DNA of 64,000 nt from Marsupella aquatica (taxonomy: Eukaryota > Plantae > Marchantiophyta): assembly GCA_973895155.1 (NCBI GenBank), contig OZ316891.1, positions 4,559,708-4,623,707 of the forward strand, in the 5' to 3' direction. Shown piece by piece: positions 1 through 64,000 of the stretch. The translations under genes and the position numbers were made by a program. How positions within the stretch are numbered: position 1 is the stretch's first letter; each line of letters opens with the position of its first letter. The notes below the pieces were generated by a model, which did not search any database, had not been told where the DNA came from, and worked only from the letters and a program-made list of their open reading frames with translations.

Positions 1-589
1 TACCAACCCTACACGACAGTTTAACGATTAGGACTCGTGAAGTATTATATTCGCTGCGCAAGGGTAGGACTTGTTTATTTAAATATGTCCTTACAAGACG
101 CGCCTCAATGCAAAGGTCGAAACACTCATCGTGAAAGGTTCACCCAAGGGTCTTCGTTCCAAATCTTACAACAGAAGTGAGCCTATTTGTGGTACTTGTT
201 GTCAAGACGACGACAACAATAGTTACAAGAAAACTCCAAAGAATGTAAACACGCCATTAACATCAACCTCGAACAAATTGGAACTCCTGCATCATTCATT
301 CCGCAGAATTCAATGCGGAGAGGATTCTGCCTATCTCCAGGATCAGTACCACCCATCCACAATGCTCCTATATCGATGGGGAGAACTCTAAGTCGCACGA
401 GTCTCTTGTACAACCGGCGTGCACATTTGACACGATTTTCAAGGAAGACAGCCATTTTTCACAATACCTGTTGTCCACGGAGTGCAATCGACCTTCCGTT
501 GTGCCTCCTAAACCCGGCAACACTGCGACATCAGAGATGAAGATGAGTCTCCAAACAAAACAAAGGAAAATGATTCTCACAGGAGGATG

Positions 590-1209
590 CGATAAGTTTA
601 TCGCACTCCACATTCGAATTGAAAATATGACTTCCTCAGACACCTAAGCCCTGAATTCAATCTTTCACAAAAATGACAACTTCGATAAATTTATCGGATT
701 CTCAATTACTCCTCTTTCCATGAAAGGAATGAAGACTCCGATAAATTTATCGAAATGAAGGCAACACCTCTCTAAACACTGGATCAAATGATTGCAACAG
801 AGGAATGCAGAATGCGATACATTTATCGCTCGGATCTGGACATTTTACACTAAATGACTAGTTAGTCTTACATGGAGAACTTGAATAGGAATGGCTGTTC
901 CGATAAATTTATCGGGTTTTCGGTAGAAAGAGTCGAATTGCTTGGGAGGAATGTAAGACTTGATGGGAGTTTGGTATTTGCTCTCAGTCAAGAGATATTT
1001 GCTCTGGCGAAAGCAAACGTTTTATGGGCAGCCCGCTCCTCTTTATATAGGAGACGCTCTAAACCATGGTTAATTTCCCCTTAACCATGGTTAAGTTTCC
1101 CTTTTACCTGGGTTAGTGCGTGGTCGTTCCTGGATTACAAGGTTCGGACCAAGTTACTCGCAGTTTGGACTTTTTCACTGACGGAATGTAAAACCCGATG
1201 CACGTATCG
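590..1209. repeat. Dispersed 14-bp palindrome CGATAAATTTATCG (family 1)
   Basis: Exact copies at 683, 739 and 901; variants at 590 (CGATAAGTTTATCG), 815 (CGATACATTTATCG) and 1196 (CGATGCACGTATCG). Not seen elsewhere in the window. Confidence 0.8.
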
Positions 1210-1619
1210 CTCCCTGCATTCCCGCGGTGATGCAATGGAGGAAAGTGGCATTTCGGAGAGTTTTTGCCAATTTTATCGGTCATTGCATTGCCTTAGAAAA
1301 AAAATGGGATCGGGCTAAACGAGAACTCCAACACACTTCTCGGTCGGTCCAAAATCGTGTTTAGAGTCAAATATTCAAAATTGTATGTACCAAATGATGA
1401 AAAATTGTTACTGTCCATACCATTAGAGTCAAATATTCAAAACTGTATACATGTAGCAAATGATGAAAATTGTTACTCGATAGTGGATGTGGAGTTCCAC
1501 GAAAGAAGCCGGCCACAATCTCGTTATGGTGACTAAACTTACAGTCACTGATGGATATGTGGGGCTTCGTTCTCTTGCGAACCCCTGGAGGTGGCCATGG
1601 TCTTTTGAACGCTTCCCGC

Positions 1620-1687
1620 ACCTGTAGTGTATCTGATTCTGCTCTACCAGAACACCTGTAGTGTATCTGATTCTGCTCTACCAGAAG
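1620..1687 (+). repeat. 34-bp perfect tandem duplication
   Basis: acctgtagtgtatctgattctgctctaccagaa is repeated back to back. Confidence 0.85.
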
Positions 1688-4600
1688 GTAACCGGTGTGT
1701 CATTGAAACATTCTTGAATGAAGTCTTTCATATCTGTGATATCCAGCAAAGTTGGATTATACGATAACAATCCGCGGTTTGTTAGACTATAGCTGAATCT
1801 CAGGACTTACGTGTTACGCGACAACAATCAGCGGTTTGTTGAAGGAGTATCAAAAGCTAGTTTTATGGAACACGTTATGTGCGTAGTAGGAGTACTACTA
1901 CTACTACTACTGACTTGAGAGCCTGCCAAACTCTGTAGATGACAATGAGAGCCTGACTTGAGAGCCTGCCGAACTCTGTAGTGGCTAGCCGGACGAGAAC
2001 GTCTTGGACGTTTGTGGACTGGTGCTGCTCGGAAAGCTTGAAGTCTCAAACGAATTCATTGATGAGCAACCTGCCGAAGTACTATACTACTACTACTGGT
2101 GCTACCTGCTGTACTTCCGTCCTTGCCCCACTCCTCGCCCTCTTTTGAGAAATGGAGAATGCCAAGTTGGTACGATGCGCCATCGACAGGTTAGATTTCT
2201 CAATTCTCGGATCGGGTGAGAGCGCTCAAAGCCGTGAGACGACTTCAGCCGGCGCTTGAAAGGAGCTTGAGAAGAACAATCAGACTAGAAGTTACCGAGA
2301 ATGGGCCATCAATTTCTTCCAGGATTGACGGGCGGAAGTGGCGGATTGGAGCCGTGGATCGATCGGACCCCACACAAGCGGACGTGAAAGTTGGAACTTC
2401 CACAGTGAGAAAATTATTTCATGGACCCTGCTCTTCAATCTATTCCTATCTTCTCAATCCCTTCCAGGCTTAGCTCCATATGGCAGTTCTGCAAAGAAAT
2501 CGTGTACAGTCAAAACTCGCAATCTTGTCTTCCTAGACTGCTGATTTTGATGACTGCCATGGTTGACACCTGACTTAACTAGACTAGTGTAAGTACCCGC
2601 CTGCAAATTTATTTGCTATTGTTGGTTGAGGTGAAGTGTGCTCGGACTGGGATGACTTGAGAGCATTCAATTACTGTTGCGCGGAGGCGATCCTTTCCAG
2701 AAAACTTCCTCTCCATTCAAGCGCAAAGGTAAACGTTCAAAGTGTTCTTAACAAAATTCTACGACTAAAGGTGGAAATCTGTTGCGAAGAACACCAAAGA
2801 ACAAGTAGACATGATTATAACAAATGTAGGATGACATATGCTTTGGCAAGTAAAAATGTCAAATAAAGAGAGGTCTAGCTAGGAGACGTACATACCGCAA
2901 GTAGGGTCATCAGGGAACGCTTGCCCGGAGGGTAGGGCCGTCAGTAAATGGGAGCATTTTTGGCAAAGATCAGTCGTAATGTTACAACGCCTTGGAGCCT
3001 GGACTTGAAGGGATCGATTGAAAGCACTTGGGGGTAGAAGGTACGCAGACAGAAGCACGTCCGGTATTGCTACTCCACACTAGCTTGCGATACCACGTCC
3101 GGTATTGTGGCTCAAAGAAACCTGGTCATTTTTATTCGAAAGAACTCAGCTTCTGAGTTGGGCATGGCACTAGAATCTCTCTAGTCTCAATTCTTTGCTT
3201 CCATTTGTGCCGGCAACCCAAGTCTGCCAAGCTGCTGTTATTAGAAAATCTGTAAACAACTAAAGTCAATTCCTTTTGCCCATGTCCGCCGTTGTATTTG
3301 AGCATCAACAGGTTCTTGACAGTAGCAACAAAACTCAAAAAAAAATGTGCACTTTGCAGGGGCTACGTACTGCAGTCAAAAGCAAACTGGAACAAGATCA
3401 TCTACGATCAAAATAGGCAGAGAAAGGCGAGGAGTCAACGAAACCTCATAAACGGCTAAGGCTGGGCACAAAGAAGATCGAGTTTTTGCAAGGGAATGCA
3501 GTACAAGACGAACAACTCTCAATAGAGAATGCTTCCAAGAAAGCTGAAGAATTGCAGGAGAAGCTGAGAACGGTTCACAGGTGGCATTACCTCAGCAATG
3601 TGGAAACGCTTGTTCACAAAAGGTGTCGATGTCTCCTCCAGCTCGCCTTGCACCTCACAATCAATACCTGTTTGACCGTGGAAAATCTGCAGGGGCTTTA
3701 CCCGGGGCTTTACGATCAGTATTAACATATCCGAGAAGTTGTCATGCCAAATCCGTGCTCATCTTGAAGGTCATTCCCATCGGGTAGCTCTGAAGTTGAT
3801 GGCCATACACTTCCCTCCTAGATAAACAATAAGCCAACATGTCAGCGACCCAAATCATGTCGTTTGCATTATATATTTGCAAACACATGGAGCCGAGCCT
3901 AATGAAATCATAATGGCGCCCTGTCAGACTCAGAACCTCAAGCCAGAGCGTTGCTTGTAACTATTTACTATCTACCATTCACTGCATTGATTGTGAGCCC
4001 GGACCTTGCAGGTTTTATGAAATATATTTGAGCGAACACCTGAGACGACAATCTGCTTGAACAGTGCACACAACCACAAACTCCATTGATTGGTGACATA
4101 GCTGCCACAATTGAGTCAAGCTCTTCTTCTAAATAATGTGTTTCATCCTGGCAGAAGTTCGGACGCGTACATAAAATTGAGATAGAACATAGACCCCTCC
4201 AAACTACAATCCAGGCATGAAAATCAATCACCAAAATTTAGAATACTGAAAATTCTCTAATCGCATTTTGAGAGCAGCCAGCGCAATTCATGAGGCACAA
4301 GAGCAGTTCATCAAGAACGATGCTAAATAAAGAAAGATCCAATACAGCTGCAAGAAAAGATGTTCAATGGAACAATCTACCAAAGGGAAGTCTAAGATTG
4401 TGAATCCACTATTGACGACAGAGCCTGGGAAAGGAAACTATTGACAGACACAGCTTAGAGAAGTAAATACGAGGACCATCCCCTACCTTCCAAAGCAGCG
4501 CGGTCTTCCTTCCAAAAACGCTCTTCTTTGTCCCTTCAAAGTGGCGCCAGCATTCCAAGAAGGCGCTAGTATCCCCAACATCATGTTCAAACACTCCCTA

Positions 4601-7600
4601 GCATCACTTCAAACACTCCCTTGATCTAGGGCGCTCAATACCCATAAAAGAAATCTTGGCCGTCTATTAAATTCTCCAAAAGTGTGCTTATTATAGGCAT
4701 GTATTTGGGCACATATTAAACCATGTCCACTCTACAATGTCTAGAGATCCTGTACCAATCCGATGTTGACGTGTGGCAAGCCCATATTACATACCCTTGC
4801 AAAATGCGACTTGGGATATTTTTTTAATAACCCCTATATTGATTATAATCAAAAACATCATTAAATAGGGGCTTCTTAGGTTATAACAATTATAACAATT
4901 AGTTGAAAATGGGATTAAAAAACCCCTTGAGCTGTTCGCACGAGGGTCCCTAAATTAGTTAAGCTAAGGGCCCAAGGGTTATGACCGTTTTCTTCCCTCA
5001 CTCGGAATACTAGCGCCGGGCGCTATTATAAACAAGTTCCCGTGAAGTAGATAATTGGGATGATTGTCATGGCAGCGCCCGACGCTAGTAAAAATAACAA
5101 CTATAGAATAGGTCTGAAATGGTGTCTCCAGTAAATAAATTTCATGAAAACAACCACATATTTGAAGAAATGTTTAATGTTTTAATGGTTTTTGGGAAAC
5201 ATTACTTGCATCCTATACTAGCGCCCGACGCTAGTGATAACGGGTATTTTTCATCCATAGTTTTAAAATAATTCACATTTTCATTGATCATTTAAATCAA
5301 ATTATTCCATAGTATTGATGGATATCTGGAGGGTTTTTCATATACTAGCGCCGGGCGCTAGTATGAAATATCGAGATTTGGGGCATATTATGTTTGAGAT
5401 ATTTTAGTTAGCGCCAGGCGCTACTCAAATTGTTCCAACTATACAATATCTTAGAGTCTGTTAAAGATTTTTGTGGTGTCTTTTTTGGCATTATGTACGT
5501 GTCTGACATCCAGACTTATCGGGGAAAAACGACAAAATTCATTTATGGCGCCAACGGATCCTATGTCGACTATGTTTTATGTCTTACACAAACAGATATG
5601 TTAACATGAAGTTCCCATGTTCGACTGATATAAGCTCCATATTACCATAGACTTTTCTTCCTCGAAACATTACAGCCCTTGTTATTTGTTTTCGATTGCA
5701 ATGTCTCGGTCCATCGTTCTATCCCAATTCGGGACTGGGGATATTGTGACCATCCCCGTCCCTGTGGAAGACACGTTTAAGCAGGTCATGGAGAGATACC
5801 TTTGCGGGAGATTTGATTTGAAGATGAATGATATTGAGGCCATTCTTTGAGAGCTCGAAACCAGTGATGACATCGAAGATGTAGCAACATTCAATGTGGA
5901 TGATGGTGAACGGTTTTGGCATCTATACGCGGGGATTTTGTACTCACTTCGAGTAAGACACCATGAAGGACTGTCCAATGTCCCCCAAGTTCCATTTGAT
6001 GTTACAAGTCAAGATTTCTTCTAGTGAAGATGGGGATCACACTCCAAGTCCTACGTTGAAAATGAAAGTCTCGCAACGTGTTGTTGTTAAAGGTGAGACT
6101 CCAAGAAGCTCCAACCAGTTGGACGTCGTGTATCGGCGCAGTGCGATGGATACGTTACTCAAATCCACTGGTCATAGCGAGTTATCGAGGTTCATATCAG
6201 CGGGTGATTTCAGACATGAGCAAGTCTCCTGTCTACCAACTCAATATAATGGGAACGTCGTGTTTGAATTGCCACCAATTGACAAGATGCTCTCTAAAGG
6301 CTCTAGGCTTAGGGACATGGACCGTGCCAAAGTTTGCTACATTTGGACACGCATATTTCCAACTACCGCAAACGTCCAGCCGAAAAAACTTTGGCAATTC
6401 GGTAAGGTTACCTGTACGGGATTCATTGAATGTCGGAACAAGTCCTGTGAGTACTTCCAAAGGAAGAAGGCAAATGCTAAGGCATGGCAGGGTACTCCAA
6501 AGCTTAGTGGTCAGTATGCTGTCGGATCTTTTCTTGAAGAGGGCGGTGTTGTGTGTCATTATTGTGATCAGATTCCTTTTTGTGTCAAGTACTGCCCTGC
6601 CCGTTTGTTCTATATGTACCCGCAAGTATTACTTGATGCGGAAACATGTAGTCATATGTCCCACCTGGCGATTCATATAGGTGAGCATAACCATCCAGGT
6701 AGAAAAACCTTCTATAGGAGTGCGGAGAAGATGGCTGAGGATTTAATTAAAAAAAATCATGAAGCCAATCCTCTGGCAAAACCAGCTGGGATCTTGAATT
6801 CTGCTACAGGGTCCATAGTGAAAGCTCTCTGCGAACATGTTGACGGCATGGTCGATATCGAAGAAACTGAAATATGGAAGTCTTTGATGGTACTTTCCAC
6901 TCCCCAAAAGTTTGCATCTCTTTGTCGAAGCGTTAGGATAGACCAAAAGGGTCGGGGTGAACTTGATTTTCTCTCACAAATGCAGAAGAAGATTAAACTG
7001 TCATTTCTCCAGAGGTATTTTCTCCCGAGTTAGGGATGTCAAGAGGACAGGCCTCACATCTTTAAAATGACCACGAAGGGTCACGGTTCCGGTGTGGATC
7101 TTTTGAGACAGATGCAACCTGGTGGAAGACTTGAAGGAGCCTGGGTCAATTTCGATGTGATGCAGCGTATCACAACCGATTGGTTTACTTTTAGCGCGCA
7201 TGTCTACGACCATAACTTCCGTGCACTTTGTACAATTTTCACATGCGAGTTGAAAGGTGAAGACACTAAGTCTTTCAAAAAGGCTTGGAGAGTTATGATT
7301 GAGGTTTGCAAGGAGAATGGATTACATGAGGTTGTCATCCAAGGGTTTATGGCGGACAATGCACAAGCTGGATGGAATGCTGTGCGGAATGTTTTTTTTG
7401 GTGGACACCCAGACCCGGAGAGGGAGCGCTCTGATGCATTTCACTTTTATCAATCTTTCCATCAGCATTCCAAGGAAGGAGTACTCGAAGAATGTCAATT
7501 GGAACATCGGAGACTTTGGGAGAAACTAAGAAATGCTCCAACGTTTGTGGTAGCCTATCGTGTGTCCAGAGAGATTGTGGTTTGGTGGCAATAAGGAAAT

Positions 7601-7781
7601 TGTGTCCCTGGAAAGCTCATGATGCTACAAAGCTGGATATCCTGGTGGGTTGTTCAATGGCACCAGTGGGGAAATTTTATTCGAGTGGTATGACATCCAT
7701 CTCCTCTCTTGTCTTTCATTTCCATCAACTTTATATTAGCGCCAGGCGCTAGTATGATTTGCTCGTATTTCCTTGGAATGG

Positions 7782-10551
7782 TTTTTTTTATAAATTTTAA
7801 TACCGTGAAAGACCCCACGGATAGGGGGAACAATAGCCCTTAATACAAGGACAGCAACAGCACACTAGCGAGCCACAAAGAGAGCCCAAAAGCACAAAAG
7901 AGAGCATCAAAGCCCCAGGGAGAGCCCCCCCTCAAAGAAGGGAAATAACACCGATCAAGAGAGCACCCATGCCCTTCCCACAGTAGCCCCCCAAAAAGCA
8001 GACCCCTCAATCAGCAACGCCGCCGCTAGAGGGCACCAAGAGAATCCTGTCCCCACCCCGTCCCAGCCAGATTTGCCTCGTTCCCCGCAACCATTCCTGA
8101 GCCCGGTTCAACCGAGAGCGACGCCACCCAAAGCGTAAACCAGCCCCAACCGCATGGATGTGATTGGCAGTCTCAGCAAGCATCAGGCCCAAGTCAAATG
8201 AACGTCCCACCTTGTCAGAGAACATATGTTCATTTCTTCCCAGCCAAATCATCCAGAGAGTCTGATATACACAAAAGATCCTAGCAGTGTGAATAGGCTC
8301 CGGTCCTGTCGATGCATCAAGAATAGCCAGCAGACCACCTCCAATGGGTAAGCGAAGCTCCGTCAAAATCCTGTCACACATCCTCCAGCAACATGAGGCA
8401 TGGGAACATTCAATGAACAAATGTTGCATCGTCTCCAAGACCCCACAGCAAAGCTTGCAATTCCCAGTACCAGCCTGGATACGGAGGGCCCGTTGACCAG
8501 TAAACAATCCACCAACCAGGATCCGCCAGATAAAGGTTTTTGCCCTGCAGGAGAGGTCAGAAATCCACAGCTTCTTCCATCCAATGCACCATTCAATTTC
8601 CGACCGGTGTGAGGACCAGCACCTATTAAGCAGCACATGAAGGCTCATCTTGGGTCTCAAGAACTGGTAGACCCTGCAGTTGGTGATCTGAAAGTCCTTG
8701 AGAGGTTCTGCCCTGTCAGACCAGTGCCACTGTCTGGCCGGAGGATCCCTGTCCCACCTGCAGGCAGTTGACTCCCAAATTCTCCCTAGGAACGCTCTAG
8801 CCAGCCCTCTGTGCTCCCCCGTGAATCCTCGCAGCACCTGCCCCCTAAGCGGAAGGTCTTTCCAGCCCCCTGTCTCCACCGACCATCCGTCCTGAATTGA
8901 TCTCATTCCCAAGCGTCCACAAATAGCAGTGACTCCTACAATGTCCACATTTGGCAATGAATTGAAATCTACCATACATCTAATTGCATCGTTAATGCTC
9001 CAGTGTCCAGGGGCACCATATCTCCCAGGACAAAAAGCCAGATGGGCACGCAGCTCCTCCCAAGCCTTCCATAGACCACTTGTATACCTGAGACCACCGC
9101 CTGCCCTAGGAGTACAGAGCAGAAGCCTATCCTTGAACGTGTAATTGTTTCTTCTGATCACCTTGTAATTCAACCATCCCATTAAAGATAAGTTGGCTAC
9201 CAGCATCTTCGACCATTCCCTGTCTAGATACTCTAGGGCCTTAGTGAACCATTGTGATAATAATGCATTGGAGTGGCTTCTGAAGTCCTTGAATCCCAGG
9301 CCGCCCTCTATTTTTGGAAGTGTCATCTTGTCCCATGCCACCAGCGGAATTTTCTTCCCACCTGTAGGATTATATCCCCACAGAAAATCTCTACTGAGGG
9401 CAATGAGTTTCTTGGCCAGACCCGCTGAAGCCTTGAGGTGCATCACATGGTAGATTGGGATGGCCTGGAGCACGTGTTTGACCAATAAGGTTCGACCTGT
9501 GAAAGAGAGGAGCTTATTTGTCCAGGATGACAGTCGTGAGCTGATTTTATCTAGGCAGAATCTGTGCAGTTGCTCAGTCTTCAGCCCGGCCCCCAAGGGA
9601 GCGCCCAGATATTTCTGAACCTCCCCCATTGCACTCACTTGACAGCCAGAGTACAGCAGCCAATCCGGGATGACCTCAATTGCCAAGGGAATCACCACAG
9701 ATTTTCGTAGGTTCAGCTTTGCTCCAGAACCCATTTCATAACATGCAAGTGCAGTTTGTGCCTGGGTGAAAGCTTCCTCCGTGGCAGGAATGAACATTCC
9801 AACATCATCTGCGAATAATCTGTAGCATATTGTGAGTGTGTCCGTGATTGACAGTCCACTAAGTCTCCCAGCCTCCATCTCCGCAGCTAAGAAGTCCATC
9901 AGCGGTTGTGTCGAGATGACAAAAAGTAGGGGCGACAAGGGGCAGCCCTGTCTCACCCCCCTCTTAAGCTCAATCATACCTGTCGCAAAACCATTGACCA
10001 TTGCCTTCGAGAAAGATCCAGCCAACAGAGCCCGTACCAGTGTGATAAAGTGGCCACTTATTCCCAGTAAGTGCATTGTGTCCCATATGTATTCGTGATT
10101 CACCCTGTCAAAGGCCTTTTCGAAATCCAACTTCAAGAAAAGTGCCTCCGTCTTCTTGTGCTGTATCCAGTCACATGCGAGCCAGGCCAGTGAGATGTTT
10201 TCCAGAATGTGGCGCCCCTGTATAAATCCGGTCTGTTGGGGGCTGATTATCTTGTTCATGATTTCTTGTAACCGCAATGCCAGGATCTTAGCAATGACTT
10301 TGTACGTTGTGTTCAACATTGTAAGGGGACGCCAGTCCTTCAGTGATCTCTTATTAGGCTTCTTCGGAATGAGCTTTATTATCCCTTCTTTTAACGCACT
10401 ATCAATCTCTCCTGTCATCCAGAATTCTTGTATCATTTCCACCAAGTCCTGTCCCAGAAACTCCCAGCATGCGTGCAGTACTTCTGCCGTTAAGCCGTCT
10501 GGGCCAGGCGATTTGCTCGTATTTGAGTCCAACATATCCATAAAGTTCTAG
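7782..10551 (-). mobile_element. 5'-truncated LINE (L1/Tx1-like non-LTR retrotransposon) in the MULE intron
   Basis: RT ORF beginning at the KSPGPDG motif, no endonuclease, about 220 bp of 3' UTR, and a T-run at 7782-7789 (poly-A on the minus strand). No convincing TSD. Confidence 0.9.
8007..10541 (-). CDS. LINE ORF2 fragment: reverse transcriptase plus zf-RVT
   Basis: Uninterrupted 844-aa frame with KSPGPDG, WRPLTMLN, LDFEKAFDRV, RQGCPLSP, FADD, KYLG and CKLC...ETMQHLFIEC motifs. Confidence 0.92.
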   Translation of the reverse strand: MDMLDSNTSKSPGPDGLTAEVLHACWEFLGQDLVEMIQEFWMTGEIDSALKEGIIKLIPKKPNKRSLKDWRPLTMLNTTYKVIAKILALRLQEIMNKIISPQQTGFIQGRHILENISLAWLACDWIQHKKTEALFLKLDFEKAFDRVNHEYIWDTMHLLGISGHFITLVRALLAGSFSKAMVNGFATGMIELKRGVRQGCPLSPLLFVISTQPLMDFLAAEMEAGRLSGLSITDTLTICYRLFADDVGMFIPATEEAFTQAQTALACYEMGSGAKLNLRKSVVIPLAIEVIPDWLLYSGCQVSAMGEVQKYLGAPLGAGLKTEQLHRFCLDKISSRLSSWTNKLLSFTGRTLLVKHVLQAIPIYHVMHLKASAGLAKKLIALSRDFLWGYNPTGGKKIPLVAWDKMTLPKIEGGLGFKDFRSHSNALLSQWFTKALEYLDREWSKMLVANLSLMGWLNYKVIRRNNYTFKDRLLLCTPRAGGGLRYTSGLWKAWEELRAHLAFCPGRYGAPGHWSINDAIRCMVDFNSLPNVDIVGVTAICGRLGMRSIQDGWSVETGGWKDLPLRGQVLRGFTGEHRGLARAFLGRIWESTACRWDRDPPARQWHWSDRAEPLKDFQITNCRVYQFLRPKMSLHVLLNRCWSSHRSEIEWCIGWKKLWISDLSCRAKTFIWRILVGGLFTGQRALRIQAGTGNCKLCCGVLETMQHLFIECSHASCCWRMCDRILTELRLPIGGGLLAILDASTGPEPIHTARIFCVYQTLWMIWLGRNEHMFSDKVGRSFDLGLMLAETANHIHAVGAGLRFGWRRSRLNRAQEWLRGTRQIWLGRGGDRILLVPSSGGVAD

Positions 10552-10679
10552 AATCATACTTGCAATTGTATTTCACGTATGTTATAAATACTTGTCGGTG
10601 TCAACGCCGGGCGCTGGTAATACAATGCTAATACTGATTATTGCATTTGGACTATGGCAGAGCAAAAGCGCAGAAGAAG

Positions 10680-13600
10680 TGTGGTGCGTCCCATGGCTCC
10701 CTAAACCCCAGAAACCCCCCTTCACAAGCCGATTCCTGCGGGTTTCACGCTTGGCGAGACCGTTTCCGCGGCTTAGTGGCATGGGACGCTGCTAACCTCC
10801 TTCTACTACTACTATTAACATTTTACACACATATACTGGACAGATCCTTCATCGGGTCATGAGATACATAGCCGGCCTAATCTAGGCCTTCCCTTGTCTT
10901 CCCCTCCGTCTTGTTAGGTATATTTGGATTCCGCCGCCGGAATGATCCCCAATAGGCTTGGTTAAGCCACTAAGACCTCTCTCAGCTCGACACATCCAAC
11001 TCTCACTCTCTTGCTTACTTTCCTTCCTCTATTAGTTGATGTGGGCACTCTTCACACAAGTTAATGCGACACACAAATAGCAAAATGACTCCTTCTGACT
11101 GAGTCATACCATGCACTTGCCATACAAACAGTACATCTCATACACAAGCTCTACGAACTAAGCCATGAGGCCAACTCTATTCAGCTCTTAGGCATGAGGA
11201 AACATGAATATACACAAGGGTCACTGTATGACTAACCGAGAGCTTCTCTTACTACTTGATCCCAGCCCGTCTGGTGCAACTAAAAACTTGCTAAAGAAGA
11301 GGCCCTGAGCTCCCCGCTGCCCAGGTACTTATCCTGGTAGTGGATCCGCCTAATTCCTTGCAGCGTAAGCTTTAATCTACCTAACTGAATCTACCTATGT
11401 ACAGCGAGACAGGAGTACAAGTGTTGCTCTTACCAGTGGAACCGCAATCCCACTAAGCTAAGTGTCAGGGCCGCCTCCTGGTCCTGATCCTAATCCTAAA
11501 CTTAGAGATCTGAGCCCGTCCTACCCACTCACGCCTCCTCCCTCCACGTCCGCCCTCCTTGAAAGGAGCGGCCCTCCACCACCGTCATGGCAGCGGTGGC
11601 TATTCCTCAGTGGACGCCCCCAACGCTTCCACCTCAGCCACTGCCGTAGGTTCATTCTCTGACAGATTACTTGCCCTTGACTGAGTCAACTCTCCATCGG
11701 CCTGACTGGATCCATCCCCGGCAACGGCATCGGCTTCAACATCAGCCTCGGCTACGGCCTCAGCCACGGCTACAGCCTCCCTTGCACACTCAAGTGGCGG
11801 ATTGGGTACCTCGGCTTCATTACCGAGTATCCTGGCCTCGGCTTTGTCATCCCCTTCTTCTAGGGTAGTTGGATCCTCTACCGTAACCCTGCCTGAGGTC
11901 GGTGCTGGGTTTACCTCCTTGGTCACCACGGCCTGTGGAGCCGTATTACTCCCTGACCCTGAAGGTTTCCACTTCTTCTTCTTTTCTGGTTCGGCAGCTG
12001 GCCCCTTCCCCTTCCCACTTACTTTCGGCACTAGTGCAAATGGCGCGGCTTGTCCTTCGGCCAATACCACTCCTGGTAACTTAGTGGCCTCAATTTGAGT
12101 TGGCCCTGATGAAGCCAAGCACTTAAATACTGCGGCTTGTTTCTTCAGCCGCTCCGTTTGGTTGTCGGCTCATCGTTGTAAGTTCTCTAGCTTCCGCGTG
12201 CTTTCCTCCAACTCTTCCTGCACTTCGTCCAGGTCCTTGCGCGCCTCCTCCAGCTCCTCTTGGGCTTCCTCCAATTCCTGTTTAAACGCAGCTCTTTCCT
12301 CCCGGGTTGCTCTTAACTCCTTGTCGAGCTCTGCAATGATGACAGACTCCATCTGGTTCATCTTGGCGTAAGTCTGATCGAGCATATTGTCCTTCTCACG
12401 CAGGTCGGCCTTGAAGCTGGCCGTCAGGGATGCAAGCTCCTACTGCAGCACAATAATCCCTTGATAGGATTTCCCCAACTCGGCCTCCTTCTTCTCAAGG
12501 GCTCCGCGGATAACCTCGAGCTCCCCCTTCAATGCCCTTTCCCTTCTCTGGGTCTCCACTCTGGCCCGGTTGTTGGCGGTTATGTGGGCCTCCTCTGCAT
12601 CCCTCAGCTCTCGCTTCCACTTCTCCCACTCCTTGATTGCATCGGCCAACTCTTCTTGGGTTCGAGTCAATTTATTCTCGATAATCCGATTATCAGACTG
12701 TGCGGTATCCAATTGGCCCTGCATTATATTTAGCTCATGCCGCTTAATCCGCAGCTCATCTTGGGCTTTCTTGGCCGCCCTCAGGTCTTTGATTTCGGCT
12801 TCCCTTGCCCTGAGGCGACGGATGACCTCGTCTTTCTTGGTTCTTTCCAAAGCCATCGCTTCTTCTAATTGGCGCTTCTCCAACATCTCCCTCTGAAAAA
12901 AGGGTCCTTGCTCCAACTCTTCCCCAAAGATGCTGAGCGCCAGCTCTCCACACATTTCCCCGTACTCCATGGCTCTATTTTTAGCATAGGTGGAGGAAGT
13001 AGAAGTCATCGGCATCATCCACCGCGGCCTGTGCTCCCAAGCCGCCTTGCGGATCTCTTCTATTGTGGCTGGAGGGATGCTTTGTTTTTCTGCAAGCCGC
13101 CTGATGTCCTCTGGCCATTCTCCTCCTGGTAAATCCTTTTCCCTAGCCAGGGTTGCCTCCTCTTCCTCCCTGATTCGCTCCTGAAATTCCCGCGCCGTTT
13201 GTTTTATGCCGTCAAAGCTCGGGGGAGCGACATCTGGTGGGGGAGACTCGGGGTTGCTCTGCTGGCTTGGGTCTCCTCGAACTACTCTTGGGAGCGTGGG
13301 GATGAACCGGCCACAGGTCCTTACTCCTGGAACATGATGATCCGACCCGTAGCCGGAGTCATCATTGCTGTAGTCCTCTACCGCCTCCTCCTCGGCTTGG
13401 ACTACCGACTTCTCCCGCTGTTCTCCTGGTTTTGTTGTGAACACGGCTTCACCTCTCACCGGTCTTGGTTCCTCCTCTGGCTTCCGTGTTGATCTCTTGT
13501 TCTCCTTGTCGTGGCCAGGAGCTACGGCCTGCTTCTCCTCGGCTTCGGGACTTGAGGCTCCGACATACATCCGGACTCCCGGCTCGTGTTCCGGCCTCCT

Positions 13601-15397
13601 TCTCTCCTTGACCCCAGTAAAGGGGTTTTCCATTGTAAGCCGGCTTAGGCCCACCTCTGGAGCAGTGTCCTGCATTGGTGTCGTTGCCGTTGCCATTGTC
13701 GTTGCCGTTCTCTTTTCCTTCTCCAGTAATTTCAGTAGATTCTGCATGCCTGGTTGCTGCATCGGCAAGTCCTCCGTCCTTGGCCTAAACACCTGCTCGA
13801 TTGTAGGACTGTTGGGCGGGTTGGGTTTCTCCATTGCCGGCGTCTGCTCCGGGACCTCCTCCGGTGCTCTTGTCGATAGGGGAAGTACTGGGGCAAAAAT
13901 TTGACTTCTGGCATACCGGCACAACAGCGGCATGTGATAGCCAAGCCGGGACACGCTTCCCACGCCAATCACCTGCTGTTCCTCCTTCAAGATTTTCTTC
14001 AGTTGGTTGAGGAGGTACCCGTTGTAATCCCGGCTTGGGTCTGGCCTTTCTGCCAGGTAGACCTGAGCCTTGCCGATCTTTGCCCTCGGCAAGTTATAGT
14101 GCATGGTTACCCGCAAGAAATCAATCATCTCTCCGATGTGCGGGTTGGTGCAGGTGTTCCGGAAGAAGCCATTCTTTGTTGATGGTCCTGGGAACGACCG
14201 AAACTCCTTGTCAGGTAAGGTCTTCCTGGTCTTATTACCCATCGGCAAGCCAAACACTTCAGCAATCACCCGGGGAGTGAGATAGAATTCCTTCCCATAC
14301 ACCCTTGTGGAATTGGTCTCGGACTCCCATGATCCCATGAATTCTAACAAGTCTGAGTCCGGCACCTCCGGCTTCAGCCATGGTAATCTTACAAAGGCTT
14401 CCAAGCCGGATCCGGCCATGAAGCCTTGGTACTTCTTGGTCTGCATAGCTGTAAAGCATGCATCCTCCTCTCGTGCAAAGTGTAATTGCACTTCCTCCAG
14501 CCTTTCCAGGTGTCATCGTTTGTTGGAATGGCATTGATGGGGTCGACCTCCTCCTCCTCGGCTTCTCTCTGCCTCCTGCTCTGCTGTTCTGCTAGCTTCT
14601 TTGGTGCCGCCGACCTCGTTCTTTTTTCCGGGGTGGCCTCTTCGTTGTTGTTCCCCTTCCTCTTCATCTCTGCTCCCCTGGATGTCTCTCCTAGCACGGT
14701 TGCCTTTGTCCACCCCTCCGTGCTACCCTTCAACTCCCAGTGTATGTTGTTGCAGCGTTTGATGGCTTCTCGGATGCCGACGACTCTATCTTCGCAAAAT
14801 AGTAGGTCGTCTAGCTCGTTGCCAATAGGCGTCCATAGGAATTCAGCCTTGATGAGTTCCCCTCCTAAGAAAGTAGCTTTCTGCAGCTCCCACAATCGGG
14901 CGAGCTCCTGCCGTTCTCGAGCTGCTCTCTCCGATTCTTCGTCCTCGTAAGTCCCAATGTACTCAGTTGCCCGTTCGAGCAGGCATCCCCAAAAATGTGC
15001 CGCTTGATTGACGTTGCTCATACCCTTCTCGAGTTGATAGTCGGTATCTATTCCCACCCTGAGCGCTTGCCTAAGCAGTTGACAGTAGTTGGCCGCCCGT
15101 AGTCGCCTGCCTAGTGCGTGCTTGCAAATGAGCCCCTACTCCTCGCGAGCGGTCCTTACCCCTCTCCTCCTAAGGTTCTCCCTCCCGTTGGTTACCCCTA
15201 GCTGCCGGCACTTAGCGTGCCCTAACCCTAATCATATTCTCTCCCCTGGTGTCCTTACTTCCGGCCTCGGCTCGGGTTCCATAGTCACCCTTAATTTTTT
15301 ATATTTTCCTTATTTATGTAACTATACTAAGGTGTTTCTAGGGTACACTTCCCTTTTCCCCTTAAACTAGCCCAGTGATTCCTGGCTAGGCATCACA
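10680..15397 (-). mobile_element. 4718-bp TG...CA element A with 5-bp TSD (solo-LTR-like, coding)
   Basis: Starts TGTGGTGC and ends GCATCACA (7/8 inverted match). Flanked by AGAAG at 10675-10679 and 15398-15402. Excision restores the MULE reading frame. Confidence 0.9.
11600..15057 (-). pseudogene. Long ORF of element A: plant-transposon accessory domain, low-complexity linker, long coiled coil
   Basis: Collinear ORF pieces 14389-15057, 12440-14491, 12170-12385 and 11600-12118, separated by one frameshift and stops. The motif LEFMGSW...TRVYGKEFYLTPRVIAEVFGLP resembles extra ORFs of Athila/Tat-type Ty3 elements. No gag, RT or integrase motifs. Confidence 0.65.
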
Positions 15398-17922
15398 AGA
15401 AGGTGCCTTGATTCCGAACTATACAGGGTCAGAATCAAGGCATGCGTCTATGAAAGCCTGGGCTACAAAGAAAAAAGTTGGTCTTTTTGAAGCATGCAAA
15501 GTGGACCAAAACCGAGCCCTGTCTCAAGTTGTGGGATACAATGCATATCGAAAAGGGTTGAACAGAGGAAAGGGACCGACTATATGGGAATTGGCGTTCC
15601 ATTCCGCCGATCAATCAGGTTCGCCAAGGTTATTTGAAGATGCGACCAACATGCTTCTTTCCAACGCGGCGGACTTCGATTTGGAAAGAAGTACTCCCCT
15701 TAACGGAGATATCGTGACCAAGTCAATGAAGAGAAAGGGACATGCAACTGGGACTGTCTCTCCGCAAGACTCCCACCGGCATGACACCGTTCTCATAACC
15801 ACACCAAATACTCATGGTTTGAAAAGGAAAAACATAAACAGAACTGACTTTGCCTCCATTCCCTCAAATTCTAATGATCCTGTGACAAGACTAGTGAATC
15901 TCTCTGGTATGGACACACCAGATGGTGATACTGATTCACTGGACAATACCCCTCAAACAACCCGTACAACAAGATCCACAAAACCTCCGCTCAGTGCACC
16001 AGCCTCACTTCAGAATCCACTTCCACGGATGATTGTGCTAGAAAAGGATGTCCCTCTGGGGCAGTGGCAGTTGCGATGGGCGTCCAAGTATGGAGCAGGT
16101 CCCCAGTGTAATGGGACACTCAATGGGAGTTCTGATCGCAATGAGTGTCAAAATCGTATCAAGAAGGTTGGCTTCCATTCGTCTGACGGTGTTGTTGGAA
16201 TTGTTGTGAAGGGCCATCGTCTCTTCAAGGGCGAACGGATCTCCGAAATGATTTGGTTCTGCCCAAACCAAACCTATTATAAGAGTCGTCCGCGTCGTGG
16301 TGTTCATCAGCTTCCTCCTCTTCCTGAAATTTTGCCTGTTCTGAACGGTACGAGCCTATCTCCTTCTGAAATCACGTTCCTTGAAGAGCAAGGACTTGTC
16401 TTAGCCCGAACAACAGGATCGAGTCGATCTGCGCCATCTTTGTTTGACCTCAGGATAAATGTGACCGTGTTCCCAAAAACGATAAGGTTTTTGGAGCCAA
16501 ATGTCCGGCTGGGTAGTCGGAATGGGAGGAACTCAAGACCTCGGTCTAATCTCACTGTGGGTCACACTAAGCGAATGGAGTCTGCACGACAAGAAGAGAT
16601 GAGTTTGATGGGGAATGGAATGTTCGGACTGGAAATGCTTTTGGAAAACAATTTTGAATTCAAACCCATGAGAACCTTCGATCACCAAACACGTACTTCG
16701 TGCAATTAAATCTGTATCTTCCCTGCTTGCTCCTGTGAGGACTTCTTCCTATGACATTCGCATGGCAAGTCGTACATGCCTTGTAAACATCTATACTGGG
16801 TGTACATAAATGTTTTCAAACTTGAGGTTGAGGAGTCGACTCTTTGTAGCCAACCAATTTTAACTGTGGGCGAAGTCAGGCTTGTCTTGGAGAGGCAGAA
16901 ATTGAATGGCTTATAATAGGGGCCGAAACTTCCGTATAGGTCGTTCAATATAACGGATAGTCACTATTTTGTCTTTACTTAACAGATATGTTACTTGTTT
17001 TATTCAGTATTTTTTGGTTAGCGCCAGGCGCTGCTTCCAAAAATCTTATTTTTCTTGCTTTTTTATGTACGCGTGTAGTGTAAGCATTACAACATGTTTT
17101 ATTTAAAATGTGTAAGTTGATATCATTATGTTTTATCTTTCAAGCCGCGTTTATTCAATTATTCTGAAATAAATCGTTAGGTGGTGTTTTGTCGTTTGTT
17201 TGTCACGGTACTCGGTCCATTTAAGTGAACTCATTTTGATTGAGTTCATTTGGACACTACTCTTCACTTGTTCTGTGGTGGGTCCCACCCTAAGGTTCAC
17301 TTTTTAGCTTGGACGAATAGTGATATTTGAATGAATGTTTCATTGAGTATAGTCCCCATACCGTGTCATTTATATACCCTAAATAATTGTTTGTTTTAAA
17401 CCTAATTCACTAAAGCAAAATTCTGTGATTAGCGTAGTTTTTCATTCGGACCAAAGGGCTATGGTTGATGCAAAACTGGTAACAGGGAATCGCTTACTAG
17501 TAACAGTTAAATTTGACTATTAACAACAAAAAATTTCCTGGTAACAGGTTTTTTGTTTTCTGTCATGGCTATCATACCCAAGGCCTTGTCTGATGGTAAT
17601 CCGTCATTGCTGGCGCCTTACTGGGTGCCATTAATGACACCTTGACGTCTGCAAATGGTACAGTTTGGGCACTCCAAACCAGTAAGTATGGTGCCATATA
17701 CATATATAAATAAATAAATATATATGCATTTACCAACGCTAGGTTCATTGCATCGAAATGAATCTGCTTCTCCAGGTTCTGCAGGTTTTTTCATGTTGCC
17801 CAGTCGATATGTATCAAGAGGTAGAGATGTTGAATGAATGTGGTTTTCTACAATATATTTATATTGCAAGATTCCCTAGCACTCATGCACTATCACTATT
17901 GATGTGCATGTACATATTGCAG

Positions 17923-19183
17923 GACATGTCCATTTTTGTTCCGAGAGCATATTGTTCCATGAGTCCCAATCTGGCTCATAAAGTATGCCAATCGTATTCA
18001 GGTCCCTCTCCTCAGGGTTTTGTTGTCTCAGGAAAGACCTCCAAGAGAGCGGGGTTACCGGAGATAGGTCCCTCTCCTGAGGGTTCTACTGTCTCAAGGA
18101 AGGCCTCCAATGGAGCGGGGTTACCGGAGATGCCTGACATTGAGGAAAACCCTCTTTCAAAACCGAAGACGCGAGTGTTGGCATTAGCTGGCCATGAAGA
18201 AGATGCAGAGGGAGGGGCGGAAGTAGAGCATAGAGAGGAAAGCAAAGCAGATGATGCGGTCAGGTCCAACGATGGAGAACCAAGCGAGGATACTGAAGTA
18301 CTGGATACCACTACATGCAGCCAGGAGAGAACATCGTCAATGTCAACTATCAACTTGCAAGTTGATTGCTTCACTACATCCACCCAACTTTACATTGAAT
18401 CTGACAAGGATGATGAAGACACTAATATAAGGCCTAAAGATCAACCGGAACCGGAGGTACGAGTGTTTTGTCATGCTAGTTGCGTTCTTATATATCATAT
18501 GTACGTAATTAAAATTAAGACACCGAGTTTGCTTTATACTTATTTTTCAGGTAAAAAGACAAAAGATTGAGAGCAGTCCCGCAGGGGAAACAACCTGCTA
18601 CTGTCCAAGGTATATATCATATATCATTGTATGTATAAGTTCTGTATATTGCAATTATTATAATGGCCTAAAAGTTCTATTGTAAGTGATGTATCTGACT
18701 TTGCAATTCATTCTACTTTGAGCCTAGGTTCACCAATATATACAATGATTTGCACATCCATATATGCATGGCAGGTTAAGACCGAGAAGGAACAAGGTGG
18801 AGTCCTTGCAAGCATTCAAGACCTAAACCAACCATTGAGTAGAGCACGAAGAGGCAAGGGTCCGAACCCAGGCAAAGAAAATGTACCTTCATTTAGAGCT
18901 ATTTCAACAAAGGTACAGGAGGATGCAAGGGAACGATTGTTGATTGGCAAAAACATTGTATGATTTCTTATTTGCATCCATTGTAAGCCAACAGTCTTTA
19001 TTAGGTTGCAGCGATCATTGTGTACAATGTGTAGACATAAATTGTATGTGTGGAACGTACTCTTGTGGTCTCATTATGTGGTCATTATTTATGTACAGGC
19101 AAAGCAGGAAGAAGTTTTGTGTGCTCAAGGAACCCGGTCAACGAGAAGTAACAAGTCCCAGGCTTTTGGAGACTCCAATATAG
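17923..19183 (+). CDS. Putative multi-exon, low-complexity acidic protein downstream of the MULE transposase (possible accessory gene)
   Basis: Exon-like blocks with AG/GT borders at about 17923-18457, 18551-18608, 18775-18912 and 19099-19183, separated by AT-rich introns. No recognised domain. Confidence 0.4.
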
Positions 19184-20149
19184 TAAGCATATACTGAGAA
19201 GTTTTGCACGATTCTGTAAATAATCATTTATAAACACCTATTTGGGTAATAGTGTGACTTTTTGTTTCCAGAAATTCCCAAATACATATTATTAATTTAT
19301 TAAATATTTTTATTATATTAAAATTATATATAACAATGGAAAGAAGTAGTATAAAGTAAACACAAAATTAAGTTACCATCTCAGTTCATCAATAAACAAT
19401 AGTTCTCACTTTTAAGGAGCTATTAGCTGTTTGGGATTCCAAACTAACCCCAATGTTCAAAATGCACAATAGTGTAATATTTTATTTCCAGAAATTCCCA
19501 AATGCATTAATATATTATATTAATATTTAATTTAATTTAATATAATTATAAACAACAATTTACTTAACTTTCATTTCAGTCTTTTGGTAGCAGTCCCGAA
19601 AAGCTTCCAAATATCATTTATGGGCATAAGATTTAGTCAGATTCGTGCTAATTAAAGATATTGAATCCTGGTTGGACCTTGCCCAGGCATGAAATTGTGC
19701 AAAAAACACCCTCAAAAACGTCAAGCAGGCAACCTTATTGGGGAGTTGTCCTCGCCAGAATGGGTTTGGGAGCAGTCTGGGCCGGGTCTGGGCCACGATC
19801 GGGGGAGGGTCGGGAGCCGTTCAGGAGCTCTTTGGGAGTTTGGGAAGGATCCGAGGAAGTCTAAGGGATAATTAGGGAATATACCTCAATTGGTTGTTTT
19901 GTGTTTACGTGCCCGCCAATTAGTGAACTTGTCGCTTAAATGACCAATGCAACCTCTTTTATCACACTTATGTTTAAATTTTACTTTCTTTGCGCACACA
20001 TTCAATTTGGTGCAACAAATATAATAACAAATTTACTAACACAGATACTGAAAAGACAGAATTGAAACAAACATAGATTTGAGAATAGAATTACAAAAAT
20101 AGTCAAAATATTATTTTATTTTAATCAAACAGTACATTGTGCATTAAGA

Positions 20150-20881
20150 GTGAGCTAAAATCCACTCCTCTATAAAGTAAGCTACTTTCTACTTGTAACT
20201 AAGTATGGGCTCTAAATTTTGTGACATGATCTACGTTTCCCTTCCTTTGAAATACCGGACAAGATTTCCATTTCTTCTTATTTGTCTCCCAAGCTACATG
20301 TAAAGACTGTAGGGACCAATCCGGATAATAGTCTTAAATATATTGAAACGAATTCTCGAACTCGTAAAATCGAGAAAGATAAGGAATAAGTTGAGTTCTC
20401 AAAAATCTATCATCTTCATCTCCATGATATGGAGAAGGATATAAAGATGACCAAAAAGGGTTGCAAAATGTAAATCTGGCAAATCTAAAAGTGTCACGCT
20501 TTCTCTAATTATATGTGGCATCTTAAGGTACACAGTTTCAAGTAGTTTCAAATAAACAAAGTCTTGGTTCACATCGAGACCGATTCTCGATAATTTTTCT
20601 TTCCCAAAGGAAAACCTGAGGGTACTCCTTTCACTGTCGCTTAGTAATACTGCCAGGTATTTTGTCAGTATTTTTATTGACATCCGTGACCATATTCCTA
20701 CACTAAAATTCTCAAAACAAAATTTCATAAACTGGTGGAAAAATGGTCTTGTACATATTGTAACATTGTCCACCGCGATGAATCTCGACTTGTTGGTCTT
20801 CGATGATACCTCACAAGGATAATAAAGAAATGCATCCATATCAAGTACAAGCAATCTTGTACCTTTAAAATATTTCACCAC
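20150..20881 (-). pseudogene. FCP1/NIF-like (HAD, CTD-phosphatase family) domain
   Basis: LLVLDMDAFL, TRPFFHQFMKFCFENFSVGIWS, YLKLLETV and VTLLD; frameshifted continuation CNPFWSSLYP. Confidence 0.75.
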
Positions 20882-21099
20882 CTGTACCAAATAAAACAAA
20901 ACATCAAAATATTACTCACATAATTATGTAACAACCCATATTTATGATGTCAATTTCATTAAACATTTCACTTGGGAATGTATTATAAAATGAAGTCTGA
21001 TAATAGCCTAACTAATATTTTTACGCATTAATTGGAGAACTACTTCACGTCTACTTTCACTTCGACTACTCCAATGAAACAAATATGGTTTTCCTAAAC

Positions 21100-21694
21100 T
21101 TTCACAATATCCGAACATAATTACAAACATTCCGCAATTATAGGAATCCTCCTATTTCGGAATATCTTTTGGAAAGGATCGGCTCCAACCATTAATATCA
21201 GAAGAAGCTAATCCTTTATCTTTCGCTTTGTCTAAAATATACCGCCACAAATTGTCCAGGACTTTAGAATCTGCATTATGAAAGGAGTCTAAATATTTCA
21301 AACTATTTTTCTTGAAGTCAATGACAGCAAGACTCCAATGAGAATTTTGGAGAATTGGTACAAAAACTTTCTCACAGTCGAACAAGCTATATCCTAGTCT
21401 TGAGGACCATCTTGATATGCAGGGACTATAACAATATCCATTCTTGGTGAGTTCACCATAATACCATGTGTTGAAAAAATGACATCTTGAAGATATCTTT
21501 TTTTTCTTTAGTAAAATGAAGTATCCATTAATAATATCCGAAGCCAGCCAGTATCGTGGACGGAGAGATTTCATAACGTTACGAGTGATGTCGATGTCAT
21601 CGATAGTGGTCAAAACCTCTCTATCATCCAAGGATAGACTGAGGCAATTGTCTATCAACCTCTCGCTACTTGCAGATAATGTAAGAGGCATTAT
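21100..21694 (-). pseudogene. Ulp1/SENP (peptidase C48) SUMO-protease domain
   Basis: WLASDIINGYF, HFFNTWYY, VPILQNSHWSL, YLDS and P-K-stop-EDSYNCGMFV; the oxyanion Gln position is a TAG stop. Confidence 0.9.
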
Positions 21695-22199
21695 CTGCAA
21701 AATCAAAGTTTAATTTAGCAACCTATTCGTTCGAGAAAAGTTGAAACCACCTAAAGCTTCACTCAAATTATAGAAATTGTACCTTTGGAACTCGTGAAGA
21801 AGCAGACTCTGTTCTTGAGTTTATGGCTTTCAAATCTGATGCCGACAGTGTCTCTTTTTCAGTCCCATGAAAACTTGAATCAACGTCCACCATTGCAGAG
21901 CAGTCCGGCGGAACAGCATTCCGCGGCTTAACGAAGTCTTTCTTAAAACAATCCTCAAAATCGAGCTTCTGCTTTGAAGATTCCAAATTGGATAACTTTT
22001 GTTTCTTCAAGCGTCGTCCCCCAAAAGGGAGTCTTAACTCCCTTAAAGTATCTGCGCATTGCATGTCCGTCGCCATGTCCAAGCTTGTATTGTCAGCTGA
22101 TAAATGGATGAACTTGTCTGCTTCATTGCTAAGCGCATCCGGCGACCACTCTCCATCTTCTTTTCCACTAATTTCAATCCTGTTCTTCCCTTCACTATT

Positions 22200-23900
22200 G
22201 ACCCTTTTTTCCTTCTCCATCTCTTCTCTTTCCCTTTCTTCTGCATCTTTCCTCTCCTCTTGTTTGTCTTGAGCTCCTCTCCTCTCCTTCTCTTCAGCTT
22301 CATTCTTCTCTCGCTCTTCTGCATCTTTCCTCTCCTCCTCTTGTTTGTCTTGAGTTGCTCTCATTTCCTTCTCTTCGGCTTCATTCTTCTCCCGCTCTTC
22401 TGCTTCTTTCCTCTTCTTATCTTCTCTTTCTCTCTCTTGCCTCTCTTCGGCTTCTTTCCTCTCCCTCTCTTCTCTTTTTCTCTCTTCTACATCTTTCCTC
22501 TCCCTCTCTTCCCTTTCTCTCTCTTCTGCTTCTTTCCTCTTCTTCTCCTCCCTTTCTCTCTCTTCTGCTTCTTTCCTCTTCTTCTCTTCTCTTTCTCTCT
22601 CTTCTCTCTCTTGGGCTTCTTTCCTCTCCCTCTCTTCATGTTCTCTCTCTTCTCTCTCTTTTCTCTCTTCGGCTTCTTTCCTCTCCCTCTCTTCTCTCTT
22701 TGGCTTCTTTCCTCTCCCTCTCTTCTTTTTCTCTCTCTTCTCTCTTCGGCTTCTTTCCTCTCCCTCTCTTCATGTTCTCTCTCTTCTCTCTCTTCGGCTT
22801 CTTTCCTCTCCCTCTCTTCTTTTTCTCTCTTTTCTCTCTTTTCTCTCTTCGGCTTCTTTCCTCTCCCTCTCTTCATGTTCTCTCTCTTCTCTCTCTTCGG
22901 CTTCTTTCCTCTCCCTCTCTTCTTTTTCTCTCTCTTTTCTCTCTTTTCTCTCTTCGGCTTCTTTCCTCTCCCTCTCTTCTTTTTCTCTCTCTTCTCTCTC
23001 TTTTCTCTCTTCGGCTTCTTTCCTCTCCCTCTCTTCTTTTTCTCTCTCTTCTCTCTCTTTTCTCTCTTCGGCTTCTTTCCTCTCCCTCTCTTCTTTTTCT
23101 CTCTCTTCTCTCTCTTTTCTCTCTTCGGCTTCTTTCCTCTCCCTCTCTTCTTTTTCTCTCTCTTCTCTCTCTTTTCTCTCTTCGGCTTCTTTCCTCTCCC
23201 TCTCTTCTTTTTCTCTCTCTTCTCTCTCTTTTCTCTCTTCGGCTTCTTTCCTCTCCCTCTCTTCTTTTTCTCTCTCTTCTCTCTCTTTTCTCTCTTCGGC
23301 TTCTTTCCTCTCCCTCTCTTCTTTTTCTCTCTCTTCTCTCTCTTTTCTCTCTTCGGCTTCTTTCCTCTCCCTCTCTTCTTTTTCTCTCTCTTCTCTCTCT
23401 TTTCTCTCTTCGGCTTCTTTCCTCTCCCTCTCTTCTTTTTCTCTCTCTTCTCTCTCTTTTCCCGTGTCTTCCTTTCCCTTGTCTTCCTTTCCCTTGTCCT
23501 CCTTCCCCTCCTCTTCCTCCTTCTCGTGCTCTTTCATCCTCTTGTTTCCCTTCATCTTGATCTTCGTCATCTTTTATTTCCTTCCATTCTTCCTCTTCCT
23601 TCTCATCATCTTCGTCGTCTTCATCCCCCTCGTGCTCCTCGTCATCTTTCTTTTGCTTCCGTTCACCATCTTCCCTCTCCTTCTCCTCTTGATCCTTTCT
23701 CTCTTCTTCCTCCTCCTTATCTTTCTCCTCCCTTTCCTTCCTCTCCCTTTCCTCTCTCTCCTTTTTCTCTTCTTGCTCCACTTTCTCCCGCCGTTCCTTT
23801 TTCTGTCGTTCCTTCCTCTCCAACTCTTCACTTTCCTTTTTTTAATTTTTTGACACGTATACTTTTTTTTCTTTTTTCCCTGAAGTTTCGCCCTCATCAA
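22200..23900 (-). repeat. Purine-rich coding repeat; core 57-bp unit x about 9 encoding EREEREKEERERKEAEERK
   Basis: TTCGGC anchors every 57 bp from 22953 to 23409, with degenerate copies on both sides. Confidence 0.9.
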
Positions 23901-26900
23901 CATTCTTTTTTGATTCTGAGGCACACTTCAAGTCAAATTTGAGTTTTTTTGCTGCGAGCTCAAGCTCTTTCTCTAACTCTGCCTTCTTTTTCCTCAACAC
24001 TTCGGCTTCTCTTTACCGACTTTCAGAATCCTCTGAATCTCCTACTGACTTTCCGCTCTCCCCACCTGGTGACCAACCCTCATTCCCAAAATCTGCATTC
24101 GCTGATTCGCTCTCGAAATCCCCATTAGAATGTAAATTGCTTCCTTCATGATCACATCTGGATTTGGAACGTTGTTCTCCCCTTTGCGAGTCATTCTCGT
24201 CATCATCGTCGTTCTCGTCATCATCACCATCATCATCGTCACGTGCCTCTTCCTCGCGTTCGGATTTCTCATTCTCCTTATCTTGGTCTTTCTCATCACC
24301 TGACTCCAATTCCTCATTGTGGTAATCGAGTCTCTTCAATGGACTAGGTAATCTCTTGGTTGAATGCGTCTGAGGGTCGACACCTAATATCACCCAATTC
24401 CATTTTTAGGTAAGTTCAAAATCATTTTAATTAACAAAACCAGCAAGTCCTACTAAGCGAGCGGAACACCGTTCCTTCCGCAAATCTGACTAAATGCATG
24501 GAACACCATTCCGTTCGCAAATCCAACTAATCACGCCAAACACCGTTATGTCCAAAAATCTGACTTAGCAAATCCTACTCAGCGCTTGCAAAACCTTTCC
24601 GTTCAAAAATCCGGGTAAGCGCGCGGAATACCGTTCCGTCCGCAAATTTAGTGTAGCCTCGTGGAACAGCGTTCCGTGGGCAAATCCGACTAAGCGCGCG
24701 GCAAACCCATACCGTCAGCAAAGACTTTGGAAGAACCCCACGGAACACTGTTCCGTCCACAAATTGAGTGTAGCCCCATGGAACTTAGTGCCGTCGGCAA
24801 ATATCTAACTCCAATGGCATGATCACATATACACAAAATCAACTTTAACTTTAAAAACACATACCGCCAAGAGGTCCCGACGGAAGGATCTGAGGAAGGG
24901 AGTAGAGAAGGCAATCATCATCGTTATCAGGCCGCTCTTGTAACCCATACTCCTTGATGACATGCTCTATTTGATGATCCGTGAGTTGATAGCTCTCGTT
25001 AAGGATGTCGAGGATATCGTTCCTCACTTCAAAAATTGACTTCTTCAAAATCTTTCTCCAAAGAAGGTTTTCAAATGTCTCACGCTTCGGACATTTTGGC
25101 TCTTCGAACGACGGATACAATGCGTTGAAGTAGTCAGACAAGAGGTCGTGGCTCTCGACAGGGCAGAAACTTGTCACAAATATAGAATTCCCCTATGTGA
25201 GAGAATCAATTGTGTTCATTAGTCATCAAATTGAGTTTAAACTTGCGAGAAACATGTAAATTTAAATAAATTCAGAAATCACACTTACCATTAAACATTT
25301 GATGAGACGACGATTGTCACCAAAACAAACAACGGAATCACCAGAGGATAGAAATAGTTTCACAAGATATGAAAAATATGTGGCAGTTTTCTCGTCGCTG
25401 AGACTCTCCGCGACATCGACTTCGTCATAATTTGCAAGCTTCCCCCTCAAGGAGTCTCTCAACAATGACTCCTTTTCTTCAGGAAGCGTCGAAGCCACAA
25501 ACGCTTCATCAAAAAAGGAATACAAGACATATTGTGTTCTTCGGCCTTCTGCTTCTAGCAAGATGTCATTTTCGTCTTTTTTGGAGCTTATAATCTCCAA
25601 AGGGTTGACTATTAGCACAACTTTATGTCGCGCAGCTCCAATAGTAGAAGTTGCTTGGAAAACCCGACGATAGAAATGATGGTCGTATGGACCATACTCA
25701 GATGTCCTCGTCGAATCAAAATAGAAAAGGTCCACCGGTGTATTCTCATAGGTTTGGGACAAACCATCAAAAAAGTCCTTTCCTCCAAACCCTTCAATCG
25801 ATTGCAAATGAAACAGATCATTTTTTTCACCACAAGCAAATTTCCGTTTTGGTCGACAGATCTTGAAATTGAGTCGACCAAACCTTTGAAAGAAGCCGGA
25901 ATAAGATCGATCAGTTCTGCCCAATTCATGTTGTTGAGCCTTCCAGATTGATATTGGCCAGGAGGTAGCAACTCCCTTAGCATATGCATCCGCTGCCCAT
26001 CAATATGGAAAAAGCTGCGAACATCAGCAACCTTCTCCTTCCTCTCATCTTTGCTCAAAATGCGGAATTCGTTGATTTTGCTTCTCTCAGTGAACTCCAA
26101 CAAAAATATGCATTCAAAAATACACTTATTCTTTTTCTCGAGGCAAAACTCCTCAAGTGACCTCCACCCTTCCATTTGAACAGGGTCGTAATTCTTGTCA
26201 TTCGTCCTTTTCGGGAAGAGCGACACCTTCTCTCTCGAAATCAAATACTTTGCTAGCTTTTTCAGATCTCGATCTTCAAGACCTTGCATATGCCGGAAAA
26301 ACCTTCTCCGGAGATCCTGATATGGCTTTGCTATGTGCTGGAGAACTTTATTTGAGTGGACGAGCAGACTATCTTCTGAGAGACATTGAACTTCCATCCA
26401 GAGCTCAAATGTGTCGTCCTTCATCTCAAACAAAAACGGTGCCATCTCGATGAATCTCATGTTTCCATTGACCATCACAGCTGTTGGGTACGCAATATGG
26501 GCCGCTGCACAAAATGGCTGCAAATGTAGAAAGTTAGAAAGATAATAATAATGAAGATCTCAGGATCCCACGGAACACTGTTCCGCAGCTCGAGCTCTTT
26601 CAATTATTTATCAAATGACCCAAGTCAAAGAAAAATTAACATACCTTCCACATTGAATTTGCTTTTTGTCCGCTCAATGATGGTGGTCTCCCGGACGACA
26701 CCCATATTTTCCTGACTTGCTTTGCCATCAGAAGAAACTGACTTTCTAGCATTGTTGCCTTGTTCATGTTGTTCAAAGCTTGTGAGAGGCCCATAATCTT
26801 CGTATTCCCAACGAGATTGAACGGTGTCCAGAAGAGAGTGGCTGTCACCATGAGGAGTTCCTCTTTTTTTTTGAATCAAATTTTGGATCAGAAATCAGCA

Positions 26901-28062
26901 ATTTGTAAGCCTCAATTGTATCCTGTCCTCCAATTATCCAGAAGTAGCAGTTCTTCACATCTTCAAGTGTTGGTCGAGACTTGAAGGGAGCTCCATTGTA
27001 GAATGGATCTTTCTAAGCTTTGCTTGCATCCCACTGGACTGGAACGAGGTAGACTCGAGTCTTCTCAAGTGTGAGGGAAGAATGACCCATCATTGAGCCC
27101 TTCAGAACTTCATAGTATTTCCGATCAAAGACTCGGCATTTGTAGTCATCGGGTCCTAATTTACATCGAAGTGTTTCCAGCTCAAAGGATTTTCCTTCAA
27201 ACAAAGTCACTGATTTATATTCATTCAGAAGATTACTAAACATTTCCTTTGCGTTCTTGTCATTAACTTCCTCTGGCAGATTTCCCGGACGGATCTCCCC
27301 TTTTCTCCCTACGATGAAGTCTTGAACAAAATCTTCCTTACTCCACTCAAAAATACTCGTGAAGTAGAAGGTAAGAGTATCTCCGGAAACTACTTCTGGT
27401 GTTATTGGAAAACGGATGTCTTCATTGAGTAGTCGGTGGGAAGTGAAATCTTTGTACTTCTCTGTCTTTTCCAACCCAACTCCACGTCAATCCCCGCTTG
27501 GTCAAACTTGTTGTACTCTGGGAGCCTCAAGCAAACAGCAATTTTGGTTTGCTCCTCAATATCTTCCAGCAAAAGGCAGAGACACTCTTGATACTCGGCA
27601 AGACCAAGGTTTCGTTTGAAGAATGAACCAACTATCTTGTGGTCGGCTATTACGGAGAGTGACTCCATCTCGACACAAAGAAAAAGGCATCCCCCGTACC
27701 AAACCACCCCCCATCTCTGACATTTCTCCATCTTCAAGGGATGGACTGATTTTGACTCGTCACAAAAAACCTTTGGAATTTTTTCCCCCTTGAATCTTCC
27801 CAGCGGAATGTCAACGTCATGACGAGTCACCTTCCAAACTTTATTCCTTCAGGGTGTTTCAGACTGAGCCTTTCTTTTTGACGATGAAGTCATTGTGGAA
27901 TCCATCTGCACAAAAAAATGATTAGGAGAGTCATGCTTGTCAACTGGCGGAACACTGTTCCGTCTGCTACTAATGAGCTGAAGGAGTTAATAGAACAATA
28001 TCCCAAAATGTCGTCCGCGCATTTTATTGAAAAAATTTGGAATACATCAAGTCCTTGAGTAC

Positions 28063-28599
28063 TCATTTTGGTAGGACCTGGAATCTCTTCTGGACTACTT
28101 CCCTCTCCTCAACATCTAAACTTTCCCACAACAACCAGAATAAGCAACTATCCAACGGAAGAAGTGATCCAAGTATCTCAATATTTGGAAACTCGTAGAG
28201 GTTGTCTCTAAAGACGTGTAGCAGATGGCGCGATGTTAAAAGGTTGGCTTCTGGAATGGTAGAAAGTTCATCATTGATCTTCTCTATTTTCTCGTTTGCT
28301 TCTATCAGAGAAAACCAAAATTTTGTATGTTTTACTAAAAATTGCCACTTCTTGTTGCATGACGCAAGTCTGATCATGGCAGTCGTCCTTGAGACAAATG
28401 ATTCTTGATAAAGTCCTCCGCAAAAGTGATCCATCAAAAGAGGCCAAATTTTGTCAATCACCAAACTGTCTGGTAGACCTTGCATGTACATAGAATAGGT
28501 ATTGAGCCTTTGTCTTTCAAATTTTGCCACTTTCTCAAGATCTTTGAGTAAATCGCAAACCTTCTCAACCTGCACGGCTCTGCTAGAGACTTCGTCCAT
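28063..28599 (-). CDS. Small F-box-like protein (178 aa)
   Basis: MQGLPDSLVIDKIWPLL...IRLASCNKKWQFLVKHTKFW follows the F-box pattern (LP..l...I...L..V.K.W..L). The ORF is intact. Confidence 0.55.
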   Translation of the reverse strand: MDEVSSRAVQVEKVCDLLKDLEKVAKFERQRLNTYSMYMQGLPDSLVIDKIWPLLMDHFCGGLYQESFVSRTTAMIRLASCNKKWQFLVKHTKFWFSLIEANEKIEKINDELSTIPEANLLTSRHLLHVFRDNLYEFPNIEILGSLLPLDSCLFWLLWESLDVEEREVVQKRFQVLPK

Positions 28600-28629
28600 C
28601 CTGTTGGATTGATCAAACGGAACTTATTA

Positions 28630-29184
28630 TTAGCAAATTCTATCTAGATTTGAAGCCATTCTCGAGATATCCGGTTTTGTAACAGAGTAGAGTAAAATCC
28701 CATTTTTTGATGGGATGCAGGAGGTCATATGCCTTCGTGAATGTTTCTCGAAGGTTCTTGGGCATCGATCCCAAAAATTTAATTTCTGGATACTTTCAAT
28801 AGAAGCTATAGGTAGTTTGTTTGAGAAGAGGAGCAGGAATGAAATCAATGGGAAACTTGACTTCCGTGGGTTGAAAGTCTAAAATAGTCATATTGAGGAC
28901 GCCATGATATACGTATTATTTATCAAGTGGCGCCATCTGCAAGAGACAGACCTCATCAAAATCAATGAATTCAATTTTGAATCTGAGAATGAACTTTGAT
29001 CTACCAAGGTATTAAAATATCCTAGACATATATTCCAGATTAACTGCTCCACGAGTTCGTTCGGAAGCCCTGGAAGTAGACTTTTTCCCAAGAGATCGTA
29101 TTCTTGCGTAAGAGAACGCTGGAGTGTGATACGTCTATCAAATGTTGGGCAAAACTTATTGAAACACTTAACGCCTTTTTCCAT
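28630..29184 (-). pseudogene. Second F-box-like ORF (interrupted)
   Basis: LLPGLPNELVEQLIW...LMRSVSCRWRHLI; stop at 28888, then continuation to about 28630. Confidence 0.55.
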
Positions 29185-30589
29185 TGTGTCTGCAATTGCA
29201 TGAGATTTGTATGAAAGTCAGAGTTTTTCCGCCTTGTCTAACAAACTAATATCTTACATTCTATGTCCGACGGAACACTGTTCCGCAGGGTGATTGGGTT
29301 GGTTTGGGCGGAAGACTTGTGATTGGTGATTGCCTTGGTTTGGGTGGAAGACTTCTCCATTGAGAGCTATGCTATTGCGGACTCTAAAACGGATAGTACA
29401 TTCGAGCAGGTGGAACAGCGTTCCGCAAGGTATTCCAGTTAGATTCACCTTGGGAGGAACCCTCTTGATTCTTGGCCCCCATTGAATTTCAGAGGAGGCG
29501 GAAGGTCATTCGAGTGGGTGGACCACTTAGATTCACCTTGAGCGGAAGACTTTTCCCTACTGGGCGGAACTCAATTTCAGAGCCGGCGGAACACCGTTCC
29601 GTCGGGTGTTCAACTGAGGATCTGCATGGGGTCAACCGTTTTCTTTCCTGAGCTGGATTGAATTTCAGAGGAGACGGAACAACATTTCGCCTGATGTTCG
29701 ACGAAGGTTCACCCAAGGCGGAACAACATTCCAACATATATATTCTCTCAAAGAGGTTTCAGAGCAGGTGGAATAGCGTTCCGCCTGATGTTGGACGAAG
29801 GTTCAAACTGGGCGAAATAACATTCCGTCATATATATTCTCTAAAAGAGGTTTGAGAGCAGGCGGAACACCATTCCGTGGGGATTTTTTGACCCCATCAA
29901 TCAGCGAGACACCACTGAGAGTATGCTGTTTGGTGTGTGACGGGGTTTCACAGCGGGCGGAACACTGTGCCGTGGGGTGTGCAACGTCGTTCAAGAGCAT
30001 GCGGGACACCTTTCCGTGGAATAAGTGGATCCCATCAAGAAGGAGAAGACTGATGAAGAGGATCTGAGATTCTACGAAAGATAATCTAAACCCAAAATTA
30101 TATTCGTACAAGAAAGCACGGGATTCGTTTAATGCATCAAATCAATGACTAGTTCCTAAAAGAGAGATTGGATTGTCACCTGAATCCGCAAATGATATAG
30201 TGTGAGATCTTTGTGAGTGATTGATGAAAGAGAGGCCTGCACCTGAATGAGGAAACCTAGCATTACTTAAAACATCCATTAACATCCACTGAGACTGAAT
30301 TGTCATAAGAACTATCACTAGCAGACTGAAGCAGCTGGAAACTACAAGCCCTAAAACAAGAAGCCATGAAAAGACCTCTTCAAGTGTGCAAACATGTACA
30401 GTAGAACATACACAAAGTGGACAATTGAAGTTACAGGATAAATCTGACATTACCAATCTCAGGAAAAGGAGCTGTCAAGCAGGAGGAGTTGATCACCTGA
30501 AGCTGTTGATGCCCTAAACCAGTCGATGAGCTGAATCAGTTGATGATCTGAGGAGCTGAAGTAGTCGGACAATCAAGAAGAGAATGAGT

Positions 30590-31020
30590 AGCTCAACTAA
30601 CCAGAGAACTGAGGAGCAGTAGGAGAGCAACAGCAGCACAGTTTGAGCAGAAGTACGAGCAATAGTAGCAGAGCGAGAGTAGACCTAAAGCACAAATGGA
30701 ATGAGTGAGCAATGAGTGTGAGCGAGTGCCCGGATGAGCGAACGAACGATCGAGCAAGTGAGGTATTGAGGGAGGAATGAGCGGGGAGGAGGAGCGAGTG
30801 ATTGAGCGCAAACAAATCAAGCAAGTGATCAAGCGAGAGAGAGAGCGCAAGCAAGAGAGCGAGAGAGTGAGCGCAAGCGAGAGAGCGAGAGAGCAAGAGG
30901 GAGAGCGCGAGCGAGAGAGGGAGAGAGCGAGAGGGAGAGCACGAGCGAGGGAGTGAGAAGTGAGAAGTGTTCTCGAGAGGGAATCCGGAAGTAACGGGTT
31001 TAGGGTTAGTGAGAAGCGCA
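30590..31020 (-). promoter_or_regulatory. CT/GA-rich leader plus telo-box; probable promoter/5'UTR of the minus-strand cluster
   Basis: (GA/GC)n microsatellite-like tract and GGGTTTAGGGTTAG near 30997. This composition is typical of plant 5'UTRs. Confidence 0.4.
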
Positions 31021-33606
31021 ATTAAGTGGTGCCTCTAAGTGAGTCCTTGAGGCATGTGTTAGGGCACCCCTAAACTAGATTAGGAAATACATCATGGAGG
31101 AGGGATTTGGACCCCTCATCTAGGCCCTCCAATCTCCAAATAAGTTGGTGCAAATAGCATGGATCCAAAATGGTACATACTCCTTATAAAAGGACCCTTG
31201 AGAATGGTTACAAAGTAATTGAACTAAAACTAAGTATTACTCTATGTTAGTAAGTGGATACCCTATAACATCCATAAATATCATTCAGACAATGTGTATA
31301 TAATGAGGCCCATGCATGGCCATTGACATGTTCAGCATTAGTCCATGATTATTTTGCAGTTGTGGGCAAGGCTCCATCCTCACTTTGGCCTGACGGTTAT
31401 TCTTACAAACGACAACATCTATGGAGTGTCTATTGATACCAAATTTTTTGCAAGAAACCAATCTTGTTTTGTAATAGTAGTCACACTATTTGGTATTAAT
31501 GGAATTGGTTACATTTTTGGACAATAGCATGGACAAAACATACATTAAATTGAGAGTCAGAGCCCAGGCAACTAATTTACACTAATTTACAACACTCAGG
31601 CCCTCCAACTGCTTTGCCTATTTAAACAACTCATAGGTGGTGTCAACCACATAAATCAGTTATCATTAATAAAACATTTTAGTTAGAGAGAGAGAAACTC
31701 TTACAAACAACTTTGAATCAGATTGAGTGGATTAAATAATTGTCACTCTCCAATAACTGTTAGTAGAATATGTAAATCTCCCCACAAATTGTAGAACTAC
31801 AAACTTATACACTAATATTAGAGTCCAATAAATATAATTTCATGCAACTTCAAACCATTCAAGTGCCACATCCTCCATAGCCCTAAACCACTCTTAAAAA
31901 TGTCATGCTGTAGATATTCATTCGTGCCAAAGTGGTCACAAAAGCACGATCAAAAATGGCAATTGTTGGGCTTACCTAGCATTTTCATAGTTGAAGAAAC
32001 ACAAACGAATTCACTACTCAAAGAACCTAGTAAGTTAGTGGAAGTCAGCCATAGAGTAACATATCTGTGAGTCCATAGAGCCAACAAATACAAGCTTGTC
32101 TGATATTGGGAGCACAAAGGAAGCACCGAGAGACCAGCAATAAAGACCATAAAAATGAATGAATTACCAAAATTATCATAAATAATGGAGACGACCAACA
32201 CCGCTTCCTCCATTGAAAGTGGGAAATTGTTGAGTATTGACAAACGACCACAAAACCACTCGAGCCCCCAGCATATACGTTGAAAAAAAGAGGGCCGAGT
32301 TGAGATGGACAATAGAACAGCCAGTCTCAGAAGATGTGAGAAATGGCCCTGGTCACTCCAAGAGTGGACCGAACAAGAAAGAGTGGTCATGCCAAGATTC
32401 ATGCCAAGATTTTGAGTATTCTCCGGAACCCAACTAAACAGGACCACAGGAGCACTGAATGGACATACTTAAATAGATAATTTCCCATCTTAGCAAGGGC
32501 TATTGAGTATAATAAAACTCATATCACACCATCACCTTTTCGGGGTGAAGAGCAACCCTACAGTTGGCATAGATGCAAGGGTTTTGGAGGGTGCCCTCCT
32601 TGAGACCAGTGGCATGCCCCTTGGTCCGACTCCATCAAGAATGAAGGAGTTGGTCAAGCTTATGGTGATAGGTAAGCTTAGAACTCTTGAATTTCTCTAC
32701 AAGTTGGTGTACTCTTTCATGTGACTTTGGATGACTTTTATTAGAATATTAGAGACTACGCTCTTGGCACCGCAATTGAGTTGATAGCCCGCGCCGCACC
32801 ATAATAGGCGCCACACCGCATTTGAGTTGATTGCGTACATGGAAGAGTAGATAGAGTACTAGGTTAGATTTCACTAAATCATGTTGCATGCATCCATATA
32901 TCGGGGGATGCAGTATTGTAGGCCATGCAATCTTATAGTATGCCATGTGTCATGTCAGTTGTTTACTTGAGTTGGCTCTACTGTATAAAGCCTTGAGCCC
33001 ATTTCCCAGTAATTCAAGCGTTCTTTACTTTACTGTAAATACTCCAACACTCTCCACACATGAGCTCACTCTCTCCCTCAAGCCACTTTGTTGCAATGAG
33101 CATGCATTATCACACAAGTGGCTTACACTAGCCCTGGTATATGCAAGGTCACACACAACTTACTTACTAACCTATTTACCTCACCTAAGTCCCTAACAGT
33201 GGTAAGTTAGCCTAATTGCCATAACCTATGAGTGACAAGACTAAGAGCAGAACAAACACCCCCCATGTACCCCTTCTTAGTATTTCTGCTTACAAAAAGA
33301 TACCTTGTTAATGTAAATTAAAGTATTAACTTTTCCAATTAAATTTGATCCAAGAATAATATAACTTCACACAATGAGCCAACTCTAACAAACATTGTTT
33401 GAGCACTTGGTGTAAGAAAAGGGCAATGCGGAAAATGAGAGCAGTCACTCAATCTCACACTACACCAACATGACACCATGATCATACTTGGAGAAACTCC
33501 GTAAGGATCCATTTGATAGCTCATGAATGATTGAGATGGAACATGTGAAGAATGAGGGAGAGAATGCTCTCCCTCTAACCTATACCCTCCAAGGGGGACT
33601 AAGATG

Positions 33607-36600
33607 TGTCACGTCATCAACCTTGGTCTTAACTCGGGCTTCAGCTTTAAACGGGCACCTCCTTCATAAATATGAGGGTTCGGGCAGGGAGGGAAGAACG
33701 TAATGCACCTAATTCACGTAAACTAGTGCTAAGTGCGCCTACTGTTAGATACGGACATCTCCTAGGTATGGTTTGTGTTCCGCCGCCGGAACGTACCTTA
33801 GTCGATAACAGGATCGACCCCGGCTTAAGGACTTCTAAGCCTTCGTGTTGTCCGCCTTCAATCCGGATTCTATGATATAGGTCCTCAACCCGTGCTCGCA
33901 ACCACATACCCGCAAGCTGCACCCCGTGCACGACTCGGGTAGTGCGTTCGGCCCGGCGTTGTCACCTATACACGAGATTCACACACACATACACACGCAC
34001 AAGCGTACAATCTTGATTTACACGAAGGACATAATGGGAAAGGATTTTACTACATAGGGGACATGTGCGTACACTTGGTTGACCCGACAGCTCCGGAATG
34101 AACAGGTTCAAGGCCAAGGGAGTACACTACAACGGAGCCCGGCTCCGCACTCGCCCGACGAGCTTAGTCCTACCCCCTCCCCTTGGTACTCCTTCACTCC
34201 CAGAGGTCGAGACTCCCCGCACATACCACGGATGTCCAACTCTGAGACTAAAAACCCCCTGCCTCTATCGAGGGGTGCACTAAATACTAAGGGCCGAGGA
34301 ACGGAGTGTCCTCCCGCCCGAAGATTCGCTGACTTAGGTCCTAACTAATCTGACCGTCAGGCCGAAAAACGGCTGTGTCTTATTAGAAGATCCTAATCTA
34401 TGCAGGCTGGACAGCATGGCAGTGCTGCTGTAACTAAGGCAGGTGCCTGTCCCAATAGCCTGACTTAGCTATTCCTAACCCTATTCTATTCCTACTCCGC
34501 CGCTAATGCCTGGCACGCTTGCCAGAGCCGCCTGAGTGGGAGTGGCCATCCCGCTGCTTACGAAGTCTGTCGTTGTCTGCCTTGAGGAGCTGGACCTGGT
34601 CCAGCAGAGATTCATTCTCTCGCTTTTCCGTGTCTGTCTCCTCCGTTGCCTCTTGGCATGCCTCCTCCAGCTACTGGGCATCGCTCGTCAGCTTGCCCGC
34701 CAGCTGGTCCTTCTTCTCGGCTTTGGTTTGGAGCCACGCCACTTCGGCCTGTAACGTGGCTATCTCCGCAATGTCCCGCTGGGCCCGTTCTTTGGCCTCC
34801 TCCAGGTCTTTCTGCCAAATGACAGTTTGATTCTTCAAACTGTCAATCTGGTTCCGGAGTCGTGCAATCTCGGCCTCATTCCTAGCTTTGGCCTGCTCGG
34901 CTAGGGCGGTAAGGGCGTGCACCTTTGCTAACAACTAGTCGGCGGCTGGAACTTTGGGTCGTAGTTGCAGAAGCTCAGCCTCTTGAGCTGCAACTTCGTT
35001 CTTTAAGTATACGGACTCCACCCAGTACCATTCTATCCTTTGAAGGGCCTCTGACTGGGCCCGACCTGCCTTTACTGCAGCAACTAACTCCTGATTGAAG
35101 AAACAGGCTACCTTCCGGGCCATGAACTCCCTGGTATCCCGGGCAATTTGATGAGAGAAATCTCCCAGAAGCCCGTTCAGAAATGTACCCGGTACGAAGA
35201 GTTCCGGGTGGTCCAGGTTGTGCTTGTCCGGAGTTGGGCACGGGCAGACGTCAACACGCGCGGGGGCCGGGGCAGTGACATCCAGCCCTGGGGACGTAAT
35301 GTTGGAAGGGGCTGGAGTGTCCTCCTACAGCAATGTCCGGTTCTCCGAAATAGCCACCGGTGGGTCTTTGGGAGACCCGGGCTCGAGTAAGACCTCCGCT
35401 ATACCTACTTCTGTACTTAGCCCGGCCTGTTGGATCACATCTACGGTTGCAATAACCGACCCATCCGGTACCTCCTCGGTTACGACTACAGCTACTTGTG
35501 GAGGTGGGGTGGGTGAAGCTTGCGTGTCTGCTGGACTTCGGGCCTCGGGTTGAGGCCGTCTCTCCAAGGCCGGGAAAACCCACCTAGCTGGGACCAGCTT
35601 TGTAACGTTGACACGGGGAAGGGTTCATCGATCAAACCGAGCGTACCACTCAAGAATGATCTCGATGTGGCTAGCGAAATACGCCTTCCCGCCAATGTAT
35701 AGCGTCTTCTTTCGCCGCTCCATCTCTTCATGGAATTTCTTAGCGAAGTACGACGCCCACTTCCTAGGTCGATAGTTCTCGACCTGGATAACCTGGGCGG
35801 CGGAGATCTCCCCCCGGGGTTCCATCATGTGGAGGGCGTACCTTTGGAACTCCAGTCGCTCAGCTATCTCGGGGATGAGGCAGGTCCTCATCACGAACCC
35901 GTTGTCCACTACTCCCTCTGAGGGAAAACTCGAGGATTGGTACTTGGCTCCCTTGCCCCCGGGAGCCCGTGATTCGACTCGATGGTCACCTTCGGGTAAT
36001 CCAAAGATCATCTTGAGCCGTTCTTCCGTGAGGGACATATTCCTTCCCCGCAGCCGAGTATGTTGATGTGCATCATCATAATTCTTGACGAATTCTGTCA
36101 TGTCCTCCCCGTAGTACCTGTAAGTGTTCCAGGGGAGAGAGGCGAGGTGCTCGAATCCCTGAGTCTTCAGGTACACCGCATGCTTGGGATGGAGGATGTT
36201 CTTATGCACGTTTTCCCCCATGCGGTGCATTGTTACCTTGGCCACGGCTACCGTGGCCAATGGTAACTCGGATACAGTGGCGGGTTCCTTCCTCTTCTTC
36301 CCCCGTGACTGGCTCAGGGAGGGTGACACCTCCCCATCCTCTCTATCGGGCATAGATAGTGCTACCGCCGTTAGTATTGGGCCCGGGGCGGCCACGGTCA
36401 CCGTGTTGTCTGCTGGAGCCGCTCCTTGGGTCCGAGCATGGGGAGGGGACGATGTAGTGTTGGCCCCCTGAGTGTTTGCTCCTCTAGGCCGCTTGAGCAA
36501 GGGTGGGGTAGCCTCGTCGTCGTCGCTAAGGTCCACAGCGTTGATGATGGAGCGTACTTGTACTGCTGGTGGGGCGATCGGCGGTGGGGGTTGGCTAGGC

Positions 36601-37633
36601 TGAGGCTGAGACTGAGACTGAAGCTGAGCCTGAGCCTGAGTCTGAGTCTGAGTCTGCATTGGTGCGGGTATGGGTATGGGGTCGACTAGGCCGGCGCCGG
36701 CGGTTGCGGGTCTATTTCCCATGAAGCTCTGCAGGTGCTGGTAGAAGTTCTTCGAAGCAAGTGCAGACGACCTTGTCGAACGGGTAGTGCTGGACTCACT
36801 ATTGATGATAGCCCAAACCTGAGCAGGGATGTGGTCGAAGTGATGTTGTTGCAAGTTGATCGTACCCGGGATATTGAAGACCTCGTCCGGAAGCCGAAGC
36901 AATGCTTCCTAGAAACCGATATATTTGTCTCTGTTGAAGAAGTACCCAGATACCTGTGCTGGTCGGTAAAGCTCGCTCTGAGATGGGTAGTCAAAGTTAA
37001 GGATGTAGTGGTGTCGTCCTGCTAGGCGAATGGCTCTCTCGTACTCGCGTTCGATTTCGTATCGGCGCGAGTTGGCGTGTTTCAATGAGTCGGCCAAGTG
37101 TCTTCCGGTAGATAGGAACTGCATCCAGAATCAAATGGCCGAACTGGAGAGGATCGTGTGCGACATTCAGAGGAGATAGTAGTGGCGACTAAGAGTGAAC
37201 GAGAGAGCTGGGGTTGAAGCTGGCGCGTGGACTGATGGACTGGTGCACTACAAAGGGTCGGCTCCCTTTTTATACCTTGAGGGCTTGTCGATCCCCCGAC
37301 ATCTCCTCGTTGCCTATAGGCTGAACCGTTCACGCTTGTAGTGTACCGGCCACTCCGCCGGTCTGAGTCACCGCGTGTCAGTGGACGCCTCCCGAAGTTT
37401 GTTATATGGACCCGAGGGAGGGGCCTCTCCACGCTCGTAACTCGGGCGTGCGAATGGCGACGCGCCGCCAGCCCGAACATGAATTCCCCTTATTGACTAA
37501 TGATTTCCTACGCATAATGGCTACCTAAATATTGTCGTTATGCTAATCATAGCGGCCTAAGATACCCCTAATGCGCGTGCTAAGCACGGTTTAGACCGAA
37601 TTACTCATTACTCGCCGTACCGGCGGCGTCACA
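33607..37633 (-). mobile_element. 4027-bp TG...CA element B with 5-bp TSD (solo-LTR-like, coding)
   Basis: Starts TGTCACGTC and ends GGCGTCACA (7/9 inverted match). Flanked by AGATG at 33602-33606 and 37634-37638. No internal terminal repeat seen. Confidence 0.9.
34481..37124 (-). pseudogene. Long ORF of element B, homologous in its core to the element A ORF
   Basis: Pieces 36909-37124, 35625-36902, 35325-35567, 34935-35123, 34671-34934 and 34481-34681. Core LASLPW...EFVKNY...TRLRGRNMSLTEERLKMIFGLPEG...NGF...TC matches element A; C-terminal coiled coil. TATAAAAAGG on the minus strand near 37270. Confidence 0.7.
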
Positions 37634-37950
37634 AGATGTGTGGGCCTAAATAAGTGGATGTTATCCTAAACTAACCAAGGGTCAATTAACCCTAGTAAGG
37701 CCAGACTATCTATAGTCGGGAACTCGAGTCAATTCCTAAGAAGATGTCATTGAGACAAACAAACATTGTGTCGCCCAAGATGCTGTTAAGAAAATATAGA
37801 ATGTGGTGTCACATAAGATGTTCTTAAGAAAAAAACTGTCACACAAAAAGGGCGCAGAAAATGAGTAACAACCACAAACTATCACCAGTTCAGGCAGGCG
37901 GAGGAGGGATTCACTAGAGACCGTCTTTGAGAGCAGGAGAGGAAGCAATG

Positions 37951-38373
37951 ATGTCAAAGCGAGGGCGCGGAGGTTCCTTCGGGAACAAGTTCCGTATGTC
38001 ACTTGCTCTGCCCGTCAGTGCTGTGGTGAATTGTGCCGATAATACTGGTGCAAAGAACCTTTTATTATATTATCTCAATGAAAGGAGTAAAAGGACGCCT
38101 GAACAGGCTGCGTGCAGCTGCAGCACGTGATCTGGTGATGGCCACAGTCAAGAAGGGGAAACCTGATCTAAGAAGGTCATGCCTGCTGTCATCGTTAGGC
38201 AAAGGAAGCCGTGGCACCGCAAAGACGACGTGTTTATGTACTTTGAAGATAATGCGAGAGTCATTGTGAATCCAAAGGGAGAGATGAAAGGATCTGCGAT
38301 CACGGGACCAATTGCGAAGGAGTGTGCATATTTGTGGCCTAGAATTGCAAGTGCCGCGAAGGCCATTTTGTAA
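37951..38373 (+). pseudogene. RPL23: Processed 60S ribosomal protein L23 (uL14) pseudogene
   Basis: [34 protein letters not shown] / KGRLNRL...[15 protein letters not shown] / [12 protein letters not shown]...YFEDNA...[23 protein letters not shown] spread over three frames (two frameshifts). No introns. Confidence 0.95.
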
Positions 38374-41300
38374 ACTTCTTCTTTTTAGTTTTACACAATT
38401 TGAGCACAATCATGCAAATACAATAAAACTCTAGATAAGTGACACTCTCACTATCCGATTACACTAATTTGTTTTTCCATTCCTTGATAAGTGCACATCC
38501 CCTAAAATTTTCACTTACTAATAAATGGCATCTCCACAGGTGAGCAGCCGTGTGACTCATTACACAAAATGTGAATACTTGCCATAAATTTGATGTCCAT
38601 AAGTCCAAATTTTCCTTTACTAAAAAAAAGGGTGTGCACTTATCAGTAAATTAATGCAATCTCATTGGATTATGTGCTTCCCGATAACTGTACCATCTTT
38701 CTTAGTTTGAGTAAGGCACTTATAAATTGTTTTGCATTTAATAAAGTTCTCATGTAGCTAAATGACTTGATATTTATTTGGCCTTAGATAAGGTGGAAAA
38801 AATGCAAAACTTCTTGTAAAATGAGAAGAAAGACAAAACCAAATTGGCTCTTGGACAGAACCAGTTGTACATTGGGGCAAGGGTAAATTTTGTATCTAGA
38901 GAAGATTGAGAGATTGGGATTGACAAATACATTAGGTTCAAATAGATTAGGTCCTGAAGGGTATGTACTTGCAAGTACAATGGGAGGATAGAGGGGTGAA
39001 TCCATTGGCCTACAATAAGGAAAGTATATAGCCAGGGAAGAATACTTGTACTTGTTTTGCAGAATTACCTTTTTGCAGGGTTTGGTTCATTTGTTTCTCC
39101 TATACTAAGTTTCTTTAGAATTTTTCTGAGTGACACACAAACTGCAAATTCAAATATATAACGACCACTTCAAAAAAGGGCGCATTCAACTCTTTATTAT
39201 AGTTCTTGATTTTCCCGCATGTCCGGCCTTCATTTGTTGACATCTTTCAGATTGGTATCAATGTATTATTCAGATTAGAAAATCATGATGATGGTTATAT
39301 GTGTAATTAAATCATGATGAATGATGATTAGTTAAATAATATACATTAAATATTAATTATTTTTTAAAATTAATAAATCCAGAAGTATGATTTTTAAGTA
39401 TTTGATAAACATACTCATTTGTCCCTCAACCATTAACCCCTAATAACCCACAATAGTTGGCTCAACTAGGTTCAACTATGTGATGGGGGTCCAAAGATAA
39501 TAGTTTTGTGAAAAATACATAATTAGTTACTGCAAGACTAGAACTTCTATATTGTCTCCATTGTTCTAAAGAGACCAAAACACAGTAACCAATGTATTAT
39601 AACTAAGTATGATGTATAATTATACTATTTAATGATGACCGGACCGAACATTTGATGATTTGTCTTTTTTGTTTTACTTCATTCTTTCTTTCTTTTTCCA
39701 ATTTGTGAAGCCTAAGTAATGTGACCAAACCCCTTTGTCACAGGCCTGCTTAATGTTTGTTATGCGATATTGGAAACATTTCTGACTAACAGTGAAAATT
39801 ATGGTTACTTTGGTCCGAACATTACCGGGATCAATACCTGAACATTTACAGTCATATGTGTACATGAAATCAGACAGTCTGCTCACATCTACAAGACATC
39901 ACGTTTGAGTGTTCAACCGTAATTGCATGGCACTATTGATATAAGAGGGAGACCATCACAGGTAAAAATGGTCCCCAACAAGGTCCCTACCAAGGTCTTC
40001 ATAGGGTAAAATATGAATTTCAAATTTCGAATTTCATATTAGGTCCGCTCACATGTGCATGAAGTACAAGTGTTCACTTTCAAATTTCAAACATCAGATT
40101 CGTCCCTGCACATGTGCATCAAGTACTGTCAAGTATATACTTTCAAATTTCAAATTTCAAACTTCCCCCCAAAACCGCGAAGGTGAGCAAGATGGGATGA
40201 GTATTCTGTTTGTCGTCCCATCTTTTCATTTCATTTGGCAATTGTGAATCATGGAGCGAGGCTGAGAACAAGTTCAACATCTGCGTTTCTCGGAGGTTTG
40301 GAGCTTGGTTGAGCTCGGGAGAGTTTTGATGTGAATGAACAATCCCAGAGACTCGATGATTCATTGAAAGGGGCATCAGAGATTCATCGTTCGCGATCCA
40401 CAATCTCAGACTCAGGAGTCGGAGACTACTCGAAGTTGTCATTGAATAAGGTACTCGGGAGGGTTCTTTTGAAATTTCTATCATTTAAGAGTAGATTGTC
40501 CACTTCTTAGACTAGAAAGTTCATTTCAGTTAAAATCCCAGCTTCACGTCCCAACTTATGCCTTCATTAGAATTTATTCTGAATAATCTCATTGGATTCT
40601 TGAGATATTGGAGTTCTTGTGACTGGATCCTACTTTCACTCTGTTCAAAAATATAATCTAGGTCTCGTGGGGATCTGAGAGATTCCTCTGATGAAATCTC
40701 TTAACAGAGTCTTGTCGGATAGAAGAATGTTAAAAATTGAGAGGGAGAGGGCGACGGAACACCGTCCCGTGGGGTTTGTGAGTTGTGGTTTCAAGGAATG
40801 GATGTTAGTCAAGCAGTGATAGTGACATTAAACTTTTCAAGATGACTCTTCTTGGAGATACCACTGGTTGATGTTGATTGACCGACGGAACAGTGTTCCG
40901 CCGACACAGTTCAATATTGGTTTGATTGATGTTTTTGAGTTTTATTTATGATGATGTGTTTTTTGAGATCCCTACAATATATTTTGAGTGGCCCACGGAA
41001 CAGTGTTCCGCCTCCATCGTTAAAAATTCGTGTGATGAAAGTTCCAATTTTAATGATGAGTATGTCTTTTATTTGAGATACCTCCCATTGATTTTGACCG
41101 ACCGACGGAACAGTGTTCCGCCAGCAGAGTTCAAGATTATTGACACATGAAGTGAATTTGGAAGGAAGGGCGGAGATCGGGTTTTGAAAAATCCTTTGTT
41201 ATCTGGTTTGGTTTGAGGGTATTTTGATGGAGAGACTGCGGGAGAGACGTGACATTTTAAAGTTGTCTTGCTGAAATTATTGATGTGCATTTCAAAACAA

Positions 41301-41514
41301 TCGGCGGAACACTGTTCCGTGCGGTGTTGGAGGATATTTAAAATGAGAGAGGGGTATTCATTTAATCTTGAGGGACTTTTGAGTCGTGATGGATAATTAC
41401 CTACATGACAGTGTTCCATTGTATTTGTCAATTAATTTATGAGAGATACATTATTCTTATCAGTAACCATGTTTTGGATTTAATTGTAATTGGTTCATCT
41501 GTTCTGACAGAAAC

Positions 41515-44500
41515 ATGGTAAACTCGAAGAGCTGGATTCGAGTTGGGAAAGAGGTTGGGTTATGTGTTGGAGCCTCTTTGGTTGGGAAAGGGACGATCAT
41601 AAATCTTGATCCGGCGGTCAAGGTAGATGATTGCTCACTTGGTTCAGATAGAGTGTTGGTAAGGATTGACAAAGTTCTGAGAAATGGCAATGGAGAGAAT
41701 CCTATATTTGACTCAAACTCCACGAGACCTTGGAGAAGGACCGATCTTTTGCCGCTTGCTTCTGGAGATTTTGGAAATTCTGAGATAGGAGGGTATGAAC
41801 ATGGAAATGAAGCTCACGATGGAATTGGAGAGGGGAGGGAGCACCAAAAGGAGATCATAATATGCAGGTGTGATTGGAGAGAGATGATGTCAACTTCTCT
41901 ATTGCGATGGTGAGTACAACCAATCCGGATGTGGTGTTGCAAGGCACATTGCTTGGAGAGACACAGGTTGGTATACTCATCACAGAATTCGTTGATGGTG
42001 CTCAAAGAGAGCATTTGAAACATAAAGATTGCCTTGTACCATGGCCAATTACAAGGTTAATTGCACCGGGGGGAAAAAGTTTACATTACCATTTTCAGAA
42101 TCAGAGGCTAGAACGACAGGACGTCTCAAGCGGGAAGAGGTCATATGTTCGTAAAGTGAGACCTCAAAAGAAACCACGGAAGGATCTGACTAGGAAAGAA
42201 CGAGCCCTATCACCCGAGGACATCCTATTGATCAGTACGAACAATTGTTGTCGGCGTAAATGTTGTCAATACTTTGACCGTGACTTGGCTCTAAAAATTA
42301 GGGAGAAGTACTTCAGTAAGTCATTTCAAGAAAAGGAAAGATGAAGAAGTGTTGGCGATTCAGAATGCGCTAGACACATCCGAAGGAGAGAGGTTGTTAG
42401 GTGTTGAAGGAGTTCCAATTTGTCTTGAGGCCCGGAAGGTATTGCATGCCAAGAAGAAGACCCAATTTGATATTATGAAGAAGCAGGTTCGGGGAGGATT
42501 GAAGATATCACAACATGGCAACCAAGGGAAAAAAAGGATGTCAGAGAGAGTCTCGCATCATTGATGTCAATGAAAATGATTATTGATGAGAGTGCAGATA
42601 ATCATCCTGCGAAACAAAGAACTTTGGCGCGCTGACAACTCTCGGGTAGGTCTTCGGGAGTTGCCGACAAGCGTTACTTGGGAGACTATCAGGGATCGGG
42701 TGAATGGCATAAACATCGCCCTTGGCCTCTGCCCAATATCCCAACCAACAATGAGTTTCCTTCACCAGAAATATTTTAAAGAAGTTCTGATTCACAAGAA
42801 GGGAAACAACTTTTCGAAATGCAACACTTGTAGTGAGTTGCAGCAACGGAGGTCTCGCCTTTCTGGAGGAAAGGAAGAGTTGGAGATTTTCAGACGAGAT
42901 GAGGAGGAGCATCATGAAGATCACACGCAGGGGAGACTCTTATATCATGCTTGGAGGTCGCATTCTGTTGCACATCCCAAAGAGTCAGTCTGTATCATCC
43001 ATGACAAAATGGACCATTGTAAGACTGCTCTTCCAAAAATGCCATGGAATCCAAAAGATTGCGATGGCTCTGTTCGACTGCCCATCACTGTAACCGGCAT
43101 TTTAACTCATGGTCATGGGCCTAAGGTTGTGGCTCAGTACAATCTTGCTTGTTGGGCTCCGGATTCAAATGCAAGCATTGGGTCTATAGACTCTATTCTT
43201 CGTATGTTGGAAAATCCTGAACCTATGATCAATTCACTTCTGGAAGGGCCGGATTCCACAAACGTTTTCAACAATCTTCTATGGGGGAGAAAAGATGTTC
43301 TTGAGGAAGATGTTAGGAAAGCATTTAATGACGACACCAGATTCATTGCGGAGCAAGGTATGAAAGTCTTCTACATATTGACAACGCTCAATCCTATGAT
43401 TTTGTAGCATTATGTCCCTTTTTGTGAATCCATGTACAACAAGGCTACTTTGTGTCCATAATTTTCTAAAACATTGGGATTTGTAACAATGTTGCCGAGT
43501 CATAATCTTCACCCCCGAGTGATTGTTTCAGGCCTCTCCCACGGACATTGAAATTACAACTTGACAATGCACCAAGTGACAACAAGAACAGATTTGTTAT
43601 GGCATATTTATCATTGTTAACAACAAGGAAGGTATTTGAGGAGGTTCAACTTGGATTCCTTATGGTTGGGCACACTCATGAGGATGTTGATGGGATGTTT
43701 GGGCATTTCTCAGAATCTCTTATGCACAATCCAACATGGACATTGCCTGATTTGATGAGCTTGTTCATGAAAGCAAGAACGCCAAGTCCGGTTCCACATT
43801 TTGTTCAAGAAGTACCCGATTTCAAAGGGTATGTAGAACCTTTTCTACTAAGAGGCCCAGACTCATTGGTGGGGCATGGAAAGCCCCAACTATTTCGATT
43901 CTATGTTCGAGAGGACGGGATGCCATGCTTTCAGTATAAGCTTAAGTCAAATGATGCTGTGCCATGGGTGCCAAAGGAAGGGATTGAAATGTGGAGGTGG
44001 GGAAATGATGGATGTCCAAACCTTCCACATGGGATGCCAAAAAGACTTCCCATGACAGAAATAAGCATGTTGGCTGATGTTCGTGTAGGGATACAAAAAC
44101 ATTTAAAGTTCTTCCAATTGATTGTGGATAGAAGCGAGACAGAGGAATCAAGAGAATCTTGGGACGATCTCATCCAATACTGGAAGGTTGTCTTAGCTAC
44201 ATTGGAAATGGAGGTTGTACAATATAGGCAAGAAGATGGAGACAACTTGAAAGGCGGATTTTGGCCTCGGTCAAATTGGAGAGACAATGTGCCTGTCACT
44301 TTTCGGAATGTTGCATGTGAGTTGGATGCAAGAGAGGACTATGTTGGACCTGTGAAGAATAGGCCACGAGAAGCCTTTCAACCAAGAGTGGATATTGTCA
44401 AAGGTCATTTTATTTTGCAAAGACCAGCAACGGAGGATATAGAGAACTATCCTGTTCATTTGGGAAGAGTTGTAACCGATGTGGAAGAAGGAGGGCTGAA

Positions 44501-44795
44501 TGATGAGAACAAGCTTGAGCATGTGTGTTCAGTGGAGTGGTTCCGGCCTCATATGGGCAAGAGTGAAGTGGGACAGAAAGAAAGGTGGAAAAATTGTTGG
44601 ACTAAAAAATGGGAGCGGGATGAACGAGAATATTCCACGCCTCTCAAAATAGCTGTGAATAGTGTTTTGTGGTGCTTCAAGTCTCGAAACACTAAATCTG
44701 GTTTGGTTTCAATTCCAAAATCTGTTTTGGTAAAAGCACAAGACAATCTTGAGAGATGTAAAGAAGCAGATGATGCAGTGCTTCACCAAGAATGA
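41515..44795 (+). pseudogene. Sola-like DDD transposase (DUF7869-type), decayed
   Basis: CCRRKCC, FSKCNTC, IIHDKMD, LTHGHG, LQLDNAPSDNKN and FLMVGHTHEDVDGMF. N-terminal Tnp1/Tudor-like repeats and a C-terminal Tudor-like segment. Intron about 43358-43531; stops and frameshifts present. Confidence 0.75.
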
Positions 44796-45292
44796 CAAGT
44801 GAACCAATGTGGGGACAAATGAAAGTTCCTCTCATGAATAGGGGTTAGGGTGACTGCCTGGGTTTAGGGTTTAGGGAATAGATAAAGACAAAATGTTTTC
44901 AAATATTACTTGTACCTCTAAGTGCCATGTAGAACATAAATTTTTGTACAAATGGATACCCAACAATTTTACATTGTGAATGATTCATTTGGGGAATCTT
45001 GTGTTGTGTTCACAATTTATTGTTTGATTGATGTTTTATGATGTTCTACTCTTAATTATCATTTAATTTAATAATTTAATTTAATATATTCAAGTATTTA
45101 GCAAAAAATGGAATTTAACGAATATACCGGTATTGTCTAAATTGGTGTTTATAGCTTGTCATTGGTGTACTACCATATTTAAAAAAGCTCACCAAAGACT
45201 GTAACTTTTGCAGAATTTTGAAAAGCTCACCAAAGACACCAAACTAGTATTGGAGAGCATAACCTGGAGAGTGACAATTGAAAGTGGCATAC

Positions 45293-45650
45293 CAAATACC
45301 CCAACGATACCCCACGGTATGCGGGTAATATGCATAAAGAATCCCCACTTTACCACAAGAAATTTGGATGGTGGAGATGCATATCATCCTGCACACCTCC
45401 AAGGCTGCCAACGAAGCCACCTGGAGAGCGGCCATTGGACGCTGACAACCCAAATACCCCAGAGATACCCAAATGTATGCGGGTAATATGCACACGGAAT
45501 CCCCACTTAGCCACAACAAAATTGGACGATGGAGATGCATATCATCCTGCACACCTCCAGGGCTGCCAGTGAAGCCACTTGGAGAGTGGCAATTGGACGC
45601 TGACAACCCAAATACCCCAGAGATACCCCACGGTATGCGGGTAATATGCA
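45293..45650 (+). repeat. 158-bp tandem repeat x about 2.3
   Basis: caaatacccc...gtatgcgggtaatatgca recurs at 45293, 45451 and 45609. Confidence 0.85.
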
Positions 45651-46011
45651 CATGGATTTTGCGAAGAGCGCGACCATCCAAGGACCTCGATTAATTATGC
45701 CAACTGCCTCCGGCTTATACAAATAAACACGCAAATGTGGGGAAATGTGGAGGCGCTAAACCCTTTTGTAGTTGGGTATATTAGGGGAAACGCCCCAAAT
45801 GTCACGCCCGAGGGACACATAGGCAAATTACCCCAGGGAAACGTTGAACTGCTAGAAGTATCAAATCCCTCGTTATGTATGGGAAAGCATGGGTATTTTC
45901 AACCAAATTCCCTAAGATGTCCGGAATCCCCACTTCTTTGTTATGGTACACTGATTCACCAAGTCAGGTGGGGAAATCCCCAACTCCTCGACCATGCATA
46001 TCCTCCTTGTG

Positions 46012-46978
46012 AAAGCACGAGGAAGATGGAGAACTTACAGCGGCAAGCCGACAACCAAATGGAGCGGCTGAAGAAACAAGCCGTAGTATTTAAGTGCTTG
46101 GCTTCATCAGGTCCAACTCCAATTGGGGCAACCAAGTTGCCAGGAGTAGTACTGGCCGAAGATCAAGCCACAACACTCTCACCAGTGCTGGAGATAAGTG
46201 GCAAGGGGAAGGGACCAGCTGCCAAAACAGGGAAGAAGAAGAAGCGAAAACCTTCTGGGTCAAGGAGTGATGCGGCTTCTCAAGTTGTCGTGACCAAGGA
46301 GGTAAACCCGGCACCAACCTCAGGCAGGGTCATGGCAGAGGATCCAACTGCCCTAGAAGGCGGGGATGGCAGAGTCGAGGCCAGGACACTCAGTGATGAA
46401 GCAGGGGTACCGGATCCACCACTAGAGCATGCCGGGGAGGCCGTAGCCGTATTAGAGGCCGTGGCTGATGCTGAGACCGAAGCCGAGGGTGGGCCAAGTC
46501 AGGCCAATGGAGAGTTGATTCGGTCCGGGGTAGGTAATCTATCAGAGGACGGACCTACGGCAGTGGCTGCCGAGGAAGCGTTGGGGGCATCCATTGAGGA
46601 CCAGCCACCGCTACCTTGACGGTGGTGGAGGGCTGCTCCTTTTCAGGAGGGCGGATGTGGAGGGAGGAGGTGTGAGTGTGCAGGGCGGGCTCAGATCTCC
46701 AAGTTTAGAATTAGGATCAGGACCAAGAGGCGGCCTTGACACTTAGATTAGTGGGATTGCGGATCCACTAGTAAGAGCAACACTTGTGCTCCTGTCTCGC
46801 TGTACATAGGTAGATTACAGTTAGGTAGACTAGGCTTACGCTGCAAGGAATTAGGCGGATCCACTGCTAGGATAAGTACCTGGGCTGCGGGGAGTTCAGG
46901 GCCTTCTTTCTTAACAAGTTTTTAGTACACCAGTAGGGCTGGGATCAAGTAGTAAAAGAAGCTCTCGGTTAGTTATAG
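46012..46978 (+). mobile_element. Inverted partial copy of the element A family
   Basis: Clearly similar to the reverse complement of about 11227-12200 (e.g. ...KLENLQR.ADNQ.ERLKKQA.VFKCLASSGPT.I.ATKLPGVVLAE and the downstream non-coding sequence). Confidence 0.9.
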
Positions 46979-47233
46979 GTCAAGTGCAAGCTAGAGGGGT
47001 ACCAATATTTTATTTATTAATTGATTAAAATAAAATTTGGAGCACAAAAGTGTGATTTTAAACCAGAAAGAGTGTTTTAGTCTTGAAAAATTGTTTATTT
47101 GGAGTAAAAGTAATGGACTTTTTAGAGACAAAAATGTAAATTTGAGGACCACAATCTTTTAAATTTCCAGTTTTAATGAATAATGTGATAACAACATAAA
47201 ATCAACCACATGCAAAAGGGCTCTACTGGCCCA

Positions 47234-47297
47234 GGTGCTGGCCATGAACTAATGCAGTCTCCTCAGTTTACACTTTCATTAGTTCATGGCCAGCACC
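47234..47297. repeat. Perfect 21-bp inverted repeat with 22-nt loop
   Basis: GGTGCTGGCCATGAACTAATG (47234-47254) and CATTAGTTCATGGCCAGCACC (47277-47297). Confidence 0.9.
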
Positions 47298-48182
47298 CTG
47301 CACCCAACCTTTTAGTCACTTTAAAAATGTAGATCGGCCCTGCCTATCATACAAGAGTTGCGTACCCATGGTCCCCATGATCCATCATGGTTTACTTTGA
47401 TTTCAAAATTTTGCCATCCAATTATTAGCATGTACTAACATTTGAGTTATTTGCTTGATGGACCTCCAAACTTGTCTCCCAATCTCATGAGGTTTTTGGT
47501 ATGTTGATTTAATTAAGGTCTCTCAAGGTCTATCAATGGTCTGGATCACTCAACTCAAGTGTGAGTCCCATCAATGTTATGGATCACTCAACTCAAGTGT
47601 GAGTCCCATCAATGTTGTGGATCACTCAAGGGTTTGCTTGATGGACCCCAAAACTTGTCTCCCAATCTCATGAGATTTTGGGTATAATTAACGTTGCTTT
47701 AAGGTCTTAAGCTCTATCACTGGCCTGGATCACTCACATATCTCATGAAGTATTTTTTCAAGCTTAGACCTAGAGTAATACTAGTATTTTTTCAAGCTTA
47801 GACCTAGAGTAATACTATTATGACTCTACCTCCGTGGCAGCGGTGATGAAGAAGGGGTAGAAAATACGGTCACGTACTCACTTCCTTGCTATCCTCACTT
47901 CCATGCCCCTTGAGTGCACATGAGCGTCTTAATATAAATTCTTCTGGGTTTGTTCCGTAGAGCCGCACATAGTTCTATCTCCCTTTGTGTATCTTTGCCT
48001 TTGCCGATCGACCAGAGAAGTCTTGAGATCATTCGTAGAGCTGCACATCGTTCTCTTTCCTTCTTTCGAGCTCTATCAGCGCCGATCGCCCGATCGAGTG
48101 TCTTGAGAGCATCCACTCTCCCGGAAAGGAGAAGCATTGCTGTGGATTTTAGCAGAGAAAACTGCAGTGTCAGCTGTGAACA

Positions 48183-51100
48183 ATGGCTTCCATGGCGATG
48201 CAAACAACCGTCAATCCGTTGACAACAAGTTCGGCCTACGAGCTGCGCCGATCGGCGTCCGGATCTGAATCACGTACACTGACGAACGGCTCCATCGCCA
48301 CGGGTTTGTTCACTGGGGGTTCGTCTTTGCGCAACATGCTGAGCTTGACCACGAACCGGCGGACGAGTGGAGGGAGACCGGAGCGTGCGTCTTCTGAGAT
48401 TGTTGTCCCAGTTGTTCCTCTGGCTAGAAAGAAGAACCGAATTTCGGAGGAGTTTGTCAAGCTCCGGGAGATCGGTCAGGTTCGTTTTAGTTGGCTGCAT
48501 TGGAAATTTGCGTTGACTTTCGATGCCCGATGGTTTTCCGTCTTCTTCTTTCCTCTAAGGTTGGAACTTCTATGTTCTTACAATCGTTAGTATTGCGACC
48601 AAGCGGCTTAATGTCACGCCTTACGATGATATGCAATGATACTTTTATTTTCCCTTGTCTGCTTGTCATTAAATTGTAGACGGATTCGAATCTGCAAGTC
48701 ACCCCGGTTCCGAGTTCCAACTGTTTTTCAGCCCGTCAGTGCTAAATTAGGTCGACGGTGCTTGGAACTGTCTTGCTTCATCGATGATGATGGTTTTGCA
48801 GCTTTGGCTGCGATTGCTCCCTTTAAGCCTCGGGTTACGATTCTAACAAGCTGTTATGGCTGATTTGAGCGTTGGCTGTTGATGACACTGATGTTTTTCA
48901 TAAGCTTGTGTACTGAAGGTTCTTCGCAGGACTTGCATAATCAGCATCAGGGAATTCTTGTGTATTCGTTGTGATGTTCAGCTGAAAGATTTCTCTCTAT
49001 ATGTGATGTCTAAGCTTGGCATCTTCGATCTGTTCAAACCCGCTGAAATAATTTATGTGCCAGCGACTTGGTTCAATCTGATCTTGAGTTCGTACACTCT
49101 GAGTTCTTGTGGCTGGCCAAGATTGCAAGCGCGAGGGGAATTTAGAAATACAACTGTTCTTTTGTCGGTGTTGGTTCGTGATCATGGGAGAAGAGAAGCA
49201 TGTTCAGTTCATAATGTTTTGGCATAAATAACCCGTTTTGCACATTTCGATATGTAATTGTGTCCTTAATTTTAATCTGATGTCACTTAAATGTTTTTGT
49301 AGGTTGCATTCATCCCCTACTTGACAGCTGGCGATCCCAACCTAGAGACAACAGTGGCGGCGGCAAAGTTGTTGGACCAGTGCGGAGCAAACATCATTGA
49401 ACTGGGTGTTCCGTACTCCGATCCTCTTGCTGATGGCCCCATCCTTCAGGCATGCCAAATCCAACCCGTCGACCTCAATGTTTGTATGTTTGTATTTCTG
49501 CTTGTGGCTAGATTACAAGTACTTCCTACGTACTTGTAATCTAATCATTTGAAATATCCTGAAATTTCAAAGGTTGGTTATCACCCTTGTCAGATTGATG
49601 TAAGTGCTCACTACTGAATCTCATTCCACCAGGCCGCTGCGACCAGGTCCATCAGTAATAAAACCAACCTGGACTCGGTTCTCGCCTTGATGAGTCAGGT
49701 AACACCATGTTTAATTTTCCTAACCGAAATCTAAAGCAGTAGGTCTCCCAGGATCGATAGATCAGTCTATCCTGGCCATTAATAATAAATGGGGTGTTCG
49801 GTGCAAAGGTTTCCATTATTGCTCGGTTGGGTGAGTAGTACTAGATTCTCTTTATATTCGCACGTCATTGGCCATAAAACTTGTCAATCGTTCGTGTATT
49901 CCTTATTTTGCTCTTCCCCTAATTCTAGTGTTTTCAGTTAGAATATTTCTATCTGTTGTGTTTCGTTGTGCGAGCAGTTGACTGCTGTCAGGGCGCCGAT
50001 TGTGCTTTTCGTCTACTACAATCCACTGTTGAAGCGTGGTATACTGAGGTTTTTGGAGGAGGCATCAGGAGCTGGAGTTTCAGGTGAAGTCGTTTTTAGC
50101 ACGTGCAGGATCGATGGATAGGCTATATTTCTACATATCATGCAATCAGTCTAGCTGTTCTTGAAGATTTCTGTTGTTGCTAAGAGATAATTGTGCTACG
50201 CTACTATGAAATTAAATTGGGTGTTGCTCGTTTATTTGGTTTATTTAGGCGAATAGTACCATTCCTAAGCCAGAGAAATACGGTGTGTTTTGCCATTATT
50301 CTTGCACACAAGCTTAGCGCTGGTACATCATGAAGCTCGTGTTGTTCCCTAGAGGTCCTTCAGCTAGTCCATGCCACCGTTCCCTCAATATTTTATTAAG
50401 CAGAAATCTAGAACGCAAATTTTCCACTGCATACGTAATGTTTTGTGCGGCACTCAATGTGTGTAAATTCACTTGATATTTTTGGTCAACTAGTGAAACG
50501 GACAACCCAGCTATGAGAACAATTTTGTTGCTGATACTATATATATATATATTTTTTTCATTTCAGGCCTAGTCGTTCCTGATCTTCCGATTGAACAGAC
50601 AGGCAAGCTGAGGAAACTCGCTTCAGAAAAGGGTATTGAATTGGTACGTTGACATCCATATATCATATGCTGGTCAAATTTTGGGTAGCTTAGATTAGTT
50701 ATTCCTCGGGATCCTTTCCCGTATTTAGCGACAGCCAAATGCTTTCGATCAATCTCGTGCCGAATTGATCTGTACTCTCGCGTTGTGCAGGTGTTGCTAA
50801 CAACTCCCACTACGCCCACATTGCGTATGACGACTATTGCGGAAGCATCTCAGGGTTTCATCTATTTGGTGAGTCAAACGAAACCAATGATTTTTGGTTG
50901 CGTGATCTGTGTGATGGTTTCCAGGCTAGCTAGTAGTTCTTCATTTCGATCGAACCGAGAGGTGTGAGATCAATTGACTGATGTGATCTTGCCATTGAAT
51001 CAATCTTACCTTGCTAAGTAATGGAAAAAAATACTAATCTGTTCCAAAAGCCGGAACAAATGCCAATCGAGGCAATGAATCTGGAAATACTACAAGCATT

Positions 51101-51716
51101 TCATAACTGGTCCATCTTTTGTTACTCTCAATTTCCAGGTGAGTTTGACCGGTGTCACTGGGACTCGCGCTACAATCCAAGACAGGGTCAAATTTCTTTT
51201 GCGGGATATCAAGAAGGTTTGTAGGTTTGACGGAAGTGTTTTAATCAATAAGCTGACCAAAAAGAAGCTGTGGAAGCCTAAGCAAGTGATTATAAATGAG
51301 ACGAAAGGGTATGGTTGTGTGCATTGCAGGTCTCTGACAAACCTGTCTCGATCGGCTTTGGTGTATCAACACCTGAACAGGCTGCTAAGGTATATATATG
51401 ATTATTCAACTAAAGCTACAGTGGTACTTGCTCTTTGTCAGATCTGGTTAATTACTTTATTGTAGTTTGATTGACTATTGGCTAGCTAGCTATTGTTTCA
51501 ACTTGAAGTTCTTGGCCGTTATATGACTTGTACTGTTGTTGACGTTATCCATGGCAGTTAGCAGCATGGGGAGCAGACGGAGTGATTATTGGCAGCGCAG
51601 TTGTTGAACTTCTTGGTGAGAGCGGATCGCCAGAGGCAGGGCTAAACGCCGTCAAAGATTTTGCAACTCGAGTTCGGGCTGCTCTTCCTGCATTTCCTTC
51701 ATCCCCTCTTGAATGA
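48183..51716 (+). CDS. TSA1: Tryptophan synthase alpha chain, plastid-targeted; 9 exons
   Basis: Exons 48183-48479, 49303-49449, 49633-49698, 49978-50083, 50567-50643, 50791-50868, 51139-51216, 51330-51389 and 51558-51716. Motifs: S/T-rich transit peptide, [73 protein letters not shown]. Confidence 0.95.
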
Positions 51717-53959
51717 ATATATGGTCTGTAGAAGAGAGTAGGACTACTATATATCGGCTTTCAGTCCTTTCTAATTAAGAGTGTTTTCGTTAGATCCTAC
51801 TTTACAGATAACATTACCATTCAAAAGAAAATTCATTCTGTCATTCAAATGATGTAGTAAGAGTCAACATCAGGTCACCATGGGTTGAGACTTCAAGCCC
51901 TTTCTCTCTTGTGCGAGGCAGCATCCAGATGAGGGATCAGAGTTAGAGCGTCTACCTACAATAGGGTCAGCAACAATCCTTTGCATGATCGAGATAGAAT
52001 ATATTTCTTTGAAGACATCTAAACTATTCTCTTATAAATATTAGTCAGGATTATATGACTTGGACATTATGAGTCTTAGTGAGTACGTGGACCACTGGTC
52101 TGAACTGAGTCACATCCGAGTCTGAATCTCAGAGTACAAAAGACCCAAACCACTCCTTTGGGTTAGATGAACTGGGAACTCAGAATTAATTAAAAAACAA
52201 TACACTTTGAAAGTGTTTCACCACTCTAACTTGAGTCTTTCAACATGTATCTCTCTACTCAAACAATATATGAGTTCTCCTTTTTAAGACACCACTAGTG
52301 GAGAGATAGCATGTGCAAAATTCAAAATAAATATAAAGGGAAAGAATTTATGGGGCAGCAAGATTGAACTTTAATCAGGAGACGGGCCCAAAAAAATCCA
52401 ACATACAATAGATGCATTCGCAGTAAAGCACATTAACATGAAATACATTACAAAAAATCTCAAAAACAGAAAAGGTGAAATTAAAGGCCATACACTTTAT
52501 ACATATTGTACCGTTCAGAGCATTGATAACTCTTGAACAACTTTTACTCTTGATCTAATTAAGGCAATCTAAAGCTCTGCTTTCCTTTGAAGGTGGACAT
52601 AACTAGAAGTACGCATTTACAACATTAATTACTCACTGCAAGAATTAGGGGTGACATTTTGACCCTTCCTGTCAAAGATGAAGTAGTAACGTACGCCAGT
52701 CCAGGAAGCTAGTGCGCTCCGTGCTTGTTCAGAATGACAAATTAAACTTCAATTTTCTTCAGTGTTGAGTATGTAATGTGAACTGTAAGTATTTTTCAAT
52801 TGCACCAATGGATCCGATGGACAACAAGTATAATTGTGACACGAGTGGAAAAAACATTCTTGGGGTGCATCGAGATTAATGATTTTGATGCGGGCTATCT
52901 AAGACAAAGCTAGTACGACCACCAGCCCTGGAACTCCCCTCCCTTCTTGGGTCGAGGTTCGAAAATATAGAAAGCACAACATGCAAGTGTCATTCTGATC
53001 GATGCACGTGGTCAGGAGCTATATTACTAAGGGCAATCGATTTCATAGGGATCTTTAAATACGAAAGTGTTTTACAATGCTAGCACGCGTAGATATATGT
53101 GGCACACTTTGTTTGATTTAACTAACAAGGCCAGCAAGATCGATCAACAGGCAAGACTTCTCCATCTAGAACTCCAGCCGAAGGTATTACCCTTCTGGTA
53201 CATAAAATGGCAATCTGGGTGAACAGGTCGTAGATATATAGCAGGTGTCTTTACCTAGCTATAAGGTCAACCCCCTAAACTCACACAAAAGGTTCAACCC
53301 CGGGTTCAACCACACAATTAAATTAAGTTGGTTCAACATGCAACATATATGGGTGACACATTTCCCTTCTCACCTAGAAACATGGCTGACACATTTCCCT
53401 TCTCAAGTAGAAATTTCCCCTGTCAGCCTTTGCAATCTTCCTGCACGTCACATCGACCATTTCTCTGTACCTGGAAAGTTTCCCTCGATCCCACCGTTTG
53501 TTAAATTCTATCTACACATGAGCAGACTCCGAGACAACAATATTGTTTAGAGCCCTAGCCTCACATTATTGGCTCGAGAACTAGCTGAAATAGAGCTGGA
53601 GCGCCCAATGAGATAGCACAAGGAGGATATGCAGTGCTTGGGAAAGTAATGCTCATGACAAGTAGGGAATGTACTGGATGTGCTCACAGGTAAAATAATC
53701 ACTCATTTAACTCGGGGTTTTCCCTGTGAATGTAGTAAACCATTTCCCCAATCATAAGTTGAAGTGACATCCCAAGGAAGATATGGTGACATCCCTAGGT
53801 AACCTTTTTGGTCTCAACCATTTCAACCATACTCAAGGGCTGGCCTATCTAAGTCAATACAACAACTTCAAAAATTCCACAGTTTGTTCCTGGCCGGCTG
53901 GAATGATCAAGACTGTTTAATCTGAAGCTACCTAGTGGAAGCTCTGCTCGATTCCCCTC

Positions 53960-54580
53960 CTCATTTCTTCTCTTCTTCGGGATCATATTGGTTCACCATC
54001 CCGAAAGTTGTTTTGATCTCCGCAGGAGTCTTGCCTGTGATAATGTCAGCAGCTCTTTGACACGTCAATTCTAACAAATTTTGAATATTGAGGTATCCGG
54101 CTGCCTGCAAGAAGCGAGAAGATAAGATTAGAGATCATAAAGTGATCATAGAGGAACCTCAGCAGTACCCACTAACCTGGAGGTCAAAGAAAATACTGCA
54201 ACGTAATTTAGAGAGGTCACCGGCCTAGTACGTCAATTAGTTCAGAATAAAAAATGAGCTTGCGTCAGTATGTAAAACTTACGTTGATGAGACCCACAAG
54301 AGTGTAGTGATCGACCTGGAGAAATTAATTCAGCATCACGCTGTTTAATTTCATCCTCTGTAGGTGCTGGCTTCTCCTCGTACTCTGTTCCAACTGCCAA
54401 TGATATGCGCAATACTATTTAGTGAAACATTGGGCAAAGGAATTGTACTTTTATTTCCAGTGACCTTGACACTATCTGTCAACGTCTCTGAGTATTGCAA
54501 ACGGAAATGTCCACTTCAAATATAACACCATCTGATGACTGGAGCTGCACCTTCCTGTTGACTCGCCTGTTGATTGACAT
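53960..54580 (-). pseudogene. SKP1: SKP1-like pseudogene (intron-containing)
   Basis: MSINRRVNRKVQLQSSDGVIFEVD, IPLPNVS, VDHYTLVGLIN | [34 protein letters not shown]...PEEE. Frameshifts and stops; intron about 54281-54106. Confidence 0.8.
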
Positions 54581-55727
54581 GTTGGTTGATCTGATCGTTG
54601 CTTGATTGACTACCGGTTAGCGTTATATCGATCCTACTTACTTGAATTTCTCTTCCTCCAGGCGTTTTCTTCACTTAGCCCAGAAGACCTAGCTGCCAAC
54701 GAATTTATCCTTGTTGATCATCCCCATATTACAATTGTTGGCAACCAGGATGAAGCAATTTCTTAGCTATATATTTTTTAAGTTGACAGTCTCGATCAGA
54801 TATGTGTGCAGTTCTATCTTTTACATGGTAAGATAGCCGAACGAATACATGTCTTCATTTATACTGTCATAGATGTTATAAAACGAAGGTACTTGTAAAA
54901 ATGATTAAGTAAATTGCGTTTAAAACTGAGACTTGGAATGAACTCAATCGATTTGACCTGCAATTTCAACGAGCAGTTCATAATATTTGAGCTGTTTGCT
55001 ACTAATTCAAAGTCCTCTAGTTTTCTATACAAACTATTATATATAGAGAGTGCCAAGTACAGATCTATACTATACTACAGGTTATCATTTGCAGCTTATT
55101 GTGCAACAAATAATTCTCTTCTATAGTGTTTACCATCAAAGTGTAGCTCTTAATTTGACAAAATCCCATTATTGATCAGAGTGCATTTCTACTTTTAGGA
55201 GGTCAAGTATAGTGGTTGCATTGAGGATTATTCTTGAAACAAGATCGGCAGACAATTCACCTATTCTTTACTTACTTTCATAATACTGGAGTTTGAATGA
55301 CCAAGTCTCATCATGCACGAAATACATCATTAAGCGGTCATGTACCGGCACTTGCAACAATATAATTAGTAAACTCTTACTTCCGAAGTTCACTACAGAT
55401 TAAAGTATTTATTTATCCATTTGGTTTGAAATGATCAATCGAATTGAAATTAAATAGAACCATTTCCGTCAATGGAGTGAATTGTCCTCCATCTGCTCTA
55501 ATTAACCAAGCCCTAAGCCCTGACAAGTCCTGTGTAGACTGGAGAAATTGTGTCTCTCACTTCTTGACATGTGTCTAGATTGATGTTCTGATTCACTTCA
55601 ATTCACAGTAGAAGATCATGACGGCTTCAACTCTCGATCAATCTAAATGAAAATTTATTATGACTGCATGCCTATAAGGTAGACTGCATTCTACGCCTCG
55701 ATTCTACGTACTGATGGGGCTACAGAT

Positions 55728-58700
55728 TTATACTATTTGCCACCTCACAGGATAACCATGCCATTGTTGAATGCAAATAAACTCTCCCCTCAATTGAAGT
55801 AGTGCCTCAAATCCAAATTCTGCCTCAATTCGTGGAGAAGCTTTGTAAGTTGGAGTTTCTGAACGGGCACCTACTATATTCAACCAGCTTACCTTAACTC
55901 TACCTAAGTCCTTCTGAAACTGGTGGTCGTTGGGTGTTTCTTCAAACATGTGATCTCTCAACTCTACTTCATCTAGTGCATCCTCTGGTGCACTAGCGTG
56001 AATTGCTTCAGCTTCTGTTGTAGTTTCCACCTCAGATGGAAGGATGACCTCCCTGATGACACAGAGCTTGGTCTCTTTTCCGGCCTCTTTCTGTACATCA
56101 AGGGCTGTTCTTACTCTTACGGTCATTATGTCTCCCACGTCTGGGAAAGGAGGACAATTTGCAAGATTGACTGGAAGCTCTCTAAGTAGAGTATCTCCGA
56201 TCTCCATGGCTACAATCTCTCTAGCCCCTCCATCACCAACAACGCCCCTTTGGAGTGGAAAAAACTTGTGTATAATTCTGGATAGCATTCGACAATTATT
56301 TCCAGGATATTGTAGTAACTTTGGTTCCAGAATTGTAAACAGAGAATACTCATCACGAGCCCAAGCCAAGGAATTCCCTCTTTGATCTTCTTCGTATGCC
56401 TGTTTGTACCAATCTGCCTCAAAAAATATTTCCATGCAGCCCATGAATTCATGCATGAAAATTGACTGAATGATTGCTTTCCAATTCTCTGGAAGTGTCA
56501 CGTCTATACTCCCATCCACTAGGACCACCACGTGATCTCCTGGCCTGTAGACTTGTTTCTTCCACACAGCTGCTCGCAAAGGAGTGCAAGTATCACTCAT
56601 GTGCTCACTGCCGTCTACGAGAACTCCAGCATCTGTCCAACATTGCTTTATTGACAGAGAAGTTGAGGTCCTGAGTTTTTCTGACTTCTTCCTTGTTGAC
56701 CCGATGCCAATCCCTTTGCTGATCACCATTTGTTTGCAGGCATATGATTCCGCTGACAATATCATACCATCCCATAACTCTATAGCCAATGATTGGCTGG
56801 AAACTATTGCCACACAATGGTGGTGCCATTCAGGGCATTCAAACACTCTCTTGTCTCTTGACATGTGTTCCCTTTTATGTGCAGAAGTAACTCGCAAGGA
56901 CGCATGCACTTTGGCTACTGCCCTCTGGTGGGGGAACAGTCCATCGTCATCCTCCCAAATGTAGATACAGATTTTAGTGAAAAATCTTCTTGCAAAATGG
57001 AGGGAGTAAGTAACTTCCTGGTCTTTTTGATTGGTTCTGGTGCGTCCATAATCAGATACCATTCTCTCAAACCGGTAGCACCAATAAACATGATGAGGGC
57101 CATGTCTTTCAATCCCATCAAAGATCTCACCACTCCCTGATCCAATATCACCCATATACAACTCATTGTAAGATTGGACTATTATCATTGAAAGCGACTA
57201 AAATTTCAAGTCACATGATCGATACACAGTCACATTGTATATCCAAGATCTCTTCCAAATCTTCAACTTGTAACTAGCATTTTCTTACCTGCAACGTGGT
57301 CTAGAATAGCTCCAGTTGGCCCCCAAGCTTCTTCGGACCTAACCCGCCAAGAGGCCAAAAGAGACCTGCCTTTGTTCAAGGTCTATGTTGTCCACCCCTC
57401 GTCCCTGCTCTTGATGTAGAACAAGCGAGCAATCTCTACCAAAAGGATTCCTAGCATTCCAAGTTGAGAATCAAGTCTTATTCCCACCTCATGAAGAATG
57501 TGTGGCACACAATATATTATGAATCTGGTGAACTCCTCAGCTTTAAAATAGCCTAACCTATCGAATGGTTTTTTGGGCCACCTGCCATCAAATCCCTTTG
57601 GACGCCTGGCCGTCACTTCCTCTAAAGCATCTTCAAAAAGCTTTTGATCTGAACGGGAAATGCTACTAATTAACAGCTCACAATATTTCTTGAACAAACA
57701 CAATGCCAGGATATGCATGGTGTCATAAACCAGATCCTTCATCAAGCAAAACCCAGTAAGGTCGTGTAGCTTCCAAGCTCGGGTCATACCAGAAACCCCA
57801 AACTCCCTACTAATTGCACTCTTCTCTTGCTTGGAAGAAGCCTTGGTCCATCGTCTGGCTCCCTCTTTCACTTCCTCTATTTGTCTGGCAGGTGGTGGAT
57901 ATCTCATTTGCCGCCTGTTGTTGTCATACACTGCCCTTCCTAGGAAGGGTGCCCTAGTTGATTGGATAGTTGAACCTCCTTCTACGGGCGATTTGTATTT
58001 AATCCATCTACTACTCATCTTACAATTTCTACAAGCAGAATGACCAGTAGTATTCCAACCCCCGGATTTACACTGGGGCAGGATGATCCCCTGTGAAAAT
58101 TGTTAGGTTTGCTCTGAGCACAAATCTCTGATCAAATAGAACATGAGTTTCATCTATTAATTCCACAGGATAGTTGTAATCAACCTCAATTCCGTTCACA
58201 AGCAACTCTTCCAATTCTCTTATGAATGGTTCTAAGAAAGCATCCAAGCAATTTAGTGCCTTCTTTTGAGCATTGTCATCTTTGATCGGTGGAATGAAGA
58301 GCACAGGGATGGGAGGTATTCTCGATGATGACCCAGAGTTTAGCACTTGAACTTCCACAGTCCATGTGCTTTTATGGGTAGTTGTGGTGGATTGAAATCC
58401 ATCCCAATGTGCCATAAGGCCAATGTTTTGTGGGTCACCCTGATCAATGACAAAGTACTAATCACATATCAGTACACATTTTGGACCTAGGTTGCTAAAT
58501 CAAATTAAAAGTTCTTGATAGTAAGTAAGTTCACCTTAGCAAAAGCTGGAGTGGACGTCACTCTACCTCCACAATCCCTGCATTGGAAGTCGTATTGCTG
58601 GCTCGTTTCATCCCAATTGCCCTTGTTCAATAACTCTGGACATTTTTGGGGAAGAGTTGCATAGCATGCATAACATTTTCTGCACAACACTGGGACCTCA

Positions 58701-59816
58701 AATTCATTGCTTAAGTCCCAAAAGTAAGAGAGCTCAGCGGCTCTGTTGCCATCCCACCATTCTTTGTAAACAGGTCTCGGAGCTGAATCCTTTCTGAACC
58801 ATTTATCTTTATCCCTCCACATTGCCTGGAATTCATGACAAATTGACCGACTACTACATAGCTTCCTCAATACAGGTCCAATCGGGAAATATTCAAACAC
58901 AATCATGTCCTTCCGAACCTTGCCGCAACCTACTTGTGGACAAATTTCTGAACATTGGGCACAATCCCTAGCCAACAACCACTTTCGTCTGGGATCTTCA
59001 AGTCGGTTTGAACATTGGCACTTGACTCCAGTTGAAACATTATAGTCGTCTTGATCAGAGGGCCCTAACAGCTGCGGAACATGCCATTTCTTTTTACATC
59101 CTATACACATTCTCCAGCGCCTGAGTCATTGGCATCCCATATGCTTCGAATGTGCTACACAAGCCCTTGAAAGATGACAGTGAAGCAGATCCATGCCGCC
59201 CTCCATCCCAGGACACCCCAGCATGTTTGAGGAGTTCTCCCAATTCTTGGGCACCAAAGTCATTCGATGTGGTCTGCTTCCCAGTTGCTCCAGATTTCTG
59301 ATTTGTCCCGTGGAGCATTTTCAAAATGTTGTCTTGCAATTTCTGAGGCATCTTTGCCTCATCTAGCATAGACTGTAGTTTCCATGTCTCCCGATAAATT
59401 GCCTCGTCTAGACCCAGCCTTGATTGAGGCAATATGTGGATCCCGTATTGCATCCTGGGAGGTATACCGTTTGCATCAACATCCATATACTCTGGATGGC
59501 CATTAATTGCAGTCGATTCCTCACAACTATAGCCTCCCGTTAGAGCCCTGTACAGCGGAGTTTTTTGCCTAAGCCTCCATTGCTGTTGTCGCGACAATTG
59601 AACACCTGGGAAGTATGTGTTCGCACCATCGCTTGTTTGACAACCTCCGCCATTGAATTGACCACGCTCCACAATAAGCTTAGCTGCACATACCTTGCCT
59701 TCAGCGTCCAGTGCTGAATGCCTTTTCAGTGTTTTTGGACTCACCATATCAAACCCTCGCACAAATCGCGAGCATTTGTACTTGCAGGTACATTTTACTT
59801 TCCCTTGAACAGGCAT
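55728..59816 (-). pseudogene. CACTA/EnSpm (CMC) transposase (TnpD/Transposase_21-like) with C-terminal BAH-like region
   Basis: N-terminal C.C...C...H, FEYFPIGPVL, EWWDG, AHWDGFQ...STW, FLEPFIRELEEL...GI, FTGDHPA, YDTMHILAL, FKAEE and YWCYRFER. Introns near 58530-58441 and 57287-57190; frameshift near 59100. Termini not found. Confidence 0.8.
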
Positions 59817-60879
59817 CGTGGTCGGTGTGAGCTATGAGGCACCAGTTCATTCCTCGACCCTAGCCCTCGTCGTGGTGTGAGCTATGGAGGCACTCGTTCA
59901 TTCCTCAACCCTATATACCACAGAGTACGCAGACTTCAAATGACTAACATAAATGAGCGCCTAACGAGCTCCATCCAAGATCCAAGATGTCCTCAGAAGC
60001 AGCCTCCTCAGGTGTACGTGCCTATATATCTGTCCGAACATTTGGCCAGCAGGCCTACTATTTGACAAAAGTAGCTAGTGGCCTATTATTTCCACTGGCC
60101 AACTAGTTGACAAAACTAGCTAGTCGCCTATTATTTCCACCAGCTGTAGTTATTGAAACTTCACACCTTGCGTGATTTAGCTTATGAGCCATCACACCTT
60201 TGCGCATGCAGAATTTCTTTGGTGTCTAGCCTTTCTAGAATATATCTTAATCTTTGACTCAATAATTGAAATGGGTGAAGATGTTTTACCTTAAGGACCA
60301 AGTTAATATCAAATTTTTGTGTTTACAAACCAATTCTAGATGGATGAAACGAGCAAGTTCTGAAGTATCTTATTTTTTGCCACTTTTCGGAAACTGTAAT
60401 CTACTGATGAATTTATTCAGTACGTGGTGGAAATTCATATCATATGATCAATGATTATGAGTGACTCTGCATATCACTAGCGCACTATGTTTAAGTAGGA
60501 AAAGTAATATATCTAGACGGGACATTCCATGACTGTAGCGCACTCTATTTTCTCCTGTTTTAGGAGGTAGCTGCATATCGTGCGGAATGAATGGCACGTT
60601 ACATTGATGGCGAATTCGGGAGGGATGATACTCTTCTTGGTAGCCGGGCTAGCATATTCTTTGGGCCAGCCAATGTGGTAACCAACCGGAGTGGTTCTGT
60701 AGGGTACGATGCTAGTTTAATGTGCCTAAGTAAATTAATCTTTTGCATTTTATAGAATACATGCAATGTCTCCCGAGCATCCTACATAGGCTTCAAAATT
60801 TGAAGCCTAAGTGGATTGAAAGCTCTATGACTCAGGCCTACCCTAGAATATCTCAAAATATCCTACTACAACAGTTTAG

Positions 60880-62350
60880 AGCAGTTTAGGGTACCCAAAA
60901 CATCATAGAGTACCCTAGAGTTTTCTAGACTACCACAAGATACCCAGAAAATATAAAAGTACCCCACAATATTACTTAAGACCATAGTAGGGTGCCCACA
61001 TTATTTTAAAGTACCCCAGAGTCCCCAACACTAAGTACCCATAGTAGGGTACCCCAAATGCCTAAGAGTACCCTAGAATACCCCAAAACAGTTCAGAGGA
61101 GGATTGGGTACCCCAAACATTTAAAGTACCCCACAGTTTTCTAGAGTACTACAAGATACACAAAAAATGTAAGACTACCCTAGGATACCCCAAAACAGTT
61201 CATAGGAGATTTGGGTACCCAAAACATCTTAGAGTACCCCAGAGTTTTCTAGAGTACCACAAGATACCCAAAAGTATTAGAGTACCCCGTGACATTATTT
61301 TGGGCTATACTAGGGTGCCCCCATTATCTTAAAGTACCCCAGAGTCCCCAAAGTCCCCAACACTACCACAGGGTACCCGAAATGCCTAGAGTACCCTAGC
61401 ATACCCAAAGATAGGATAGTTCAGAGGAGATTTGGGTACCCAAAACATCTTAGAGTACCCCAGAGTTTTCTAGAGTACCACAAGATACCCAAAAGTATTA
61501 GAGTACCCCGTGACATTATTTCGGGCTATACTTGGGTGCCCCCATTATCTTAAAGTACCCCAGAGTCCCCAAAGTCCCCAACACTACCACAGGGTACCCG
61601 AAATGCCTAGAGTACCCTAGAATACCCAAAGATAGTTCAGAGGAGATTTGGGTACCCAAAACATCTTAGAGTACCCCAGAGTTCTCTAGACTACCATTAC
61701 CCAACATATGTTATTTAGAGTACCCCGTGACATTACTTTAGACTAGAGGAGGGTGCCCCCATTATCTTAAAGTACCCCAGAGTCCTGAAAACAAGTACAC
61801 TACCATAGGGTACCCCAAATGGCTTAGAGTACTCTAGAATACCCCCAAAATAGTTCAGAGGAGGTTTGGGTACCCAAATCATCTTAGAGTACCCAGAGTT
61901 CTCTAGACTACAACAATATATCCAACATATGTTATTTAGGGTACCCCCTAATATTACTTTAGACTATAGGAGGGTGCCCGGATTATGTTAAAGTACCCCA
62001 GAGTCCCCAACACTACCACAGGGTACTCTAAAATAATGCCTTAGAGTACCCCTAGATTATGTACCCCAAAATAGTTCAGAGGAGGTTTGGGTACGCAAAA
62101 CATCTTAGAGCACCCCAGAGTTATGTAGACTACCACAAGATATGCAACATATATTAGGAGTACCCCTTGACATTACTTTAGACTATTTATATACAGTAGG
62201 GTGCCCCAAGGGGTGCTGCCATTTTCTTAAAGTACCCCAGAGTCCTCAGCACTAAGACAGGGTACCCGAAATGCCTTAGAGTACCCTACAATACCCCAAA
62301 ACAGTTTAGAGGAGTTTTGGGTACCCAAAACATGTTAGAGTACACCAGAG
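60880..62350 (+). repeat. Satellite of about 220-bp units built from GTACCC-containing sub-repeats
   Basis: gggtacccaaaacatc(t)tagag recurs at about 60889, 61107, 61213, 61434, 61650, 61868, 62089 and 62319. Confidence 0.9.
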
Positions 62351-63470
62351 ATTAATTTGCCAAAGTCACCTTGTGGTTGTGTGAGGAGTGGCCGGGGGCT
62401 CATTAGCAGGTTTTTTGGCCCACACATTTCCAGGTAGCCATGGTTTGTCTATATGATGTCATTCAAAACGACCCTCTTTGTTGGCCTACTTTGCATGCAC
62501 GCTGAACCCAGGACACTAATCAAAATTAATTATTAAAAGTTGCATTGTAGTTGGGTGAGGGATGGGGCCGGGTGGGGGTTCACCTCAAGATGATATCAAC
62601 TCCTGTATACCCGTCTAGTTTGATTAAATATATGGAGCTATACATACAAAAGAAACTTTGACCTTAGCTAGTTTTGTGGCCCACTTATTTCGAGATAGTC
62701 AGAGTTTATGTATGATGTGTTTGACATTGACCACCCATTGGATTTGCGTACTTAGCATGCATCCTGTAATTAATCAGTCAAAGTCATGTTAAGGTTGTGT
62801 AAGGTTGGGATATAGCTCAAAATTGTATCAAATCGTGTACACTAAGGTCCAGTTCGATTATTAGATGTATGTAAGTAGCCAGACACACAAAAGACTAGCC
62901 AGGACAATATATTAGCTAGTTTTAGTTTGTGGCCTGCCTATTTCTAGACAATCATGGTTTATCTAGGATGTTATTTAGAACCAACCACTCCATTTACCTT
63001 CTTGGCATGCACCCTGAAATTAATTAGTCAAAGTCAAGCTGTAGCTGTCTAAAGTGTGGGGGTTAAACTATTTTCTTAGTCATCAATCCTTTAAACTAAG
63101 GTCTACATTGCTTAAAGGCATGTAGCTTGATATACCTAAGACTTGGACATTGTATTGATTAGCTAATTTCTTGGCCCACATATTTTTGGATAGTCGTGGT
63201 TTCTCTAAATATGATATCGTTTATAAGCAACAACTCTACTTGCCTACGTACTTGACATGCACCCATAATTAAATTAAGCAAGAAACTCATTATTCAAAGT
63301 CAAGTCGTACTTGTGTAAGGGATCATGGGGGTTCAACTCAAAATTGTGTCAAATCCTTCGAGTCACCAAGGTCCAGTTTCATTACATATAATTATATATC
63401 ATGTAGTAAGACATACAAGAGAGTTGGACATTAGCTAGTGTTGTGGGGCACATATTTCTTGTCATGTATA
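62350..63470 (+). repeat. Diverged tandem repeat with about 255-bp period
   Basis: ttagc(t)ag...tggccca.a.attt recurs at about 62403, 62664, 62913, 63159 and 63431; aattaat...tcaaagtca recurs at a similar spacing. Confidence 0.7.
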
Positions 63471-64000
63471 CGTTTAGACAGGGTTAGTACAAGAAGGTTT
63501 AAGTTTCACACAGGGTTCCAGCACTAAACATATCCTGAAAATACTTTCTCATATTAATTTCCAAAGGTTAGGTTGTTCCACCTCTAACTAGATAGAATAC
63601 TAACATTGTAATATATATATATATAATTTCGCAGGACCTGGTTAGGGACCTGGTCTCACCTTCCCCCATCGACCTAAAGCCTACCAGGACTAATGTGTTG
63701 AGCTAGATACCCCATCAATTGATATCTGTGTTCAGATATTTATAGCAATTGCCACAAATGCAGGAAGAGAAAGCCAGGCATCCAGTTTAGTAACAAAAGA
63801 GGGCGATAGGCTAGTACTGCTGGTATTTCTCAGACAGTTAGTTTGTTTTTTAAGGAGGCGCTCTTGATATGATGATGATAATCGTGCGCTTCTTTTTGTC
63901 TATTCTAGTAAATAGATTGAAGTTGAAACTGTACATGAATACAAAACTGTTTTGGCCATCAGAAACAGTCCACTATCAACACTTAGTCAAATAAAGAACT

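Follow-up and report, generated by a model that had tools for sequence, protein, structure and literature searches.

A decayed gene joining a putative ParB-like region, a predicted methyltransferase fold and a Ulp1 protease, likely accessory to a DUF7869/Sola-like transposon of a liverwort-type plant

Large transposons with accessory proteins resembling the one studied here have been described in algae. In the available parts of its description (PMC12477816), Sola1-1_Ec32 of Ectocarpus is a 21.5 kb DNA transposon with imperfect inverted ends, whose accessory gene and transposase occupy opposite strands. In the accessory protein, 1104 amino acids long, a ParB-like domain precedes an N4C/N6A methyltransferase fold, and the protein was proposed to bind its own element. 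In the red alga Bostrychia, the Plavaka accessory genes PAG2 and PAG3 offer a ParB-like domain beside inverted-repeat arrays and an amino-methylase as cargo, and the ParB call is weak there too, with E 0.29 (10.1101/2025.02.11.637652, available text). Phage fusions of ParB with an N6N4-methylase form another near system. VANC and KIU (Kaonashi) are transposon-encoded anti-silencers of VANDAL Mutator-like elements that act via short motifs in non-coding parts of their own element; some come with a captured Ulp1, and the KIU capture is dated to eudicots (PMC13317346, available text).

We compared these systems with a locus in a 64-kb window, the term used here for the whole stretch of DNA analysed. 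Judged by description and not by sequence, the locus resembles Sola1-1_Ec32 in being a predicted large element with an opposite-strand accessory gene, the same order of (putative) ParB-like region and (predicted) methyltransferase fold, and candidate imperfect ends. It differs in that the window family has no catalytic motif, adds an E/R/K linker and a Ulp1 domain, would reach about 2,000 amino acids and belongs to a land plant; the available text of PMC12477816 and the five supplements searched do not mention Ulp1. In PAG2 and PAG3, by contrast, the two domains belong to different genes, with a 2OG oxygenase as the fusion partner of ParB and SET as that of the methylase, and the available main text (10.1101/2025.02.11.637652) does not mention Ulp1 for them. 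The window element shares with VANC/KIU a short motif enriched in non-coding parts (21 of 22 sites under the gene model), whereas its neighbouring transposase is DUF7869 and not MuDR, its presumed DNA-binding part would be bacterial or phage in origin, and its motif is a 15-bp palindrome. A Pfam search gave no sign of VANC homology and matched no family in the N-terminal frames. Since the KIU capture is dated to eudicots, capture of Ulp1 here would be independent. The fusion had been unfamiliar to the author of an earlier note on this DNA. Its parts are in fact known, the ParB-methylase core from accessory genes of algal transposons and motif-binding Ulp1 anti-silencers from eudicots; an accessory protein combining ParB/methyltransferase with Ulp1 was not found in print, as far as the sources were available and, for bioRxiv, in main text.

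Structure and decay of the window gene

The gene lies on the minus strand, where four GT-AG introns join its open frames in phase, as the earlier note had read:

26645..27905, minus strand: exon 1; ATG at 27905; uncharacterised N-terminal region, then a ParB/Srx-like candidate
26518..26644, minus strand: intron A; GT-AG, 127 nt; one palindrome site inside
25289..26517, minus strand: exon 2; helical domain, then most of a predicted beta-class amino-methyltransferase fold (about 25870-25289)
25193..25288, minus strand: intron B; GT-AG, 96 nt
24865..25192, minus strand: exon 3; probably the last methyltransferase strand, plus about 100 residues matching no family
24384..24864, minus strand: intron C; GT-AG, 481 nt; five palindrome sites inside
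21783..24383, minus strand: exon 4; acidic and E/R/K low-complexity linker; several stops and shifts
21695..21782, minus strand: intron D; GT-AG, 88 nt, phase 0
21008..21694, minus strand: exon 5; Ulp1/SENP (C48) protease domain; likely natural TAG end at 21010-21008

Intron A is read across by two homologues (P0010 and P0015), and the similarity of three others (P0001, P0004 and P0006) stops at the same Val-Ser/Arg as the donor of intron B in the window. The peptides quoted in the earlier note are present, as is the TAG at 27015-27013. Splicing alone, however, does not yield the single product claimed there, as frameshifts and stops interrupt the exons. Besides this TAG, exon 1 contains a TGA near 27850 and frameshifts near 27471 and 26863; exon 2 has a frameshift near 25950-26000; further stops stand near 24015, 23576, 22772 and 21154, with extra breaks in the low-complexity exon. 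Five of the breaks (27471, 26863, 24015, 23576 and 21154) are not present in related contigs, and the 25950-26000 shift, which 4 of the 15 plausible homologues span as one frame, is restricted to the window copy.

The window gene is a broken, dead copy of a repeated plant gene, to which 343-717 contigs per run align at 85-100% identity; the relatives that carry a name are from the liverwort Calypogeia. The longest homologue found has 454 amino acids, and no intact full-length protein is among the homologues. A sixteenth sequence, the Streptomyces repeat protein P0016 (E 1.6e-4), was judged a chance match and left out. Word-indexed homologue searches gave no match, scans of metagenome and viral contigs gave no relative of the gene, and tblastn against phages and plasmids returned chance rows only. 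Intact copies would encode a protein of roughly 2,000 residues with a putative ParB-like region, a predicted and likely inactive methyltransferase fold, a charged linker and Ulp1. The five-domain fusion put forward earlier (ParB, methyltransferase, ER/K, Ulp1 and FCP1) was overstated, with ParB lacking profile support and FCP1 likely separate.

Palindrome array and proposed host element

The surroundings of the gene contain the following features:

21909..30016, no strand assigned: 17 sites of palindrome CGGAACANNGTTCCG, of which 10 lie upstream of the gene, 6 are intronic and 1 is exonic
40755..41319, no strand assigned: 5 sites of the same palindrome, upstream of the transposase gene
41874..44795, plus strand: DUF7869 transposase-like gene in three frames (DUF7869 3.8e-36), head to head with the accessory gene
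19170..19550, no strand assigned: candidate left end, degenerate and A+T-rich, with an internal duplication
45050..45220, no strand assigned: candidate right end, also degenerate, in inverted orientation to the left one

The 15-bp palindrome, which the earlier note had overlooked together with its sites, occurs 22 times in the 64-kb window with up to 2 mismatches. Counted by strand, there are 39 matches against 0.9 expected, a chance figure that is post hoc, the palindrome having been chosen after it was seen. Under the gene model, 6 sites fall in 918 intron bases and 1 in 6838 exon bases. Within the window, none lies outside 21.9-41.3 kb or between 30.1 and 40.7 kb. CpG/CHG ratios displayed no clear pattern. 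Scanning viral contigs for pairs of the palindrome returned 2 loci, one of which has frames with no likeness to the gene.

The DUF7869 gene (41.5-44.8 kb) and the degenerate inverted ends had likewise escaped the earlier note. Three acidic motifs in the gene, HDKMD, LQLDN and HEDVD, were spotted by eye. That this DUF7869 protein is a Sola1-type DDD transposase is a tentative assignment; none of the papers listed in our literature search names DUF7869. For the right end, the highest-scoring inverted match lies at 19.0-19.7 kb, with a score of 63 versus 48 for the next unrelated window, and this score was reached in 2 of 300 local shuffles. Together, the palindrome, the head-to-head DUF7869 gene and the degenerate inverted ends suggest a DUF7869/Sola-like DNA transposon of about 26 kb, with predicted limits, to which gene and transposase would both belong.

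Gene and transposase are linked at the single locus observed, across about 10 kb of other, foreign material, and several unrelated elements lie in the window. The candidate ends are A+T-rich and weak, and no target-site duplication was identified at them. Moreover, algal ParB accessory genes shift between transposon families (10.1101/2025.02.11.637652, available text). These observations would fit a gene carried as cargo by a different mobile element, or belonging to an expanded host-like family, with the DUF7869 transposase 14 kb away as a chance neighbour. We consider this unlikely, given that both genes, and no other part of the 64 kb, have clusters of one rare palindrome, that the head-to-head layout is the one described for Sola1-1_Ec32 (PMC12477816, available text), and that the candidate inverted ends bracket exactly both genes. 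Even with the transposase as a chance neighbour, tethering of a SUMO protease to DNA would be what the protein does, only not for this DUF7869 element.

Domains of the protein and neighbouring frames

The charged ER/K linker that had been predicted is borne out by an E/R/K repeat in exon 4, with a 57-bp unit present 18 times at 22441-23461. The Ulp1 domain was correctly recognised as well (Pfam 4.8e-24; SENP2 match 3.9e-29). It has the His, Asp and Cys of the active site, and the codon of the oxyanion Gln is TAG in the window copy and CAG in related contigs; its role as a SUMO protease is putative. The TAG at 21010-21008 falls where SENP2 ends, and a stop in the same register recurs in diverged contigs; it is likely the natural end of the protein. 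Further frames flank the gene on its own strand:

20150..20881, minus strand: FCP1/NIF-like phosphatase frame with DMDAFL; preceded by an AG acceptor (20882); 3' part frameshifted
28063..29217, minus strand: two F-box-like frames upstream of the gene, mutually similar (E 8e-7)

An FCP1/NIF-like frame is thus present as claimed (Pfam 5.7e-8), but its membership in the polyprotein found no support, as it stands behind the in-frame TAG. Because the Ulp1 stop sits at the SENP2 end and recurs in diverged contigs, this frame is likely a separate ORF and a conserved neighbour; with the F-box-like frames (Pfam E 0.07 and 0.16, below the cut-off), it is likely separate cargo. FCP1 might instead be joined to the protein via an upstream donor, by read-through of the stop, or as an alternative last exon replacing Ulp1. 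The donor of intron D and the FCP1 acceptor are both in phase 0, three in-frame GT sites (21124, 21043 and 21040) stand ahead of the Ulp1 stop, the acceptor follows the stop by about 125 bases only, and diverged contigs keep the Ulp1 and FCP1 exons adjacent, with about 135-140 unlike bases between them. Such joining nevertheless seems improbable: besides the placement and recurrence of the stop, the three candidate donors match poorly and would cut the last helix of the protease, and 3 extra bases at 20999 in related contigs produce an ATG followed by GT, the start of a separate ORF.

The ParB likeness stands as far as one motif is concerned, YFWIIGGQ(D/H)TIEAY in the candidate region at about 27200-26880, and the putative ParB identity of this part of exon 1 rests on that motif and its context. 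Profile support, whose lack the earlier note had named as telling against its own reading, was absent in every library tried, with no significant ParB match in Pfam, PDB, PHROGs or NCBIfam. A directed HMM was built from 10 of 11 ParB sequences, L015 being left out for a wrongly extracted frame. It scored -2.0 bits on the window sequence, a value reached by 133 of 1000 shuffles, and -1.0 bits after the His was restored (53 of 1000); hhalign of ParB against the candidate region gave a probability of 0.2-1.0%. Both placed ParB on the named motif, with Box II aligned to it, at sub-significant scores. No homologues of the 27200-26880 stretch were found, and the profile tests were run without a family alignment. 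At the Box II GxxR position, the window has GQDT and related contigs GQHT, so that the conserved Arg, required for nucleotide binding in the ParB-CTPase fold, is absent.

The amino-methyltransferase-like fold fared better, as a beta-class and likely inactive one. The C-terminal half of exon 2 is predicted to adopt a beta-class DNA amino-methyltransferase fold, as read from the relative P0001 (40-42% identical in that part); the methyltransferase frame of the window itself gave a single-sequence model with pLDDT 36, which has no share in this prediction. The P0001 model (mean pLDDT 71) matched CcrM and RsrI best in Foldseek (E 5e-6 to 5e-5). With VIA, beta-class/MT-A70 proteins filled the top 15 rows; the best of these had Z 9.1, an rmsd of 3.7 and 165 aligned positions, against Z 6.0 for the first unrelated row. 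The strand of motif IV precedes that of motif I, which is the beta-class order. In predicted fold and strand order, this half resembles M1.HpyAVI, MboIIA, RsrI, CcrM, the bdelloid N4CMT and the MT-A70 family, whereas identity to beta-class amino-methyltransferases is 3-14% and the window family has no (D/S/N)PPY. At motif IV, whose position was inferred from strand order, none of the 6 rows with letters has (D/S/N)PP(Y/F), DPPY/SPPY included, and an Asp is retained at the presumed strand in 5 of them. The four rows at the SAM-binding motif I (FxGxG) read FGEG, FGEG, FSEG and FGDN. A PDB sequence search with an alignment of homologues gave nothing below E 0.16, and atlas searches gave mere leads, to methyltransferase clusters at 0.86 and, from a poor model, to clusters without a name at 0.92. 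When the whole P0001 model was searched, its helical domain (residues 1-210) had no clear fold match.

Because DPPY/SPPY is lacking, the methyltransferase domain is likely a catalytically inactive pseudo-enzyme, in a state that we presume resembles the inactive partners METTL14 or MTA9. That intact copies are active N4C/N6A methyltransferases placing a protective mark on the element, to which a ParB-like part would target them in the way suggested for the algal proteins, is very doubtful, for although the fold is complete in the relative's model, F-G-E-G survives in 2 of 4 rows, the motif IV Asp is mostly kept and a liverwort does use a beta-class 4mC enzyme, (D/S/N)PPY is in no row while Marchantia enzymes retain TSPPY, and neither the frame in the window nor any of the 8 homologues scanned matched a methylase family of Pfam.

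Proposed role and significance

We favour, with a probability of roughly 0.58, a reading in which the window gene is a dead copy of a likely accessory gene of a large DUF7869/Sola-like transposon (about 26 kb, predicted) of a liverwort-type plant, serving palindrome-tethered anti-silencing. The N-terminal half (putative ParB-like region, helical domain and likely pseudo-methyltransferase) would bind the 15-bp palindrome in the introns and promoter regions of the element, and the long E/R/K linker would provide reach along it. The tethered protease could then free silencing proteins of SUMO on the chromatin of the element itself, and this deSUMOylation would keep transposase and cargo transcribable, as VANC/KIU do for VANDAL elements. 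An anti-silencing function is plausible by analogy with VANC/KIU and the algal ParB accessory genes, and the presence of the palindrome arrays makes it more so. A bolder version is tentative and, in our view, rather doubtful: anti-silencing would have evolved independently in early land plants, with a catalysis-dead, phage-derived ParB-methyltransferase reading a parS-like palindrome in the introns of the element and delivering a captured SUMO protease to its own chromatin, phosphatase and F-box cargo alongside.

The available text of 10.1101/2025.02.11.637652 describes VANDAL/VANC as the sole known case of a transposon system that binds its own sequence and modifies it, and that of PMC13317346 states the role of captured Ulp1 in VANDAL-type elements as unknown. 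Within a single element of a distant plant lineage, the window family brings together a sharply defined palindrome, a candidate protein to bind it and a protease. With it, two questions become testable: do accessory proteins of the algal ParB-methylase type recognise the element that encodes them, and does a transposon Ulp1 act by local deSUMOylation? An independent anti-silencing system in this family, if true, would have arisen in convergence with VANC/KIU and would amount to a compact module for targeted de-silencing.

Gene structure, decay and the Ulp1 and FCP1 frames

We read this gene as a probable accessory gene belonging to a ~26-kb DUF7869/Sola-like transposon (probability about 0.58), in which the N-terminal half of its protein would bind the palindrome CGGAACANNGTTCCG, the charged linker would supply reach and the Ulp1 protease would deSUMOylate silencing factors located on the element; binding and anti-silencing are proposed by analogy. 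The gene comprises five exons on the minus strand (27905-21008; 6103 nt, about 2,030 codons). The earlier note had claimed one spliced product, and its four introns all hold:

Introns of the proposed accessory gene
26644-26518, minus strand: intron A, GT-AG, frames joined in phase
25288-25193, minus strand: intron B, GT-AG, frames joined in phase
24864-24384, minus strand: intron C, GT-AG, frames joined in phase
21782-21695, minus strand: intron D, GT-AG, frames joined in phase

Homologues P0010 and P0015 read across intron A (n=2), and the similarity of three homologues ends at the same Val-Ser/Arg at the intron B donor. The window copy, however, is dead, because it carries frameshifts (near 27471, 26863 and 25950-26000) and internal stops (near 27850 and at 27015, 24015, 23576, 22772 and 21154), with further breaks in the low-complexity exon. 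Four public sequencing runs, representing two coded organisms, contained 56-63% of the sampled window words. In each run, 343-717 contigs aligned across 19.5-30.5 kb with identities of 85-100%, and they could represent paralogues, alleles or a sister species. Among the differences listed (40 of 1204 substitutions, 12 of 92 indels), the breaks at 27471, 26863, 24015, 23576 and 21154 were absent from the related contigs; the 27015 stop was not covered by the listed differences. A full HMMER scan with the helical part of exon 2 gave 16 matches, of which 15 were retained and a Streptomyces repeat protein was dropped as chance; the ten looked up were three from the liverwort Calypogeia fissa, six Logan proteins and the dropped repeat. 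Four of the 15 homologues cross the 25950-26000 frameshift as one frame, and none represents an intact full-length product, since the longest has 454 aa.

Exon 5 matched Peptidase_C48 (Pfam, 4.8e-24) and SENP2 (3.9e-29), bearing out the Ulp1 assignment, and because residues 5-225 of 228 align onto 4-223 of 226, its TAG (21010-21008) coincides with the SENP2 end. This stop, one in the same register in two diverged contigs of run X4, three extra bases at 20999 in contigs of runs X1 and X3 that create an ATG then GT whose phase matches that of the 20882 acceptor, and unlike sequence between the adjacent Ulp1 and FCP1 exons of diverged X3 contigs argue that the FCP1/NIF-like frame (Pfam 5.7e-8; UBLCP1 E 0.014) is likely a conserved neighbour with a separate ORF rather than part of a polyprotein. 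A true fusion, or FCP1 as an alternative last exon, is improbable, though the alternative exon would suit the phase 0 of both splice sites. Contigs of a diverged subfamily of these exons (21025-21143, 20850-20885) were about 12-15x deeper than near-identical ones in X3 and X4, depth not being copy number; a larger related family may exist.

Palindrome, transposase gene and candidate ends

The earlier note overlooked the palindrome, the DUF7869 gene, the F-box-like frames and the candidate inverted ends:

Further features of the candidate element
41.9-44.8 kb, plus strand: DUF7869 gene (Pfam 3.8e-36), head to head with the accessory gene
28.1-29.2 kb: two F-box-like frames (Pfam scores below cut-off; similar to each other)

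The palindrome, a pattern chosen post hoc, gave 39 strand matches against 0.9 expected in 64 kb. Its 22 sites comprise 6 within the 918 intron bases and 1 within the 6838 exon bases, with 10 upstream of the accessory gene and 5 upstream of the DUF7869 gene; none lies elsewhere in the 64-kb window. In inverted orientation, the 44.8-45.3 kb segment matches best at 19.0-19.7 kb (score 63 versus 48 for the next unrelated match; reached by 2 of 300 local shuffles), and no target-site duplication was identified at these candidate ends. That the DUF7869 transposase is a chance neighbour seems unlikely, the palindrome standing upstream of both genes, although about 10 kb without it lies between them.

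Upstream of the F-box-like frames, at 29400-29880, the palindrome is part of a tandemly repeated unit of 88-94 bp, and at 40.88-41.12 kb it repeats at 110-bp spacing. The sole exonic site (21909-21923) is nearer consensus in related contigs via a silent change (21918). Between both genes, an intronless, broken ribosomal protein L14p/L23e copy (37951-38373, plus strand; Pfam 2.5e-21) is likely a retrocopy.

The window also holds a LINE-type reverse transcriptase frame with zf-RVT (8007-10547, minus strand, 846 codons) and a transposase-like gene (5007-7758 and 15390-16900; no Pfam family above cut-off) that seems to have been interrupted by the LINE together with the following block and has its own repeated palindrome-like motif, ATACTAGCGCCNGNCGCTAGT. 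By eye, 33600-37600 and 11200-15200 are retroelement-like blocks (frames without Pfam match), and four minus-strand frames at 55700-59900 are CACTA/Plavaka-like (no Pfam match above cut-off). A 980-bp stretch is repeated inverted (11227-12205 with 46011-46977, 85% identity), and satellite-like arrays occupy 60840-62380 (about 220-bp period) and 45262-45656 (about 158-bp period).

The N-terminal half

An amino-methyltransferase-like part, also proposed previously, is supported by the AlphaFold2 model of the relative P0001 (8-row alignment; mean pLDDT 71, pTM 0.46), which is predicted to adopt a beta-class fold. Foldseek against PDB placed CcrM and RsrI best (E 5e-6 to 5e-5; 16 matches at E up to 0.001), and the top named matches among viral structures were N4/N6 methylases. 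In a structure-wide search, the first 15 rows were beta-class or MT-A70 enzymes (best Z 9.1, rmsd 3.7, 165 aligned) and the first unrelated row came at Z 6.0; since Z under 8 is common there, the fact that the top rows all belong to one family outweighs the Z value. The presumed motif IV strand, assigned from element order, has (D/S/N)PPY in 0 of 6 rows and Asp then G/S/C and T/S in five; motif I reads FGEG, FGEG, FSEG and FGDN in four rows. Marchantia 4mC enzymes retain TSPPY (bioRxiv 2021.02.12.428880), and we therefore regard this domain as a likely pseudo-enzyme; an active methylase is improbable.

The ParB-like candidate fared less well. Its YFWIIGGQ motif is present, but Pfam, PDB, PHROGs and NCBIfam profile and sequence searches gave no ParB/Srx match for the exon 1 stretch, and database searches found no homologues of it. 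Against a directed profile of 10 ParB domains from bacteria and phages, the stretch scored -2.0 bits (equalled or exceeded by 133 of 1000 shuffles), or -1.0 bits (53 of 1000) with the related-contig His and the frame restored; this His at the motif is read at full depth in all four runs. The hhalign probability was 0.2% and 1.0%, respectively, and the restored score of 17.2 exceeded all 60 shuffles (best 16.8). Box II aligned onto the motif in both versions with hhalign, and in the restored version only with the HMM. The Box II Arg, required for nucleotide binding (bioRxiv 2025.10.10.680097), is Thr here. As ParB and N6N4-methylases are known to pair (bioRxiv 2025.10.10.680097; PMC12477816), the motif makes a ParB identity plausible, not demonstrated.

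Relation to known systems

In layout, the proposed accessory gene resembles that of Sola1-1_Ec32, a 21.5-kb element whose 1104-aa ParB-like and N4C/N6A methylase gene also lies on the strand opposite its transposase (PMC12477816); Sola1 is recorded for Physcomitrella in a published table. In Bostrychia Plavaka elements, a ParB-like gene adjoins inverted-repeat arrays (bioRxiv 10.1101/2025.02.11.637652). A short motif mostly in non-coding parts recalls the VANC/KIU proteins, which work via non-coding motifs and in some cases carry Ulp1 (PMC13317346). Literature searches found no description of a ParB/methylase protein fused to Ulp1, nor is this architecture among the ParB-linked methylases named in the accessible part of PMC4738411. 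The core of the accessory gene is thus already known; what would be new is the fusion to Ulp1, an active site that is probably dead, the presence of the palindrome in introns and the occurrence in a land plant.
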